A stretch of 64,000 nt of DNA from an uncultured Pseudomonadota bacterium (GCA_963770835.1 CAVYRH010000004.1:704001-768000); one strand, 5' to 3'. Counted from the first letter of the stretch, positions 1 through 64,000 are shown. Numbers and translations are program-made. Notes: generated by a model from the letters alone, not told the origin.

Positions 1-197
1 TGATGACTTGTTTTTTCATCGTTTATCACCATGGGGGCCGAATCTCCGCCAAAAGTCTAGGAGGCCGAGGCAACGTTTTCACCCTCACTTTTCCTTTGAA
101 TCCCCAGATCAAGACCTCGTTGGCCGAAGAAAAAGATTTTATGAGTAAAATATTGATCAACGAATCCTTGTGGGAAAAATTGCTGGCCGGAAGCTAA
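1..197 (+). CDS. C-terminal fragment of a sensor histidine kinase (HATPase_c end)
   Basis: FFIVYHHGGRISAKS..GNVFTLTFP resembles the end of an HATPase domain; truncated by the window edge. Confidence 0.7.
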   Translation, partial: MTCFFIVYHHGGRISAKSLGGRGNVFTLTFPLNPQIKTSLAEEKDFMSKILINESLWEKLLAGS

Positions 198-334
198 GGA
201 TGCTTTGATGTTCCTAGCAGCAGGTCGCGAAACAAACCGTTCGACGGCCTCCTCCATCTTCGCCACTATTTTCCCGTTTAACCAAATCGATATTCCGGCA
301 ATCTTTCGCCTCCAATGGGAATTTTGGTGCGATC

Positions 335-1468
335 ATGAATAGGATCAAAATACTTCAAAGCCTTTACCAGCTGTTTCCGGATAAGGCCCAGGACGATTTT
401 AATTTTTCCTCCGTTGAAAAATTCCTTCAACAAAGTTTTGGTTTGCGAAAGGCATTGTTCCTCTTTCGAGAAACGGACGGCTTAAAAACGCCGGATGGCA
501 AGAATCCTTTCAAGCCACTAGTGCAAAAAGAAATCTTGAAGCATTTCAAACGGGCTCCCATTCCGTGGGTTTGCCCACGCACGACACATTTCCCATGGCT
601 TGGTTTCTGGCCAGTGAAGACGGGAGGGAAGTGGATTGGTTGTTACGCTTTGGGAGAAAAGCTCAATGAGAACGGTTTGAGCGAGGAGGATGCACAATTA
701 ATGGAGCTTTTGGCAGACCGGACAGGGTTATACCTGGAGGCGAATCGCCTTTGGGGATTCTTGGAAAGGGTTGACCGTCAATCCACGCTTGGTTTTCTGT
801 CCGCCGCGATGATCCACGAAATCCGAAATCCCCTTACGGCTTTAAGCGCGCTTGCTCAGTTGTTGCCTCGCAAGAAAACCGATAGTGTTTTCTTGGAATC
901 CTTTGAAAGGTTGATGCTGCGGGAAACAGCGCGGTTGACCGACTTAACGGAAAATTTTTTGGGATTTTTAAAACCCACCGGAAAAGATGCTGTCCGAATC
1001 GACTTTACAGGGATGGTGGGACAAACAACGGATCTTTTGAGGCCCCTCTTCGTCATGAAGCGGGTTCGGTTGAAGGTGAATAATTCGGCGGGACTTTATT
1101 TAATGGGCGATGTGAATCAAATCAAAAGCTTGATTTTGAATTTGTCCCAAAATGCTTTTGAGTCCGCAGGTTCACGGGGAACCGTGGATATTTCAACAAC
1201 TTGGATGCCCCATTCGGTCCGCGGGTCCGGGCCATGGGTTGAATTTAAAGTAAAAAACAGCGGAACCGGCATTTTGAAGGAAGACTTGGATAAAGTTTTT
1301 ACCCCTTACTTTTCAACAAAGGAGAGAGGGACGGGATTGGGGTTGGCCATCTGTCAAAAAATTGTGGACAATCACCAGGGTGTCATTAAGCCATCCTCCT
1401 CAAACCGAAGCACGGTATTTCAAGTGTTTCTTCCCGCCCTTTCCAAAAACATGGGAAAAAGCCTTTAG
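335..1468 (+). CDS. Sensor histidine kinase (GAF-like + HisKA + HATPase_c)
   Basis: H-box HEIRNPL, N-box NLSQNA, G-box FSTKERGTGLGL. Confidence 0.9.
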   Translation: MNRIKILQSLYQLFPDKAQDDFNFSSVEKFLQQSFGLRKALFLFRETDGLKTPDGKNPFKPLVQKEILKHFKRAPIPWVCPRTTHFPWLGFWPVKTGGKWIGCYALGEKLNENGLSEEDAQLMELLADRTGLYLEANRLWGFLERVDRQSTLGFLSAAMIHEIRNPLTALSALAQLLPRKKTDSVFLESFERLMLRETARLTDLTENFLGFLKPTGKDAVRIDFTGMVGQTTDLLRPLFVMKRVRLKVNNSAGLYLMGDVNQIKSLILNLSQNAFESAGSRGTVDISTTWMPHSVRGSGPWVEFKVKNSGTGILKEDLDKVFTPYFSTKERGTGLGLAICQKIVDNHQGVIKPSSSNRSTVFQVFLPALSKNMGKSL

Positions 1469-1529
1469 AATCAATACTAAATTCAATTAGAATTTTTCGT
1501 ACGATTCCTGGTTTTTTGGTATTTTATTA

Positions 1530-2144
1530 GTGTCCAAGTCGTTAACTTTGGAAGGTTATATGCCATTTAAAACCGGTTCAATCCTCATCATGGAGGACGA
1601 CGTTCCTTTTCGCGACCACTTAAAAGGTATTTGCGCTGGAATTGGCAAACCATGGGTCGTCGGAAAAACCGAGGATGCCTTGGCCCTGCTCCTCCAGCAG
1701 CCTTTTCAACTTTTACTTTTGAACTGGAATTTGATCCAATTGGATCCTTCCGCTTTTGAAATGGCCATCAACAATTTCCAATCAGGCGCCAACCGAATGG
1801 CTTTGTTTAAGTTTCCCAAATTAGTCCCGGTTATTGCGGCTATGAAATCCGGAATGAGTGATGTCCTTTGGCCGGGTCAGGATACGGAGGCTTTAAAAGA
1901 GAAAATTATGGATTCCCTTAATCAAACAAAACCGGCATTGATTACACATTCATTTGTTTCCCAGTTGGCGGAATCCGTAACCGATAAGGCCATCGAGGAA
2001 AAAATTTCCTTTTTCAAAGCCCGGAAAGAATTTTCTAAAACTTTTCTTTATCAAATCATCGGCCGTCGAAAAATGCGCCGTTCACAATTAGCCGGCCTGA
2101 TGGGCGTCAGTACCCGCACCTTGCACCGCTATTTGTCGGCCTAA
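1530..2144 (+). CDS. Atypical response regulator (receiver + Fis-type HTH)
   Basis: ILIMEDD receiver start; C-terminal LAGLMGVSTRTLHRYL HTH; phospho-acceptor Asp appears to be Asn. Confidence 0.75.
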   Translation: MSKSLTLEGYMPFKTGSILIMEDDVPFRDHLKGICAGIGKPWVVGKTEDALALLLQQPFQLLLLNWNLIQLDPSAFEMAINNFQSGANRMALFKFPKLVPVIAAMKSGMSDVLWPGQDTEALKEKIMDSLNQTKPALITHSFVSQLAESVTDKAIEEKISFFKARKEFSKTFLYQIIGRRKMRRSQLAGLMGVSTRTLHRYLSA

Positions 2145-2333
2145 AACAAAAATAATAGTTCGTAAAAAATCACTCCAGCCTTCCGTCCCCGTTAAAAAAT
2201 TTCCTTTTGGGACTTCAAATATTGCTAAATGGTTGGTCTTGAAGAGCGATTGCCTTAATGTTGCCCATTGTTGGCTGGAAGTCATGGATGGGTTACCGGG
2301 TGAAAAAGGTTTGTGGGAAGAAATTTAAAATTT

Positions 2334-3188
2334 TCAACGCAGCAGCCATACGACCACCGAAGCCGCCAGACAGTAAATGCCAAACCAACCCCAACGACCG
2401 CGCGACAACCAGTCGGAAAGCCAGCGAAGCGCCAAGAGGCCAGCCAGAAAACTAAAAAACATTCCCAAGATCCCCGGCAGGAAGAGACTAGCCGTCTCTC
2501 CGAAGGAAAGGCTGAAAAAAGGGTGGGCTTTGAGAAACCGTAGAATTTCCACGCCGAGCGCGAAGGGCGTCAAGGACACGGCTAGGGCGAAACTGAATTC
2601 TTCCGATTTTACTTTTTCCAGTCCCAAGAGAAGACCGGTGGAAATCGTGGCGCCGGAACGGGAAAAGCCCCGGAAGGGAAGGCAAAGCCCCTGAATAAGG
2701 CCGATCAGAATCGATTCCAAAGGGGCTAGGCCCTTCTTCCCATCTGCATTTTTTTCACGGGTGGAGGCGAATAGGATTAAGAGGCCAACCACACCCAAGG
2801 AAAGCGAAATCAAACGCAAGTTTCCGAAGAGAGATTCCACTTCGGCTTTGGGGCCTCCCCTAAGGACGACTTTTTCTATTAAAAGTTTCAAAACGTAGCC
2901 TAGAACAAGCGTCACGACCGTGGCCAAGGCTACCTGGGTCAAGAAAGCCCGGCCTTTGGAAGCCGATTGGAAATAATGCGCAGTCCAACCATTCCAAAAA
3001 TAAAAAATCACCGCCAGCATGGTGCCCGTGTGAAGCATGACGAGCAAGAGGGTCATTTCCGGCAGGGTGGGGTCCAGGCCCATGAGTTTTTCAGCTAGGA
3101 TGACATGGGCGGAACTGGAAATAGGCAGGAGTTCGGCAAAGCCTTGAACGAGAGCCAAAACAACGATTTGCAGAAAGTTCATAAGCAA
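2334..3188 (-). CDS. uppP: Undecaprenyl-diphosphate phosphatase
   Basis: QGFAELLPISSSAH and GFSRSGATI motifs; multiple TM segments. Confidence 0.92.
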   Translation of the reverse strand: MLMNFLQIVVLALVQGFAELLPISSSAHVILAEKLMGLDPTLPEMTLLLVMLHTGTMLAVIFYFWNGWTAHYFQSASKGRAFLTQVALATVVTLVLGYVLKLLIEKVVLRGGPKAEVESLFGNLRLISLSLGVVGLLILFASTREKNADGKKGLAPLESILIGLIQGLCLPFRGFSRSGATISTGLLLGLEKVKSEEFSFALAVSLTPFALGVEILRFLKAHPFFSLSFGETASLFLPGILGMFFSFLAGLLALRWLSDWLSRGRWGWFGIYCLAASVVVWLLR

Positions 3189-3266
3189 TCCTTTGGAAGG
3201 CCAGAGTAATTTTCGAGGATAAGATAAACCAATGATCCGGGAAAGATCAAAAAAAATTCGGGTGAA

Positions 3267-3599
3267 TTATTTGTTGTTTTTCTTGCTCGTGGATTTCAGG
3301 TAGGCCAGGATGAAATCGCATGTGGCTTCGTCAATTTTGCCCTTTTCCCCCATTCTCGGGACGATTTTTTCCCATACCTGTGGTGTTCTTTCGGAGGGGA
3401 GGTGTAACTGGTGACAACTGGCGCAATGAGCGGCGTAAAGATGACGCCCCGTCTGCAAGTCCATCAAGGTGAGGCCGGGTTGATCGGCTTGAATCCTCGA
3501 TAAACTCTCATTGGTGGGGCTAGGCAAAAAAGGCACGCAAGCCAAAGGGAGGGCAAGGATTAAGAACCCTGCCAAGATCGCCTTCCCAAAGAGGTTCAT
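3267..3599 (-). CDS. Small c-type cytochrome, possible lipoprotein
   Basis: CASCH heme motif, distal Met (VPRM), signal peptide ending LPLAC; start chosen at MNLFGK. Confidence 0.75.
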   Translation of the reverse strand: MNLFGKAILAGFLILALPLACVPFLPSPTNESLSRIQADQPGLTLMDLQTGRHLYAAHCASCHQLHLPSERTPQVWEKIVPRMGEKGKIDEATCDFILAYLKSTSKKNNK

Positions 3600-3621
3600 C
3601 GAATTTCCTTTTTTAGTTTTC

Positions 3622-4395
3622 TTAAAGGTCGAAGGAAGTGGCAATGGCGATTTGGTCCCTCTGACTATCCGTAAAATCCAAAGTTGAGCTTCCGAAATTC
3701 GTCAATTGAGGCAGGAAACAAAGCTCAACCCACCAGTTCTTGCCGGAGTATTGGATGCAGGGACCGGCTGAAAAAACGGACCGCATAGGATGGTCATCGT
3801 AAAAATTCTCATCCATGGCCTCAAACCCAACGAAAACCGAGTCAGAAAGAAACAATCCCGCGCCAAGGGAAGGGCGCAAAAGGAGGGATTGGTTAGTGTC
3901 CGTGTAATCAAAGGCTGGAGCGGCCAACAGGTTAAAAGTCCAAAGCCAGGAACCCATGTTTTTATCTACAATCACCTTAGTTTCCAGTTCGAAATCATCC
4001 GGTTCAAATTCCGGCTCCAGGTATAAACCCAGGCCAAAGGTGTCGGCCGAGCTGTCCATCAACTTGAATTTCCATTCGTTGGAAATCCCGTCCAAAACGG
4101 GCCCAACTAATTGGGGACCGTTCCCTGGGTCTGCGAATTGCTGGGTGAAATTAAGGTAAAGCGAGGTTTGGACGCCCAGATCTAAACCGGTTTCAAATTC
4201 GATGCTTTGATTCATGGCAGAGTAAAAGCTGTTGCGGCCAAAAAGGTACCAGGTATAAGTCTCCAAGTCCCGTTCTCCCGGCCCGAGGTTATTCGACTCG
4301 TAGTTAAAAATGAAATGCCGGTCGGCCGCGGGGGACAGCCCGGGAAGGGTCAGCAAAATAAGTCCTAATATGAATTTCCAGTAACATTTTTTCAT
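3622..4395 (-). CDS. Exported, probably outer-membrane beta-barrel protein
   Basis: Signal peptide, amphipathic aromatic-rich strands, operonic with the cytochrome c. Confidence 0.6.
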   Translation of the reverse strand: MKKCYWKFILGLILLTLPGLSPAADRHFIFNYESNNLGPGERDLETYTWYLFGRNSFYSAMNQSIEFETGLDLGVQTSLYLNFTQQFADPGNGPQLVGPVLDGISNEWKFKLMDSSADTFGLGLYLEPEFEPDDFELETKVIVDKNMGSWLWTFNLLAAPAFDYTDTNQSLLLRPSLGAGLFLSDSVFVGFEAMDENFYDDHPMRSVFSAGPCIQYSGKNWWVELCFLPQLTNFGSSTLDFTDSQRDQIAIATSFDL

Positions 4396-4449
4396 CCGGT
4401 TCTCCCTGTTTTAAACGACCCAGCCAATAAAAAATGGCCGAGTCATTAA

Positions 4450-4481
4450 TGATAACAAATTTCAATTGAAAGTAATTATCA
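4450..4481. promoter_or_regulatory. Tandem Fur-family-like 7-1-7 boxes
   Basis: TGATAACAAATTTCA (4450-4464) and TGAAAGTAATTATCA (4467-4481) resemble TGATAATnATTATCA; upstream of the gene starting at 4395. Confidence 0.5.
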
Positions 4482-4517
4482 ATAACAAAAATTAATTGTC
4501 AAGCGAGAAAAAGAAAC

Positions 4518-5537
4518 TCAGTAAAAGGCGCCCGCGGATTTGCGCCAAAGGTCCAGGACTTTCATGTTGCCAAGGCTGTCGGCCCAACCCATCGCAGGAC
4601 ATTCCTCCCAACCTTTGCGGATGGAAAGGGCCACGGCATCCGCTTCCGCGGTATATAAATTGCGGTCGCAATGAATTGAAATTTTTCGTTGTTTCTTTTC
4701 GTCTTTTTTTTGTAGTAATAAATAAGACGTGCCGGCGTTCCATGTTGCGAACCATGGGGAGGGGATGGTGAGGCTGCCCTTGGAGCCATCGATTTTTACC
4801 ATGGAGGGGCCCCGGTCAACGCGAGTGCAGCAGGAAAGCTCGGCCAGGATATCCCCGGGAAACTTGAGGGAAGCCAAGGCCATTTCGTCCACCCTGCTTT
4901 TTGTTCCCATCACGGCTATGCCCTTGACCTCGAGGGGCTCCACAAAGGATTTCTTTAGAGCCGCGCCCGCCAGAAGCCGGGCCATGGAAACCGGATAACA
5001 GCCGATGTCCAGAATGCCCCCGCCACCCAGTTTGCGGTTGAAGAGACGATGTTTCGGGTCTAACGGTTTATCAAAGCAAAAGGCCGCTTGGATCAGGCGG
5101 ACCTCGCCGATGGCTTTTTGGCGGATCAATTCAACCACTTTTGCGGTTTGGGGATGACAACGGTACATGAAGGCTTCCATAAGGAAAACCCCGCTTACTC
5201 GGGCCGCTTGTATCACCTTTACGGTATCCGGATAGTTCATGGTAAGGGGTTTTTCACAGAGGATGTGCTTACCAGCCTTGGCCGCCTGAATGACCCATCG
5301 GGCGTGAAGGGGATGGGGAGTTGCAATATAAACGGCTTCTACGAAAGGGTCCTTTAATAGTTCCTGGTAACTTCCATAGGCTTGGGGAATGCGATATTTT
5401 TTGGAAAACTCCCGCGCCGAAACCAAGGAACGGCTTCCGACGGCAGTTAGTCGCCCGCTTTTAGAAGAGAGCACCCCTTCGGCGAAAATACCGGCGATAT
5501 GGCCAGTAGATAAAATGCCCCAACGAATGGGTTTCAT
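4518..5537 (-). CDS. Gfo/Idh/MocA family oxidoreductase
   Basis: IRWGILSTGHIA, AGKHILCEKP, GGGGILDIGCY. Confidence 0.92.
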   Translation of the reverse strand: MKPIRWGILSTGHIAGIFAEGVLSSKSGRLTAVGSRSLVSAREFSKKYRIPQAYGSYQELLKDPFVEAVYIATPHPLHARWVIQAAKAGKHILCEKPLTMNYPDTVKVIQAARVSGVFLMEAFMYRCHPQTAKVVELIRQKAIGEVRLIQAAFCFDKPLDPKHRLFNRKLGGGGILDIGCYPVSMARLLAGAALKKSFVEPLEVKGIAVMGTKSRVDEMALASLKFPGDILAELSCCTRVDRGPSMVKIDGSKGSLTIPSPWFATWNAGTSYLLLQKKDEKKQRKISIHCDRNLYTAEADAVALSIRKGWEECPAMGWADSLGNMKVLDLWRKSAGAFY

Positions 5538-5551
5538 GATAATTCCTTAAC

Positions 5552-6469
5552 TTAAGTTTTCTTTTCATCCGGAGGACGTGTTTTCCACCGTTGGTGCATC
5601 CATACCCATTGGTCTGGATAAGCACGCACATATTGTTCAATAACTTGGGTGATCCGGCAGATGGATTCCACTACGTCTTTTTCTTTGTCTCCGCTCCGTG
5701 GAACCTCGACTTCCTTTTCGGCATGTAATTCAAAGCGGCCGTCTGCACCCCGGACCACGAAGGCAGGCACTAGCGCCGCGCCCGTTTTTTGGGCGATCCG
5801 GGCCACACCCGATTGGGTCCAAGCCGGCTTGTCAAAAAAAGGTACAAAGATTCCGTCCTGGCCGGTGTCCTGGTCGCAGAGGGCCAGAATCACTTGTTGG
5901 TCCTTCAAGGCTTCCAGGATTCCCCTCAAGGCCATGCCACGTTTGATCATGGCGGCAGCCCCCAATTTTTCAACGCGAAAACGGTTGATCAACTCGTCGA
6001 ACCGGGGGTCGTAAAGTTGCTGGGCTACGGCAGAAGCCTTGTGTCGGGTGCCGAGGTACCCTCCCAATAGTTCCCAGTTTCCAAGATGGGCGGTGACGAG
6101 GAAGGCGCCTTTGCCCCGTTGAAGGGCTTTTTCAAGGTTCTCCCAACCTTCCACCCGGGCAATCTGGGAAACGATTTTTTCCAAATCCCAACCTGTCCAA
6201 TGCACGACCTCGAAAAGGTTCTGACCCAAGTTTCTCCAAGAAGCCTGGGCCAAATTGATCGCTTCTTTATCCCCCCAGTCCGGGTAGGCCGTGTGGAGGC
6301 TTTCTAAGGTCTTGCGGCGTTCCCCGCCCGCCAGGTTGAAAACCAAGCCACCAAAACCCCGGCCCAGACAGGAAACCCAGGAATAGGGAAGCCACGCGAG
6401 CAGGACCATCAGCACCCGGGCGGAGCAATAAATGAGGTTGTTTTTAAATTTTTGGAGGGGCCGAGCCAT
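5552..6469 (-). CDS. Lipid A lauroyl/myristoyl (LpxL-family) acyltransferase
   Basis: TAHLGNWE, DQD, VPFF, PDQWVWMHQRWK. Confidence 0.9.
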   Translation of the reverse strand: MARPLQKFKNNLIYCSARVLMVLLAWLPYSWVSCLGRGFGGLVFNLAGGERRKTLESLHTAYPDWGDKEAINLAQASWRNLGQNLFEVVHWTGWDLEKIVSQIARVEGWENLEKALQRGKGAFLVTAHLGNWELLGGYLGTRHKASAVAQQLYDPRFDELINRFRVEKLGAAAMIKRGMALRGILEALKDQQVILALCDQDTGQDGIFVPFFDKPAWTQSGVARIAQKTGAALVPAFVVRGADGRFELHAEKEVEVPRSGDKEKDVVESICRITQVIEQYVRAYPDQWVWMHQRWKTRPPDEKKT

Positions 6470-6721
6470 TTATACCTCGGAATTTAGGGAAAACACGCGT
6501 GAAGAATATACACCCGACCTGAAAAAAATAAGAAAGGGAAACGACGGCTTTCCTTGGACATTTTCCTCTATTTCTCATCCACTCGAACGAATGGTTCCCG
6601 GATTTGGTATTGAACGTCGCTTCGCGCTCAAAGGGTAAAACCCCTGTGAACCCCTTCTGGAAGCCAGGGAGGAACCTCTGCTCCTTTCTGAAACCCGCCT
6701 CAACCCGGAGAAATATATAAA

Positions 6722-6760
6722 AAGAAAAAGGGCCACGCTTTATAGGCGATGGCCCTTTGT
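6722..6760 (-). terminator. Intrinsic terminator after tRNA-Asn
   Basis: AAAGGGCCA...TGGCCCTTT hairpin with a T tract on the minus strand. Confidence 0.6.
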
Positions 6761-6765
6761 TTATC

Positions 6766-6840
6766 TGGCTCCCCGGGTTGGACTCGAACCAACAACCCTG
6801 CGATTAACAGTCGCATGCTCCACCATTGAGCTACCGGGGA
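6766..6840 (-). tRNA. tRNA-Asn(GTT)
   Basis: Reverse complement TCCCCGGTAGCTCAATGG...ctGTTaa...GGTTCGAGTCC...GGGGAGCCA cloverleaf. Confidence 0.96.
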
Positions 6841-6961
6841 ATTTTCCCGAAAACACGGGAGTTTTAAGTTGTATGAAGGGGCAACAAAAAACCCCGAAAG
6901 CCAAAGGCTTTTGGGGGAAAGCTAGTCTAATGTACCATTCACAAAAGTCAAGTTTTCCAAC

Positions 6962-8011
6962 TCAGCCAGTTGTTCCATTTCCCCACGGATTCCAGTCCAT
7001 TCCCTCCGGTAGGTTCGGCTTCGTACCCTTTTGGTAGGCCTCAATCATTAGGTCCTCAAAACGGTCTTCTTCAACTTTCTTTAGTTTGCCGGTTTCTTCC
7101 ATCCAGGCTACCTGTCGGCGGAAAGTCTCGACCAGGGGGATGGTGGTCTTGAATCCCAAATCCCGGGCGGCTTTGGAATTGTCAAAGACCGAGGGGTATT
7201 GGTAAATGTACTTCACCCCAACGGCCCGGTGAGGTGCCTGGGTGTAAAGCCAGTCGGTCGGGATATAGATAGGGTTAAACTTGCCGCCGACCGCTTTGGC
7301 CAGTTCGGTGAAAACGCCGTTCCAGTCCGTGTGTTCATCGCTGGTCAAGTGATAGGCCTGACCATAGGCCTTGGGGTTCAAGAGGCAGTTCACGAAACCC
7401 TTCGCCACGTCCGACACGTGGGCAATGGCCCAGGCCGCCCTGCCGTCATCTATGAGGATGACCGGTAAACCTTTCCGCATACGGTTGGGCAGGCTGTCGT
7501 CAAAGAGGATGCCGGAAGCCGTCGTCCCCTCACCGGTGGTAAAGGATGGGCGCAGGACGGTGGTGTGCAGGCCGTCCTTGCTGTCAGTGGAAAGCAGAAT
7601 GGATTCAATCTTAGACTTGTTCTTGCCGTAATCGCCCACGGGCCGGTGGGGCTCATCATCGGTGGCTGGGAGCTTGGTCATGGGCCCGCCATAGACGCAA
7701 ACCGTGGAACAGACCACGATGTGCTTCACGTGGCCGGTGAAAGCCCGAAGGACCGATTCGGCGTTTTCGGGCGCGAAAGCCACCATGTCGATGACCGCGT
7801 CGAAACTTAAATCCCTCATTTGTTTCTCAAACACCGGGTAATCCCAACGGTTGCCCTTGATCTCCTTCACGGTCTTGGGGATGCGCGAGGGCGTTACGCC
7901 CCGGTTGTAAACCGTTACGTCATCGCCCCGTTCCACTAACTGATTCACGATAGCCGTGGAGATAAGCCCTGTGCCGCCGATTAAAAGAACTTTCATGGGT
8001 CCTCTTTTCAT
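6962..8011 (-). CDS. NAD-dependent epimerase/dehydratase (extended SDR)
   Basis: GGTGLIS Rossmann motif, YGKNK catalytic YxxxK. Confidence 0.9.
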   Translation of the reverse strand: MKRGPMKVLLIGGTGLISTAIVNQLVERGDDVTVYNRGVTPSRIPKTVKEIKGNRWDYPVFEKQMRDLSFDAVIDMVAFAPENAESVLRAFTGHVKHIVVCSTVCVYGGPMTKLPATDDEPHRPVGDYGKNKSKIESILLSTDSKDGLHTTVLRPSFTTGEGTTASGILFDDSLPNRMRKGLPVILIDDGRAAWAIAHVSDVAKGFVNCLLNPKAYGQAYHLTSDEHTDWNGVFTELAKAVGGKFNPIYIPTDWLYTQAPHRAVGVKYIYQYPSVFDNSKAARDLGFKTTIPLVETFRRQVAWMEETGKLKKVEEDRFEDLMIEAYQKGTKPNLPEGMDWNPWGNGTTG

Positions 8012-8039
8012 GGGAAAAATTAACCTCCATCCAATCCGG

Positions 8040-10205
8040 TCAGTCTTTAAGGCGCCGTAAAAAATAATACTCGTTATAAGGATGGTCGTTGGTAATCACA
8101 AGGTGAGGGTCGGGATTTAAAAGAGTCGAAAGGGAGATCTCATGGGAAAGAAACGAATCCAGAAGGTGCTGGGGAGGTGTGGCAGGGCACCATTCCACCA
8201 AATCCCGCCGAGCGAGTGGCGGAATTTTGGGGGCCAGTTGGCCGGCTGTGAGGCTGGGCAAGGGTGACTCGGAGGCCAGGAAGTGGAAGCCATAATCCCG
8301 AGAGCCGAAAATCTTGACGCAAGGAAACGCCAGGGCCAGGGATCGCGCGATGGCCTGGATGGTAGCGTATTCCCCTGCTGGGGCCCATTGCTGCAGGATT
8401 CCCCCTTCCCGAAGATGGGATTTCGCCAATCGGTAAAACTCAGTCGAATAAAGGAGGCTGGAACCGGCCGCCTCCAAGGGTGGAGGGGGATCGATGGTGA
8501 TTAAGTCGTAGCTTTCCCGGCTGCGCTGGAGGAAGCGTTTACCGTCGTCAATGACCACGTTGCAATTAGGTTTGGCAAGGATTTGCGCCGCGTCATCGTA
8601 GTAATACCCAAAGGCCCTGGGGACGCAGGGAACCAAGTCCACGGCGGTGACCCGGATATTCCAACTGGCCAGGGACCGAAAAGTGGTCCCCATGCCGAAA
8701 CAGATATCAAGCGCGGAACGGGGGGGATGGGGAAGGAAAGCGAGGGGGAGATGTGCCATCATTTTCGTGGGTTGGACCATGGCCGTCATTCCAATGCCGT
8801 TCACGAAAAGGTCTTTGCTTAAGCCGCTGCCGCAGGAGACAACCGTGGCGGTGTAATCGCGGCGGATGACGTAGGAAGAATAATAGAAACCGAAAATTTC
8901 CTCGTAATCACCGGCCCAAAAGAGGGAAATAAAAAAAAGGGCATATCCCATTCCCCCTAAGATCCAGGCGGGGAGATTTTTCCAGCGGATTTCCGCGAGG
9001 CTCTGGAGGAGGAAAAAAGAGAATGGGAGGGCAAGCAAAACCAGGGACAGTTTGACGCCCAGTATGGGAAGTAGAAAATAGGAGGCGATCAAGGGGCCCA
9101 GGATACAGCCCAACACATTGATCGCGTAGGCCCGTGAGGCTTTTTCAGGATCGCCCATGGAAAACCGGTCTACCAGGCGGGGGGTCAGGTATCCCAGCAC
9201 GCTGCAAAAGGGCACGATGCTGAGGAGGACGCCTGGGATCGAAAATTGGATCCGCCTGTCATTCAACACCACCGTCAAAAGGGCGGAGGTAAAGCAGAGG
9301 CCCAACAATGGGGGGAGGGAAAGGACGGTTCCTTTCCGGTAATGCCGGCGGTAAAGCCATGATCCAACGAAAGTGGAAAGAAGGTAGGCGAAAAGGATAG
9401 AAGCATAGGAGTAAACCTGGGTTTTCAGGACCACTGTAAAATCCCTGGTCCAAACCACTTCCATGGCCATTGAAGTGAAGCCTGTCGTGAAAAGGATCCA
9501 AAGGGGGTGGGATGAAACCGGCCCGGCCTTAGGGACCGCTCGGCCGGGCGAAGCCTGCGAAGGGGAGGCGGACAAAGCGGTACGCCCTGCTAGAACTTTG
9601 GCCGATAGGGCGATGGAAGTATTCAACCCGGCCGCAACCCAAAGAGTGCCGTGAAACCCTAGTATTTCAACGAGGAGGGGAGTCGCCAGGGTGCCGGACA
9701 TGGCACCCAATACATTCGCCGTATAAAGAAAACTGAAACTATCCTTGGATCCCCTGGATTTTCGCAGAAAGGCCATCATCAATGGGAAGGTGGCTCCCAT
9801 GCAGAAACACCAGGGAAGAAGGGAAAGGAAGAGGACGACCGCCGAAAAAAACAGATAACGGGTGGAATCGGCAGCGCCCAACGGAAGCAGGAGGATTTCC
9901 CCCAAACCGAATAGGGAGGGAACGACAAAGCCGCCCAGGCCGATCAATCCCTCGGAAAGAGCGTAATACCGGAGGAAGTCCCCCGCCGAAGCCCGGGGGT
10001 GCCCGGAAACGAACCGGCCGCCCCACCAAGAACCCAAGGCCAGGCCTGCCATGAAGACCGAGAGGACCGCCGACAGGACGGGCGTCGTGATACCGAAGGA
10101 GGCGAAGGCCAGCCGAATCCAGACAATTTGGTAGAGAAGACTGCAAAAACCGGAGACGAAGAAGAAGCCGAAGAGCAGCTTTGGAACGGAAGGTGAAGGT
10201 TTCAA
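8040..10205 (-). CDS. Fused membrane domain / spermidine-synthase-like protein
   Basis: SGFCSLLYQIVW TM repeats followed by a class I SAM-binding domain (DICFGMGT, DDGKRFL, YDLITIDPPPP). Confidence 0.85.
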   Translation of the reverse strand: MKPSPSVPKLLFGFFFVSGFCSLLYQIVWIRLAFASFGITTPVLSAVLSVFMAGLALGSWWGGRFVSGHPRASAGDFLRYYALSEGLIGLGGFVVPSLFGLGEILLLPLGAADSTRYLFFSAVVLFLSLLPWCFCMGATFPLMMAFLRKSRGSKDSFSFLYTANVLGAMSGTLATPLLVEILGFHGTLWVAAGLNTSIALSAKVLAGRTALSASPSQASPGRAVPKAGPVSSHPLWILFTTGFTSMAMEVVWTRDFTVVLKTQVYSYASILFAYLLSTFVGSWLYRRHYRKGTVLSLPPLLGLCFTSALLTVVLNDRRIQFSIPGVLLSIVPFCSVLGYLTPRLVDRFSMGDPEKASRAYAINVLGCILGPLIASYFLLPILGVKLSLVLLALPFSFFLLQSLAEIRWKNLPAWILGGMGYALFFISLFWAGDYEEIFGFYYSSYVIRRDYTATVVSCGSGLSKDLFVNGIGMTAMVQPTKMMAHLPLAFLPHPPRSALDICFGMGTTFRSLASWNIRVTAVDLVPCVPRAFGYYYDDAAQILAKPNCNVVIDDGKRFLQRSRESYDLITIDPPPPLEAAGSSLLYSTEFYRLAKSHLREGGILQQWAPAGEYATIQAIARSLALAFPCVKIFGSRDYGFHFLASESPLPSLTAGQLAPKIPPLARRDLVEWCPATPPQHLLDSFLSHEISLSTLLNPDPHLVITNDHPYNEYYFLRRLKD

Positions 10206-10435
10206 AAAGGTCCTTGGATTTGAAAAAGGGTCTTCGGCTGGTTCCGGCCGCGGGACAATCTGGAATTTGAACCGGATAGAGACTTTTGAAATTCTATCAG
10301 TAATTACAGGCGGGAAAAAGGCTCTTTTGAAGGCCTTGGAGACAGAGGAAGAAAGGGCGGAAGGGAGTAACCTGAATGCGGTGGGAATAAAGAAAAACCC
10401 AGGGGCGGTTAACCCGCCCCTGGGTCTCAGCCGGA

Positions 10436-10729
10436 TTAAAACCGTCCGTGGTCGCGGTCAAAGCGGTGGTCGTTATACCGGTGATAGCGGTCGTAAGCGA
10501 CACGGTCATAATGGAACCGGTAAAAGCGGTCCCAATCCGCCCGGCTGTAGTAATGCCCGCTGTACCAGCAATAGATACCCGGCCGACCGAAGACCAGGCG
10601 CACGCCCGGGAAAGAAACTGCCGCAGCTACTGGGGCAACCGGAGAGACGTAAACCACCGCCGCAGCGGAAGCAATTCCAGTCGAACCCAGCAAAACCAGC
10701 AAACCTAAAACCAACGTTAGCTTTTTCAT
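10436..10729 (-). CDS. Small secreted His/Arg/Tyr-rich hypothetical protein
   Basis: AAGGAG RBS, MKK signal peptide, terminator-like hairpin at about 10393-10425. Confidence 0.7.
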   Translation of the reverse strand: MKKLTLVLGLLVLLGSTGIASAAAVVYVSPVAPVAAAVSFPGVRLVFGRPGIYCWYSGHYYSRADWDRFYRFHYDRVAYDRYHRYNDHRFDRDHGRF

Positions 10730-10889
10730 TGTTTTTCTCCTTTGCGGCCTTATTTCGGCCTTTGCAAATAAGACGAGAGAAGGGGCCTTGCGGGTTTCAT
10801 GGAAAAATAAGGGATTTTGAAAAATAAATTTTTAGGAGAGCGGCACTTTTATTTGAACAGTGCCAAATCAAGAAGGCGCGAAAGGCGGG

Positions 10890-11492
10890 CTATAGTTCTC
10901 TTCGACCCTCGAGAGCCTTCAATAGGGTTGTCTCGTCCGCGTATTCCACGTCGCCGCCGGAGGGGAGTCCCCGCGCCAGACGGGTCACCTTGGAGAGAAT
11001 ACCTTTTAAGAGTTGTTGGATGTAAAGGGCGGTGGAATCCCCTTCCACCGTGGGGTCGGTGGCCACGATGACTTCCTTAAAGCTTCCGCCTTTTTTAATC
11101 CTTTCCACCAAGGCGTCCAGAGTCAAATCCTGCGGCCCCCGTCCCTCCAAAGGCGACAGCGTGCCCCCCAATACGTGGTAAAGGCCGTGATACTCATGGG
11201 TGCGCTCGAAAGCCGCGACGTCGCTCGGGTCTTCCACCACCAGCAGGGAAGTCCGGTCGCGGGTGGCTTGGGTACAGATGCGGCAAAGGGTTTCTTCCGT
11301 CAGGTTGAAACAATCCCGGCAGGGGTGGAGCTTGGTGCGGGCCTCCACCAGGGCGGAGGCCAGCGCTTTGGAAGTTTCCGTAGGCTGCTTCAACAGGTGA
11401 AACGCCAGGCGCTGGGCCGTGCGGGGCCCGATGCCGGGAAGCTTTTCCAATTCGTGCAGCAGCCTTTCAAGGGAAGGGGGATATTCGGCCAT
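10890..11492 (-). CDS. recR: Recombination mediator RecR
   Basis: LPGIGPRTAQR HhH, C4 zinc finger, Toprim. Confidence 0.97.
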   Translation of the reverse strand: MAEYPPSLERLLHELEKLPGIGPRTAQRLAFHLLKQPTETSKALASALVEARTKLHPCRDCFNLTEETLCRICTQATRDRTSLLVVEDPSDVAAFERTHEYHGLYHVLGGTLSPLEGRGPQDLTLDALVERIKKGGSFKEVIVATDPTVEGDSTALYIQQLLKGILSKVTRLARGLPSGGDVEYADETTLLKALEGRREL

Positions 11493-11494
11493 TC

Positions 11495-11791
11495 TTAAAA
11501 CATTCCGGGCAAGCCCAACCCGCCGGTCATTTTCGATACTTCGGTTTTGAGCTTTTCGTTCACCTGGTGGCCGGCGTCGTTGGTGGCGGCCTGGATGAGA
11601 TCCTGCAATTTTTCAGTGTCGCCGGCGGCCTTGGGATCGATCACCACCTTTTGAATCTCGTGCTTGCCGTTCATGGTGATCGTGACAGCCCCCTCTCCGG
11701 CGGTACCCGTAAAGGACTGGGCCTCCAACTCCTTCTGAAATTGGCCCATTCTTTCCTTCAGCGCGTGGGCTTGGCGGATGATGTCGAACAT
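11495..11791 (-). CDS. ybaB: YbaB/EbfC nucleoid-associated protein
   Basis: Sequence similarity and conserved dnaX-ybaB-recR order. Confidence 0.93.
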   Translation of the reverse strand: MFDIIRQAHALKERMGQFQKELEAQSFTGTAGEGAVTITMNGKHEIQKVVIDPKAAGDTEKLQDLIQAATNDAGHQVNEKLKTEVSKMTGGLGLPGMF

Positions 11792-11799
11792 TTAAACTC

Positions 11800-11834
11800 C
11801 AGTCGGCAGCCCGCAGTCCACAGTCGACAGCTAT
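11800..11834. repeat. Degenerate heptamer tandem repeat (CAGTCnn)
   Basis: cagtcgg cagcccg cagtcca cagtcga cagctat. Confidence 0.7.
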
Positions 11835-11858
11835 CAACGGTGAACCGGTAACTGCCAG

Positions 11859-13577
11859 CTACTTTTGGGGATTATTTCTTTTCACTTCAACGATCTTCCC
11901 ACCGAACATTTTGAGCGCGGCAGCCACGATGGGTTCTTCCTTTTCGAGTTTTTCCACGTCCACCTTCGGGGCCGAGAGGGGTTTGGGGGCACGAGGACCG
12001 GAGGGTTTCTCGGGAGAGGGGGCGCTGCTTTCGGGAAGGACGGGGACCAATGTGATCTTGCGGCCCAGGACCTCTTCCAGCAGTTTTTCCAGGAACACCT
12101 TGTTTTCCGGTTTGGAAAGCTGTTCGTGATGGAAGGGCCCCTTACAGACCAAGGTGAGGGTTCCTTCGTCGATTTTCTTGGGGCGGGTGTCGACCAAGAC
12201 GCCCTTTAAGCTGGCCTTCTGCGCGCCGACCTTTTCCAAAAACTCCTGCCACTGGGACTTCAATTTGGCCATCTCCGGGTTTTGCTCGGCCTCCACGGGT
12301 TCCTCGATCTCGTCCACCGCCAAGACCGGTTCGCCCATGGGCGCCAGTGCGGGCTTGGGCGCAAAGGAAGCTGCCCCTTCGCTGACGCTTCGGGGGGCAG
12401 GCGGCTTGTCAGTCGAAGCCTTGGCGTAGGCCGGGGAAGGTGCGCGGCCGCCCTCCACCTGTTTCAACAGGTCGCCCACGGAAATCAAGTTCTTCAAGCG
12501 ACAAAGCTCGAGAACCAATGTTTCCAAAATGACCTGGGGGTTGGCCGAGTGCCGCACGGCCCATTCCTGCTCAATGAGCAGCCGCAAGGAAGAAAGGATT
12601 TGCGCTTCCTCCATCTGGGAGGAAAGGGCGGTGAGTTTGGCGACCTCATCGGCGGACAAGGGAATCAGGGAGGCGGCGGAAGCGGGATAGGCCTTGGCCA
12701 CCGCCAGGTGCCGGAAGGTTTCCAGAAGGCCGGCGTAAAAATGCTCCAGGTCCTTACCGCCGTCGATGACGCCCTTGACCACGGCCAGGGCGGAGGGGGC
12801 GTCCTGGCTCGCAGCGGCCTCGGCCAGCTTGAGAAATACCTCTTCATCGATCGCGCCCAGGACCACGCGGATGTCCTCCAGGGTGACTTTCTTGCCGGAG
12901 AAGGCCACCAGCTGGTCCAGGTTCCTCTGAGCGTCCCGCATGGAGCCGCCGCCCGAACGGGCGACCTGGTAGAGGGCCTTGTCGTCGATTTCGATCTTCT
13001 CGGCTTCCGAAATGCGCCGCAACTGTTTCTGGAGGGTATCCAGGCCCATGGCGCGGAACTCGAAACGCTGGCAGCGGGACTGGACGGTAGCGGGAAAGGA
13101 GTGGATTTCGGTGGAGGCCAGGATGAAGACGACGTGGGCCGGGGGTTCCTCCAGAGTTTTCAGGAAGGCGTCGAAGGCGGCCTTCGAGATGCGGTGGGCT
13201 TCGTCGAAGATGTAGACCTTGTACTTGGCTTTGGCCGGGGCATTGCCCACGCGTTGCTGCAAGTCGCGGATATCATCAATGCCGTTCACGGAAGCGGCGT
13301 CGATCTCGATGATGTCCATGGACGTCCCGTTGTTGACATCCTCACAAATATCGCAGGTATTGCAGGGTTCGGTGTCCTTGGGGTTGCGGCAGTTGAGCGC
13401 CTTGGCGAAGATGCGGGCAGTGGTGGTCTTCCCCACGCCCCGAGGCCCGGCGAAGATATAGGCATGGGCCACGCGGTCGGCGCGGATGGCGTTTTGGAGG
13501 GTTCGGGTGATGTGTTCCTGGCCCACCATATCGGCGAAGACCTGGGGGCGCCATTTGAGGGCCATAACTTGGGACAT
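11859..13577 (-). CDS. dnaX: DNA polymerase III subunit gamma/tau
   Basis: KWRPQ, GPRGVGKT Walker A, EIDAAS, DEAH, SRCQ. Confidence 0.97.
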   Translation of the reverse strand: MSQVMALKWRPQVFADMVGQEHITRTLQNAIRADRVAHAYIFAGPRGVGKTTTARIFAKALNCRNPKDTEPCNTCDICEDVNNGTSMDIIEIDAASVNGIDDIRDLQQRVGNAPAKAKYKVYIFDEAHRISKAAFDAFLKTLEEPPAHVVFILASTEIHSFPATVQSRCQRFEFRAMGLDTLQKQLRRISEAEKIEIDDKALYQVARSGGGSMRDAQRNLDQLVAFSGKKVTLEDIRVVLGAIDEEVFLKLAEAAASQDAPSALAVVKGVIDGGKDLEHFYAGLLETFRHLAVAKAYPASAASLIPLSADEVAKLTALSSQMEEAQILSSLRLLIEQEWAVRHSANPQVILETLVLELCRLKNLISVGDLLKQVEGGRAPSPAYAKASTDKPPAPRSVSEGAASFAPKPALAPMGEPVLAVDEIEEPVEAEQNPEMAKLKSQWQEFLEKVGAQKASLKGVLVDTRPKKIDEGTLTLVCKGPFHHEQLSKPENKVFLEKLLEEVLGRKITLVPVLPESSAPSPEKPSGPRAPKPLSAPKVDVEKLEKEEPIVAAALKMFGGKIVEVKRNNPQK

Positions 13578-13586
13578 CTAAAACTC

Positions 13587-13656
13587 CAGTCTGAAGTTCG
13601 CAGTCCGCAGTTCGCAGTGAAAGACCTGAAATTTAGACCTGAGAACTTCGAACTCG
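13587..13656. repeat. Degenerate heptamer tandem repeat
   Basis: cagtctg aagttcg cagtccg cagttcg cagtgaa ... gaacttc gaactcg. Confidence 0.6.
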
Positions 13657-13674
13657 CCGCCCGTAGGGCGGCGC

Positions 13675-13799
13675 TCACCCCGCCGTGGGAGCCAGGTTAC
13701 CTACAACACCCGAACATCGACCTGACCGTTGCTTCCTTCCGGACCTAGCGGAGTTGGGGCCGCATCGCCGTATAGGACCCGACTCCCACGCCGGGGTGA
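13675..13799 (-). ncRNA. ffs: Signal recognition particle RNA (4.5S)
   Basis: Reverse complement has AGGTCCGGAAGGAAGCA in a long hairpin closed by TCACCCCG.CGTGGGAG / CTCCCACG.CGGGGTGA; canonical position upstream of dnaX. Confidence 0.9.
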
Positions 13800-13981
13800 C
13801 AAAACCATCGTATCGGAAGGTTTCTGTGTTTTCCATCCGTCAATGGGGAGTGAATTATAGTGTAAAAGAGGTGGAAAACGCGGGTGAAAAGAATCTTAGT
13901 AAAATCCTTTATGCTTGCGATAAAAATAAGGTTTTGGGTAATATACTCGTCCTTTCCTTAGATTTTAGGAAAGAAACTGAC

Positions 13982-14058
13982 GCGCCTGTGGCTCAACTGG
14001 ATAGAGCAACTGACTACGGATCAGTAGGTTGGGGGTTCAAATCCCTCCAGGCGCACCA
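13982..14058 (+). tRNA. tRNA-Arg(ACG)
   Basis: GCGCCTGTGGCTCAACTGGATAGAGC...ctACGga...GGTTCAAATCC...GCGCACCA. Confidence 0.96.
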
Positions 14059-14077
14059 TCTTTCTTTATAGATAGTA

Positions 14078-14554
14078 GTGAGGTTTCAGCTGAACCACTC
14101 CCCCGAACATTTCATGCGGGAAGCTTTGAAGGAAGCCGCCAAGGCCGCCCGAAAGGGCGAAGTTCCTGTGGGTGCGGTGGTGGTGAAGGGTGGAAAGATC
14201 ATTGCCCGGGGGCATAACCTCACCGAGCAAAAACAAAGTGTCCTGACCCATGCGGAAATGATGGCCTTATCCAAGGCCTCGAAGAAACTGAAAAGCTGGC
14301 GTTTGAATGGTTGTGATTTATATGTGACCTTGGAGCCTTGTGGCATGTGCGCGGGAGCCATTGTGTTATCGAGGATCGAGAACCTTTTTTACGGGGCCGC
14401 AGATCCCAAGGCGGGGGTTGTCGAAAGTATCGCAAAGGCCCTGGAGAACCCGAAATTGAACCACCGGGTCAAAGTTACCGGCGGTATATTAAAGGAAGAA
14501 TGTTCGAAGGTTTTGAGCGATTTCTTCAAGGAAATTCGCCGCAAGGCCAAATGA
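14078..14554 (+). CDS. tadA: tRNA adenosine(34) deaminase
   Basis: GEVPVGAV, HAE, TLEPCGMC, YGAADPK. Confidence 0.95.
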   Translation: MRFQLNHSPEHFMREALKEAAKAARKGEVPVGAVVVKGGKIIARGHNLTEQKQSVLTHAEMMALSKASKKLKSWRLNGCDLYVTLEPCGMCAGAIVLSRIENLFYGAADPKAGVVESIAKALENPKLNHRVKVTGGILKEECSKVLSDFFKEIRRKAK

Positions 14555-14561
14555 CGGTTGT

Positions 14562-14637
14562 GGGGATGTAGCTCAGTTGGGAGAGCGTCTCGTTCGCAAC
14601 GAGAAGGTCGGCGGTTCGATCCCGCTCATCTCCACCA
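14562..14637 (+). tRNA. tRNA-Ala(CGC)
   Basis: GGGGATGTAGCTCAGTTGGGAGAGC, anticodon arm tctcg-ttCGCaa-cgaga, CCA end. Confidence 0.95.
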
Positions 14638-14695
14638 ATTTTTTTGATGTGTCGTTGAGGGGAGTGAGCATTGCCTCGGCCCCTTTTTTGTTTAC

Positions 14696-14786
14696 GGAGA
14701 GATGGCCGAGCGGTCGAAGGCGCACGCCTGGAAAGCGTGTAGGCTCCAAAAGGGTCTCAAGGGTTCGAATCCCTTTCTCTCCGCCA
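14696..14786 (+). tRNA. tRNA-Ser(GGA)
   Basis: GGAGAGATGGCCGAGCGG..ctGGAaa.. long variable arm, GGTTCGAATCC, CCA end. Confidence 0.95.
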
Positions 14787-14816
14787 TTATTTTCTTTTCC
14801 GAAGCTCCCCTAAAGT

Positions 14817-15422
14817 TTACCTATCCCAAAAACCCGACAAAAGCAGGATGCCAACGACGCCGAAGGCTAAGGCGGCGATCCGCTGCAATAGGGCGGGCCG
14901 GATGAACTTCTTGGAATGGTGCCCGATCAGGACGAACATCCCGCTGGCCAGCCAAAGGGCCGAGGTGGAGGCCAGGAAAACCGTCGCCGGGTGCCCGCTG
15001 GCGGCCACCCGGGTGGCGGTGGCCAACTGGGTCAAGTCCCCCCATTCGGCGATAAAAATCACAAGGAAAGCGGACCAAACGGTTTTCCAGAAATGGTCCT
15101 TGGCCTTGAGCTTGGCTTTCCCCTCTTTTTCCTCTCCCCGGAACCACATCCAAACGGCGAAGCCTAAGAAAAGGATTCCCGCGCCCACATGCACCACGCG
15201 GTGGGGTAAAAGCGTCAGGAGGCTTCCGGCGAGGATGGCGATGAGGTTTTGGACCAGGTAGGCCCCGCAGACCCCCAGGTAGACCCCCAGGGGATGGCGC
15301 TGGCTGGACATGATCAGGACGGCGAAAGCCGTCTTATCCGGCAGTTCGGCCAAGAAGATCAGGACGAAAGTGGAAAAAAAGAGTTCCCAATCCATCCCAT
15401 GTTGGAAAAGGGTAGGCTCCAT
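14817..15422 (-). CDS. TMEM165/GDT1 (UPF0016) Mn/Ca transporter
   Basis: Two motif copies AELPDKT and AEWGDLTQ. Confidence 0.9.
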   Translation of the reverse strand: MEPTLFQHGMDWELFFSTFVLIFLAELPDKTAFAVLIMSSQRHPLGVYLGVCGAYLVQNLIAILAGSLLTLLPHRVVHVGAGILFLGFAVWMWFRGEEKEGKAKLKAKDHFWKTVWSAFLVIFIAEWGDLTQLATATRVAASGHPATVFLASTSALWLASGMFVLIGHHSKKFIRPALLQRIAALAFGVVGILLLSGFWDR

Positions 15423-15583
15423 AGGCCGCCCATCATAGGTTCCCGGCCGCGGGGAATCACGGATTTTTCGCTCCCCCCAAGGCCATTTTGGGGGTTTGGG
15501 GTCCTGAAACCTTTTGGAACCGCCTGTCGTCTTATATGCAGCCGTTTTGGAATAGGGCTAATCCATTGGGGGAGGTGGGGAAG

Positions 15584-15808
15584 ATGAAACGTTCTTTAGC
15601 TGTCGCGCTGAGCATGCTGGTCTTGGCCGGTACATCCATGGTTTGGGCGGATTCGACTAGCCCGACCAAAACCGTTAAAACCGTGAAACACCACAAGAAG
15701 CGTAAGGTGGCTTTGAACCCCCAACCCCTTCCGCCGGCCAAAGTTCCGGTTGACGGCGCCTCCGCTGGGCCGGGAGGCAGGACGACCGGGCCCAACACCC
15801 ACCAATAA
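15584..15808 (+). CDS. Small secreted basic protein with ALNPQPLPP motif
   Basis: GGAGG RBS, signal peptide ending VWA, followed by a terminator. Confidence 0.65.
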   Translation: MKRSLAVALSMLVLAGTSMVWADSTSPTKTVKTVKHHKKRKVALNPQPLPPAKVPVDGASAGPGGRTTGPNTHQ

Positions 15809-15831
15809 GTTTTCAGCGCATAAAGCAATCC

Positions 15832-15862
15832 AGGGCGTCCTCCCAAAAGGACGCCCTTTTTT
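15832..15862 (+). terminator. Intrinsic terminator
   Basis: AGGGCGTCCT...AGGACGCCCT followed by T tract. Confidence 0.75.
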
Positions 15863-15943
15863 GTGCCCTTTGGGCATTCCTTTTTGCACGCCTAATGGTT
15901 AATCTAGTGGGAGCCGATGGATACAAAAACGAAGGGAGGAAAA

Positions 15944-16141
15944 ATGAAAAATTTATTCAGGATTTTGCTGGGCGTTTTGTTTTTAGGCAGCGCGGGTATA
16001 GCCATGGCGGACGACCACCCGGGGGATCACCCGGACGACCATCATAAAATCGTCCACAAAAAAAGACGCCATCACCCCAAGCCGGTTCATCATGACGACC
16101 ACCCCGTCGATCATCACGACGACCACCCGGACCAGCATTAA
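15944..16141 (+). CDS. Small secreted His/Asp-rich protein
   Basis: GGAGG RBS, signal peptide ending AMA, DDHP repeats. Confidence 0.7.
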   Translation: MKNLFRILLGVLFLGSAGIAMADDHPGDHPDDHHKIVHKKRRHHPKPVHHDDHPVDHHDDHPDQH

Positions 16142-16163
16142 TCCTTAAGAGAAGCGGATATGG

Positions 16164-16194
16164 GGCGGAAGCCAAAAGGCTTCCGCCTTTTTTT
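16164..16194 (+). terminator. Intrinsic terminator
   Basis: GGCGGAAGCC-AAAA-GGCTTCCGCC followed by T tract. Confidence 0.8.
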
Positions 16195-16525
16195 ATGCCC
16201 ATTTCTTGAAGACGAAAAAGACGGCCCCCACCATGAAGGCGAATCCCACTAGATAATTCCATTTAAGGTCTTCCTTCAGGAAAAAAACCGAGAAGAAACA
16301 AAAAACGATAAGGGTGATGACTTCCTGGATGGTCTTCAGCTGGGCGGTGGTGAACTCGTAACTGCCGATTCGGTTGGCGGGCACCTGGAAGCAATATTCG
16401 AAGAAGGCGATGCCCCAGCTCACCAGGATGGCGATCCAGAGGGGGCTGGTCTTGTATTTGAGGTGCCCGTACCAGGCGAAGGTCATGAAGGCATTGGAAA
16501 TGAACAACAATAGGATGGTGCGCAT
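16193..16525 (-). CDS. DMT-superfamily small membrane protein (DUF486-like)
   Basis: SNAFMTFAWYGHLK, FEYCFQVPANRIG, QLKTIQEVITL. Confidence 0.85.
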   Translation of the reverse strand: MRTILLLFISNAFMTFAWYGHLKYKTSPLWIAILVSWGIAFFEYCFQVPANRIGSYEFTTAQLKTIQEVITLIVFCFFSVFFLKEDLKWNYLVGFAFMVGAVFFVFKKWA

Positions 16526-16685
16526 AGGGCGTACCCCTTTCTTAGGTATAAGCGGCGACCCAAATTAAACCGAGCCCCCCGCCAAAACAATGGGGTTCCT
16601 CTCATGTTCCCCGGGAATAACGCCTTGAAGCCCCTCCCGAAAGACCCTAAACTGTCGCTCCATTTCGCCAAGAAAGGAAAAACCC

Positions 16686-19600
16686 GTGGCCCGGCCGCTC
16701 TTTTTGGACGCCCTCAAGAAAAAAGTCCTCATCTTTGATGGGGCCATGGGCACCAATATCCAGGTTTATAACCTCACGAAAGAGGATTTCGGGGGCAAGG
16801 AGGGCCTGAACGACTACCTGGTCATCACCAAGCCCCAGGTCATCCGGGAGATCCACGAGGGGTTCCTCAAAGTGGGGGTCGACTGCCTGGAAACCAATAC
16901 CTTCGGCTCCAACCGCTTGAAACTGGAAGAGTACGGTATCGGCGACCAGATCGTGCAGGTCAACACCGCCGCCGTCAAGCTGGCGCGCGAATTGGCCGAT
17001 AAGTATTCCACCCCCGACCAACCCCGCTTCGTTGTCGGCTCCATGGGCCCCACGGGCATGCTTCCCGCCTCGGAAGACCCGGACCTGGGCAAGATCACCG
17101 TCGATGAATTGGAAGCCATTTATTATGAGCAGGCCTGCATCATGATCGACGCGGGCGTGGACGCGCTCCTGGTGGAAACCAGCCAGGACATCCTGGAAAT
17201 GCGCGCGGCGGTCTTCGGCTGCCACCGGGCGCGCACCGAGAAGAAATCACCCGTGGGGATCATGGCCCAGACCACGCTGGACACCACGGGCCGCATGCTG
17301 CTGGGCACGGACATCGGTTCGGTGCTTTCCACCTTCTCGCGCCTTCCCATCGACGTACTCGGCATGAACTGTTCCACCGGCCCCAAGGAAATGAAGGACT
17401 CGGTGCGGTACCTGGGCCAATACTCGGGCATCCCCATCTCCACGATCCCCAACGCGGGCCTTCCCGAAAACCGGGGCGGCCAGGCGGTTTATCCGCTGAA
17501 ACCGGAGGCCCTGGCGGCGGCGCTGAAGGAATTCGTCGAGGAGTTCGGCGTCAACGTGGTGGGGGGCTGCTGCGGCACCACCCATGAGCACCTGCGCCAA
17601 GTGGTCCAGGCCATCGGCCACCGGGCGCCCAAGAAGCGGGACGTGACCCACCTTTGCAACGTTTCCTCGATGATCAAGGCCGTGGACATGGACCAGGACC
17701 CCAAGCCGCTGATCGTGGGTGAGCGCGTCAATTCCCAAGGCTCCCGCAAGATCAAGCAGATGCTTTTGGCGGACGACTACGAGGGCATGGTGGCGGTCGG
17801 GCGGGGCCAGGCCGAGGGCGGGGCCCATGTGCTGGACGTCTGCGTTGCCTTGACCGAACGGCCCGACGAGAAGGACCAGATGAAGGCGGTCGTCAAAAAG
17901 CTGGCCCTGGGGGTGGATACGCCGGTCATGATCGACAGCACCGAGGCGGACGTCATTGAGGCGGCCCTGAAAATTTACCCGGGCCGGGCGATGGTGAATT
18001 CCATCAACCTGGAAGGGGACGGCTCCCGCGTGAAGCGGGTCTGCCCTTTGATCAAAAAATACGGCGCCACGGTCGTGGCCATGACCATCGACGACCTCTA
18101 TTACGACAAGTCCAAACCCGCGGAAAAGGGCATGGCGAAAACCGCCGCCCGGAAGCTGGAAGTGGCCAAGAAGATCACGGATATCTGCGTGAACGAATAC
18201 GGCATTCCCGCCGAGGACATCGTCTTCGACGCCCTCACCTTTACCCTGGCCACCGGCGAGGCGGAATTCCTGAACTCCGCCGTCGAGACCATGGAAGGCA
18301 TCAAGGCGATCAAGAAGGAAATCCCGGGCGTGCGCACCGTGTTGGGCTTGTCCAACGTGTCCTTCGGGCTTTCCAAGCAGGCGCGCGAAGTGCTCAATTC
18401 CGTCTTCCTTTACCATTGCGTGCACGCGGGGCTGGATATGGCCATCCTGAACCCGGCGGATATCAAGCCCTACGCTTCCATCGCCGGGGACGAGCGCAAG
18501 CTGGCCGACGATCTGGTCTTCAACCGCGACCCCCAGGCCCTGGCCCATTTCATCCAGCATTTCGCGGGCAAGGCCCCCGTGGAGGCCCAAGGCGCCGCCG
18601 ACCCGACGGAAGGCATGACCTTCGCCCAGAAGGTCCATTGGAAGATCGTCAACCGCAAGCCCGACAAGATCGAGGCGGACCTGGCCGAGGTGATGAAGGA
18701 AAAAACCGCCGTCGAGACCCTCAATACCGTCCTCCTTCCCGCCATGAAGGAAGTGGGGGACAAGTTCGGTTCCGGTGAATTGATATTGCCTTTCGTGCTG
18801 CAATCCGCCGAGGTCATGAAGCGGGCCGTGGCCTATGTGGAACAGTTCCTGGACAAGTCCACCGCCACCACCAAGGGCACGGTGGTGCTGGCCACCGTTT
18901 ACGGCGACGTGCACGACATCGGCAAGAACCTGGTGAGGACCATCCTTTCCAACAACGGCTACACGGTTTACGACCTGGGCAAGCAGGTGCCCGTTTCCAC
19001 CATCATCGCCAAGGCGCAGGAAGTGAAGGCCGACGCCATCGGCCTTTCGGCCCTCCTGGTGGTCACCAGCAAGCAGATGCCCATCTGCGTACAGGAACTG
19101 GAAAAGATGGGCCTCCAATATCCCGTGGTGGTTGGGGGCGCCGCCATCAACCGCCGCTATGGCTACCGCATCAGCTTCGTGGATGAGAAGCTTTACGAAC
19201 CCGGCGTTTATTACGCCAAGGATGCCTTCGAGGGGCTCGATATCCTGAACGCCCTGTCGGACCTAGCCAGTCGGGAAACCTTCCGGAACAAGGTGAAGGA
19301 AGAAGCCCTCAACTCCAAGGCCGTCGGGTTCGCCGACGCCAAGGTGGAAGAGGGGGAAGCCACGCCGGAAAAATACCCGCCCACGGTCAAACCGGCCCTG
19401 ACCATCCCGAAGAATCCCTTCGCGGGAACCTCCATTATCAACAAGGTGCCTTTAAGGGAAATCTGGCCCTATTTGGACCTGACCCAGCTTTACAAGCTCA
19501 ATTGGGGGGTCAAGGGCAAGGATTCGGAAGAGTATAAGCACCTCATCCAGACCCAGTTCGAGCCCATGCGCCTGAAGATGCAGGACGAGATTTTGGCCAA

Positions 19601-20159
19601 GAACTGGTTCGAGCCCAAGCTGGTTTATGGCTTCTGGTTGGCCAACTCGGAAGGCAACGACCTTATTATTTACGACGGCAACAACCCCAAGAAGGAACTG
19701 GAACGCTTCAAGTTCCCCCGCCAGCGCGTCGGTCGGCATTTGTGCCTGTCCGATTACTTCAAGCCGGTTGCCTCCGGCGAGAAGGACGTCGTGGCTTTCC
19801 AAGTCGTTACTATCGGCGATAAGGCCACGGAAATCATCGAGAAGTTGAACAAAGACGGAAAATACACCGATTCCTATTATTTACACGGTTTGGCCGTGCA
19901 GACCGCCGAAGCCATGGCGGAATGGATTCACCGCCGAATCCGCAAAGAATGGGACCTGCCCATCGGGCAAGGGAAGCGCTATTCGCCCGGCTATCCCGCC
20001 TGCCCCGAGCAATCGGACCAGGAAAAGTATTTCCGGCTCCTGGACGCCACCAAAGCCATCGGCATCACCCTCACGGAAGCCCACATGATGGTGCCCGAGC
20101 AGTCCACCAGCGCCATTGTCATCCACCACCCCGAATGCGAGTATTTCGCGGTGCGTTGA
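16686..20159 (+). CDS. metH: Cobalamin-dependent methionine synthase
   Basis: DGAMGT, GGCCGT, pterin-binding domain, GDVHDIGKN B12 motif, RYSPGYPACP activation domain. Confidence 0.97.
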   Translation: MARPLFLDALKKKVLIFDGAMGTNIQVYNLTKEDFGGKEGLNDYLVITKPQVIREIHEGFLKVGVDCLETNTFGSNRLKLEEYGIGDQIVQVNTAAVKLARELADKYSTPDQPRFVVGSMGPTGMLPASEDPDLGKITVDELEAIYYEQACIMIDAGVDALLVETSQDILEMRAAVFGCHRARTEKKSPVGIMAQTTLDTTGRMLLGTDIGSVLSTFSRLPIDVLGMNCSTGPKEMKDSVRYLGQYSGIPISTIPNAGLPENRGGQAVYPLKPEALAAALKEFVEEFGVNVVGGCCGTTHEHLRQVVQAIGHRAPKKRDVTHLCNVSSMIKAVDMDQDPKPLIVGERVNSQGSRKIKQMLLADDYEGMVAVGRGQAEGGAHVLDVCVALTERPDEKDQMKAVVKKLALGVDTPVMIDSTEADVIEAALKIYPGRAMVNSINLEGDGSRVKRVCPLIKKYGATVVAMTIDDLYYDKSKPAEKGMAKTAARKLEVAKKITDICVNEYGIPAEDIVFDALTFTLATGEAEFLNSAVETMEGIKAIKKEIPGVRTVLGLSNVSFGLSKQAREVLNSVFLYHCVHAGLDMAILNPADIKPYASIAGDERKLADDLVFNRDPQALAHFIQHFAGKAPVEAQGAADPTEGMTFAQKVHWKIVNRKPDKIEADLAEVMKEKTAVETLNTVLLPAMKEVGDKFGSGELILPFVLQSAEVMKRAVAYVEQFLDKSTATTKGTVVLATVYGDVHDIGKNLVRTILSNNGYTVYDLGKQVPVSTIIAKAQEVKADAIGLSALLVVTSKQMPICVQELEKMGLQYPVVVGGAAINRRYGYRISFVDEKLYEPGVYYAKDAFEGLDILNALSDLASRETFRNKVKEEALNSKAVGFADAKVEEGEATPEKYPPTVKPALTIPKNPFAGTSIINKVPLREIWPYLDLTQLYKLNWGVKGKDSEEYKHLIQTQFEPMRLKMQDEILAKNWFEPKLVYGFWLANSEGNDLIIYDGNNPKKELERFKFPRQRVGRHLCLSDYFKPVASGEKDVVAFQVVTIGDKATEIIEKLNKDGKYTDSYYLHGLAVQTAEAMAEWIHRRIRKEWDLPIGQGKRYSPGYPACPEQSDQEKYFRLLDATKAIGITLTEAHMMVPEQSTSAIVIHHPECEYFAVR

Positions 20160-20187
20160 AAAGCTCTTGACCGGAATATACCGAAAG

Positions 20188-20204
20188 GATATCTTTGTGA
20201 TATC
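20188..20204. promoter_or_regulatory. Putative TA autoregulatory operator
   Basis: GATATC-tttgt-GATATC palindrome downstream of TTGACC, upstream of the antitoxin. Confidence 0.45.
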
Positions 20205-20224
20205 TCTTTTGGGAGGTTTCCGCC

Positions 20225-20443
20225 ATGTCCAGCATGCTGATCAAAAATATTCCTGAGGAAATCAAGAAAAAGCTCAAGGAACAGGCCGAGCTTAACCACC
20301 GGTCCGTGAATAAACAGGTGGTGTCAATCCTGGAACAAGCGGTCGCTAAACCTGGAATCTCCGCTCTTCCCCCGCCGCTCAAATTGAAATTCCGCCCCAC
20401 GGACGCATGGCTGAACAAGGCCAAACGCTGGGGTCGTCTTTGA
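20225..20443 (+). CDS. Arc/FitA-like ribbon-helix-helix antitoxin
   Basis: MLIKNIPEEIKKKLKEQAELNHRSVN RHH pattern; overlaps the PIN gene. Confidence 0.85.
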   Translation: MSSMLIKNIPEEIKKKLKEQAELNHRSVNKQVVSILEQAVAKPGISALPPPLKLKFRPTDAWLNKAKRWGRL

Positions 20444-20841
20444 TTATCGTCGACGCGAATATCCTGGTTTACCGGATTGTGGAAGGCCAAAAGACCCTGA
20501 TGGCTTTGGCGGTCCAAGAGATGGACCCGGATTGGAAAGTCTCCCCTCTTTGGAAATATGAATTTGGAAATGCCTTGGCTTTAATGATTCATCAAGGGCA
20601 TTTGACGGCCAAAGTGGCCGCTCAATTGTTGGAAACCGGCTTAAAGGCTTTTGAATCCTGTGAAGTACAGGCTGATCCTGATTTGGCGCTTTCCCTGTCG
20701 GTCGAAAAGAAAATAAGCTTTTATGACGCGCAATACTTGGCCCTTGCGAAGTCACTGGGAGTTCCACTGGTGACGGAAGACAAGGGGCTTCGCCGGGTAG
20801 GGACGGGAATGGCAGTCAGCATGGAAGAATTCCTGAATTAA
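20440..20841 (+). CDS. vapC: VapC-family PIN toxin
   Basis: IIVDANIL, SFYDAQYLALA, LVTED; TTG start overlaps the antitoxin stop. Confidence 0.88.
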   Translation: MIIVDANILVYRIVEGQKTLMALAVQEMDPDWKVSPLWKYEFGNALALMIHQGHLTAKVAAQLLETGLKAFESCEVQADPDLALSLSVEKKISFYDAQYLALAKSLGVPLVTEDKGLRRVGTGMAVSMEEFLN

Positions 20842-20870
20842 TGAACCAAGGAACGAAGAATTTATAGCTT

Positions 20871-20990
20871 CTGGACGCCACCAAGGGCATCGGCATCACG
20901 CTGACGGAGGCCCACATGATGGTGCCAGAACAATCCACCAGCACCATCGTTATCCACCACCCCGAGTGCGAGTATTTTGCGGTAAGATAG
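20871..20990 (+). repeat. metH 3'-end copy 1 (displaced tail)
   Basis: 102/120 nt identical to 20040-20159; encodes LDATKGIGITLTEAHMMVPEQSTSTIVIHHPECEYFAVR*. Confidence 0.95.
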
Positions 20991-21032
20991 GCCCCTGTAA
21001 GCCGGGTTTTTGTATTTTAAGGGGAGGAATTT

Positions 21033-23045
21033 ATGAAAAGTTCGCTTTGTTTATTGGGAAAAGTTTTTTCAACCTTGTTTTTCTTTCTGGCCGCCGTTCA
21101 TCCCGGTTTTGCCGACGATTCGGCCAACAGCCTCAATCCTGAAACCCAATACACTCTTCCCTCGGGCGCGAGCTTCAATGTCCCCAAGGGTTGGGATGTC
21201 CAAGCAAAAGGCGGAAGCTTCATTCTCCACGATCCCGAACACCTCGTGACACTTGTGCTCACTGAGAACGAGGAGATAAGCCCCCAGGACGCGCTTCAGA
21301 AAGCGTGGAAAAGTTATAATCCCGATTTCTCCTATGCTGTTGCCACGCATGAATTTCCCAAGAGGGATAAGTGGGACCAGGTTTGCCGGCAATGGTATTT
21401 CGTGCCGAGCGAGCAAGATCCCTATAAAGCCAATGACACCCGGGGGCTTTATGCGTTTGCGGGGAAAAAGGACGACCGTTGGTATGTAGCCTTGATGGAT
21501 TACGACAAAGTCTCCGCGGACAAACGCCAAGCCCAAGTTGAAGTCATCATCGGCAGTTTAAAAATTCCCGGCGCAAAACCCACGCCGACGCCCGCCCAAG
21601 ACGTTCAAATGGACGACAAGTTCTTCAAGACCTTCGAGGATTTCCTGGAACACGCCCGGAATGACTGTAAAGTGCCCGGGGCGGCGGTGGCCATTGTGAA
21701 GGACGGGAAGATCGTTTACGAGAAGGGTTTCGGGGTCTGTGAGAAGGGCAAAAAGGACCCAGTGACGACGAAAACCTTGTTTTCCATCTCCGGCATCACC
21801 GTGCCCCTGACGACACTTTTGATGGCCCGGCTGGTGGACGCGGGGAAAATGAGCTGGGACACCCCCGTCACCCAGCTTTTGCCCGGGTTTCAATTGGGCG
21901 ACCCGAAAACGACGTCGGAACTTACCTTGAAATACACGGTTTGCGCCTGCGCGGGGCTGGCCCGCCAGGACCCCGTACTGGTTTTCCCCACCGGTTACAG
22001 CAGCCCCGAAACGGTCATTGAAAAGATGCTCGCCATTATGCCTACCGCCGGATTCGGGGAAATTTTCCAATCGAGCAACATCCTGGTGGCGACCGGCGGT
22101 TTCGCCGCGGCCCACGCCCTCCATCCGGACCTGCCGCTGGGCCAAGCCTACGCCGCCGCCATGAAGGAATATGTTTTCGACCCCCTGGGAATGGCGGACA
22201 CCACCCTGGATTTCCAATCGGTCGCCGCCAAGGAGCATGGGACTCCCCATTGCTACGTCCGGGATTATGATTACGACACCGTACCCTTGGCTTATGACGA
22301 CTGGACCCTCCCCGTGGCCCCCGCGGTCGGCGCCTGGTCCAACGTCGAGGATATGTCCAAATACCTCCTGCTGGAACTCAACAAAGGCATAGGGCCGGAT
22401 GGAACCCGTGTTGTTTCCGAAGCCAACCTCCTAAAGCGCCGTGAGCCCCACGTGAAAATCAACGAGGATTCCGATTACGGCCTGGGATTGAAAGTTTCGA
22501 ACGACAAGGGAATCACGGTAGTGGGCCAGGGCGGAATTTCCACGGGTTACACTTCCGACATGGTTTTCATGCCGGACCGGAATATGGGGATGGTTTTGCT
22601 GACGAACGCCGACTACGCGGGATATTTCCGTGGCGCCGTTTACCAGAAGCTGATGGAGCTTATTTCCGGAAGGGAGGCCCACGCCCAAGAGAATCTTGAC
22701 TCTGAATTGAGCACCCGGAGGAAGCAAGGACAAATACTAGCGGATTGGGCGAACAGCCAGATGTCCCAGTCTTGGTTTTATGATTTCGTGGGGACTTACT
22801 TTAACGAAGACCTCGGTGCCGTCTCCCTCAAAATGACCAATGAGGGTGGAATTTTCGACGCAGGCAAATGGAAGACTCACGTGGCGGGTACTGCCGGGCG
22901 TAATGGGGAAACCAAGTTCTACCTTACGGATCCCCCCATCATCTGGTCGCAGTTTATTTTGAACGATCAGGACGGGCACAAGACCATGACCTACAAGACG
23001 TCCCAAAAGGACTATGTCTTCGAATGGGTTTCCAAAAACCAGTAA
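21033..23045 (+). CDS. Exported beta-lactamase/serine-hydrolase-fold protein, catalytic motifs degenerate
   Basis: VPGAAVAIVKDG, DPLGM; SxxK position reads ISGITV, YxN position reads QSSN. Confidence 0.8.
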   Translation: MKSSLCLLGKVFSTLFFFLAAVHPGFADDSANSLNPETQYTLPSGASFNVPKGWDVQAKGGSFILHDPEHLVTLVLTENEEISPQDALQKAWKSYNPDFSYAVATHEFPKRDKWDQVCRQWYFVPSEQDPYKANDTRGLYAFAGKKDDRWYVALMDYDKVSADKRQAQVEVIIGSLKIPGAKPTPTPAQDVQMDDKFFKTFEDFLEHARNDCKVPGAAVAIVKDGKIVYEKGFGVCEKGKKDPVTTKTLFSISGITVPLTTLLMARLVDAGKMSWDTPVTQLLPGFQLGDPKTTSELTLKYTVCACAGLARQDPVLVFPTGYSSPETVIEKMLAIMPTAGFGEIFQSSNILVATGGFAAAHALHPDLPLGQAYAAAMKEYVFDPLGMADTTLDFQSVAAKEHGTPHCYVRDYDYDTVPLAYDDWTLPVAPAVGAWSNVEDMSKYLLLELNKGIGPDGTRVVSEANLLKRREPHVKINEDSDYGLGLKVSNDKGITVVGQGGISTGYTSDMVFMPDRNMGMVLLTNADYAGYFRGAVYQKLMELISGREAHAQENLDSELSTRRKQGQILADWANSQMSQSWFYDFVGTYFNEDLGAVSLKMTNEGGIFDAGKWKTHVAGTAGRNGETKFYLTDPPIIWSQFILNDQDGHKTMTYKTSQKDYVFEWVSKNQ

Positions 23046-23069
23046 TTCGGGTCGAATCGGGTTTGATAA

Positions 23070-23150
23070 GCCTTCATAATATTGCCGGAATAATCCACCA
23101 GCGCCATTGTCATCCGCTACCCCGAAAGCGAGTATTTCGCGGCGAGGTAA
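23070..23150 (+). repeat. metH 3'-end copy 2 (degenerate)
   Basis: AFIILPE*STSAIVIRYPESEYFAAR* aligns without gaps to AHMMVPEQSTSAIVIHHPECEYFAVR*. Confidence 0.9.
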
Positions 23151-23174
23151 AAGCTTCAGGAAAAGGAGTTTTGC

Positions 23175-24017
23175 ATGAAGAAGATCGCTTTATCTTTTGC
23201 GCTCGTTTTTCTGGGAGTTTCCAGCGGTTATGCCGCCACCGATAAGGACACGGTCGATTTTTTAAACAAACTCAATGGCCATTACTATTGTTTGATGCGG
23301 GAAGGGCTCCTGGATTTCCAGGCGGGGATCAAGTGCTCTTTTTTTGATGATTATTTAAAACAATGCTCGGCGAAATACGGTCCCGATGATAAGAGGGTCC
23401 AGGAACTCAAAAAGATTAAATTTGTCCTTTCCTGTTCGGGGAAGAATGAGTTTTCCTTTGAGGCCGCTTACGCTGAACCAAGCGGCGACCCGGCTTTCGA
23501 CGAAATCGTTCAAAAAATGATTGGGGTCGTGAAGGGGGCTTTTCAGCAAAACATTTTCCCTTGGCGCTCGAATGTCTTGGAGCCCGTCTTCGGGGCGGAC
23601 GATTACGCGAAATTCGACCTGCAAGTGGAGAAAAAAGACGGCGGATTCGTCATCTATTCCACGGGGGACCAGCCCGTCAGCGAGTACGCCGATAACCAAT
23701 GGAGAATTTACGAAATTGAGGCGGGCGGCAAGGCGAACGTCCAATCCTGCAAGCTCAAATATATGGATACCTCCAAGGGGATGATCTTATCCGAAACCAC
23801 CTCTGAGCTGCCCCAAGTGTCCACCGAGATAAATGCAAAGATGGAGTACCGGTCGGTGGATGGGTTCATGATGCCCAAAAGAATGTTGGTGCACATGAAG
23901 AAAACCGGGGACTCCGGCACCACTAACCTCGATGTGATTTTTGAATTTGTGGATTATCGGATTGATAAAGGCCAGGCGGAAACGAAGCCAACCGATCAAA
24001 CCGAAACGGGATTTTAG
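23175..24017 (+). CDS. Secreted hypothetical protein
   Basis: AAGGAG RBS, MKK signal peptide ending GYA, 280 aa. Confidence 0.75.
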   Translation: MKKIALSFALVFLGVSSGYAATDKDTVDFLNKLNGHYYCLMREGLLDFQAGIKCSFFDDYLKQCSAKYGPDDKRVQELKKIKFVLSCSGKNEFSFEAAYAEPSGDPAFDEIVQKMIGVVKGAFQQNIFPWRSNVLEPVFGADDYAKFDLQVEKKDGGFVIYSTGDQPVSEYADNQWRIYEIEAGGKANVQSCKLKYMDTSKGMILSETTSELPQVSTEINAKMEYRSVDGFMMPKRMLVHMKKTGDSGTTNLDVIFEFVDYRIDKGQAETKPTDQTETGF

Positions 24018-24036
24018 CGATAGCCTTGAGATTTTA

Positions 24037-24086
24037 GGCGCCATCGGCATTCACGAACTGAAAGCAAGTATTTTGCAGTGAGATAA
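24037..24086 (+). repeat. metH 3'-end copy 3 (most degenerate)
   Basis: ggc gcc atc ggc att cac gaa ct- gaa agc aag tat ttt gca gtg aga taa, ending YFAVR*. Confidence 0.75.
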
Positions 24087-24091
24087 GAAGG

Positions 24092-25123
24092 TTGAAATTG
24101 AAAAGATATTTAATACTGGCTCTTATATCCTTGCTTTTCACTTCCGCAAACGCCCAATCCATCAATCCCGTTCATTTTGGATACATCAAGTGGGATAAGG
24201 ACAAGCCGATTGTCCGGTTGGAAATGAATCTTGCACCCTCTATTACGGAAAAAGATCCTGGGGATTTATACGAGCTATTTATAAAAATATTTTTGGAAAA
24301 AGATTTATCCAAACCGGTTTCCGGGATTTACAACTGGCCCAACGAGAAGGATAGGCGTAATCCCCGCACAAAGTTGAAAGAAACACAGCTAACCGAAAGC
24401 CAATTTAAAAGTTTGGCGACTGAGAAAATCGGGGATGTTTATACCCTGGTTAGCCCCGGAGGAATTTGGCAAGCCAAGGTAACGGGTGGAACGATAGCGA
24501 TCGATGAACAATTTGATGATTTGTTCCGGGTTTATTTGGATTTGGAAATCGATCATTTTAAGCCCCCCATTGAAACGGCGGGAAAATCGAGGGTTGAAAC
24601 TGTAGGATTCGTTGGAAGTCATACGGTGAGCAATTTAAAGAGTTATGAGCAAGTATCCCTTGGACAAGACCAACAAATGGGCATTGAAAAACTTTTACGG
24701 GCCAAAATAAAAAAAGGGTTTAATGATTATTATTTTAACTATTTTCGAAACGGCCCGGATTTGATGGTTGTGGCCGACAATGTTGCCGTGGATGGATCTG
24801 AAAAGAAATATGAAGGAGATTACGAAGAAGTTGCCAAGTTCCAATCGGCGGTCTATTTACTCAGGGATGGACAGCTTCTGGATATTTTTCCAGCCAAAGT
24901 GGCCCGTAATAATGAGGTCGATACGCCTTCTTCTTACAAAGCTTTGTATCGGTTTGAAGTTGATGGCGAGAAATATGAATGTATCGAGGAAGATGGGCAA
25001 TCTTGCTGTACCGGGGGACCTTTTTCGCAGTATCACGTTTTTAAATTTAACCCCAAAACGACTTCTTTTAAAGAGATCGGAGAAAGTCGGGATTATCCAC
25101 TTTGCATGGAGTTGTTTCTTTAA
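24092..25123 (+). CDS. Secreted hypothetical protein, AT-rich
   Basis: Signal peptide ending ANA, 343 aa; visibly lower GC than metH. Confidence 0.7.
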   Translation: MKLKRYLILALISLLFTSANAQSINPVHFGYIKWDKDKPIVRLEMNLAPSITEKDPGDLYELFIKIFLEKDLSKPVSGIYNWPNEKDRRNPRTKLKETQLTESQFKSLATEKIGDVYTLVSPGGIWQAKVTGGTIAIDEQFDDLFRVYLDLEIDHFKPPIETAGKSRVETVGFVGSHTVSNLKSYEQVSLGQDQQMGIEKLLRAKIKKGFNDYYFNYFRNGPDLMVVADNVAVDGSEKKYEGDYEEVAKFQSAVYLLRDGQLLDIFPAKVARNNEVDTPSSYKALYRFEVDGEKYECIEEDGQSCCTGGPFSQYHVFKFNPKTTSFKEIGESRDYPLCMELFL

Positions 25124-25209
25124 CCAATGCCCACATGATGGTGCCCGTACAATCCACCAGCGCCATCGTTATCCATAATCCGGATTGCGAATGCTTCGCG
25201 ATTAGATAA
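25120..25209 (+). repeat. metH 3'-end copy 4
   Basis: LTNAHMMVPVQSTSAIVIHNPDCECFAIR*; overlaps the stop codon of the preceding gene. Confidence 0.92.
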
Positions 25210-25777
25210 TTTTCTGCCGACCTAAAATTTAGATGGCATGTATTTTTTATTAACATTAATTATTTTTTTCAAATTCGATTGAACAATTTTTTAATTCAAA
25301 CCAAGTTAAGGATGCTTTTTTTATTTCACCGAAAACAGACATGATTTCTCCACGTTGGGAAAATTTGAGTTTTGGACATGAACTTATATTCACATCAAAA
25401 TTTATCATAGGATAATTGAAGGTATTTCCGATTTCAGAGGCAACAACAGTAACCATTCCTTCTTTGAGAGCGGAGGAAACAGAATGAAGTCGGACCTTCC
25501 AAGCAATTTTAAAGTTTTTGTATTCTTCACTCATTTTTTCTTGTTGATACGGCGGTAATTTATTCAATTGTTTTGAAATTTCCGTTGGGGTTGGATCAGT
25601 ATGGTATGAATTTTTTTGATCGAGTTTACTTTTTTCAATCATGACAACAGGAGATTCGGGATTTGATGTTTTTGGTTTTTGATTAGTGGAAGGCGCAGAA
25701 TTGTAATTGTTTTGAATTATTACATTCGCATTATTTTGTTGGTTCGAAGAGCCGGGAGAATTTTCATTATTTAAATT

Positions 25778-26948
25778 GTAACCTCTGAAAAACTCCTTCG
25801 TCTAAATGCTGAAATATAATAGCAGCATTCCAGACGGAGGGATTCCATGCAAATCAGCTTCGGGATGTACGAGGACAAGAACCGGCGACTCAAAAAGACC
25901 ATGCTAGAGGAAGTGGATAAGGTTCTGGACTTTCCGAAGATCGAGAAATTGCTGATGGAAATGTACCGGGGCAACACGGGGAGACCTCCCATCCCGCCTT
26001 TGATCTTGTTTAAATGCCTTTTGCTGGAATCCTGGTACGGCCTGTCGGATGTGGAAGTAGTCCAAGAAATCCACGACCGGCGCAGTTTTGAGCGGTTCGT
26101 GGGTGAAGGGGTGCGAGAGTACCACGTCGACGACACCACTTTGGTGAAGTTTCGGGAAAGACTCCGGGAAGCCGGTTTGATAGACCGGGTTTGGGGGGCC
26201 GTGCAACAGGGTTTAGATCGCAAAGGACTTTTGGTCAAGAAAGGGGCCATTGTGGACTCCACCCTGGTGGAAGGAGCCTGTAAACCGGAATCCAAGGATC
26301 AAGAGGGAAAGCCGGTGGATGAAGATGTTCATTACACCTCCCGGCAAGGAAAAGCCGTGGATGGGATGAAGGTTCATGTGGGTCAGGACGAGAAAAGCGG
26401 CCTGATTCGAAAGATGGATCTAAGTCATATTGAGGAACACGATCACGAACATTTCAAAGACATGGTTCCTCGCGGGGTAGAACAGGCATTTGCTGACAAG
26501 GCTTACCGGTCGGCGCAACACGATGAATATTTGGAGGAACGAGGGATTCGGAATCGAGTGTTACATCGTGTTTGGCGGGGACAGAAGCTGACCCAGAGGC
26601 AATTAAAGCAAAACAAGGTTTGGGGCCGTGTGAGGTGCGGGATCGAGGCGACAATGAGTACCTTGAAGCGGTGGTGTTCGATGGGACGAATGAGGTACTA
26701 CGGGATGGCCCGAAACAAGATTTGGGTGTTGATCTGTGGCATCGCATTTAATGGGAAAAGAGCCGTAAAGTTGGCGGCGGCCTGAGCTAAGGGGAGTTTT
26801 TTCAGAGGCAGATGACGCAAGAAGGGTCGAAAAAGGAGTTCTAGGAGTAAGTGCAACACCTTTGGAGAAACAAAAACATCTCCAAGCGGGGTTGAAAACC
26901 CTGGTGAGAAGAGTTTCAAACCAAAACAGGGAGTTTTTCAGAGGTTAC
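25778..26948 (+). mobile_element. IS5-family insertion sequence, 1171 bp
   Basis: Perfect 19-bp terminal inverted repeats GTAACCTCTGAAAAACTCC / GGAGTTTTTCAGAGGTTAC, flanked by AAATT direct repeats. Confidence 0.92.
25847..26785 (+). CDS. IS5-family DDE transposase
   Basis: GRPP, WYGLSD, DDTTLVKFR, IVDST, ADKAY, RCGIE. Confidence 0.92.
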   Translation: MQISFGMYEDKNRRLKKTMLEEVDKVLDFPKIEKLLMEMYRGNTGRPPIPPLILFKCLLLESWYGLSDVEVVQEIHDRRSFERFVGEGVREYHVDDTTLVKFRERLREAGLIDRVWGAVQQGLDRKGLLVKKGAIVDSTLVEGACKPESKDQEGKPVDEDVHYTSRQGKAVDGMKVHVGQDEKSGLIRKMDLSHIEEHDHEHFKDMVPRGVEQAFADKAYRSAQHDEYLEERGIRNRVLHRVWRGQKLTQRQLKQNKVWGRVRCGIEATMSTLKRWCSMGRMRYYGMARNKIWVLICGIAFNGKRAVKLAAA

Positions 26949-27181
26949 AAATTATTATTTTGCTTTTTGGGTTTTCCCTGTAAGAAATAGACGAGAACTG
27001 CAACGCCGACTCCAGAGAATATCCAAGGAATGTTATTTTTTAGAATCTGAATCAAAGAGATTTTATCCATTGATTTGATCGTACAAGTTAGCTCTTTATT
27101 AAATCAAGCGAAAAAGCCTGGTGAAAGGTCTGGACATGAAAAAGAATTTTAGCCAGTTAGCTTTCAACGGGACCTCCAGAC

Positions 27182-27253
27182 TTAAACTATTTTATTCTTC
27201 CTCATCCAAAGAATCGCGCCCATGTGATCGCGGCCATACCAAGCGTTGGCGTC
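27182..27253 (-). repeat. Degenerate copy of the yfiT-like 3' end
   Basis: DANAWYGRDHMGAILWMRKNKIV* aligns without gaps to GTYAWHGRHHTGQILWMRESKRV*. Confidence 0.85.
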
Positions 27254-27702
27254 TAGCCTTTAAGGACCTTCTTCAAAAGATCTTTAAAGCCCAAAAACAG
27301 TGACGTCTTAGAAGGCTTCCGCCCTGGTTCTGGGATGGCCGCCATAGGCGGTTGTTGGGAGAGTTCATTTGTTTGGCTGGGGACGGGGGCCTTTGGGGCC
27401 AAATCCTCCGGGGTGGCGACGCGGTAGCGGATGCTCCTTCCGCCCCCCATCCGTATGATCCTTTTTGTCTTTAAGAGCCGCATCAGGGTATAAGTGAGCG
27501 TGCTACGGGCCCAGCCAAATTCCTTAGCCATCTCGCTGGGAACGGCCTCCCCCCGCTGTTTGATGAACTCCACGAGTTTATCCAGTTCCCAGTGACTCCT
27601 ATATCCACCCCTTTTCTGGGATTGCCGCGTTGGTTTTGGGGCCGGTTCCTGCCCTCTTGCGGTGGAATTTGCGGCCTGGTCATCCGGAAGAGTGAAAGTC
27701 AT
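27253..27702 (-). CDS. Winged-HTH DNA-binding protein
   Basis: PSEMAKEFGWARSTLTYTLMRL...GGGRSIRY; AAGGAG RBS. Confidence 0.75.
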   Translation of the reverse strand: MTFTLPDDQAANSTARGQEPAPKPTRQSQKRGGYRSHWELDKLVEFIKQRGEAVPSEMAKEFGWARSTLTYTLMRLLKTKRIIRMGGGRSIRYRVATPEDLAPKAPVPSQTNELSQQPPMAAIPEPGRKPSKTSLFLGFKDLLKKVLKG

Positions 27703-27712
27703 AAGCGCTCCT

Positions 27713-27866
27713 TATTCTGCCAATAATATGCGCAGCGCATATTATTGGCAGAATAGGCGGGTTCAAAAACGGGTTGGTGCCCAAGATTTAGAATTAATCT
27801 GCCAATAATATCAGCCGCTGATATTATTGGCAGAATAGCCGGGTTGAAATCAAGAGATTGCCCAAA
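27713..27866. repeat. Two tandem ~82-bp units, each with a long perfect palindrome
   Basis: 21-bp arms at 27713-27755 and 18-bp arms at 27798-27834; shared TCTGCCAATAATAT. Confidence 0.9.
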
Positions 27867-28382
27867 TTAAAGCTTTTTGTTTTCCCTCATCCAAAGAACC
27901 TGGCCTGTGTGGTGGAGGCCATGCCAGGCATAGGTGCCCAAAGCCGTTGAAAGCTTGGTGGCCTGGTTGTTCCGGGGGTTGATATAGGCCCGGGCGAACT
28001 CTTCCTCCGTCATGGACCGCATCAACTGCGCCCATTGGCGATGAAGCCCCTCGAGCAAGCCCAAGGGCCCCTCGACCGGCCCCGTTTTTGATTCCACCAA
28101 ATCCACCAATTTATTCCTGTCGTAACCCTTCGTCACCGGCTGTTCCTCGGTCAGCGCCAATTTAAAGTTGACGTAGCCAAACGTATGGCTATCCGCCAAG
28201 TGGTGGACGATCTGGCGGATGGTCCAGTTCTTATACTTCGTGTCCAGTTGGGCGTCCGAGAGGCCCGCCACGGCTTCCCGGAGGGCTTGGGGGGCCTTTT
28301 CGATAATGGCGATCAATTCTTTTATGGGCGGGTTTTCTTCCGTATTTGGGTTGGGTCCGACGGGGTAATCAGGGGCTTCCAT
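27867..28382 (-). CDS. YfiT/DinB-family metal-dependent thiol transferase, copy 2
   Basis: WTIRQIVHHLADSH, YAWHGLHH; start MEAPDYP set by homology with copy 1. Confidence 0.9.
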   Translation of the reverse strand: MEAPDYPVGPNPNTEENPPIKELIAIIEKAPQALREAVAGLSDAQLDTKYKNWTIRQIVHHLADSHTFGYVNFKLALTEEQPVTKGYDRNKLVDLVESKTGPVEGPLGLLEGLHRQWAQLMRSMTEEEFARAYINPRNNQATKLSTALGTYAWHGLHHTGQVLWMRENKKL

Positions 28383-28447
28383 GGTTTTCTCCTCGGTTTT
28401 GGGATTGGAAGGCTTATAGTAAGCCAAAATTTAATGGAGGTTTCAAT

Positions 28448-29017
28448 ATGTTCAGCAAGTATGCCGCCTTCATAACGGTCCTGTTCCTAGCTTATTCCAT
28501 TTGCGGAGCCCAAACGGTCCAACCTACCACCGCCCCGGCGCCTGCGGCGGGGAAACGCAAGCCCATCACCATGGAATGGGGGGGCCTGAACGGTATTCAT
28601 TATTACTATGCGGGGTACAAAGCCGATGGGGTGGAGGGATTATCGGGCATCATCACATCCCTGCATGACCCCGAGGCCACCCGGCTGGTCGCCGCCGCCC
28701 GGAATGACGAAAATACGGGGGGGCTTTTCACGGTGGGGGGGCTGGTTTTCCTCGCCGCCGGGGCCATCGTTGTGGGTACGGACCCCAATTCCCAAAAGAC
28801 CACCCAAGACATCGACGGACGGCAAGCGGCGGGCTTGGGGATGAGCCTGGCCGGTTTGGTGGGAGGGGTTTTCGGCCTGCTCAACCTGGATGATGCCAAG
28901 GCCGACGAGTTCAACGCGGTCCAGCGTTACAACGCCGTCGTGCGGGGGGAGGACGAAACCTCCTGGAACCTTCCCGATCCCGGGCTGCGGACAAAGCTTC
29001 TGACTTTGAAGTTCTAG
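28448..29017 (+). CDS. Exported/membrane hypothetical protein, paralog A
   Basis: GGAGG RBS; similar to 30532-31098 (KRKPI, LxDPEA, AVQRYNA, WNLP..LLTLKF). Confidence 0.75.
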   Translation: MFSKYAAFITVLFLAYSICGAQTVQPTTAPAPAAGKRKPITMEWGGLNGIHYYYAGYKADGVEGLSGIITSLHDPEATRLVAAARNDENTGGLFTVGGLVFLAAGAIVVGTDPNSQKTTQDIDGRQAAGLGMSLAGLVGGVFGLLNLDDAKADEFNAVQRYNAVVRGEDETSWNLPDPGLRTKLLTLKF

Positions 29018-29122
29018 CTTTTCCCAGGTTCCCAAAGTAAGCATTTTTCAAGTTTTCAGATGGGAAGATAATCCTCGAAGCATTCCGCCATTTGTTGAAA
29101 ACCAACCAGTAGCGGGCAAAAG

Positions 29123-29638
29123 TTAAACTCGCTTGCTTTCCCGCATCCATAGGATCTGCCCCGTGTGGTGGCGGCCATGCCAGGCATAGGTGCCTACGGC
29201 GCTTTTCAGGGTGATCACCCGGTTGCGGTCGGGATGGATGAAGGCGCGGTTGAATTGCTCCTCCGTCATGGACCGCAATAACTGCACCCACTGCTTGTGA
29301 ATCCCCTCTATCATGGCCAGGGGGCCGTCAATAGGCCCCGTTTTCGATTCCTCCAAGTCCGACCACTTCCCATCGTCATAAGCCTTGATGACCGGCTGGT
29401 CCTCGGTGAGCGCCCATTTGAACCGGATGTAGCTGTTGGCGTGGCTGTCCGCCAAGTGGTGGACGATCTGGCGGATAGTCCAGTTCTTATACTTCGTGTC
29501 CAATTGGGCGTCCGACAGACCCCCGACGGCCTCCCGAAGGGCATGGGGGGCTTCTTCAATAATGGCGATCAATTCTTTCCGGGGCGGATTTTCTTCCTCT
29601 TTCAGGTTCGGGCCAACGGGGAATTGGGGCGCTTCCAT
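29123..29638 (-). CDS. YfiT/DinB-family metal-dependent thiol transferase, copy 1
   Basis: WTIRQIVHHLADSH, YAWHGRHH. Confidence 0.9.
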   Translation of the reverse strand: MEAPQFPVGPNLKEEENPPRKELIAIIEEAPHALREAVGGLSDAQLDTKYKNWTIRQIVHHLADSHANSYIRFKWALTEDQPVIKAYDDGKWSDLEESKTGPIDGPLAMIEGIHKQWVQLLRSMTEEQFNRAFIHPDRNRVITLKSAVGTYAWHGRHHTGQILWMRESKRV

Positions 29639-29717
29639 GATTTTCTCCTGGGTTCTGGTTTATGATGTGGCAACTTTATACGGCTTTTCAGCAAAAATCA
29701 CCTGTCCGGGGGAAAAA

Positions 29718-30521
29718 GTGGGAGCTCCTTTTTTTCAAGTCGACGCTTTCGTTACCGATAAGCCTTTCTCGGGAAACCCGGCGGGGGTCTGCGTCCTGCC
29801 CGGCCCGGTGGAAGAGGCTTGGATGCAGAGCCTCGCCATGGAAATCAACCAGGCCGAAACGGCGTTCCTTCACCCGGAGGGGAACGGCTACCGGCTGCGC
29901 TGGTTCACGCCCAGGATGGAAATTTCCCTTTGCGGCCACGGAACCTTGGCCAGCGCCCATGTGCTCTGGAGCGAGGGGTTTCTAGGAAAGGGAAGGGAAG
30001 CCCTGTTTCACACGAAAAGCGGGTTGTTGAAGGCCGCCCAAAGGGATGGACGTATCGAAATGGATTTTCCCGCCAGGCCCGTCGAGCCTTGCGTCAAGCC
30101 CCCGGGGTTCGAGGAATCACTCGGTGTTCCCGTCCTGGGTTTAAGCCAAAGTGGAACCGCGTATTTGTCCGAATTGTCCTCCCCCGCCGCTGTCCGCGGG
30201 CTGAAGCCGGATTTCAAAAAAATGGAATCTTACCTCGACGAACAGCTGCACGGTGTCATCGTCACGGCGGCCTCGGACGACCCGGCCTATGATTTTGTTT
30301 CCCGTTTCTTCGCTCCGACGGCGGGAATCCCGGAAGACCATGTCACCGGTTCGGCCCACTGCTGCCTGGGGCCCTTTTGGCAAAAGCGGCTTGGAAAAAA
30401 CAACTTCACGGCTTTTCAAGCCTCGGCCCGGGGCGGTATCCTATCGGTTCGCTGTGAAGGGGATCGCGTTTATTTGGGCGGGAAGGCCGTAACGGTCACC
30501 CGCGGGGAATTACTTTTATAA
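29718..30521 (+). CDS. PhzF-family isomerase
   Basis: QVDAF..GNPAGV, LCGHGTLA, EDHVTGSAH; GTG start inferred. Confidence 0.9.
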   Translation: MGAPFFQVDAFVTDKPFSGNPAGVCVLPGPVEEAWMQSLAMEINQAETAFLHPEGNGYRLRWFTPRMEISLCGHGTLASAHVLWSEGFLGKGREALFHTKSGLLKAAQRDGRIEMDFPARPVEPCVKPPGFEESLGVPVLGLSQSGTAYLSELSSPAAVRGLKPDFKKMESYLDEQLHGVIVTAASDDPAYDFVSRFFAPTAGIPEDHVTGSAHCCLGPFWQKRLGKNNFTAFQASARGGILSVRCEGDRVYLGGKAVTVTRGELLL

Positions 30522-30531
30522 GGAGATTCTT

Positions 30532-31098
30532 ATGTTCAGGAGAATGATCGTTTTGATGCCGGTATTATTTGTGGGGTTCCTCTTTCATTCGGTTTGTGGG
30601 GCCCAGGCGGCCCAACCTACACCCGCTCCGACAACTGAAAAACGCAAACCCATCGTTTGTAAATGGACGACGCTGGAAGGAATGCGTTACTACTATTCTG
30701 GGGTCAAAATCGCCGACGACAAAAGCTTGGGAAACCTCATTTCTCCCCTGAACGACCCCGAAGCCAACCGTCTTATGGACGTCTCCTCCGGTTCCCACAC
30801 TTCCGGGGTTGTCCTCCTTGTGGGAGGGAGCGTTTGTCTAGTTGGGGGATTAGTGGTGGCTGGGAGCAATTACGATAACGGTTCCCAAGCCCTCAATTCG
30901 ACCGGAACATCCGGACTCGTGATCGCATTGGCCGGTTTGGTGGGGGATTACGTTGGATTATTCAAGATCGAGGAATCACGGACCGCCCAATTCGCCGCCG
31001 TTCAGCGTTATAACGCCATCGTTCACGGGGACGATGAAACCACCTGGAACCTACCCAAGCCCGGAATGCAAACACAACTTCTAACACTCAAATTTTAA
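30532..31098 (+). CDS. Exported/membrane hypothetical protein, paralog B
   Basis: Paralog of 28448-29017. Confidence 0.75.
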   Translation: MFRRMIVLMPVLFVGFLFHSVCGAQAAQPTPAPTTEKRKPIVCKWTTLEGMRYYYSGVKIADDKSLGNLISPLNDPEANRLMDVSSGSHTSGVVLLVGGSVCLVGGLVVAGSNYDNGSQALNSTGTSGLVIALAGLVGDYVGLFKIEESRTAQFAAVQRYNAIVHGDDETTWNLPKPGMQTQLLTLKF

Positions 31099-31123
31099 TC
31101 TTCGTTCATAAACCGGAGGGGCC

Positions 31124-31567
31124 ATGCCGGATTTAAAAACTATTGTTGAAGAAAACCAAAACCAGCGGGAACGGCTTGTATCGCTGATGAAGGCCCTGCG
31201 GGAGTCGGATTATTCCCGGGTCTTGCCCAACGGCTGGACGGTGGGGGTTGCACTGGCCCACCTGGCTTTTTGGGACCTAAGCCAGGTCGCCCGATTGAAG
31301 CGCTGGTTGCAAGAAGACCTGAAGCCGTCCTCCCTGGATGCGGAAGCCGTCAACGGTCCGCTGGCGGCCCTTTCCGAAGCCCTCCCGCCCAAGGCCGTCG
31401 TCAAACTGGCGACTGGCGCGGCGGAAGCCATTGACCGGCTGGTGGAGCAATTGACTCCCGAACAGGTTGAAACCTTGCTGGGGATGGGGCTGGAGCGCAA
31501 CCTGCGCCGGTCCATCCACCGGCAGAATCACCTGGACAAAATCGAAGAAGTATTGGGTAAGGGCTAA
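31124..31567 (+). CDS. DinB/MDMPI-like protein
   Basis: GWTVGVALAHLAFWD and HRQNH His pattern. Confidence 0.75.
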   Translation: MPDLKTIVEENQNQRERLVSLMKALRESDYSRVLPNGWTVGVALAHLAFWDLSQVARLKRWLQEDLKPSSLDAEAVNGPLAALSEALPPKAVVKLATGAAEAIDRLVEQLTPEQVETLLGMGLERNLRRSIHRQNHLDKIEEVLGKG

Positions 31568-31694
31568 GAAGAGCTTTTCCCCATTTCGTTCAGTTCTTTG
31601 GAACTTTGATTTTTTTGTTGGGAATTTGACCGGTTTTAGCTTGTCACCTTCCGCTACCCCTGGTTAAGCTTTATGTGTCCGGCCTTTTGAATCT

Positions 31695-32687
31695 ATGCGT
31701 CTTGAGGGGGAATTTATGTGCCCATTCTTGAAACCGGCTTTATTGCTTCTGTTGTTGGGCTTGACCGGACTTTCCGGCAAGGCGGCCGCGGACGAAGGCA
31801 AGCGGTACCAGATCGGGGTCATCCCCAAGGGGGTAACGCATCTTTATTGGAAGACCATCCATGCGGGGGTGGTCAAGGCGGGGAAGGACCTGGGCGTGGA
31901 CGTCCTCTGGGTCGGGTCGAAAACCGAGAATGACCGCAAACAGCAGATCGAGACGATGCAGGATTTCATCAGCCGTAAGGTCGACGCCATCGTACTGGCC
32001 CCCCTGGACGACAAAGCCCTGGTGGAGCCGGTCGAGGAGGCTTCCAAGGCCGGAATCCCGGTGGTCATCATCGACTCGGACCTTCAATCCACCGCCCAGA
32101 TCAGCTTCGTGGCCACGAACAACAAGGAAGGCGGGCGCAAAGGGGCGGACCAACTGGGCCTGGTGATGGGTGGCAAGGGTAAGGCCCTGATGCTGCGTTA
32201 CCTTGAGGGCTCGGCCAGCACCGCCGACCGCGAGGAAGGCTTCCTGGAGGAAATGGCCAAGAAATACCCCGACATCGACATCGTTTCCTCAGGTCAATAC
32301 GCGGGGGCCACCAAGGAATCGGCCCTGCAGGCCGCCCAGGACATTCTCAACAAGTACCCCGACGTGGAAGGCATCTTCTGCCCCAATGAAGTGACGGTCT
32401 TGGCCATGTTGGGGGCCCTCCAGGCCTCCGGCAAGGCGGGCATGATCAAGTTCGTGGGGTTCGACACCGGCAAGGTAATGCTGGAAGGGCTCAAGAGCGG
32501 CGCCATCAGCGCACTGATTTCGCAAGACCCCTTTAACATGGGTTATGAGGGCGTGAAAACCGCCGTGGACTACTTGAAGGGCAAGAAGGTGGAGTCCATC
32601 CTCCCCACCCGGCTTTTGATCGTCACCCGGGAAAACATGAACGAACCCAAGGTGAAGAAGGTCATCTACCCCGACGTGGACAAGTGA
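31695..32687 (+). CDS. Sugar ABC substrate-binding protein (RbsB-like)
   Basis: IPKG..YW, IPVVIIDS, VATNN, VGFD, QDPFNMGY. Confidence 0.9.
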   Translation: MRLEGEFMCPFLKPALLLLLLGLTGLSGKAAADEGKRYQIGVIPKGVTHLYWKTIHAGVVKAGKDLGVDVLWVGSKTENDRKQQIETMQDFISRKVDAIVLAPLDDKALVEPVEEASKAGIPVVIIDSDLQSTAQISFVATNNKEGGRKGADQLGLVMGGKGKALMLRYLEGSASTADREEGFLEEMAKKYPDIDIVSSGQYAGATKESALQAAQDILNKYPDVEGIFCPNEVTVLAMLGALQASGKAGMIKFVGFDTGKVMLEGLKSGAISALISQDPFNMGYEGVKTAVDYLKGKKVESILPTRLLIVTRENMNEPKVKKVIYPDVDK

Positions 32688-32725
32688 CCGGAATGGGCCG
32701 GTGGAAATACCTTCCTTGAAAAACC

Positions 32726-33286
32726 TTAATTGGGGTTGGATTCGGCCGCCAGGGCTTTATAAATTTCCTGGGCGGGCTGAAAGGTCGATTTCAGGATCTC
32801 CAAAATCTTTATGTTGTTCTTCAAAAGGTTGAATTGGGCCGTTCGGGGGTTCAAGGCCGCAGTGGCGGCCGTGGCCTGGGTGGCCTGGATGAGGCTATTG
32901 GCGATCTGCCAACTGGCGTAAACATTAGAGATCTTCTCGTTGACGGCTTCGTTGTCGTCTTTGCCTAGGCGCTCGAGCTTGAAGAAGGTCGGGTTGGAAA
33001 AGTAAACGGAGGTCGACAGGGGAACCTGGAAGGTTTCCTGGAGTTTGGCGTATTTGTCCGCGTTATCCAGCACGTTTTGGATACGGCCTAAGTTGGTTTG
33101 GACCTCGGTTTTCATGGCCAAGATGCGGTAGGAGGCGGCTTTTTCCTGGGAAGTGAAGATAGCCTGGATGATCTGACGGGTGCTGGAAATCTGGAAGACC
33201 GCCACCACTACGCCCACGATGGCGAAAAAATTCGTCATGATTTGGATGCTCAAGGCATGCTTGTGGAAAAATTTAAGGAATTTCAT
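32726..33286 (-). CDS. Membrane-anchored hypothetical protein
   Basis: N-terminal TM helix, 186 aa. Confidence 0.6.
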   Translation of the reverse strand: MKFLKFFHKHALSIQIMTNFFAIVGVVVAVFQISSTRQIIQAIFTSQEKAASYRILAMKTEVQTNLGRIQNVLDNADKYAKLQETFQVPLSTSVYFSNPTFFKLERLGKDDNEAVNEKISNVYASWQIANSLIQATQATAATAALNPRTAQFNLLKNNIKILEILKSTFQPAQEIYKALAAESNPN

Positions 33287-33395
33287 AGTTCCCCTTTCTG
33301 AATGGCCCTCATTCTAAGAGGGGGACTGCCCGGAAACAACGAAGAACGGGAAAAGCACCCAGGGGTTGGCCGGTAATTTGATTTATAATTAACCC

Positions 33396-33989
33396 ATGCC
33401 CGAGCAATCCCCTGATAAAGACGGAAGTGAATTTCCCGGCGCGGCCAAGGCGACCTCCATCAGCCTGGCCCTGGAGGATTACGAGGACATCTTCTCGGAC
33501 TTCGACCCCCGGCCCTATTCGGAGCGCAGCCTCTCGGAGGACTTCCTATACGAACTCCAACGCGCGGCGTTCAACAAGGAGGAAAGCGGCCTGGTGGTGA
33601 CCCTGCTGCTGCCCAAGGAAGAACGTAACGCGGCCCAGGAGAAAGTCATCCTGGAGCGCCTCAAGAGCCATTTCCGCCGCCTCCACCGGAGGCTGGAGGA
33701 CAAACGCAAGGGCGAGGTTAAAACCGGCGCCTGGATGGTGGCCTTGGGAGTGGCTTTCATGTTCCTGGCCACCTACATCCTTTATGAGATCAAGCAGACG
33801 CTTTGGACGGCCTTTATCGTCGTCCTCCTGGAACCGGCGGGATGGTTCATGTTTTGGGAGGGCTCCAGCCTCATCCTTTTTAAGGCGAAAGAAGTGGCTC
33901 CCGAATTGACCTTCTACCGTAAATTATCCGGCGCAAAAATTACTTTTGCCGCCATAGCCCCCACTCCGGCACCGGGAGCGGCCAAATGA
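33396..33989 (+). CDS. Conserved-looking membrane hypothetical protein
   Basis: YEDIFSDFDPRP..LSEDF; two TM helices; GWFMFWEG. Confidence 0.7.
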   Translation: MPEQSPDKDGSEFPGAAKATSISLALEDYEDIFSDFDPRPYSERSLSEDFLYELQRAAFNKEESGLVVTLLLPKEERNAAQEKVILERLKSHFRRLHRRLEDKRKGEVKTGAWMVALGVAFMFLATYILYEIKQTLWTAFIVVLLEPAGWFMFWEGSSLILFKAKEVAPELTFYRKLSGAKITFAAIAPTPAPGAAK

Positions 33990-35887
33990 ACCATTCCCGA
34001 ACTTTCCTTCGCGTGGGGCCGGCTTTGGCCTTTCTCTTGGGACTATCTCTTATGGGATGGGGCCAGCCCGTCTCCACCCCCATCTCCACCCCTTCCATTG
34101 CCCCCACGCCCGGCGAAACCGACTATTCCAAGGTTATCCAAGACCTGGAACAATTCATCCCCGAGGAGATGGGAAATAAACGCGTGAAGGGTCTCAGCAT
34201 CGCCTTGGTGGATGGGGACAGGGTTGTCTGGGTGAAAGGCTTCGGCTACGCCAACAGGGAAAAACAAATCAACGCCGACGGCGACACCCTTTACCACCTG
34301 GGGGCGGTTTCCAAAATCTTCACCGCGGCGGAGGTTTTAGGACTCGTCAAAAAGGGAAGGATCGGCCTGGACTTGCCGGTTCAAAAGTACATCCCCGGCT
34401 TTTCCATCCAAAGCCGCTTCAAGCAAGCCAAGGCCATCACGGTGCGGTCCCTGCTGGCCAACCATTCGGGCCTGCCGGGTTTTTACCTCAAGGGCCTCTG
34501 GGTGGACCACCCGGAGAGTCTGGAGGATTTCGTAGGCGAGCTCAAGAGCGACTACCTGGTGGCCCCGCCTCAAACCCTTTATAAATATTCTTACGTGGAT
34601 TACGACTTGCTTGGGCGGTTGGTCGAGTTGAAGCGAAAACAACCTTTCGCCCAGGCCGTCCAGGAAGACCTTTTCGAACCGCTGGGGATGAATTCCTCCT
34701 CCTTCAACAACGCCTCGGATACCGATCCCCATTTGGCCCAGGGCTACCGCAACGGCGACCCGGTAGCCCTGATGCATATGCGGGATATCCCGGCGGCGGG
34801 CATGGTTTCCTCAGCCCGCGACCTGGCCCGGTTCCTCCAATTCGTCTTGGGCGGGGGCGACCCCGGTGACACCCAGCCCTCGGGACAAAAGACCATGGAA
34901 TCCATGTTCACGCCCGCTTACCCCAACCTTCCACTGGATTTCGGCCATGAAGTGGGGATGGGTTGGCAATTGTCAGGCATCGACCTTCCGGGGGCCCGAG
35001 GCGTGGCCTGGCACGATGGCCAATACCCGCCCTACAACGCCCAGGTGGCCGCCCTTTACCGGCAGGGCCTGGGACTCGTGCTTCTTTCCAACTGCGCGGA
35101 GGGGTACGCCCTTCAGGGCGACGTGACGGATCGGGCCATGAAGCTGATGCTTCAGGCCAAATACGGCATCTCCGAGGACCTGAAAAAGAAGAAAATCGAA
35201 ATGCCGAAGACGGTCGAGGTGCCTCCGGACCAGCTGGACCGGGACACGGGCTACTATTCGGCCCTCGGCCAATTGATGAAGATCACCCGCAAGGACGGCC
35301 ACCTGGGGGCCGAGTGGGACGGCCATGACCTGGACCTGCTTCCCATCGCCCAGGACACCTTTGTGCCCCACATCACTTTCATCATTTTCCCCATCGACCT
35401 GCCCCAGTTCCCCCTCACCTTTTCCCGGGTGGACAACCAGCCCATGGCGGTGCTAGGCGGGCTAACCTTCCCCATACCCTTGGAATCGATCCAGCCGGTG
35501 GAAATCCCCCAGGCCTGGAAAGAGCGGGAGGGGGACTACGAGCTGGAAAACCCGGACGGCGTGTTCACCTTCAGCAAGATTTCAATGGGGGAGAAGGAGG
35601 GCTTCCTGACAGTGGACATCAAGGTTTCCTTCCCGGCCTTCGACCTCAAGGATAGGGAATTCAAGGTGGCCCTTTTGCCCCTTTCCGACGACGAAGCCCT
35701 GGTGCCGGGGCTTTTTTACGGGGACGGGGGAACGCTGCACGTGGAGAATGACGGGGAGGAGGAACGGGTTTTCTATTCGGGATATTGGTACAAGAAAAAG
35801 CCGGGCCCGGGGACGCCGGTGGTTCCCACTCCCAAGCCGGTTCCGGCGGAGCCCACCGCGCAAGGCGAAGGCACCCCGAAGTCCTAG
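33986..35887 (+). CDS. Exported beta-lactamase/serine-hydrolase-fold protein, nucleophile Ser->Ala
   Basis: GLSIALV, GAVSK, HSGLP, YKYSY, PLGM, WHDG. Confidence 0.85.
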   Translation: MNHSRTFLRVGPALAFLLGLSLMGWGQPVSTPISTPSIAPTPGETDYSKVIQDLEQFIPEEMGNKRVKGLSIALVDGDRVVWVKGFGYANREKQINADGDTLYHLGAVSKIFTAAEVLGLVKKGRIGLDLPVQKYIPGFSIQSRFKQAKAITVRSLLANHSGLPGFYLKGLWVDHPESLEDFVGELKSDYLVAPPQTLYKYSYVDYDLLGRLVELKRKQPFAQAVQEDLFEPLGMNSSSFNNASDTDPHLAQGYRNGDPVALMHMRDIPAAGMVSSARDLARFLQFVLGGGDPGDTQPSGQKTMESMFTPAYPNLPLDFGHEVGMGWQLSGIDLPGARGVAWHDGQYPPYNAQVAALYRQGLGLVLLSNCAEGYALQGDVTDRAMKLMLQAKYGISEDLKKKKIEMPKTVEVPPDQLDRDTGYYSALGQLMKITRKDGHLGAEWDGHDLDLLPIAQDTFVPHITFIIFPIDLPQFPLTFSRVDNQPMAVLGGLTFPIPLESIQPVEIPQAWKEREGDYELENPDGVFTFSKISMGEKEGFLTVDIKVSFPAFDLKDREFKVALLPLSDDEALVPGLFYGDGGTLHVENDGEEERVFYSGYWYKKKPGPGTPVVPTPKPVPAEPTAQGEGTPKS

Positions 35888-35915
35888 CTTTGCCTAATCC
35901 GCCTCCAACAACCCA

Positions 35916-36596
35916 TTAAAACCTTCGGGCGGCTTCCTCGAGAATGGCGACCGTAGCAGTGGCCCCCACGCGGGTAACGCCCAGGTCCAGCACTTCCAAA
36001 AGGCGGTCGAGGGTCCGGATTCCCCCGGCGGCCTTGACCTGCACCGAAGGGGAAACATTGGCGCGCATCAGTTTTATATCCTCGTTCGTGGCGCCGCCGG
36101 GGCCGTAGCCGGTGGAAGTTTTCACGAAGTCCGCCCCGAGGCTTTCACAGAGCTGGCATAACTTGATCTTGTGCCTGTCCGTCAGGTAGCAGTTCTCGAA
36201 AATGACCTTGCAAACGGCCTGGTTGGCCTTGCACACGTTGATCACGGCCCGGATATCCGATTCCACGTAAAGCCAGTCATCGCTCAAGACCTTTCCGATA
36301 TTCACCACCATATCCAGCTCGGTGGCCCCATTTTGGAGGGCTTGGTGCGCTTCCATGATTTTCACAGCGCTCCGATGGCCGCCGTGGGGAAAACCCACGA
36401 CCGTGCCGACCGCCACGCCGGAAAATTCCAGCAATTCCACGGCCTTGGAAACGAAATAGGGTTTGATGCAGACCGAAGCGACCTTGTATTTTTTGGCGGT
36501 TTCGATCCCTTCCAACAGGTCCTTGTCCGTCATGACGGGATTCAAGAGGGAATGATCGATCATCTTAGCCAGGGAAGCGGCCGTGTGGTTTTTCAT
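35916..36596 (-). CDS. deoC: Deoxyribose-phosphate aldolase
   Basis: IDHSLL, VGFPHG, DFVKTSTG, VKAAGGIR. Confidence 0.95.
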   Translation of the reverse strand: MKNHTAASLAKMIDHSLLNPVMTDKDLLEGIETAKKYKVASVCIKPYFVSKAVELLEFSGVAVGTVVGFPHGGHRSAVKIMEAHQALQNGATELDMVVNIGKVLSDDWLYVESDIRAVINVCKANQAVCKVIFENCYLTDRHKIKLCQLCESLGADFVKTSTGYGPGGATNEDIKLMRANVSPSVQVKAAGGIRTLDRLLEVLDLGVTRVGATATVAILEEAARRF

Positions 36597-36605
36597 GGGG
36601 TTATT

Positions 36606-37712
36606 TTACAACCGGCTGATGGCCAAGTCACCTATGCGGTTCCGGCCGGCCGATTTGGCCTGGTACAGGCTTTCGTCCGCCAGCTTGATGAGTTCCTTGT
36701 AATCGGACATCGAATCGGAAAAACAGCCGATTCCCAAACTGGCGCCGATTTTTTGGCCAGGAATTCCCAGGGGTTCCAGGGGAACGGGGTGTTCGGTGAT
36801 GGACCTGAACAGCCTTTCCGCGACGTTCTTTGCGCCGTCCGGGCCCACTTCGGGCAGGATGACCGCGAACTCGTCCCCGCCCAACCTCGCTACGATATCC
36901 ACGTTCCTCAAGCCCTGGACCAGGCGGCCGGCCACATGCTTTAAAACCAGGTCCCCGGCGGGATGGCCGTGAAGGTCGTTGATACCCTTAAAGTTGTCCA
37001 AGTCGATGTAAAGAAGGCTGAGGAACCGCTTGTACCGGCGGCAGCGAAGGACTTCCCGGGGGAGGTAGTTGTCGAAGTAACGGCGGTTGTAAATGCCGGT
37101 CAATCCGTCCTTGATGGTCATGTCCTTGATTTTTTCGTGGAGATGGAAGGACTCGACAGCTAGGCCGGCCTGGGTAGCGAAACTGACCAGGGAATCCAGG
37201 TCGGATTTCTTCAGGCGGCGCCGGGTGAAGAGGTTGTCCACCGCGAGGACACCGATGATCTGGTTACTTCCCACGGTGATAGGAACCACCGCGTTACAAA
37301 TAACTCCCGGATCGATGTTTCTTTCCCAGTCTTTTTTCCGGACCCTTCTGCGAAGATTATTCGTAAAGAAAGGCTTCGTATAACCGTGGACCATGTCCGA
37401 TAGCCAGTGGGTTCCCTTGACGGCGGAAACAGGAAGATCCTCGCAATTTCCCTCGAACTTGCCGTAACGGTCGATGCCGATCATTCTTTGGCCGATACGG
37501 CGGTCCCAGTCCACCATGAAAATACCGGCGCGGTCATAGCCCAAGCCCTTGGTGACGGAGAGGATAAGAAGCTTGAGGATGTCCTCGAAACTGTGCCCCT
37601 CACGCATGACTTCCATCAGGCGCTGGTACATGAGGACTTCTTGGGTGAGAACTTTCTTTTCGAGAAGGGCCTTTTGCAGAAGGCTCTGCTTTTGGGGGGG
37701 CCTGTGGGCCAT
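36606..37712 (-). CDS. GAF-GGDEF diguanylate cyclase
   Basis: DGLTGIYNRR, RNVD I-site, RLGGDEF. Confidence 0.93.
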   Translation of the reverse strand: MAHRPPQKQSLLQKALLEKKVLTQEVLMYQRLMEVMREGHSFEDILKLLILSVTKGLGYDRAGIFMVDWDRRIGQRMIGIDRYGKFEGNCEDLPVSAVKGTHWLSDMVHGYTKPFFTNNLRRRVRKKDWERNIDPGVICNAVVPITVGSNQIIGVLAVDNLFTRRRLKKSDLDSLVSFATQAGLAVESFHLHEKIKDMTIKDGLTGIYNRRYFDNYLPREVLRCRRYKRFLSLLYIDLDNFKGINDLHGHPAGDLVLKHVAGRLVQGLRNVDIVARLGGDEFAVILPEVGPDGAKNVAERLFRSITEHPVPLEPLGIPGQKIGASLGIGCFSDSMSDYKELIKLADESLYQAKSAGRNRIGDLAISRL

Positions 37713-37870
37713 ATAACCTCCAGCAGAGGGAAATCCGTTTAACCTTAATGGTTTAACGTATAAATTATTACTCTTTTTTGTCTTTTTGTCAAATGAAAAT
37801 ATTGCACAAGGTTTTTTTCAAAAAACCCCTAAAAAAACAATCTTAGATGAAAGGTGAAGATCGAGCTGGT

Positions 37871-39295
37871 TTAGGGATTTTGACGGTAATCCCAAACAGT
37901 GGTGCTTCCCGAGGATTTCGCCAAAGCCCTTTCCAGCTTGGAGCGGTCAGGCGATAAGCCGCAGGCGGGATCAGTGGTGGCAGGGTTTCCGGTTAAAAGG
38001 GCGGCCTGGCAGCGGCAGCCGCCGAAATCCACTTCCTTCAAGTCGCAGGACGAACAGGGTTCGGGCATCCAGTCCGTTCCCCGGAAGCGGTTGAAGGATT
38101 CGCTTTTTTCCCAAATCCAATCCAAGCTTTTCTCCCGCACGTTTTCGAGCTTCAGGGAACCGATGGAATAGGCCGTGGGACAAGGCAGCACTTGGCCGGA
38201 GGGGTTCACCGTAATGTAGCGCCTTCCCCAGCCGTTCATGCAGGGCTTGGGACGGTCATAAAAATAATCGGGGATCACGTAAAGGATCTCCATTTTTCCC
38301 TGGAGCCGGGTCCGGGCTTTTCCGGCAACTTCCGCGGATGCCATCACCTGCTCCCGGGTAGGCAGGAGGCGGGAGCGGTTGCGGAAGGCCCAACCGTAAT
38401 ATTGGGTGTTGGCCAGTTCCAGCCGGTGGGCGCCCAGGGATTCGGCCAGGGCGATTAGTTTTTCCAAATGTCCGATATTGTCCCGGTGTAGAACGACATT
38501 GACGGTCAGAGGAAGACCCAGGGCCCGAACGGTTTGGGCCGCCTCCAGTTTGCGGACGTGGGCCTTGGTTCCCGCGATCTCGTCAGCCAGGGATTCCTCC
38601 TCGGCCTGAAAACTGAGCTGCACACTGTCCAACCCCGCTTCTTTCAAGGTCCCGGCCCTTTGGGGGGAAAGCCCCAAGCCGCTGGTGATAAGGTTGGTGT
38701 AAAGACCCAATTGGTGCGCGTGGGAAACCAGTTCCTCAAGGTCGGGGCGTTGGAGCGGCTCTCCCCCGGAAAAAAGCGCGTGCAAGACACCCAGGTCCCG
38801 GGCCTGGGCTAGGACCTCCTTCCATTTTTCCATCGGAAGTTCGGCCCCCCGGGGTTTGGACTTGTCCCAAACCGGATTGGAGCAATAGGGGCAGTGCAGG
38901 GGGCAGCGGTAGGTTAGCTCTGCCAGGAGGCCCAGGGGCCTGTATTCAGCGGCCATTCTTTCATGGGAAGAAGCGGCGCTGGAAAAAACTGAAATAGGCG
39001 AGGGGGTGGTTGCCGGCGAAGGTTCGCCCCACTCCACCAGGCCCTTCGCCTGAAGACCAGCCAGGGTTTTTTCCACATCTCCGGAAAGGAATTCGACGGG
39101 GGTTTTGAACTCCTCCGAAAGCTTCTGGAGTATTTCCCCCAGGAACCTCCGGCCGTCGCAGAGGCGTAGGATAGCCCCCGCGCTTTCGTTGAGTTTCAGC
39201 AGGCCCTCCGGGTAAAGCAGCACCCACCGGCCCGTGGCCGGGTCCTCCTGGAGCCGGGTCCGACCAGCCAGCCTGGGCGTCAAATCTTCCTTCAT
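37871..39295 (-). CDS. pqqE: PqqD-PqqE fusion (RRE + radical SAM/SPASM)
   Basis: ATG overlaps the pqqC stop; WVLLYPEG..LNESA..ILRLCDG (PqqD) in frame with AELTYRCPLHCPYCSNP and GGCRCQA (PqqE). Confidence 0.9.
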   Translation of the reverse strand: MKEDLTPRLAGRTRLQEDPATGRWVLLYPEGLLKLNESAGAILRLCDGRRFLGEILQKLSEEFKTPVEFLSGDVEKTLAGLQAKGLVEWGEPSPATTPSPISVFSSAASSHERMAAEYRPLGLLAELTYRCPLHCPYCSNPVWDKSKPRGAELPMEKWKEVLAQARDLGVLHALFSGGEPLQRPDLEELVSHAHQLGLYTNLITSGLGLSPQRAGTLKEAGLDSVQLSFQAEEESLADEIAGTKAHVRKLEAAQTVRALGLPLTVNVVLHRDNIGHLEKLIALAESLGAHRLELANTQYYGWAFRNRSRLLPTREQVMASAEVAGKARTRLQGKMEILYVIPDYFYDRPKPCMNGWGRRYITVNPSGQVLPCPTAYSIGSLKLENVREKSLDWIWEKSESFNRFRGTDWMPEPCSSCDLKEVDFGGCRCQAALLTGNPATTDPACGLSPDRSKLERALAKSSGSTTVWDYRQNP

Positions 39296-40023
39296 GGCCG
39301 GTCCCCGCCGCCATAAGCCTCGGCCATGGCGTCCAACAGGTTCCAGAGTAGACCGCATTTGAACTGGAGGGCCTTGACGGCCTCTTCCTGCAGGTCGCGG
39401 GTATCGCAATAGGTGAAGGTGAGTTCCAAGCCCTGGTCCGAATCCACGCGGGCCTGGGTGACGCGGGATCGGAAATATTCCAGGCCCCAGGGTTTCAACC
39501 AGGTGTAGTAGTTCTCGAAGGCCGCGATGCGTTCCCGCATGAGGTCGGGGGCGAAAAGCTCGGTCAGGGAGGAAGCCACGGCGATGGGCCAGGGCTTGGT
39601 GCGGGCAAAGTGCACGTAGGAATCCACCGCGGCCCGGGCCTTGGGGAGCAGGCCCTTGTCCGAAAGCAGGTCCTCTCGGGTAAGCCCGGCGGCCTCGCCC
39701 AGCTTGAGCCAGGCCTCGATGCCGCCCTCGCCCTCCCGAAGCCCGTCGTGGTCGCTGATGCGGTGGAGCCACACCCGCCGGACCTCCCGGATGGGGCAGT
39801 TGGAAATAAGGGCCGCGTCCTTCACCGGGATATTTCGCTGGTAGTAGAAACGGTTCACGATCCAGCCCCTTACTTGGTCCGGGGCGAGCTTCCCCTGGTT
39901 CATGCGCAGGTGGAATGGATGCTTATCGTGGTAACTGGTCATGCCCACCGAGCGCAGGCGGTCCCGGAAGGCGTCGCGGTCCAGGGTTTGTTCTGCCGAA
40001 TTTCCAGGAGTTTCAGGGGACAT
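39292..40023 (-). CDS. pqqC: Pyrroloquinoline-quinone synthase
   Basis: YHDKHPFH, NRFYYQ..IPVKD, RISDHDG, SLTELFAP. Confidence 0.95.
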   Translation of the reverse strand: MSPETPGNSAEQTLDRDAFRDRLRSVGMTSYHDKHPFHLRMNQGKLAPDQVRGWIVNRFYYQRNIPVKDAALISNCPIREVRRVWLHRISDHDGLREGEGGIEAWLKLGEAAGLTREDLLSDKGLLPKARAAVDSYVHFARTKPWPIAVASSLTELFAPDLMRERIAAFENYYTWLKPWGLEYFRSRVTQARVDSDQGLELTFTYCDTRDLQEEAVKALQFKCGLLWNLLDAMAEAYGGGDRP

Positions 40024-40025
40024 TT

Positions 40026-40940
40026 TTAGAGCTCGAATTCCATGCCATCCACGCCCACTTCCACCCCGGCTTCCCTCACTTGATGGTACTGGGGAGTGGA
40101 GCGGTCCAGGATGGGGTTGGTGTTGTTGATGTGCAGGTAGATTTTACGTGGAACCGGAAGCTTACGGAGGATTTCCAGGCTGCCACCCTCCCCTCCGAGG
40201 GGCAAATGGGCCATCTGGGAGGCGGTAAGGCTGCCGGTCCCTGTCCGGGGCATTTCGTCCTCATCCCAGAAGGTTCCGTCCAAGAGCAGGGCACCGCAAT
40301 CCTTGAGTTTGTCCAAGACGGGCCCTGACAGCCCGGCGGTATCGGGAAGGAAGGCCAGCTTTCCTCCAGTTTTTTCATCCACCAAACGGTAGCCTACGGC
40401 GCTCCCCGGGAGGGCCGTGGAGCCGGCGTAACGGGGAAGCTTGCCGGGCACCTCAAAGGCCTCATACAAAAGGCCGCTTTCCGACCCGTTGCTTTTCAAG
40501 AGGGGTTCCAAGTCGGCGGGAGGCTCGTGCCAGGCGACACCCCCATAAGCTTTCAGGACTTCCGAAATTCTCAGGCCCTCATCCAGGGCCTTGCGCACGG
40601 CCGGGGGAGCATGCAGATGGAGCACCCCGCCCTCTCGCAGGATGAAGATGCCCAGGACATGGTCGAGGTCGGCGTTGGTCAAGAGAGCCCCCTCGATGGA
40701 GGTGCCACGGACCTTTTCGGAAGGCGGCAACAAGGGTGGGAATGCCTCGATCTGGTGCCGGATGTCGGGCGAGATGTTCAGCAAAAACCAAGCCTTGCCG
40801 TCGGCACTGACCGTAGCGGACGATTGAGTGCGTGCCGGGGCTTCCGCCTTTCCCTCCCGGGCTTTTCGGCAGAGGCCGCAGTTACAGTTCCATTGAGGGA
40901 ACCCGCCGCCCGCGGCGGTTCCCAACAGTCGGACGCGCAA
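40026..40940 (-). CDS. pqqB: PQQ biosynthesis protein B
   Basis: LGTAAGGGFPQWNCNC, RTQSS, HINNTNP. Confidence 0.95.
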   Translation of the reverse strand: MRVRLLGTAAGGGFPQWNCNCGLCRKAREGKAEAPARTQSSATVSADGKAWFLLNISPDIRHQIEAFPPLLPPSEKVRGTSIEGALLTNADLDHVLGIFILREGGVLHLHAPPAVRKALDEGLRISEVLKAYGGVAWHEPPADLEPLLKSNGSESGLLYEAFEVPGKLPRYAGSTALPGSAVGYRLVDEKTGGKLAFLPDTAGLSGPVLDKLKDCGALLLDGTFWDEDEMPRTGTGSLTASQMAHLPLGGEGGSLEILRKLPVPRKIYLHINNTNPILDRSTPQYHQVREAGVEVGVDGMEFEL

Positions 40941-40960
40941 AACGACTGGTCGGCCCGGTC

Positions 40961-41053
40961 TTAAATGACGCTGTCGTCAATCCCCGAGTAAGCGGTGCAT
41001 TCCGAGTTGACGTTCACTTCTTCAACCTCGGGCTTCGTCCAAAGATTTTCCAT
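40961..41053 (-). CDS. pqqA: PQQ precursor peptide (absent from the ORF track)
   Basis: MENLWTKPEVEEVNVNSECTAYSGIDDSVI*: WxKP and ExxxY; AAGGAG RBS; directly upstream of pqqB. Confidence 0.92.
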   Translation of the reverse strand: MENLWTKPEVEEVNVNSECTAYSGIDDSVI

Positions 41054-41109
41054 GATTCTTCTCCTTAAAAATAAAATTATTCCTTTCCCCCCTCGGGAAA
41101 GGTCCCGGA

Positions 41110-44100
41110 TCACTCCAGGATCAAAAGTTTCAAGACCGACCGCTTGCCATTGACCGTGATCAGGACGTAATAAAGGCCGTTGGCCAGTGGTTTGCCATCC
41201 TTATCTTTCAAGAGAATATCCAGTTTGTCGGTTCCGGCGGGTTCGGGAAGGGTGATGTTCAGAACCTCGCGGAAGGAAAGGGTGAAGATTTGCACGTGGA
41301 CGCTTCCGGCAGTGGAAAGATTGACCAGGAGGGTCACCGAACCGCCGGTGACGGGGTTGGGATAGAGCACGGGCGTGGAAGAGGACCCAGGCGTAGCGCT
41401 GACCGATGCCAAGGGGGTCGGGGAAGTCTGGGGCGTGGCCGTTGAGGAAGCCATGGGAGAGGGTGTCCAAGTGGGTGAAGGCGTCAGGGTGCGGGTAAAG
41501 GTCAAGGACACCGTCGGGGATGTGGTGAAAGTGGGGCTGAGGGTGGCGGTGGAAGTCGGGGTCCGGGTAGGTGTGAAAGGAGCCGTCCCGGTGGATGTCG
41601 GGGAGGCTGTGGGGGTCGTTGTGAGGGTTGAGGTGGGGACCAAGGTTGGCGTCTCAGTCCGCGTTGCAGTTCCCGTGGCGGTTAAGGTGGCCGAATTGGT
41701 CGGCGTGGAGGTCGCCGTGAAGCTGTTTACGGGCGTGTTGGTGGTAGTCGCACTGGCCGTGGAAGTGGGACTGTTGGTTGAAGTGGAGGTCCGGGTCGGC
41801 GTGGAGCTGGCCGTTGAGGTAGAAGTAACCGTAGAAGTGAAGGTAAAACTGGGTGTGGAGGTATTAGTGGAAGTGGCCGTCAAGGTCGCCGTGCGGGTCA
41901 TCGTACCAGTCGCCGAATTAGTAGGAGTGGAGGTTGCCGTAAAGCTGTTCACCGGCGTGTCCGTAGCGGTTCCCGAGGCGGTGGAAGTGGCGGTCCGAGT
42001 CGGAGTGGACGATGGTGTGGAAGTCGAGGTGGGTGTAGAAGTCGTTGTCGGGCTGGCCGTTTTAGTGGGTGTGGAAGAAGCTGTGGAGGTCGGAGTGCCG
42101 GTTGGCGTAAACGAGAAGGTGGGGGTCCCAGTGGTGGTGGCCGAGGCCGTTGCTGAGGAAGTACTGGTGGACATGGGTGTGAAAGTCGCCGTCAGCGTGG
42201 GCGTGGAGGTGGCGGGCAGGGAGGCTGTGGCCGTAGGGGTGCGGCTGGCCGTAGCAGTGGGAGAAGTGGTGGAAGTTGAACTGGGGGTTCCGGTGGGTGA
42301 GGCCGTTGCTGAGGAAGTGCTGGTGGACGTGGGTGTCAAAGTCGCCGTCCGCGTAGGTGTCGAGGTGGCCGTAGGAGAGGCCGTGGTTGTTGGGGTGGAG
42401 GTGGGGGTGCGGCTTGCCGTGGAAGTGGGTGTGGCCGTCACGGCCGGGGTTCCGGTGGGCGTGGAAGTGGAGGAAGTGGTTAAGAGGCCGTAAACCACCA
42501 GGCTGCTGGAAGTGGGCACGTAAACCTTGCCGTTCACCACGCTGGGTAGTTCAAACTTGACATAGGCGGCCGTAGCCGTGTCGCGGGCGGAATTCTGGCC
42601 ACTGTTATAGAGCATCGTGGCCAGGTTGGTGGCGTCATAGGCAAAGAGGGTGACCGGGGTTCCAGGATACAGGGCCCACACGATACCGTTAGTGTTTCCG
42701 TTGGAGGAAACGCTTGGGACACAACCGGTGGAAAACGACCCGGCCGCGCCGTAGATGGCCGCCGTCGCAGAGGAAGGAGTCGTCACATATTGGCCATTGG
42801 CGAAGGTGAAGGCTTTCAGGGCCTCGCCCGACATACCCCAATAGACCCAGTTCGTTGTGCCATTACTATAAATGGCTGGCGAGGTATAGCCCTTTCCCCC
42901 AATGGAATAGACAGTTTGGATGATATTGTTGGCGGTGGAACTGAACTCGCCCATCTTGCCCGTGTCCGCGTCCACCACGTATAGGTCGCTCGGCTTGTCC
43001 GCGCCGATGATGATGTTGGGATGGGCGGTGGTGCCCCAGGAGGCGGGCAGGAGGCACTGACCCGCCGAACCGACATCCTGGTCCCCGGAACTCATGGAAG
43101 CTTGGCTCATGGGAGCGAAGTAATCCAACGCCGTTACCGCATTTCCGACGGTGTTCAGTTTCAGGAAGCACTGCCCGTAATCGGAAACCGGCGCGGTTGT
43201 GTCGAAAGTGCCATTGGCGGAGAGATAATAGAGGTTTCCCGCCGAATCGACCGAAGGCCCATCACCCGATTCCCAGAAGGAGGATTCACTGCCGTTGGGG
43301 GCGGAACAATAGACGCTTAACTGTTGGGTGATGTTGGAGGCGCTGTAGCCGATGACCCAGCCGTAATAATTTCCCGCGATGCCGTCGTTATCGCAGTGGC
43401 CGGTCCAACTGGTATAAACCACCCCATTGACCAGCGCCAGGGCACACCTTTCCTTATAGGCCCTGGGCCGGAAGGTGACCGTGGTGCCCCCATCGCCCTT
43501 GCCGGGCGCGGTGGCCCCAATGGTCTGGGGGCCGTTGGCGGTCTCGGCACCGGTCGTGATATTAAGGGCGTGCAAGGTCTGGGTGTAGGTGGTGACCCCG
43601 CCGGAGACCGTCTTGGTCATGGCCACAAAGTACATAATGCCGGAGGTAGGGTCGATGACCGGGGTATCCGTGATTCCGATCTCGGGGGAGATCTGGGTAC
43701 AGTTCCCGACGTCAGCCAGGGATACGGGCATGGCGCCACCGGTGAGGAAACTGGTATGCCAGTAGGTAACCCCCGCAGAGTCGGCGTCAAAGGCATAGGC
43801 GCTGTCGTTTTCGGTAACTACGTAAGCCACATTGTGGGTGCCCCCGCCGATGCTGATGTTGGGCATGTAAAGGGGCTGGGCGTATACTTGGCCGTCCACC
43901 GTGTCCGAGAAAAGTTTTCCGAAATTGGTACTGTTGACGTTGGCGGTGGTGAGGATGGTTTCATTTTGGTTCCAACCATCGCGGGCTTGGTCGTTATGGT
44001 AAGTGGTCAGGGAGGTTTGGGCGAAAGCCTGCGAGGCCCCAAGGAAGGCCCATGGGAAAAGGAGGGCCGCCCAAAAGCTTGGACCTGGGGAAAAATTGGT

Positions 44101-44124
44101 ATAAGTAAAAGGAAACTTCTTCAA
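41110..44124 (-). CDS. Large secreted protein: PQQ-like beta-propeller, Thr/Ser/Pro linker, T9SS-like C-terminal domain
   Basis: TTYHNDQARDG, VDGQVYAQPL; ~370-aa TPT linker; LYPNP...ANGLYY...KLLIL. Confidence 0.8.
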   Translation of the reverse strand: MKKFPFTYTNFSPGPSFWAALLFPWAFLGASQAFAQTSLTTYHNDQARDGWNQNETILTTANVNSTNFGKLFSDTVDGQVYAQPLYMPNISIGGGTHNVAYVVTENDSAYAFDADSAGVTYWHTSFLTGGAMPVSLADVGNCTQISPEIGITDTPVIDPTSGIMYFVAMTKTVSGGVTTYTQTLHALNITTGAETANGPQTIGATAPGKGDGGTTVTFRPRAYKERCALALVNGVVYTSWTGHCDNDGIAGNYYGWVIGYSASNITQQLSVYCSAPNGSESSFWESGDGPSVDSAGNLYYLSANGTFDTTAPVSDYGQCFLKLNTVGNAVTALDYFAPMSQASMSSGDQDVGSAGQCLLPASWGTTAHPNIIIGADKPSDLYVVDADTGKMGEFSSTANNIIQTVYSIGGKGYTSPAIYSNGTTNWVYWGMSGEALKAFTFANGQYVTTPSSATAAIYGAAGSFSTGCVPSVSSNGNTNGIVWALYPGTPVTLFAYDATNLATMLYNSGQNSARDTATAAYVKFELPSVVNGKVYVPTSSSLVVYGLLTTSSTSTPTGTPAVTATPTSTASRTPTSTPTTTASPTATSTPTRTATLTPTSTSTSSATASPTGTPSSTSTTSPTATASRTPTATASLPATSTPTLTATFTPMSTSTSSATASATTTGTPTFSFTPTGTPTSTASSTPTKTASPTTTSTPTSTSTPSSTPTRTATSTASGTATDTPVNSFTATSTPTNSATGTMTRTATLTATSTNTSTPSFTFTSTVTSTSTASSTPTRTSTSTNSPTSTASATTTNTPVNSFTATSTPTNSATLTATGTATRTETPTLVPTSTLTTTPTASPTSTGTAPFTPTRTPTSTATLSPTFTTSPTVSLTFTRTLTPSPTWTPSPMASSTATPQTSPTPLASVSATPGSSSTPVLYPNPVTGGSVTLLVNLSTAGSVHVQIFTLSFREVLNITLPEPAGTDKLDILLKDKDGKPLANGLYYVLITVNGKRSVLKLLILE

Positions 44125-44470
44125 AAGTCCCTCGTGTTCGAGCTCAAGAATCTGCCGTTTTAACGCCTAGTTAGGAAAGATGGATAACTAAAAATACCAT
44201 TTTTCGAAAATTTTTGCCCCGATTCGGCCCTTTCTTTTTGGAAACCGACTACATCAGAAGCTTTAACGTTTCTAAGATCGGTTCAAACTGTTCGTGGGTC
44301 GAGTTTTCGGGGAACATCCCAGGCTCTTACCAAGAGATGAAAGGGGAACAGGCGGGCGCTTTATTTATTGGCCGTCGATTCGAAGCGGGAAGAAAAAAAC
44401 GATTTTCAAAGAAAGGCCGCCTAAAATGACCGCCTTGCCAAAAAAACGGGCGCTGAAGGAAATTTAATTC

Positions 44471-46438
44471 TTGAGAACGGTAAGATTCATTTTTCCGCTT
44501 TCTTCCTTTTTGTTTCTTTTCACTGGGATGGCATGGAGCCAGGAATCCCCCGTGGCTAATGGCGCCACAAATCCACTCATTACGCCAGCCCCCTCCTTTT
44601 CTCCAACTCCCACGGCCGGTCCTGTTATTTATGAAATGAAGGAGGTCGTCGTCCACGCCGAAAAGGAGAAGGGCGACATCTGGGAAGGCCCGGCTTTGGA
44701 AAAGGTCCGGGATGATGGAAACCTTTCCTCCTTCCTGGGACAGGCGGGAGGAGTTGAGACCCAGGGGTTGGGAGGCGCCAAGACTTACAGCAACGCGTCG
44801 ATCCGGGGGGCATCCCCCGAGCAAACGCTGATCCTCCTCAACGGCCAAAGGACGAATCCGGGTTTCGACCTTGGGCTCATTCCCACGGGAGACATCGAGC
44901 GCATCGAGATCCTGAAAGGCCCGGACGCGCTGGCCTATGGGTCGGAGGCCATGGGCGGGGTCATCAACATCATTACCCGGCCCAAGGAGGGGGGCGCCAG
45001 CCTGGGACTTTCGGGAGGGGACTTCAACACCTGGCAGGTCCAGGGCGACACGGGTCGTTGGAAAGCCGGTTCCTGGGAAGGTTCCTTGAACGGAAGCTGG
45101 TACCAGACCGGGGGCTACACCATTAATACCGATGAAGTTTCGGGGGAATGCAACCAGGAATCGGACTGGACCCTGGGGGAGGACCACCTTTCCCTCAAAG
45201 CCGGGTATGTTTACAAGAACGGCGGGTCGCCGAATGGGGACAGCCTGTCGGCCCAGGACACGGGCCAGTTCGACACGGACGACCGGGAAAAAAAGAACGC
45301 AGTGGAAGCTTCCCTTCAAGGCGAACATCCAGAGGGGGGGTGGACGTTCCGCCCCTCCCTTTCCTACAGCTTTGCGGATATTGATCGCCTGAATCCACTG
45401 GGGCCGGACGCGGCGGCTGGGGTGCCGATCGCGGACGAAAACATCTACAACACTTTCAGCGCCCGGGCCGATGGTTCGGCCCAGTGGGACGGATTGCTAA
45501 GATCCTTCGATGGGTACCTCGAATTCCAATCCCAAAATGTGCAAGGAACCGAGGGTTTGGGCGGGGGGTTGAGATGGGATAACGAAAGCTCCTTATCCGC
45601 CCGGGGGTCCCTGGCCCCCGCCCCTGACTTACAGTTGGACCTGTCCGCCCGGCTGGATTGGTACCACACCTATGGCCTGGTGGTCTTTAACCCCGAGGGT
45701 ACCCTCCGATACAACTTTGCCCCGGACCGGGATGTTTATTTGGAAGCGGGGACGGGCTTTCGTTACCCGGACTTCGACGAACTCTTCCACCCCTTGATTA
45801 CCTACATCGTAGGTCCGAGTACCCCGGTCGAATTCGGCCAGGGTGAAACCGGCAATCCGGACCTGAAACCCGAAAGCTCGGTCAACCTGGAAACGGGCAC
45901 GGACTGCCTTTGGGGAAGCCTGCTTTTGAGGGCTGACGGGTTCCTGAATTTCTTCTCCAACATGATCGTCCCTGCCGAAAACAACTCGGACTATTGGACC
46001 TTCCTCAATTGGGCCCATGTCCTCCAGGCGGGAGCTGAAATCGGCGTTCGATGGGGAGTGGGAAGGGACTTGACCCTGCGGGGTGACTATACCTACGTGG
46101 ATTCGAGGGATTCGGATACGGGCCAGTTGGTGCCCGCCCGGTTGCGCCAGAAGTTTTCCGTGGGATTGGATTGGGCGCCGGCACCCGACGCCCGCCTCAA
46201 CCTTGATGAGAGCTACGCGGACCACAACCCCGCCGTTTACAACGGCCCCCAGGACAGCCCGCCGATCGTCCTGGCTTCCAGTTATTGGGTTTTAAACACC
46301 GGCTTCCAATGGGACGCTGCCAAGGACACTTCCTTTTTCCTGACCCTGGACAACCTCTTCAACCAAACCTACGCCACTTTCCAGGGCCTTCCCATGCCGG
46401 GAAGAGACCTGGAAATCGGGACCAAGATCGGCCTTTAA
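44471..46438 (+). CDS. TonB-dependent receptor (BtuB-like)
   Basis: Plug SIRG, IERIEILKGP..YGSEAMGGVINII; GNPDLKPE; DNLFN..PGR. Confidence 0.9.
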   Translation: MRTVRFIFPLSSFLFLFTGMAWSQESPVANGATNPLITPAPSFSPTPTAGPVIYEMKEVVVHAEKEKGDIWEGPALEKVRDDGNLSSFLGQAGGVETQGLGGAKTYSNASIRGASPEQTLILLNGQRTNPGFDLGLIPTGDIERIEILKGPDALAYGSEAMGGVINIITRPKEGGASLGLSGGDFNTWQVQGDTGRWKAGSWEGSLNGSWYQTGGYTINTDEVSGECNQESDWTLGEDHLSLKAGYVYKNGGSPNGDSLSAQDTGQFDTDDREKKNAVEASLQGEHPEGGWTFRPSLSYSFADIDRLNPLGPDAAAGVPIADENIYNTFSARADGSAQWDGLLRSFDGYLEFQSQNVQGTEGLGGGLRWDNESSLSARGSLAPAPDLQLDLSARLDWYHTYGLVVFNPEGTLRYNFAPDRDVYLEAGTGFRYPDFDELFHPLITYIVGPSTPVEFGQGETGNPDLKPESSVNLETGTDCLWGSLLLRADGFLNFFSNMIVPAENNSDYWTFLNWAHVLQAGAEIGVRWGVGRDLTLRGDYTYVDSRDSDTGQLVPARLRQKFSVGLDWAPAPDARLNLDESYADHNPAVYNGPQDSPPIVLASSYWVLNTGFQWDAAKDTSFFLTLDNLFNQTYATFQGLPMPGRDLEIGTKIGL

Positions 46439-46466
46439 CCTTTAAGGCCTTGGGACGCCCGGTGGT

Positions 46467-47099
46467 TTAATCCGGGTATTTCACACCGCATCCATAAGGC
46501 GGGGTGGAAGGGATCGAAATCTTCTTTCCATCAACTACGGATTCGGTCAAGGCCCGGTCCACATAGTTCACGAAAGCTTCGCCATTCTCGTTTTTTGCCA
46601 CGTCCCCATCCTCCCGGGGCGCGTTGTCGATGGCGCCGTCGTAGACCAGGATTCCTTTGGGGTCGATGACGAACATGTGGGGCGTGGTTTTGGCGCCGTA
46701 AGCGTGGCCCAAGGTGCCCTTGGGGTCCAAAAAGACGGCGGTGACATGGGCCTTTTTGTCCTGCACGTCCTTATTAGCCGCCGTGGCCTCTACATAACCT
46801 TCCATGCCGGGGGCCGAGGAAATCACCGTGAACCACATCACGCCTTTCTTGGTCCATTTATCCTGCAGCTTTTGCATCTTGCCTTTGTATTGGCTTTTCA
46901 CGAAAGGGCAGTTTTGGTTATGCCATTCCAGGACCACGTATTTGCCCTTCAAGTCCGCCAGCTTGTGCATTTTCCCGTAACTATCGGTGGCCGTGAAATC
47001 CGGTGCGGGGTCGCCCACCGTGGCCGCCAGGACGGTGGTGGCCAGCCCCGTTAAAACCAGCGCGAAAGCCCAAAACAATCCCTTTTTAAGCAAGCTCAT
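46467..47099 (-). CDS. Exported thioredoxin/redoxin-family protein
   Basis: VGDPAPDF, VVLEW..CPF, GAKTTPH, YGC. Confidence 0.85.
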   Translation of the reverse strand: MSLLKKGLFWAFALVLTGLATTVLAATVGDPAPDFTATDSYGKMHKLADLKGKYVVLEWHNQNCPFVKSQYKGKMQKLQDKWTKKGVMWFTVISSAPGMEGYVEATAANKDVQDKKAHVTAVFLDPKGTLGHAYGAKTTPHMFVIDPKGILVYDGAIDNAPREDGDVAKNENGEAFVNYVDRALTESVVDGKKISIPSTPPYGCGVKYPD

Positions 47100-47129
47100 A
47101 AATCCTCCTTTTGATCTTTTTATAATTTA

Positions 47130-47954
47130 CTATTCCGAAAGAGGAATAGTTACGTTGTATCCCTTTGTCGATTTTTTTTCCTTCACGACCAGCACTCCAT
47201 CCAGGGTTTTGACGTCCTCCGCCAGCTGGTCGGACCTCTTGAGGGTCAATTGGAAGGAAGCGCCGGAAGCGTGGAAGACCTGGACGGCGGCGTTCTCGAT
47301 CTGGTTTTGATGCAGGGGGATGAAAAGCGCGGTGGTGGTTTTGGTCACCGGCGTGTCGGTGGCGACCCTTATATGGAAGTCCTTCTTGCCGATGGAACCA
47401 TCGATCTTCCAATCCTCCGGCAGGTCCTGGGGCTGGTTGCGCCGGGCGGTCTGGAAAAGGTACTCGTTGCGGGACTTGGAGGACGATTTGTGCTTGTGGA
47501 CCAGGAACCGCAGGTTGAGGGAAGTATCGCCGGGAATGCAGATCTCATTGCAGACCAGCCAGCGCAGGTGAGCGGAAAGGCGCACGTAATGCCCGGGCTT
47601 CAAATTGGCCGGGGCCTGGATGGGCATCATGAGGAGCACTTCGTTGGTATAGCCATAGTCGGCCAGGGAATTGAGGGGAATCAGCTGAGGGACCGGCCAA
47701 AGAATCTCGCCCGCCGTGAAGCCATCGGGAAGGGTCCAGGCAATGGAAGGGGCCTGGCCCGCGTCGCCGGGGTTTTGCCAATAAATATGCCAGCCCCTCT
47801 GCATCCGGAAATGGAAGCCCACAGTGACGCTGGCGCCGGGCGTGATGGCGTTTTGTTCCGGAAGAAGTTCAACTTTAACATGGGAATAATCCTGTTGTGA
47901 GAAAGCGGGACCAAGGGTAAAGAAGAAAACCACGGCCAGGAAGAATTGGCGCAA
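47130..47954 (-). CDS. DsbD N-terminal-domain protein
   Basis: GWHIYWQNPGDAG, WPVP, WLVCNEICIP. Confidence 0.85.
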   Translation of the reverse strand: MRQFFLAVVFFFTLGPAFSQQDYSHVKVELLPEQNAITPGASVTVGFHFRMQRGWHIYWQNPGDAGQAPSIAWTLPDGFTAGEILWPVPQLIPLNSLADYGYTNEVLLMMPIQAPANLKPGHYVRLSAHLRWLVCNEICIPGDTSLNLRFLVHKHKSSSKSRNEYLFQTARRNQPQDLPEDWKIDGSIGKKDFHIRVATDTPVTKTTTALFIPLHQNQIENAAVQVFHASGASFQLTLKRSDQLAEDVKTLDGVLVVKEKKSTKGYNVTIPLSE

Positions 47955-48053
47955 GACGCATCCTTAATTATTAATGAATGAAATTGGAATTTAGACGCCG
48001 GATTTGCCGGTCTTGGGCCGCGAACGCCGTCCCGACCCTGGATGGTTCCTGTT

Positions 48054-48749
<696 letters not shown>

Positions 48750-48766
48750 ATCAAATCCTTTATTGC

Positions 48767-49024
48767 TGTCATTGCGAGGAGTGCCGACCGTATAGGTCGG
48801 CGGTTACGACGAAGCAACCCCAGTTTACACTCATTTACTCTTGTAATATCGGCATAGCCCGATGAAGGAAATGAGCGTGACACAGTTTTCAATTTCGGGA
48901 CCGAAGGCCCCACTGCCTTGAAGAAACTTTGTAAATAACTTCCACATGGTGAAAAGGCATATTTCGAACTGAGGTTGCTTTGTCATGATCGCCCGCCATT
49001 CGGCGGGCATTCCTCGCAATGACA
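48767..49024. repeat. REP/MITE-like element with inverted GTCATTGCGAG units
   Basis: TGTCATTGCGAGGAGTGCC ... GGCATTCCTCGCAATGACA (18/19 inverted match); each unit has an inner hairpin. Confidence 0.8.
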
Positions 49025-49033
49025 TCTATCATT

Positions 49034-51721
49034 TTAATCCGACTTCGCCGGATTATTTTCTAGAGGAATCGTAAACCGGAAAATTGCCCCGCCGCCCGGC
49101 CGGTTTTGGGCCTCAATCGTCCCCCCGTGGATCTGCACGAAACCCTTACAAATGGAAAGCCCCAGGCCCGCGCCGCTGGTCCGCCCCTGCTGGGGGCCCC
49201 GGTAAAACTTGTCGAAAAGATGGGGAAGGTCCTCCGGGGGCAGGCCCGGCCCCTTATCCGCCACTTCGACCACCAACCGGTCGTTTTCGCTTTTGGCCGA
49301 AATCTCAATGGGGGCGTCCTTGGGGGTGTATTTGAGGGCATTGTCCAGCAGGTTGACCACCACCTGTTCAATCAACAGGCTGTCCATCGGCACGAGGGGA
49401 AGGTCCGAAGGGATTTTAGTGACGACATTCCTCGCCGCCAGTTTCTTTTCCATCCGGGCGATGGCTGATCCGATGACCTCTCCCGGGTAGTTGAGTTCCT
49501 TGTTGGGCCGGATGGCCCCGGATTCCAGTTTGGTCATCTCCAAAAGGTTGTTCACCAGCCGCTCCAGCCGCTCGGCCTCGTCGTGGATGTTCTCCAAAAG
49601 ATCCTTCCGGGTGGGAGGGGGGAGGGATTCGCCGTTCTGGAGCAGGCTGCTGCTGGAACCGGTGATGGCGGCCAGGGGCGTGCGCAGGTCGTGGGACACG
49701 GAGCTTAAAAGGGAACTCCTTAATTTTTCCGTTTCCACCTGCATCTGGGTTTGTTGCTGTTTTTGCAAAAGCTTGTCGGCCGCCACCGCCAGCGCGGTTT
49801 GGTGCGCGAAGGCCTCCAGCAAGTGCAACTGCTCGGGGATCAGGAGTTTTTCCGGCTGGGCGGGTTTTACTCCCAGGGCCCCCACCGGTTCGCCGGAGGC
49901 TAATAGCGGCAGGTAAAGCGCCTCGGTGCCGGGCAAGGTGTCGGTGCCCCGGCCCGCCATCTGTCCCAGGTCGTAGGCCCAGTGGGCCACGCCCATTTCC
50001 TTGGCGGTCAGGTTGAAATCCTGCACCGCCCCGGTTTGCACCTGCAGGCGGCCGTTCTCGTCCGGCAAGAAGGCGATGACGGAACTCTCGAAGACCTCGG
50101 AAATGTGCTTGACGGCGATCTCCAAAAGCTGGGCCGTGCCCCAGGTGGAAGCCAGCTCCTTGGAGAGGGAGTAAAGGGCGTTGGTGCGGCGCTCCCGCAA
50201 ACGGGAAAACCGCTCTTGGTTGCGGATCCGAACCGTCAGGTTGCTGATGGAAAGGCCCACCAGCAGCATCACGATGAACATGAAGATGTACTGGGTGTCG
50301 GAGACCGCGAAGGAGAACCGGGGAGGCACGAAGAAAAAATCAAAAGCGATGACGCTTAAAAAGGAAGCCAGGGTGGAGGGCCCCAGGTTTTGGCGGTAGG
50401 AAACGGCCAGGATGCCCAAAAGATAGACCATGATGAGGTTGGCCAGGTCCACGCTGGGGAAGAGGGCCCAGGCCACGGCTGTGCTGACGGCCACCGTCAC
50501 AAGGGCCCAGCCGTAGCCCGGCCAGTCGAATTTCCGGATGGTGGCACCCGATTGGATTCTCCGCTTTTCCCGGGGGTCGGCGGTTTCCCCCTGGGTGGCA
50601 TAAACGTCAATCTCCCCGCTCGCGCGCAGGAGCTCGTCCACGGGGGACGGCCTCAAAAGGCTCCGCCAGGAATGGCGGGGGGGCTTGCCGATGAAGATCT
50701 TGTTGACGTTGCGTTCCCGGGCGTAATCCATGACTTCCTCGGCGAAGTTTTGGCCGCTCAAAGTGGCGGTTTCCGCCCCCAACTGCTCGGCCAGGCGCAG
50801 GTGCTGGATGGCATGGGCCCGGACTTGCTCCGGGAGGCGGGATTGGGCGGGCGTTTCCACGTAGAGGGCGATCCAGCTGGCGCGAAGCGACTTGGCCATG
50901 CGGTGGGCCGCCCGCACCAGGTTGGCGGAGGCTGGGTTGGAGGACACGCAAACCAAAATCCGGTCGGTGGTGGCCCAGGTCTGGGTGATGGCCTTGTCGC
51001 GGCGGTAGTCCTGCACCTGGTCGCCCACCCGGTCGGCGGTGGTGCGAAGGGCCATTTCCCGCAGGGCGATCAGGTTGCCCTTGCGGAAGAAGTTATGAAT
51101 GGCCCGTTGGGCCGCCTCAGGCACGTAAACCTTGCCTTCCTGGAGGCGCTTCAGGAGGTCGTCGGGCGGAAGGTCGATCAGTTCCACCTCATCCGCCATC
51201 CTCAGCACCTTGTCGGGCAGGGTTTCCCGCACGACCACGCCGGTCACCTGGGCCACGATGTCGTTGATGCTTTCCAGGTGCTGGACGTTCAGGGTGCTGT
51301 AGACGTTCGTGCCCAGGTCCAAAAGCTCCTGCACGTCCTGCCAGCGCTTCAAGTGGCGGGACCCCTCGGCATTGGTGTGGGCCAGTTCGTCCACCAAAAG
51401 GATTCCCGGTTTTCGCTTCAAGGCGCCGTCAATGTCGAATTCCTTGAGCTTAGTCCCGCGGTATTCCAGTTCCTGGGGCGGCAGGATCTCCAAGCCTTCC
51501 AAGAGGGCGGCGGTTTCCTTGCGGCCGTGGGTTTCCAAAAGACCCACTGCAACGTCGATTCCCTCGGCCTTCTTGGCTCGGGCAGCTTCCAACATGGCGT
51601 AGGTTTTGCCCACGCCCGGGCAGGCGCCGAAGAAGATCTTCAGCTTGCCGCGTTTGGCGGCTTTTTCCTCGGCCTGGACCTGGGTTAAAAGCAGGTCCGG
51701 ATTGGGTCGTTTGTCGTTCAT
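49034..51721 (-). CDS. kdpD: Sensor histidine kinase KdpD
   Basis: GKLKIFFGACPGVGKT, VDELAH, Usp, 4TM, GAF, SHDLRTPL. Confidence 0.96.
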   Translation of the reverse strand: MNDKRPNPDLLLTQVQAEEKAAKRGKLKIFFGACPGVGKTYAMLEAARAKKAEGIDVAVGLLETHGRKETAALLEGLEILPPQELEYRGTKLKEFDIDGALKRKPGILLVDELAHTNAEGSRHLKRWQDVQELLDLGTNVYSTLNVQHLESINDIVAQVTGVVVRETLPDKVLRMADEVELIDLPPDDLLKRLQEGKVYVPEAAQRAIHNFFRKGNLIALREMALRTTADRVGDQVQDYRRDKAITQTWATTDRILVCVSSNPASANLVRAAHRMAKSLRASWIALYVETPAQSRLPEQVRAHAIQHLRLAEQLGAETATLSGQNFAEEVMDYARERNVNKIFIGKPPRHSWRSLLRPSPVDELLRASGEIDVYATQGETADPREKRRIQSGATIRKFDWPGYGWALVTVAVSTAVAWALFPSVDLANLIMVYLLGILAVSYRQNLGPSTLASFLSVIAFDFFFVPPRFSFAVSDTQYIFMFIVMLLVGLSISNLTVRIRNQERFSRLRERRTNALYSLSKELASTWGTAQLLEIAVKHISEVFESSVIAFLPDENGRLQVQTGAVQDFNLTAKEMGVAHWAYDLGQMAGRGTDTLPGTEALYLPLLASGEPVGALGVKPAQPEKLLIPEQLHLLEAFAHQTALAVAADKLLQKQQQTQMQVETEKLRSSLLSSVSHDLRTPLAAITGSSSSLLQNGESLPPPTRKDLLENIHDEAERLERLVNNLLEMTKLESGAIRPNKELNYPGEVIGSAIARMEKKLAARNVVTKIPSDLPLVPMDSLLIEQVVVNLLDNALKYTPKDAPIEISAKSENDRLVVEVADKGPGLPPEDLPHLFDKFYRGPQQGRTSGAGLGLSICKGFVQIHGGTIEAQNRPGGGAIFRFTIPLENNPAKSD

Positions 51722-51734
51722 TGGAACCCCTAAA

Positions 51735-51830
51735 AGTCGACAGTCAACAGCCCGCAGTCGGCAACAAGGCTGGTGTTGGTTGTGATTTAGCCTTTGCTGT
51801 GGACTGTCGACTGTTAACTGTGAGCTGCGG
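51735..51830. repeat. Inverted pair of heptamer tandem arrays
   Basis: agtcgac agtcaac agcccgc agtcggc ... ctgtgga ctgtcga ctgttaa ctgtgag ctgcgg. Confidence 0.75.
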
Positions 51831-52039
51831 TTTGATTTTACGCTTCAGCTAAGAGGGCGTCCACGAAATGAAGGCCCCAAATCGCTTCATTTTAATTTTT
51901 TCCATATACCTTCCGGCGGTTCTTTTTCTTTGAAACTTTTATCGAAGTTCGTTCGTCAAACTTTTTGATTAGGAGGGTTGATTTGAAAGTCGAAAATAAG
52001 TATTTTTTAAATGTCTTCAAAATGAGTTGAGGCTGGGTC

Positions 52040-52405
52040 ATGGGAAATAAGCTAAAAAAATTCAGCCGGGTTGCGCTTCTTGTTCTTGCGGTGGCGGTCG
52101 CTTTAAGGCCGGTCATCGTTGAGGCGAGCCCAAACTTTAACCCCTTTCAGGCCGCCCCTCAGCTAAATTCATCTTTTTCCCACTCCGGGCAATCAAAATC
52201 ATCTTTCTCCAACTCCCGAATAAAAAAACAATCAACCCATCAACTCTCAAAACTGAAACTTCTTCCCAAAAATACCGTTGGTTTTTATAGTTTGATTCCC
52301 CAGTACGAAAGGATGAACCTTTCGCTGGAATTAAGCCGTTCGTTTTTTGGCGGTTCTTCCCTTTGCAGTCATTCTCCCCAGAAGTTCCTTATCCTAAGAA
52401 TCTGA
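52040..52405 (+). CDS. Hypothetical protein
   Basis: ORF with N-terminal hydrophobic stretch. Confidence 0.5.
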   Translation: MGNKLKKFSRVALLVLAVAVALRPVIVEASPNFNPFQAAPQLNSSFSHSGQSKSSFSNSRIKKQSTHQLSKLKLLPKNTVGFYSLIPQYERMNLSLELSRSFFGGSSLCSHSPQKFLILRI

Positions 52406-52506
52406 AAATTCCTTTCGTGTAGTTTCCAACCGGGTCCTTTTTCAGCCCGGGTTGGATTTCGCGCGTTCATTTAACGCACGAAAATTCCCTACGAAAGGAG
52501 TTCCCC

Positions 52507-52941
52507 GTGAAATTCGAAGATTTTTTACTAGGCGCGGGCGTTTACGCCCTCATCATTGCCGCCGGTTATTCGGGGCCGGTCCTGAAAAAACTTGAAAAAA
52601 TTCCCTGGAATAAGCCGGCCAACGCTTTGGCTTGGAGCCATTTCCAACTATTCGCTCCAATTTTAAACCCAGGGGCTGATAAAACTTTGTCGGCTTCAGG
52701 AAGCCGTCAAATTTCCACCCTTGTCCGTCCCGTTTCAATGCCGGTCCTTACGCAAAATTACATCCGCCAAAACAATGGGAAACCCCGGGAAGGGATTTCT
52801 TCTCGACCCCCTGTTTTGGGTGGAGGCGCAAAACTTTCCCAAGCTTCCCCGCCTCTTCAGGGGATAAAAACGGGCTCTAAAGTGAACCCCGACTTGCCGA
52901 GAAAAAAGAGTTCCGATTTAGAAGAACCGGCGAAGAGTTGA
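52507..52941 (+). CDS. Hypothetical protein
   Basis: AAGGAG RBS, GTG start. Confidence 0.5.
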   Translation: MKFEDFLLGAGVYALIIAAGYSGPVLKKLEKIPWNKPANALAWSHFQLFAPILNPGADKTLSASGSRQISTLVRPVSMPVLTQNYIRQNNGKPREGISSRPPVLGGGAKLSQASPPLQGIKTGSKVNPDLPRKKSSDLEEPAKS

Positions 52942-53300
52942 TTTTTAACTCAGGGGGAATGTTTATGCAAATTGCTTTAAATAAGGAATTGGAAGTCAAA
53001 GTACATTGCGACAATTTGATTTCCCTCTTAATGAAAGAATTTTTACGGAGGGAAGGGTTGGCTTCCGACAGCCGGTTGAAATGCTGGCTTAACGCGGTTG
53101 AAAAAGTCCATGTCGAGGATTGGGGAACTTGGTCCGATTTGACAGCGCAGGTTATTTTGAACGTCGCCACGAAGGATTTTTGCACCACCTTGAAAAGAGG
53201 TTTAACCGGATCTGAACGGCGTTTTCTCGCGGTGCACGTAAGGGAGTTTGTCGAAGTTTTCGGCAAAAGCCGGTTAAAAGTTTTGGAGTTTAAAGATTAA
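52938..53300 (+). CDS. Hypothetical protein
   Basis: ORF in operon orientation; start uncertain. Confidence 0.5.
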   Translation: MIFNSGGMFMQIALNKELEVKVHCDNLISLLMKEFLRREGLASDSRLKCWLNAVEKVHVEDWGTWSDLTAQVILNVATKDFCTTLKRGLTGSERRFLAVHVREFVEVFGKSRLKVLEFKD

Positions 53301-53321
53301 AAAAAGGAAAGGAGAAAAGTC

Positions 53322-53750
53322 ATGATTAACAAAAATGAAAAAGTCCTGTCGGTTTTCGGTTTGGCGGCCCTTCTCTTGGTTTGCGGTTGCGGGGAAAAAC
53401 GGATTGCATCCACCGAGGTGCCGAAACAACCCGGAGCCAATGAAAACGCAGGGGCGGTAAAGGCGTCTTTGGCCCCCTCGGGCCACTACTTCGTGGAGAA
53501 ACATGATTGCCTTTGGACTATCGCCGGTCAACCCAGGATATACGGCGATTCGTTCCTGTGGCCGGAACTGTTTAAGGCAAACCGGGACCAGATTACGGAC
53601 CCTGATTTGATTTACCCAAGGCAGGATTTAAGGGTGCAAAAAGGATTTTCTGCCGAGGAAACGAATCGAACCCGGCAAATGGCCCTGGCCACGCCGAAGT
53701 ATGTTCCCCATTCCAAGCCGAGGGAAACCCTCCCCTTGGATTATTTCTGA
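53322..53750 (+). CDS. LysM-domain lipoprotein
   Basis: Lipobox-like VCGC; YFVEKHDCLWTIA..WPELFKANRDQITDPDLIYP. Confidence 0.85.
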   Translation: MINKNEKVLSVFGLAALLLVCGCGEKRIASTEVPKQPGANENAGAVKASLAPSGHYFVEKHDCLWTIAGQPRIYGDSFLWPELFKANRDQITDPDLIYPRQDLRVQKGFSAEETNRTRQMALATPKYVPHSKPRETLPLDYF

Positions 53751-54103
53751 TTTCCTCTCCTCCTTAATCCGGCCCGGGCGCAACCCCCGGGCCAAGCCCG
53801 GCTTCCCAAGGGCCGGGCAATTGTTCCGTCCCCTCTTTGTAAATCTAGGGGATCGGTAAAGCTGGCCGGAACAGGGATTCGGCCCGCCTTCCCAGGCGGG
53901 CCCCTATTCCGTTTCTTAAAATTGAAGGGAGAAATTCATGAAAAGGGTGATGGGTTCACTTTTGGCGACCAAATAAGGGACGAATGATCCAACCCCGCCC
54001 AAAGCGGGGAAAGGGAAACGGCAGTCATAAAAGGGGATGGGATCGCTCCTCAAAAGAACGGTCTTCACTGCCGTAAAATTTTAAAGTTATTAAGGAGTAA
54101 GCC

Positions 54104-54283
54104 ATGAAAAAGTTGATGGCCGTAATGATGACGGTTTTGTTCGTGGGGGCGCTTTCCGGGCCTGTTTGGGCCGATACGATGCCGGCCAAGACCCCGGTCG
54201 CGAAAACCATGAAACATAAGAAAAAGAGCTCGAAGAAAGGTAAGAAGGCCATGAAGCCCAGTGCAACTCCCATGGCCAAATAA
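54104..54283 (+). CDS. Small secreted Lys-rich protein (absent from the ORF track)
   Basis: TAAGGAG RBS; MKKLMAVMMTVLFVGALSGPVWA-DTMPAKTPVAKTMKHKKKSSKKGKK.. 59 aa. Confidence 0.75.
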   Translation: MKKLMAVMMTVLFVGALSGPVWADTMPAKTPVAKTMKHKKKSSKKGKKAMKPSATPMAK

Positions 54284-54449
54284 AAAAGTCGTCCGGGTCC
54301 CCGGGATTCCCGGGGAACCCGCCTGTGAATGGGTTCACATCCATTTTCAGACGGGTTCGGAATATTTTTCCAAAACCAGCCCGGAAAAAACCAGCCGGAT
54401 TATTTCCGGTGTTTGAATTTGCAGGGAATAAAATTCAGGAGGTTTTTAA

Positions 54450-54959
54450 ATGAAAAGGTACTTTCTGATGTTGTTCATGGGATTGGCGGTTGTCCTGAAC
54501 GGGTGTGCTAGCACAGGCAAACTGGCAAAGTCCCAAAGTGAAACACAAACAACCTTAGGCCCTCAAATCCAGGATTTTGAGGCGTTTGGGGAAGTGATCC
54601 AAACGGATAAAGGGATCAAGCTTACCTTGGTTAGCGACCTTCTATTCAAGGTTGCCCATTCCCATTTAAGCAAAGAGGGAATCCAGACGATCGATGCCGT
54701 CGCGGCTGTTTTATTGAAACACCCCAACTTTCAAACGAATATTTCGGTTTACACCGATAACAGCGGGTCCGAAAAGGGAAACCTCCGAATCTCCAAACGA
54801 CGGGCCAAGGCCGTCTTGGATGAGTTGGTCAAGCAGGGTATTCTCGTGGCCAACCTAACTGCTTCCGGAATGGGTTCAGCCGATCCGGTCGCCGCGAATG
54901 ACACCCCGGACAACCAGGCGAAGAACCGCCGGGTCGAAATGGAAATCTTCTTGCCGTAA
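54450..54959 (+). CDS. OmpA-family lipoprotein
   Basis: LNGC lipobox, YTDNSG, ISKRRA, NRRVE. Confidence 0.9.
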   Translation: MKRYFLMLFMGLAVVLNGCASTGKLAKSQSETQTTLGPQIQDFEAFGEVIQTDKGIKLTLVSDLLFKVAHSHLSKEGIQTIDAVAAVLLKHPNFQTNISVYTDNSGSEKGNLRISKRRAKAVLDELVKQGILVANLTASGMGSADPVAANDTPDNQAKNRRVEMEIFLP

Positions 54960-55081
54960 GGAAAGACTCGACAGCCAGTGGCGTTGGAAGCTTGAAATCC
55001 AACCGAAAGTATTGCGGACCCTCGGTACGTCAATCAACTGGCAGTGAAATTGAGTTTTAACCCATCTTGCGGAGCAACTTT

Positions 55082-55612
55082 ATGCGATTCCTGATCTTTG
55101 TTTTTTGCCTTCTTGCCTTTTCGACCGGGAATGCGAATGATTTAAAGGTTGCCACCGTCGATATGCAGACTCTTTTTAAAGAATATCCCGGTACAGCCCA
55201 AGCCCAAAAAAAGTACGACGACTTTGCCCAGGAAAAAAAACAGGATTTGGCCGATTCGGAGGAGGCCTTGAACTACCTTCAAAAAGAACTGAGTGAGCCC
55301 AAAAGCCCATTGTCCAGAAAAGAACGAGGACGGAAGGTGGAGGAACTCAATAACGAAACCCGGGATTATCAAGACGAGAAAAATCACGTTGAAAGCGAAT
55401 TGGAGGAACGAAACCGTGAAATGACGAAGCTGTTGATGGGCCGAATCAAGGATGTGGTTGCCGGGGTCGCAAAAAAAGAAGGCGTTGATCTCGTTTTAGA
55501 TTCGAATGACACGGTATTTACCAAAAACGGAAGGGACCTAACGGATGAGATTTTAAGGGCCTTCGCCGAATTGAAACCGGATCAAACAGAATTGGATATG
55601 GATGATCCTTAG
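55082..55612 (+). CDS. OmpH/Skp chaperone
   Basis: KVATVDMQ, coiled coil, VAKKEGVDLVLD, DLTDEIL. Confidence 0.85.
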   Translation: MRFLIFVFCLLAFSTGNANDLKVATVDMQTLFKEYPGTAQAQKKYDDFAQEKKQDLADSEEALNYLQKELSEPKSPLSRKERGRKVEELNNETRDYQDEKNHVESELEERNREMTKLLMGRIKDVVAGVAKKEGVDLVLDSNDTVFTKNGRDLTDEILRAFAELKPDQTELDMDDP

Positions 55613-55685
55613 GCGGGCGCTGGGACGTAAGGTCCTAACTTCTTAACCTGATATTTCACCAAAGATAACTCAGGAAGGAGTTGAA

Positions 55686-56156
55686 ATGATAAATCCTCCT
55701 AAGCCTATGGGAACCCGGTTTTTTATCCGGGCCCTGTTGTTTTTCTTAACATGCCTTTTATTGAGGGACTTATTGGTTATGCCAACACCAAAAGGGACCC
55801 AAGATTTTATTCATTATTCAAATAAAGGGGCCGTTTTGAACCGATTGAAATTAACCGGTACGCAACGAAATCAAATCCAAATGTGCAGGGCCGCCTATCG
55901 CAAGCGGATGGCTGAAATAGATGCACAACTCTTATTGGGACAAGTTAAAATCCAAAATGAACTGGAAAATGAGAACCCTAATGTGGACAGATTGGAAATG
56001 TTGTGCAACAGGATTGGCTATTTGCAAGGGGAAAGGTTGAGGATGAAAATCGCGACGGATTTGACCTTGGAAAGGAAAATACTTACCCCGCAACAGTTGG
56101 AAAAATTTAGGGTTATTCAAGCGAAAGAAGAGTTAGAATTTTCAAACCTCATATAA
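55686..56156 (+). CDS. Spy/CpxP-like periplasmic protein
   Basis: LKLTGTQ and ILTPQQ LTxxQ motifs. Confidence 0.7.
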   Translation: MINPPKPMGTRFFIRALLFFLTCLLLRDLLVMPTPKGTQDFIHYSNKGAVLNRLKLTGTQRNQIQMCRAAYRKRMAEIDAQLLLGQVKIQNELENENPNVDRLEMLCNRIGYLQGERLRMKIATDLTLERKILTPQQLEKFRVIQAKEELEFSNLI

Positions 56157-56157
56157 A

Positions 56158-57507
56158 ATGAAAAAACATAAAAATGGAAAAATCGCGGATACAATCGCCT
56201 TCGAACAAGCGAAAGAGTTGGTGGCGCAAGCTGTTCTTAATTGGAATCCTTTTCACAACCGGACCTATATCCAGGCGGCCCAGTTGGTGGCCGCCGTCGT
56301 GGTGGGTATTGCCGCCTATCTTTTCTCACTGGTCATCTCCCGCGCCCATCAGGTTTTCATCAGCCATTTCACGGAACACCCGATCCTGGTTTTCGCAGTG
56401 ACCCCCCCGTTGTTTTTTGCCGCGACCTGGCTGGTGGTGCGGTTCGCCCCCGAGGCGAAGGGGAGCGGCATCCCTCAAGTATTGGAAGCGATCGAGACGG
56501 CCTCGCCCCAAAAACCCGAGTCCCTTTTAAGCCCCTTGGTTTCCCTAAAGACGGCTTTTTTCAAGATTCTTTCCACGACGGTGGGAATCCTGGGAGGAGC
56601 TTCCGTAGGCCGCGAAGGCCCGACCGTCCAGATCGCTTCCTCGGTGTTCAATTGGGTCGCGGGAAAATCCAACAAATATTTCGGCGCAACGGATTTTAAA
56701 TCCTTCCTGGTGGCGGGAGGCGCGGCCGGTATCGCCGCGGCCTTTAACACCCCGCTCGCGGGTATTACCTTCGCGCTGGAAGAGATCGCCGAATCCACCT
56801 TTTCCCAATTCAAGCGGGTGGTCATGTTCAGCGTGATCGTGGGCGGTATCACCGCCCAGGCCTTGGGGGGGAATTACCATTATTTTGGCCATCCCTATAT
56901 CCCCAACCCTTCCATCATCCTCATTCCTTTTTCGATCCTGATCGGCTTATCGGGGGGGTTATTGGGGGGGCTTTTTTCCCGTGTCCTTACCAGCCCCCTC
57001 ACGAACATCCTCCCCAAACGATGGGTTTACCGCGCCCTGTTTTGCGGCGTCCTATGCGCCTTGTTTTCCTTTTTTTCCAATGGCGACACGGCGGGTTCGG
57101 GTTATGAGGTCACGAGAAGGTACATGGATAACCCGGGCGGCAGCCTCCCCCAGCTGTTTTTTGGAGAGAAATTCCTGACCACGGTTTTTTCCTACCTTTC
57201 TGGTATGGCGGGGGGGATTTTCTCGCCCAGTCTTTCCATTGGGGCCGGGATGGGGTTTACACTCGGGAAACTTTTCCACCTCCTGAATTTGCGGGCTTGC
57301 GCCATGATCGGTATGGTGGCTTTTTTCTCAGGGGTGGTCCAAGCGCCCTTGACGGCGGTCATCATCATCATGGAAATGACCGATCAAAGCCTGCTGATCG
57401 TCCCCTTCATGATCGCGGCATTTGTGGCCCATGGCATAGGCAAGATCATCATGCCCATACCGCTTTACCGGCACCTTGCCTTGATCGAAAAAAAGAACCA
57501 CAAATGA
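56158..57507 (+). CDS. ClC chloride channel / H+ antiporter
   Basis: GSGIP, GREGP, AAFNTPLAG, GGIFSP. Confidence 0.92.
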   Translation: MKKHKNGKIADTIAFEQAKELVAQAVLNWNPFHNRTYIQAAQLVAAVVVGIAAYLFSLVISRAHQVFISHFTEHPILVFAVTPPLFFAATWLVVRFAPEAKGSGIPQVLEAIETASPQKPESLLSPLVSLKTAFFKILSTTVGILGGASVGREGPTVQIASSVFNWVAGKSNKYFGATDFKSFLVAGGAAGIAAAFNTPLAGITFALEEIAESTFSQFKRVVMFSVIVGGITAQALGGNYHYFGHPYIPNPSIILIPFSILIGLSGGLLGGLFSRVLTSPLTNILPKRWVYRALFCGVLCALFSFFSNGDTAGSGYEVTRRYMDNPGGSLPQLFFGEKFLTTVFSYLSGMAGGIFSPSLSIGAGMGFTLGKLFHLLNLRACAMIGMVAFFSGVVQAPLTAVIIIMEMTDQSLLIVPFMIAAFVAHGIGKIIMPIPLYRHLALIEKKNHK

Positions 57508-57743
57508 AACCAAACAAAAAAAAGTCAACCTGGTTCTTGAGGACGACCATCGAAATGGGTTTCATCATCTTCCTGTTTTATTCCAACCTTTTGATGGGGG
57601 AATTTACGCGTTCAAACAGTTCGCAAGGAAAGAGTTTGGTTTTCGCAATTCAAGATGTATTCACGGCAACTAATTTCTCGATCGCTATCATTTCGGCGTT
57701 TATCGGACAGGTGATTTTTGAACATTTTAGGAAAAAACTCTGA
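57504..57743 (+). CDS. Small two-TM hypothetical protein
   Basis: ATG overlaps the ClC stop; IIFLFYSNLLMGEF. Confidence 0.65.
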   Translation: MKPNKKKSTWFLRTTIEMGFIIFLFYSNLLMGEFTRSNSSQGKSLVFAIQDVFTATNFSIAIISAFIGQVIFEHFRKKL

Positions 57744-57860
57744 TTTTATTTTTTTGAACCTAGGAATTTTTCAATTTTGTGGGTTGGAAAAGAATAAACC
57801 AATAAGGAAAGATTACTTTGATGTTTATCACCTTTTCGCCGTTTCTTCGGGAGGTTTCCG

Positions 57861-59114
57861 ATGGAATCACCTAAAAAAATACTGGTGTTCGCCCCCTGCG
57901 CCTACAACTTGGCCGAAACCACCCGTATGCTTGAAATCGCCAAAGGCATCCGTAACCACGAATCGGCCAACAAGGTTTTTGGTATCCAGTTCATCTCCGA
58001 CGGTGGAACCCTTGAATATTTAATCGAGGAAGAGGGGTTTCCGCTTAAAAGGATGGAACCCCGGTTAACGGTGGAAAAAATTCAACTGATTGCGGCGGTA
58101 GACCGGGGCGAGAAATTCACCCCCGCCTTTTCCCTCAAGGAGTTAACCGCAAGGATCGTGAACGAGGTGAACTATTTAAAAGAATTAAAACCCGCCGCCG
58201 TTATCACCGGCTCTTACCTGACGATACCCGTTACCTGCCGTATTTTAGGTATCCCTTTGGTGTGGGTCATCCAATCCACTTGGCTTGAGGACTTTTTCGC
58301 CCATGGAGCCGGTATGACCGACAATCTCAAGTTTAAACCACTGAAAATCATTGCCGATTGGATCATCCTGGGGTTCATCAATTTTTGGGTTCGAATTGGA
58401 TTCTTGAATCCCCTTAATCAAGCGGCAAAACGATTTGGTGTCCAGGGCTATTCCTCCATATTTGAATTTTGGAAAGGGGATATCAGTTTGGTGGCCGAAC
58501 CGGCTGAGTTCTCCGGCGCGAAACTCCCGCCGGATCATTATTTCACCGGCCCGCTTATTGCCCGGCAGAATTTCCATGTTCCTGAAGAAGTGAAATCAAT
58601 CCCAAGGGATAAACCACTGATCTATTTCGCCATGGGAAGCTCGGGAACACCCCGGATCGTCGCAAATATCTTGGAGGGCTTTGACGGGAAACCCTATCGG
58701 GTTATCGCTCCCATCAAACTCCTTTTGGACATGGCACCCGAAGTAAAAATTCCTTCCAACGTAATGGTCACCGGGTGGCTCCCGGCCCTTGAGGTCAACC
58801 GGATGGCGGACCTCACGGTCATTCATGGCGGCATCGGAACAGTAATGACGGCCATCTACGCGGGCAAACCGGTCGTCGGGGTCGGGATGCAAATGGAACA
58901 GGTTGCGAATCTCGCCTGTTTGGTTCGGCAGGGGTTCGCCATCAGGGTTCCGAAGTCCAATAAACCATCCAAAGGCGTTCAAAAGGCCATCGCGAAGCTT
59001 TTGAATGACTCGGAGGCTAAACTAAAGGCCGCCGCCTTTTCCAAAATCATGGATAAATGGGATGGTCCCCGGATGGCGGCGGAAAAAATTTATGAAAAAT
59101 ATGGTGGAGTGTAA
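57861..59114 (+). CDS. GT-B (family 1/28-like) glycosyltransferase
   Basis: IYFAMGSSG, HGGIGT..AGKPVVGV..EQ. Confidence 0.85.
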   Translation: MESPKKILVFAPCAYNLAETTRMLEIAKGIRNHESANKVFGIQFISDGGTLEYLIEEEGFPLKRMEPRLTVEKIQLIAAVDRGEKFTPAFSLKELTARIVNEVNYLKELKPAAVITGSYLTIPVTCRILGIPLVWVIQSTWLEDFFAHGAGMTDNLKFKPLKIIADWIILGFINFWVRIGFLNPLNQAAKRFGVQGYSSIFEFWKGDISLVAEPAEFSGAKLPPDHYFTGPLIARQNFHVPEEVKSIPRDKPLIYFAMGSSGTPRIVANILEGFDGKPYRVIAPIKLLLDMAPEVKIPSNVMVTGWLPALEVNRMADLTVIHGGIGTVMTAIYAGKPVVGVGMQMEQVANLACLVRQGFAIRVPKSNKPSKGVQKAIAKLLNDSEAKLKAAAFSKIMDKWDGPRMAAEKIYEKYGGV

Positions 59115-59131
59115 ACGCCGAATTGGGGTGA

Positions 59132-59845
59132 GTGAGCAATATGCCGGAACTTCAGGAATTCGCTAAAAACTTGTGGATCGTCGACGGCCCGGATGTCCGT
59201 GATATGGGGATCTTGTTTACGACCCGAATGACCATCGTAAAACTCTCAAGTGGTTCCATATGGGTGGATTCCCCTGTATCCGTGCCTGTCGATACGCTTA
59301 AACACATCACTGGATTGGGACCCATTCAATACCTTGTCGCGGACACTCCACGGCACGTTTGGCGGCTGGAAGGGTGGCACAAGTTATTTCCCGACGCCCA
59401 ACTGTGGGCGCCAAAACCTAGCCCATTCACGTTGAAAAAGGGAAACCTGCCATTCACGGGCATTCTTGGAGACGTGCCGCCCCAAGGCTGGGCGGATGAC
59501 TTCGACCAACTTGCCTTCAAAGGCAACCCCCTCATCGAGGAAGTCTTTTTCTTTCACAAGGCGTCCCGGACGGTCATCCTGGATGATTTAATCCAAATTC
59601 ATCCGATTGTGAATGGGAAGCCCCTCCACAATCTCCTTTTTAAACTTGTTGGGGCCGCCGCTCCCTATGGCGGCGTTGGGCTCGACCTAAGGCTCTCATT
59701 CATCAACCGAAAGCTCGCGCGGCAATCGCTTGAAAAAATGCTTTCGTGGGACTTTGACAAGCTGGTCATCGCCCATGGGAATTGCGTTGAGAAAGACGCG
59801 AAGCTGTTTGTGGAAAGGGCTTTCCGGTGGCTTGGTCAGCGATAA
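59132..59845 (+). CDS. DUF4336-like metallo-hydrolase-fold protein
   Basis: RMTIVKL..WVDSP, EVFFFHKASRT, WDFDKLVIAHG. Confidence 0.75.
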   Translation: MSNMPELQEFAKNLWIVDGPDVRDMGILFTTRMTIVKLSSGSIWVDSPVSVPVDTLKHITGLGPIQYLVADTPRHVWRLEGWHKLFPDAQLWAPKPSPFTLKKGNLPFTGILGDVPPQGWADDFDQLAFKGNPLIEEVFFFHKASRTVILDDLIQIHPIVNGKPLHNLLFKLVGAAAPYGGVGLDLRLSFINRKLARQSLEKMLSWDFDKLVIAHGNCVEKDAKLFVERAFRWLGQR

Positions 59846-59932
59846 ATTGTCCACATTCGAAATAATTTAAAGAGATTGTGGGATAAAACGGATCAACCAA
59901 TCGAAATGATGTTGTCGATTCACCACAAACTT

Positions 59933-60736
59933 TTATTTTCCGGTAACCGGGTAAATCCAACGAACACCCAGGATTTTTTGCGTGGTCTGATCCTGCGCGA
60001 AAACCGCGACGCCCAGGTGATCCTTTATCCAGAAAGATTCCAGGTGTATCACGGCCCGGCCGGGATAAGAACCCGCTTTTTCAGGCGCTTCTATTTCGCT
60101 CAAATCCCTGACCACAAAATTTTCCGTCAAGTTCCTACCCTTGTTTTCCCCGCTGAGGACATTGGTGGACAAACCGTTTTCAAAAACCACCGCGTAAAGT
60201 TTCGGGGAAGGGCCGGGGCCGGCGGCCTTGGAAAAAGAAGCGGTGGTTTTCACGGCCAAGCCATCCGGGGTGAGACGGCAGCCAAGGCTGAGGCGCGCCG
60301 ATGGGCCGGTGGAAACGGCCATTTCCTTTTGGGCCCGGGAAAGGTCCGAACCCACGAACCCCACCCGTCCACCCACCACCATCTCCGGGGTATAGAGGGA
60401 GGAATCACCCAAGGCGCTGGCGTAATCGCGCTGGCGGGCAGTAAAAAGGGGGGAGGAGAAAGGGTCTTTCCATCCGATGTTGTCCCAATAGTCCACGTGA
60501 AAGGCCAGGGGCAGGGCCTTGCCCGCCTTGAAAAGATCCATGCCCCAAGTGTTCAACACCTCTTCGGCCGGGGGGCAGCTGGAACATCCCTGGGAGGTGA
60601 AAAGCTCAATCAGCGAGGGACCATCCTGGGCCGGGGCCTGGGACCAAGCGGGCTTCACCCCGGTTCCGGCAAAGGCCAGGAGCATTGTGACGGCCCAATT
60701 CACCCGTGTTGGAAAGGGGTTTAATTTCCTATTCAT
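59933..60736 (-). CDS. DUF1223 thioredoxin-like secreted protein
   Basis: ELFTSQGCSSCPPA, HVDYWD, YTPE. Confidence 0.88.
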   Translation of the reverse strand: MNRKLNPFPTRVNWAVTMLLAFAGTGVKPAWSQAPAQDGPSLIELFTSQGCSSCPPAEEVLNTWGMDLFKAGKALPLAFHVDYWDNIGWKDPFSSPLFTARQRDYASALGDSSLYTPEMVVGGRVGFVGSDLSRAQKEMAVSTGPSARLSLGCRLTPDGLAVKTTASFSKAAGPGPSPKLYAVVFENGLSTNVLSGENKGRNLTENFVVRDLSEIEAPEKAGSYPGRAVIHLESFWIKDHLGVAVFAQDQTTQKILGVRWIYPVTGK

Positions 60737-60802
60737 CGGCCATTCCTCGTTTTAAGGCGGGTTCATTGATCCCCGAACAGAGTGAACCGAATAAGGCGCG
60801 GG

Positions 60803-61513
60803 TCAAAAGGTTCCTCCCTCTAAATTGGTGCCAATCCAGAAGTCCATGTGGGCGACCCCGGCGTCTTTCGCCGCCTTAGATGCCATGAATTCCCGCGCCT
60901 GGTTCATGTCCGGTAACTCATAAGCTGCGATCACCACCCCAGGGCTGCCGCCACGGTATAGGCCGTAAGGGGCGTTTTTTGCCCGGCTTCCTGGAAGGCC
61001 CCGGTTCCCGGCTTGTCCGGCCTCCCAAGACTTTTTCCATAAACCGTAATTTTTTACTTCATAGCGGGCTACCACCAGGCCGCCCGGCTTTTGGGCGAAG
61101 TTTTGGCCGGAATGTCCATCTTCCTCCGTGCCGGCCCACATTAGCGGCAAGTCCTTGCCCGCGCCCACGCAGGCCGTGATGAAGTTGGAGGTTTGGATGA
61201 ATTCCGCCGCCTTCCTCAGGTCGGCGCACCTAAAGGTGAGGATGTAAGTTCCCGGGTCCCGCCAGTCGCGGTGGAAACTATAGGCCAGGAATCCCCGGCC
61301 CTTGAGGCCGTTTTCCGGGCGGAAGAAGCCTTTCTTAAAGTCGCCCAGGTCGCAGATTTGCTGGCGGATGAATAGGACGCCCGGGGCGTCCGGGTAGGGG
61401 TTTTGAAAACGGCAGGCCGGGGCGGCCAGGGCCAGGCAAAGGAGCCAGGGCCAAAAGCAAAATTTTTCCAGGGCCCCCCAAGCGCCCTTCCTAAACTTTT
61501 TTCGTGTTTCCAT
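60803..61513 (-). CDS. Hypothetical lipoprotein-like protein
   Basis: ORF in operon with upstream genes; APAC after a hydrophobic stretch. Confidence 0.55.
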   Translation of the reverse strand: METRKKFRKGAWGALEKFCFWPWLLCLALAAPACRFQNPYPDAPGVLFIRQQICDLGDFKKGFFRPENGLKGRGFLAYSFHRDWRDPGTYILTFRCADLRKAAEFIQTSNFITACVGAGKDLPLMWAGTEEDGHSGQNFAQKPGGLVVARYEVKNYGLWKKSWEAGQAGNRGLPGSRAKNAPYGLYRGGSPGVVIAAYELPDMNQAREFMASKAAKDAGVAHMDFWIGTNLEGGTF

Positions 61514-61847
61514 AATCCGTCAAGGACCAGACGATGAAGATGACGGCACCGTTCACGACGTAAAAATATTGGGCCGCCGGTTCGGAGCCGAACCCCAGGA
61601 TAAAGGGCAGGGCCACCAAGACGGGCCCCACAACCAGCTCGATGATCCCGTGCCATTTCAAGGGAACTATTTTCAGGACGCCCAGGGGAAAATCGGTCAA
61701 GAGGGTGAGGAGAAGGTGAATCCCCGCCAGGGAATAGGAAATGACGGCGGGCAGCATTGACAGGTGTAGGAGGGCGGGAGCGGCCAGGAAAACCAAAACC
61801 ACCACGTAGTCCAAATATCCGTGAACCTTTGGGCTGATCAATTTCAT
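61491..61847 (-). CDS. Small membrane protein (SPW-repeat-like)
   Basis: HGYLDY, LTDFPLG, HGIIE, LTDY. Confidence 0.75.
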   Translation of the reverse strand: MKLISPKVHGYLDYVVVLVFLAAPALLHLSMLPAVISYSLAGIHLLLTLLTDFPLGVLKIVPLKWHGIIELVVGPVLVALPFILGFGSEPAAQYFYVVNGAVIFIVWSLTDYGNTKKV

Positions 61848-62491
61848 TTCAAGGCCTCCTTTGCCGCCTTCATTAATTCGTCCGGGTTGACCCTGACCTT
61901 GATGTCGGGGTTGTAATAAACGAAATGGATAAGGCCCCTGGTATCCACCACGAAGGCCGCGGGGACCGGCAATTCGTGGAGGGAATTCCCGGTGGACTTC
62001 TCAAGGTCGACGCCGAAGCCCTTCATTTTTTCCAAGGTCCCGGGGTCCAAGCGGTAGGCCAAGCCGAATTGGCGGGTCAAGCCCATGGTGCGGTCGGAAA
62101 GCAGGGTGTAGTTGATCCCGTGTTTGTCCAAACTTTCGCGCAGGCTTTCGGGCTTGTCCGGCGTAATGGCCAATAATTGGTAACCCATCTTCATTAAATC
62201 CGGCTCGATCCTCACCAGTTGGCCCATTTGCAGGTTGCAGTAGGGGCACCATCCCCCACGGTAAAAAATAAGGATGGAGGGTTTTTGGGAAACAAGGGCC
62301 CTCAGTTCCACCTTTTTCCCCTCAAGGGTCGTCAGTTCGCCGTTGGGGATGATTTGTCCTATCACCAGGGGCTGAACGTCTTTTGGACTGTCGTAAACCG
62401 GCTTGCCCATCGAATCAGCTACCGTTGTTTCAACCATGCCAAGACCTCCTAGGAAAAGTACTGTCAAAAAAAACGTCCTATAGCTCAACAC
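61844..62491 (-). CDS. Peroxiredoxin-like AhpC/TSA family protein
   Basis: FYRGGWCPYCN, LPVPA. Confidence 0.88.
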   Translation of the reverse strand: MLSYRTFFLTVLFLGGLGMVETTVADSMGKPVYDSPKDVQPLVIGQIIPNGELTTLEGKKVELRALVSQKPSILIFYRGGWCPYCNLQMGQLVRIEPDLMKMGYQLLAITPDKPESLRESLDKHGINYTLLSDRTMGLTRQFGLAYRLDPGTLEKMKGFGVDLEKSTGNSLHELPVPAAFVVDTRGLIHFVYYNPDIKVRVNPDELMKAAKEALK

Positions 62492-62962
62492 TTGCCACCT
62501 CCGTGATTTGGCTTTTTAAGCCCCCGTAGTTGAATATAGATTCCAGCAGGGTTAAATACGATTTACGATTTTAAAGAGTTACTTCGATGTTATTTTCCCG
62601 GATATTTTAAGGTTTTTCTAGATGTCCACGACGGGCCCCTGAACCGAGGCAACAAGCCGAGGTTCGAGCTTTGGGTGTGCCGGTTCAAAACAGGAATTGG
62701 CCCCCGTCGTGGATAAGGCAACTGCGCGGCATCTTTGGGCTTGAAATGAAACCATTAACAGGGTGCTGAAAAGTGTTTTTTTCACCCTGTCAACAGCCAC
62801 GGGTTTGGAGCGAATCGCATTTAACCCCTTATTTTTTAAGGGGTGATTCGCGACACAAATAGGAAAAAGGTTGTTCCCTGGACTTTTTCAACATCCTGTT
62901 AAAGCTTCTTTTCGACCCTACTCCTTGCCTAACCAGCCAAACCAAAAGATTTAAAAAAGGTC

Positions 62963-63008
62963 TTGACTATCTACCTTGAGGTAGGTATTATCTACCCGTA
63001 GATAGATA
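62963..63008 (+). promoter_or_regulatory. Sigma70 promoter overlapped by two TetR-type operators
   Basis: TTGACT-N17-TATTAT; boxes TATCTACCTTGAGGTAGGTA and TATCTACCCGTAGATAGATA. Confidence 0.7.
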
Positions 63009-63025
63009 AACGAACGAGGTTCCCT

Positions 63026-63616
63026 ATGGGCCGCCCAACATTAGCCAACCGAAAAGACACCCCCGCTGAACTGAAAAAAGTGGCCCTGGAATTGATCCAG
63101 ACCAGGGGTTACAACGCCTTCAGTTACCAGGACCTGGCGGAGAGGCTGAAGATCCGCAAGGCCAGCATCCACTACCACTTTCCCGCCAAGGAAGACCTGG
63201 GGGTGGGCCTGCTCACGGACAGTTTGAAGCGCGTCAGCGGCTGGCAGGATTCCATCAATGAAAGGGGCTTGACCCCCTTGGAGCGGATACAGGCTTATTT
63301 CGATTACTTCAAAAGCATCTCGGAGAACTGCACGCGCATCTGTCCCATTGGGGCTTTGATTTCCGAATGGTCCACTTTGCCGAAAAAGGTCCGGGCCACG
63401 GCCGGCGCCGTCATCAAGCGCCACCAGGATTGGCTGAGGGGGGTCCTGGAACAAGGCCGTAAGGAAGGCGTCTTCGCCGCCCGGGGGCCCGTGGGGGAAC
63501 AGGCCCAGTTTATTTACGCCTCCATCCAGGGGGCCTTGCAGACCAGCCGGGCCCAGAACAACCCGGACTATTACCCCCAGGTCACCCGGCAGATATTGGA
63601 AGCTTTAAAGAAGTAA
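63026..63616 (+). CDS. TetR/AcrR family regulator
   Basis: GYNAFSYQDLA..IRKASIHYHFPAKEDL. Confidence 0.93.
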   Translation: MGRPTLANRKDTPAELKKVALELIQTRGYNAFSYQDLAERLKIRKASIHYHFPAKEDLGVGLLTDSLKRVSGWQDSINERGLTPLERIQAYFDYFKSISENCTRICPIGALISEWSTLPKKVRATAGAVIKRHQDWLRGVLEQGRKEGVFAARGPVGEQAQFIYASIQGALQTSRAQNNPDYYPQVTRQILEALKK

Positions 63617-63653
63617 GTTGGGTTTTTGAGTATCTGATTTGATTTTCTTAAAC

Positions 63654-63742
63654 CCTCGCCCCTTGGGGGAGAGGGTAGGGTGAGGGGTGTTGTAGCCGTC
63701 AAAACCACCCTCATCCCGGCCTCTCCCCTCAAGGGAGAAGGT
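63654..63742. repeat. REP-like CCCTCnCCC/GGGAGAGGG doublet
   Basis: ccctcgcccc-tt-gggggagagggtagggtgaggg ... ccctcatcccggcctctcccctcaagggagaagg. Confidence 0.65.
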
Positions 63743-63802
63743 GGAAACAGAAGGTTGGTTTTCGGGAAGCGGAAGCCAAGTGCTCCGTTCCCAATTTTTT
63801 TA

Positions 63803-63836
63803 CCCTCAATACCTACCTATAGATAGGTATTGAGGG
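63803..63836. promoter_or_regulatory. Third TetR-type operator in a long palindrome
   Basis: CCCTCAATACCTACCTATAGATAGGTATTGAGGG. Confidence 0.7.
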
Positions 63837-63899
63837 ACGGGGCCCGGCGCACAGGGAAGAACAAAAACTTAATTTTTAGCGGATTACCAGGAGGAAGCC

Positions 63900-64000
63900 A
63901 TGAACAGCGAGTACCGCATCCAATCCCTCATCGAACTGGAAAGGCCGGCCGGCCACCCGGTTCCGGAGGAGATCAAAAGGCTGGCCCATCTCAACGACAA
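63900..64000 (+). CDS. N-terminus of a gene truncated by the window edge
   Basis: AGGAGG RBS, MNSEYRIQSLIELER...; open to the end. Confidence 0.6.
   Translation, partial: MNSEYRIQSLIELERPAGHPVPEEIKRLAHLND

Follow-up and report, generated by a model that had tools for sequence, protein, structure and literature searches.

How genes are gained at chromosomal hotspots in the absence of a mobile element is an open question. Integrative elements that enter at the 3' ends of tRNA genes or other genes carry a copy of the gene end, which restores the gene while the old end is displaced downstream; such elements can stack, by tandem accretion and as integrase-less CIMEs. Integrons hold small, co-oriented cargo genes, many of them toxin-antitoxin (TA) pairs, with a separator just past each stop codon and the newest unit in front. 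In the minimal mobile elements of Neisseria, cargo is swapped between conserved flanks by homologous recombination, a process that needs two conserved flanking genes and, to our knowledge, leaves no displaced gene end.

Jackson et al. (2009, PMC2935791) describe rhs loci as an intact gene behind which its own fragments are lined up as direct repeats of varying length. A unit attached to the gene in one strain is displaced in another, no integrase figures in that description, and excision to a circle followed by single-crossover insertion through homologous recombination was proposed. The T6SS effector-immunity arrays of Vibrio cholerae, as outlined by Kirchberger et al. (2017, PMC5361080), grow by repeated insertion at a conserved anchor, with the older parts shifted back; their growth was attributed to homology-facilitated illegitimate recombination (HFIR), and the arrays were likened to integrons that lack an integrase. 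In the E. coli results presented in PMC3240628, 56 of 60 clones had gained, through trimming, re-circularisation and a single crossover, a duplication of 109-950 bp of the homologous end.

The locus described here lies in a window of 64,000 nucleotides from an uncultured soil bacterium, which is the whole stretch of DNA that was analysed. Behind metH, four cargo blocks alternate with repeats of the 3' end of the gene, referred to below as orphan tails c1 to c4 (Table 1). We consider it probable, at about 0.7, that the four repeats are former metH ends, displaced by RecA-type recombination of a tail and cargo from a related lineage without an integrase.

Table 1. Features of the metH array and of the facing dinB-family array, in window coordinates.
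Feature	Position	Strand	Remarks
metH, B12-dependent methionine synthase	16686..20159	+	anchor gene; Pfam S-methyl_trans, Pterin_bind, B12-binding, Met_synt_B12
Active metH tail	20040-20159	+	
Sigma-70-like promoter match	20167..20195	+	8 nt past metH stop; probable vapBC promoter, consensus match only
Cargo 1a, FitA-like ribbon-helix-helix antitoxin	20225..20443	+	PF22513
Cargo 1b, PIN-domain (VapC-type) toxin	20440..20841	+	PF01850
Orphan tail c1	20871..20990	+	85% identical, 18 mismatches/120 nt
Cargo 2, beta-lactamase-family serine hydrolase	21033..23045	+	670 aa; PF00144
Orphan tail c2	23068/70..23150	+	16 mismatches/81
Cargo 3	23175..24017	+	280 aa; no Pfam match
Orphan tail c3	24037..24086	+	degenerate
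Cargo 4	24092..25123	+	343 aa; no Pfam match; 41% G+C
Orphan tail c4	25120..25209	+	overlaps cargo-4 stop codon; 18 mismatches in last 81
AT-rich ORF behind c4	25256..25642	-	128 aa; no Pfam match; older neighbour or cargo
IS5-like element	25772..26954	+	DDE_Tnp_1 + DUF772; 25-nt inverted repeats
Orphan 3' tail of dinB-family gene	27182..27255	-	
Cargo ORF between dinB paralogue and its orphan tail	27253..27702	-	no Pfam match
Second full-length dinB-family copy	27867..28427	-	76% over 390 nt
Cargo ORF between the two dinB-family copies	28448..29017	+	no Pfam match
dinB-family (DinB_2) gene	29123..29638	-	second anchor; convergent with metH

The first-pass annotation had placed four copies of the metH 3' end between four unrelated cargo blocks. 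This layout is confirmed: in all four copies the terminal stop codon is in register with the metH stop, and the distances from the preceding cargo stop to the copy are ~29 nt for c1, 22-24 nt for c2, 19-20 nt for c3 and -4 nt for c4. The left edges vary, as it had noted, from about 50 to 120 nt, and at c1 a weak similarity extends further leftward, to ~20840. Copy c3, with nhmmer E values of 0.005 in the downstream set and 0.077 genome-wide, gains support from locus L133, where a well-preserved copy of 104 nt stands in the same place, behind the same gene; c2 is reduced there to an eroded relic of ~25 nt. Pfam bears out the TA pair and the serine hydrolase. For the two proteins annotated as secreted unknowns, the lack of a Pfam match stands for both, and their signal peptides are judged only by eye. 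Cargo 3 gives a DUF3386-like lead in the Atlas (0.94); the best Atlas score of cargo 4 is 0.83, a low recognition that yields no lead. Sequence similar to the promoter match also precedes the same genes in genome G002, and promoter and terminator counts show no excess over shuffles.

An assembly artefact or a dispersed repeat has to be considered, the genome being a metagenome bin and the run that covers the array best, X1, possibly its source sample. A Logan contig of X1 spans 19907-22948 with 1 difference, a second X1 contig spans 24670-25649, and run X7, from another study, contains exact pieces at 23055-23281 and 23871-24111; the whole array is not covered by any single piece. An X7 contig departs from the window sequence upstream of 21010, and an X7 joint of 20005 to 25144, whose short side has only 26 letters, may belong to metH of another organism. 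Since the copies are 80-85% identical, are bridged by contigs of two studies and recur in independent genomes, this reading can be set aside almost entirely. Within the 4.58-Mb genome, this locus alone has matches that reach the metH stop, as expected if the tail is no dispersed repeat. Among the contigs of public runs, no circle or excision junction is seen, which counts against displacement by recombination. Joints that lack the IS5-like element are present in both X1 and X7, and the element is a later passenger.

The alleles of the orphans indicate where they came from. Copies c1, c2 and c4 are each nearest to tails of other genomes, in distance lists and a tail profile that include one orphan, L024 (G007), as an active tail (1 row of 22); c2 has the Phe allele of the EAxMM motif. 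A local duplication of the resident tail, either target-site or tandem, followed by decay and involving no foreign allele, could hold for single young copies, since the orphans of G002, G010 and G041 carry the diagnostic codons of their own genome's metH and some copies elsewhere are 99-100% identical. For c1 it is contradicted: the codon differences between c1 and the active tail comprise 14 synonymous and 2 non-synonymous ones, where duplication and decay would by our estimate give under half synonymous. Over the G000 copies, the count is 103 to 62. The different alleles in c1, c2 and c4 and the lack of a fixed length also speak against local duplication, which we regard as very unlikely. 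A greater decay on the left side of orphans was expected and failed to appear (76 versus 70 changed codons of 484 each, p 0.65), and this counts against displacement by recombination. Sliding-window nearest neighbours over the final 900 nt of metH gave a noisy picture, with six genomes out of register by indels, and were discarded.

Relatives bear out the expected turnover of cargo at metH, as its content differs between genomes, and the MetH C-terminus is conserved across them. Homologues of cargo 2 lie 3' of metH in G021 and L133, and cargo 3 immediately follows active metH in G020. The vapBC pair is in the front position in G000, G002 and L145 and behind an orphan in G045; a 60-aa gene adjoins metH in G008, G014 and G024 and lies 2.3 kb down in G041. 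In L133 a HigBA block, promoter included, stands behind the active tail; in G004 the block follows an orphan. Thus, the moving unit is a tail plus the cargo downstream of that tail, and the tail does not close the cargo before it, as had been supposed. The companion idea, that an incoming tail and cargo replace the gene end and push the old tail downstream, keeps its core, with support from the c1 codons and from former front units that have been pushed back; its pairing of tail and cargo and its restriction to metH do not hold.

The pair G041 and L140 is instructive. The two are 98% identical over 2658 nt and have the left junction of an orphan in common; 8 differences then fall in the last 78 nt of the orphan, different cargo follows, and the sequences rejoin in the 60-aa gene. 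Short dense patches of difference occur as well, for example 14 in 66 nt inside metH. Because these strains diverge from inside the orphan onward, orphans appear to act as recombination anchors. Order in the array cannot be read simply as age, since c3 is less well preserved than c4 and, in the strain pair, a crossover inside the orphan has refreshed it. The term "integron-like" is apt for the layout and for nothing beyond it.

Displaced ends are found well beyond metH. Among the 3012 genes of the genome, 14 have a copy of their tail downstream, 6 a copy of their head upstream and 1 its tail upstream, and none has its head downstream; 3 of the 14 tail loci (DEAD helicase, lpd-like and one C19 gene) contain no called ORF in the gap, and 2 of the 6 head loci, with matches of 44 nt and 31 nt, are doubtful. 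Mid-gene hits (10 and 9) are mostly domains common to neighbouring paralogues. In relatives, 693 genes gave 17 end hits, all of them tails lying downstream. Across the family, candidate division FCPU426, metH orphans occur in 7 of 27 genomes, with varying cargo. The outgroup control (180 genes at 21 metH loci of other phyla, 278 kb) gave 0 orphans and is too small to call the lineage unusual. A scan for end copies would miss deletion-type events. The suggested search for other genes followed by their own 3' end was productive, and metH is not the specific anchor: at least a dozen other genes here and several in relatives show displaced ends, so the pattern is not a metH system. One of them is the convergent dinB-family gene, which lies 2-9 kb from metH and whose orphans are also found in L002, L003 and L014.

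The first-pass annotation saw no integrase, and contig C4 has neither a tyrosine nor a serine recombinase; the 12 PF00589 tyrosine recombinases of the genome lie elsewhere, several of them beside tRNA genes, and the sole resolvase is on C17. These recombinases, together with a geometry like that of islands at tRNA and gene 3' ends, are what would favour decayed site-specific integrative elements, in which the tail is an attachment-site duplication, the integrase was later deleted and the units were stacked by tandem accretion. We find this quite improbable. No recombinase occurs among 57 proteins at 17 other loci, the young units of 0.5-1.3 kb hold no integrase relic, and the at least 14 unrelated anchors, plus the 5' heads, would each need an enzyme of their own. 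In some 16 metH copies, the left edges range from about 50 to 120 nt, although erosion could blur a fixed edge.

A homing-endonuclease gene with a replacement C-terminus, cutting the unoccupied allele and leaving displaced tails (an mORF or WHO-type drive), would yield the identical geometry, and a lost nuclease is conceivable because two window cargos belong to no family. We give it only a very slight chance: the newest metH units are TA pairs and a lipoprotein-like or repeat protein, no endonuclease family turned up when the window cargo and further tail loci were tested, and the one GmrSD_N nuclease domain lies further downstream in G004, outside the front units.

Junctions fall within 45 nt of a cargo stop codon in 23 of 36 cases (nulls 20% and 31%). 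They are thus nearer to cargo stops than random joining gives, which counts against displacement by recombination, although deletion trimming may explain it. Several cargo stop codons overlap tail sequence, as noted when the junctions were checked for microhomology of 3-10 bp. RNA-templated insertion would account for junctions at stop codons: reverse transcription would start at a nick in the tail, with a read-through transcript that ends near the cargo stop as its template, and the far end would recombine upstream. An ORF near the copA orphan resembles, by eye, a putative group II intron reverse transcriptase. This route is extremely unlikely, as 5' heads would be left unexplained and foreign alleles would need transfer of RNA or cDNA between cells.

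A different source of stop-proximal junctions would be a dedicated cassette recombinase, joining cassettes from the 28-bp palindrome arrays of this lineage to secondary sites in gene ends, after which homologous recombination would spread them. In G023, G021 and other relatives, the metH vapBC family also occurs as a cassette flanked by 28-bp palindromic sites. Cassettes end 4-60 nt past stop codons, as at orphan junctions, and in the relative L056 a displaced tail directly adjoins the left arm and spacer of such a site. This half-site counts against displacement by homologous recombination. Yet a tail is fused to no more than 1 of the 26 half-sites, and among the junctions scanned only that 1 matches, with a matrix built from one site, so that the result is a plain match count; no right half-site was found at the metH stop and there is no full site in the window. 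We accord this route a low probability.

We return to displacement by RecA-type recombination. A new cargo-tail junction would arise once. In the simplest route, a donor fragment with the last 50-150 nt of the gene and its cargo would be trimmed and circularised and would enter by a single crossover, for which the 56 of 60 E. coli clones with a duplicated homologous end are an experimental precedent; alternatively, illegitimate joining may place the donor's far end inside the tail. As the sequence pattern shows, survival is limited to products in which the gene is rebuilt, which leaves tails downstream and heads upstream. The orphan would then be portable homology, as seen in one strain pair and presumed in general, and blocks would be added, swapped and stacked through crossovers inside orphans and in shared neighbours. 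Orphans erode by deletion to relics or disappear, as is observed. TA pairs are frequent among the cargo, probably because addiction keeps a block that is flanked by direct repeats from being lost.

The tail-down, head-up polarity, the foreign alleles, the pushed-back units and the crossover inside an orphan all count for this explanation, as do the variable left edges, the many anchors, the lack of PF00589 on C4 and the presence of genes for RecA, ComEC and DprA; competence genes do not prove transformation. Ku was not found in the 96%-complete genome. The presence of MutS and MutL counts against it, as these should impede crossovers within 50-120 nt of sequence that is 80-90% identical. It is tempting to go further and propose an integrase-free capture path, in which stop-cut cassettes, some from 28-bp palindrome arrays, are fused to any conserved gene end, and displaced ends serve genome-wide as portable landing pads that circulate TA and secreted-protein genes between genera; we hold this extension to be unlikely.

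It is likely that the scar marks the entry of foreign DNA at gene ends through ordinary recombination, with no integrase involved. Displaced gene ends are a footprint of gene gains that can be read and dated, and from which the direction, the order and the donor allele of a gain follow. They also show reuse of the scar as an anchor for recombination between lineages that are 10-20% apart. In any genome, such events could be counted with a simple scan for genes behind which a copy of their own end lies. In titles and abstract openings, with subscription papers mostly outside the search, we found no report of orphan tails at metH or of genome-wide tails at housekeeping genes. Since rhs and T6SS loci already show this geometry and have supplied the candidate mechanisms, the gain is one of breadth and strain-level evidence, not a new enzyme class.

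Compared with integrative elements, the metH units have no integrase and no constant left edge, and there are many targets, 5' heads among them. Unlike integron separators, those found here are metH coding sequence, and contig C4 holds no tyrosine recombinase that could be an IntI; nor does the newest unit contain the nuclease of a homing element. The exchange between G041 and L140 resembles minimal mobile elements, as cargo is swapped between conserved flanks. The E. coli system, as far as PMC3240628 describes it, is alike in its one-sided homology and lack of a dedicated enzyme; its data come from laboratory conjugation, at ~4 in a billion, and not from natural arrays. Canonical HFIR, as set out in these sources, is insertion with deletion and no duplication, whereas here the gene end is kept and duplicated. 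In the T6SS arrays, as described, the old effector is mostly replaced and the immunity genes are kept; at metH the old gene end is a dead repeat and the cargo is unrelated. With rhs loci, the metH array shares downstream fragments that form direct repeats of unequal length, the lack of an integrase, and units (HigBA, cargo 3 and vapBC) that sit at the gene end in one genome and further back in another. However, rhs swaps a non-homologous toxin tip within one gene family, whereas the protein end of metH is conserved, with cargo after the stop, and many unrelated housekeeping genes serve as anchors, at both 3' and 5' ends.

The metH gene is followed by four displaced copies of its own 3′ end, the orphan tails c1 to c4, and the stop codon of each is in register with the metH stop. 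The copies are separated by cargo, as follows: a FitA-like antitoxin with a PIN toxin, a beta-lactamase-family hydrolase, and two proteins without a Pfam match. The first-pass annotation had described such in-register copies with unrelated cargo between them, and the window sequence and contigs from two studies confirm it. The displaced metH tails separating the cargo are real. Copy c3 is weak by itself, but we accept it because the metagenomic locus L133 carries a 104-nt copy at the equivalent position, behind the same gene. As a check for a dispersed repeat, a genome-wide search found metH-tail copies reaching the stop nowhere but in the region downstream of metH. As for assembly, contigs of the public sequencing run X1 bridge 19907-22948 and 24670-25649, and pieces from X7, a run of a different study, match c2 and c3 exactly; the limit on this support is that X1 may be the genome's source sample. 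At position 21010, an X7 contig matches rightwards only, with at least 255 unrelated letters on the upstream side, which may reflect an insertion at that point or a strain with some other unit. The sole mobility gene near the array is an IS5-like element behind it.

Features of the metH region and other elements of the window, in window coordinates
Feature	Position	Strand	Remarks
metH, anchor gene	16686-20159	+	Pfam match
Orphan tail c1	20871-20990	+	18 mismatches vs active tail in 120 nt
Orphan tail c2	23068-23150	+	16 mismatches vs active tail in 81 nt
Orphan tail c3	24037-24086	+	weak alone: E 0.005 in downstream set, 0.077 genome-wide
Orphan tail c4	25120-25209	+	18 mismatches vs active tail in 81 nt
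IS5-like element	25772-26954		depth ~6-9x local in runs X1 and X2; joints omitting the element in X1 and X7
Orphan tail of convergent dinB-family gene	27182-27255		
Two 56-nt palindromic repeats	27712-27849		86% identical; between dinB paralogue and next cargo ORF
1004-aa ORF	41110-44124		long Thr/Ser/Pro-type repeat region

The expected turnover of cargo is seen among relatives. Thirty-two genomes of the order were searched, and in 27 the metH end is present together with 1 kb or more of downstream sequence. Seven of these carry metH orphans: four in the genome under study, two in G041, and one each in G001, G002, G004, G010, and G045. In G007, an orphan lies on a contig that lacks the active gene, and orphans are also found in the metagenome loci L133 and L150 and in one strain of the G041 type. 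Gene content behind metH is different in most genomes, and the left edges of the orphans do differ, lying some 50-120 nt upstream of the stop. In G021 (locus L014), a set that by eye comprises a methyltransferase, a restriction-endonuclease-like protein, and a Vsr-like protein lies directly behind metH, without an orphan tail.

Sequence comparisons indicate that the moving unit is a tail plus the cargo downstream of it. A HigBA-like pair (named by eye; the antitoxin has an HTH match) and its promoter lie behind the active tail in L133 and behind an orphan in G004, and the alignment runs through tail, stop, and promoter. The vapBC pair occupies the front position, directly behind the active gene, in this genome, G002, G010, and L145, and follows an orphan in G045. 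Cargo 3 of the window is directly behind active metH in G020; a 60-aa gene adjoins metH in G008, G014, and G024 and lies 2264 nt downstream in G041. The window and L133 share the block of hydrolase, c2, and cargo 3; in L133, erosion has left about 25 nt of c2. The window's orphans are different alleles: c1, c2, and c4 all resemble tails of other genomes more closely than the active tail of this genome. Local duplication of the resident tail followed by decay would, by our own estimate, leave fewer than half of the changes synonymous, whereas between c1 and the active tail 14 codon differences are synonymous and 2 non-synonymous; such an origin is very unlikely. Over all copies in this genome, counting right-hand ungapped parts only, there are 103 synonymous and 62 non-synonymous differences. 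The orphans of G002, G010, and G041 share diagnostic codons of their own lineage, as would be expected of a resident end that has been displaced.

Orphans also appear to be reused. G041 and locus L140 are 98% identical over 2658 nt, a stretch with the end of metH, two orphans, and two units of cargo. At the second orphan, the left junction is common to both, the last 78 nt contain 8 differences, and the L140 version reads as an intact MetH end; unrelated cargo follows before identity resumes in the 60-aa gene. The simplest reading is a crossover within the orphan with a donor's active tail. The pair also differs in short, dense patches, one inside metH (14 differences in 66 nt) and one further up (10 in 46 nt), which suggests that the lineage imports short, diverged tracts. 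Refreshment of an orphan by such a crossover would also account for the better preservation of c4 relative to c3. The convergent dinB-family gene also has an orphan tail, as it does in L002, L003, and L014, and the gap therefore fills from both sides.

Genes were called across the whole genome, and short orphan self-copies were sought within 15 kb of 3012 eligible genes. The 3′ end is copied downstream in 14 (three loci without a called ORF in the gap), the 5′ end upstream in 6 (two doubtful), the 3′ end upstream in 1, and the 5′ end downstream in none. Mid-gene matches, 10 and 9, are mostly domains common to neighbouring paralogues. This polarity would be left if only insertions that rebuild the gene survive. 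Anchors include a heavy-metal ATPase, leuA, ribonucleotide reductase, asparagine synthase, kdpC, a rhomboid protein, pirin, addA, carB, marC, and rsmA, and toxin-antitoxin cargo is present at 6 of the 14 tail loci and 2 of the 6 head loci. Displacement is not metH-specific: the first-pass annotation anchored the array on a housekeeping gene, and metH is one anchor among several bearing the same scar. From relatives, 967 kb with 693 genes was covered, a set selected for nearness to metH or vapBC and supplemented by an unselected 320 kb of G004; it gave 17 tail-downstream matches and none of other end types, while 180 genes from other phyla, a sample too small to judge, gave no orphans. Among the matches in relatives, on the minus strand of L078 (G004), a methyltransferase gene (11177-11794) is followed 6.5-9.9 kb downstream by three orphan tails; an operon judged by eye to be efflux-like and a pair resembling a toxin-antitoxin system lie between the tails. 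At L039 (contig C26:97559 region of this genome), a Phd-PIN pair with a displaced addA 5′ end lies between addB and addA, within the recombination operon itself.

No integrase had been visible, and indeed the contig encodes no tyrosine recombinase, the genome's one resolvase lies elsewhere, and none of 57 cargo-locus proteins tested at tail and head loci is a recombinase. RecA, ComEC, DprA, MutS, and MutL are present in the genome; Ku was not found there. Three papers supply precedents. Strings of rhs orphans are ascribed to excision of a circle between direct repeats, then single-crossover insertion (Jackson et al., PMC2935791), and homology-facilitated illegitimate recombination is invoked for T6SS arrays (Kirchberger et al., PMC5361080). 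Canonically, that process yields deletions, but 109-950-bp duplications of the homologous end in 56 of 60 E. coli clones were attributed to trimming, re-circularisation, and a single crossover (PMC3240628). Because of these precedents, we favour, at a probability of roughly 0.7, a two-step route: a cargo-tail junction would arise once, via trimming, re-circularisation, and a single crossover, and the unit would then spread and stack by homologous recombination.

Of 36 junctions, 23 lie within 45 nt of a cargo stop codon; the corresponding figures were 119 of 594 for random positions and 153 of 500 for intergenic ones (binomial p 4e-5, a value that overstates significance because kin are not independent). 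Deletion trimming of long-lived junctions could cause this bias; the excess decay it predicts on the orphans' left side is absent (76 changed codons on the left vs 70 on the right). Cargo, and sometimes a junction, may come from a cassette recombinase. A 28-bp palindromic site of 11-6-11 layout has 76 matches in this genome, both strands counted (contigs C3, C11, C12, C15, C16, C17, and others), and occurs in loci L046, L047, L050, L053, and L055. It closes co-oriented gene cassettes, often toxin-antitoxin pairs, at distances of a few to 60 nt past the stop codon, in what looks like a tyrosine-recombinase cassette system. The vapBC family is also present as a cassette in these arrays, and its closest homologues are 64-69% identical at other loci vs 56-60% at metH. 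In L056, a displaced ABC-ATPase tail is fused to half of a site, but among 26 half-sites this is the only such case, and no complete site lies within the window; the evidence does not establish such a recombinase as the general route. Drive by a homing endonuclease is very unlikely, no endonuclease having been found in front units.

Outside the window, the genome also contains 25 near-invariant copies of a 37-bp CRISPR-repeat-like sequence with 0.15-29 kb of gene-bearing DNA between them (C3:48634-102020, C3:383301-400905, C15:11472-15791, C16:21525-37467). A Cas1 gene (PF01867) and, by eye, a Cas2-like ORF lie upstream of one copy, and a 70-nt context upstream of the repeat recurs four times.

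Our literature search, which covered few subscription papers, found nothing on displaced tails at metH or genome-wide. New here are the polarity census, the pairs of attached and displaced units, the crossover mapped within an orphan, and the unexplained stop-codon bias. The term integron-like holds for the layout, co-oriented cargo between separators; by membership tests, including the lack of a tyrosine recombinase on the contig, the metH array qualifies as neither integron nor integrative element. Its mode of working resembles C-terminal displacement at rhs loci, yet it does not belong to that system, because the end of the protein stays conserved here and housekeeping genes serve as anchors.
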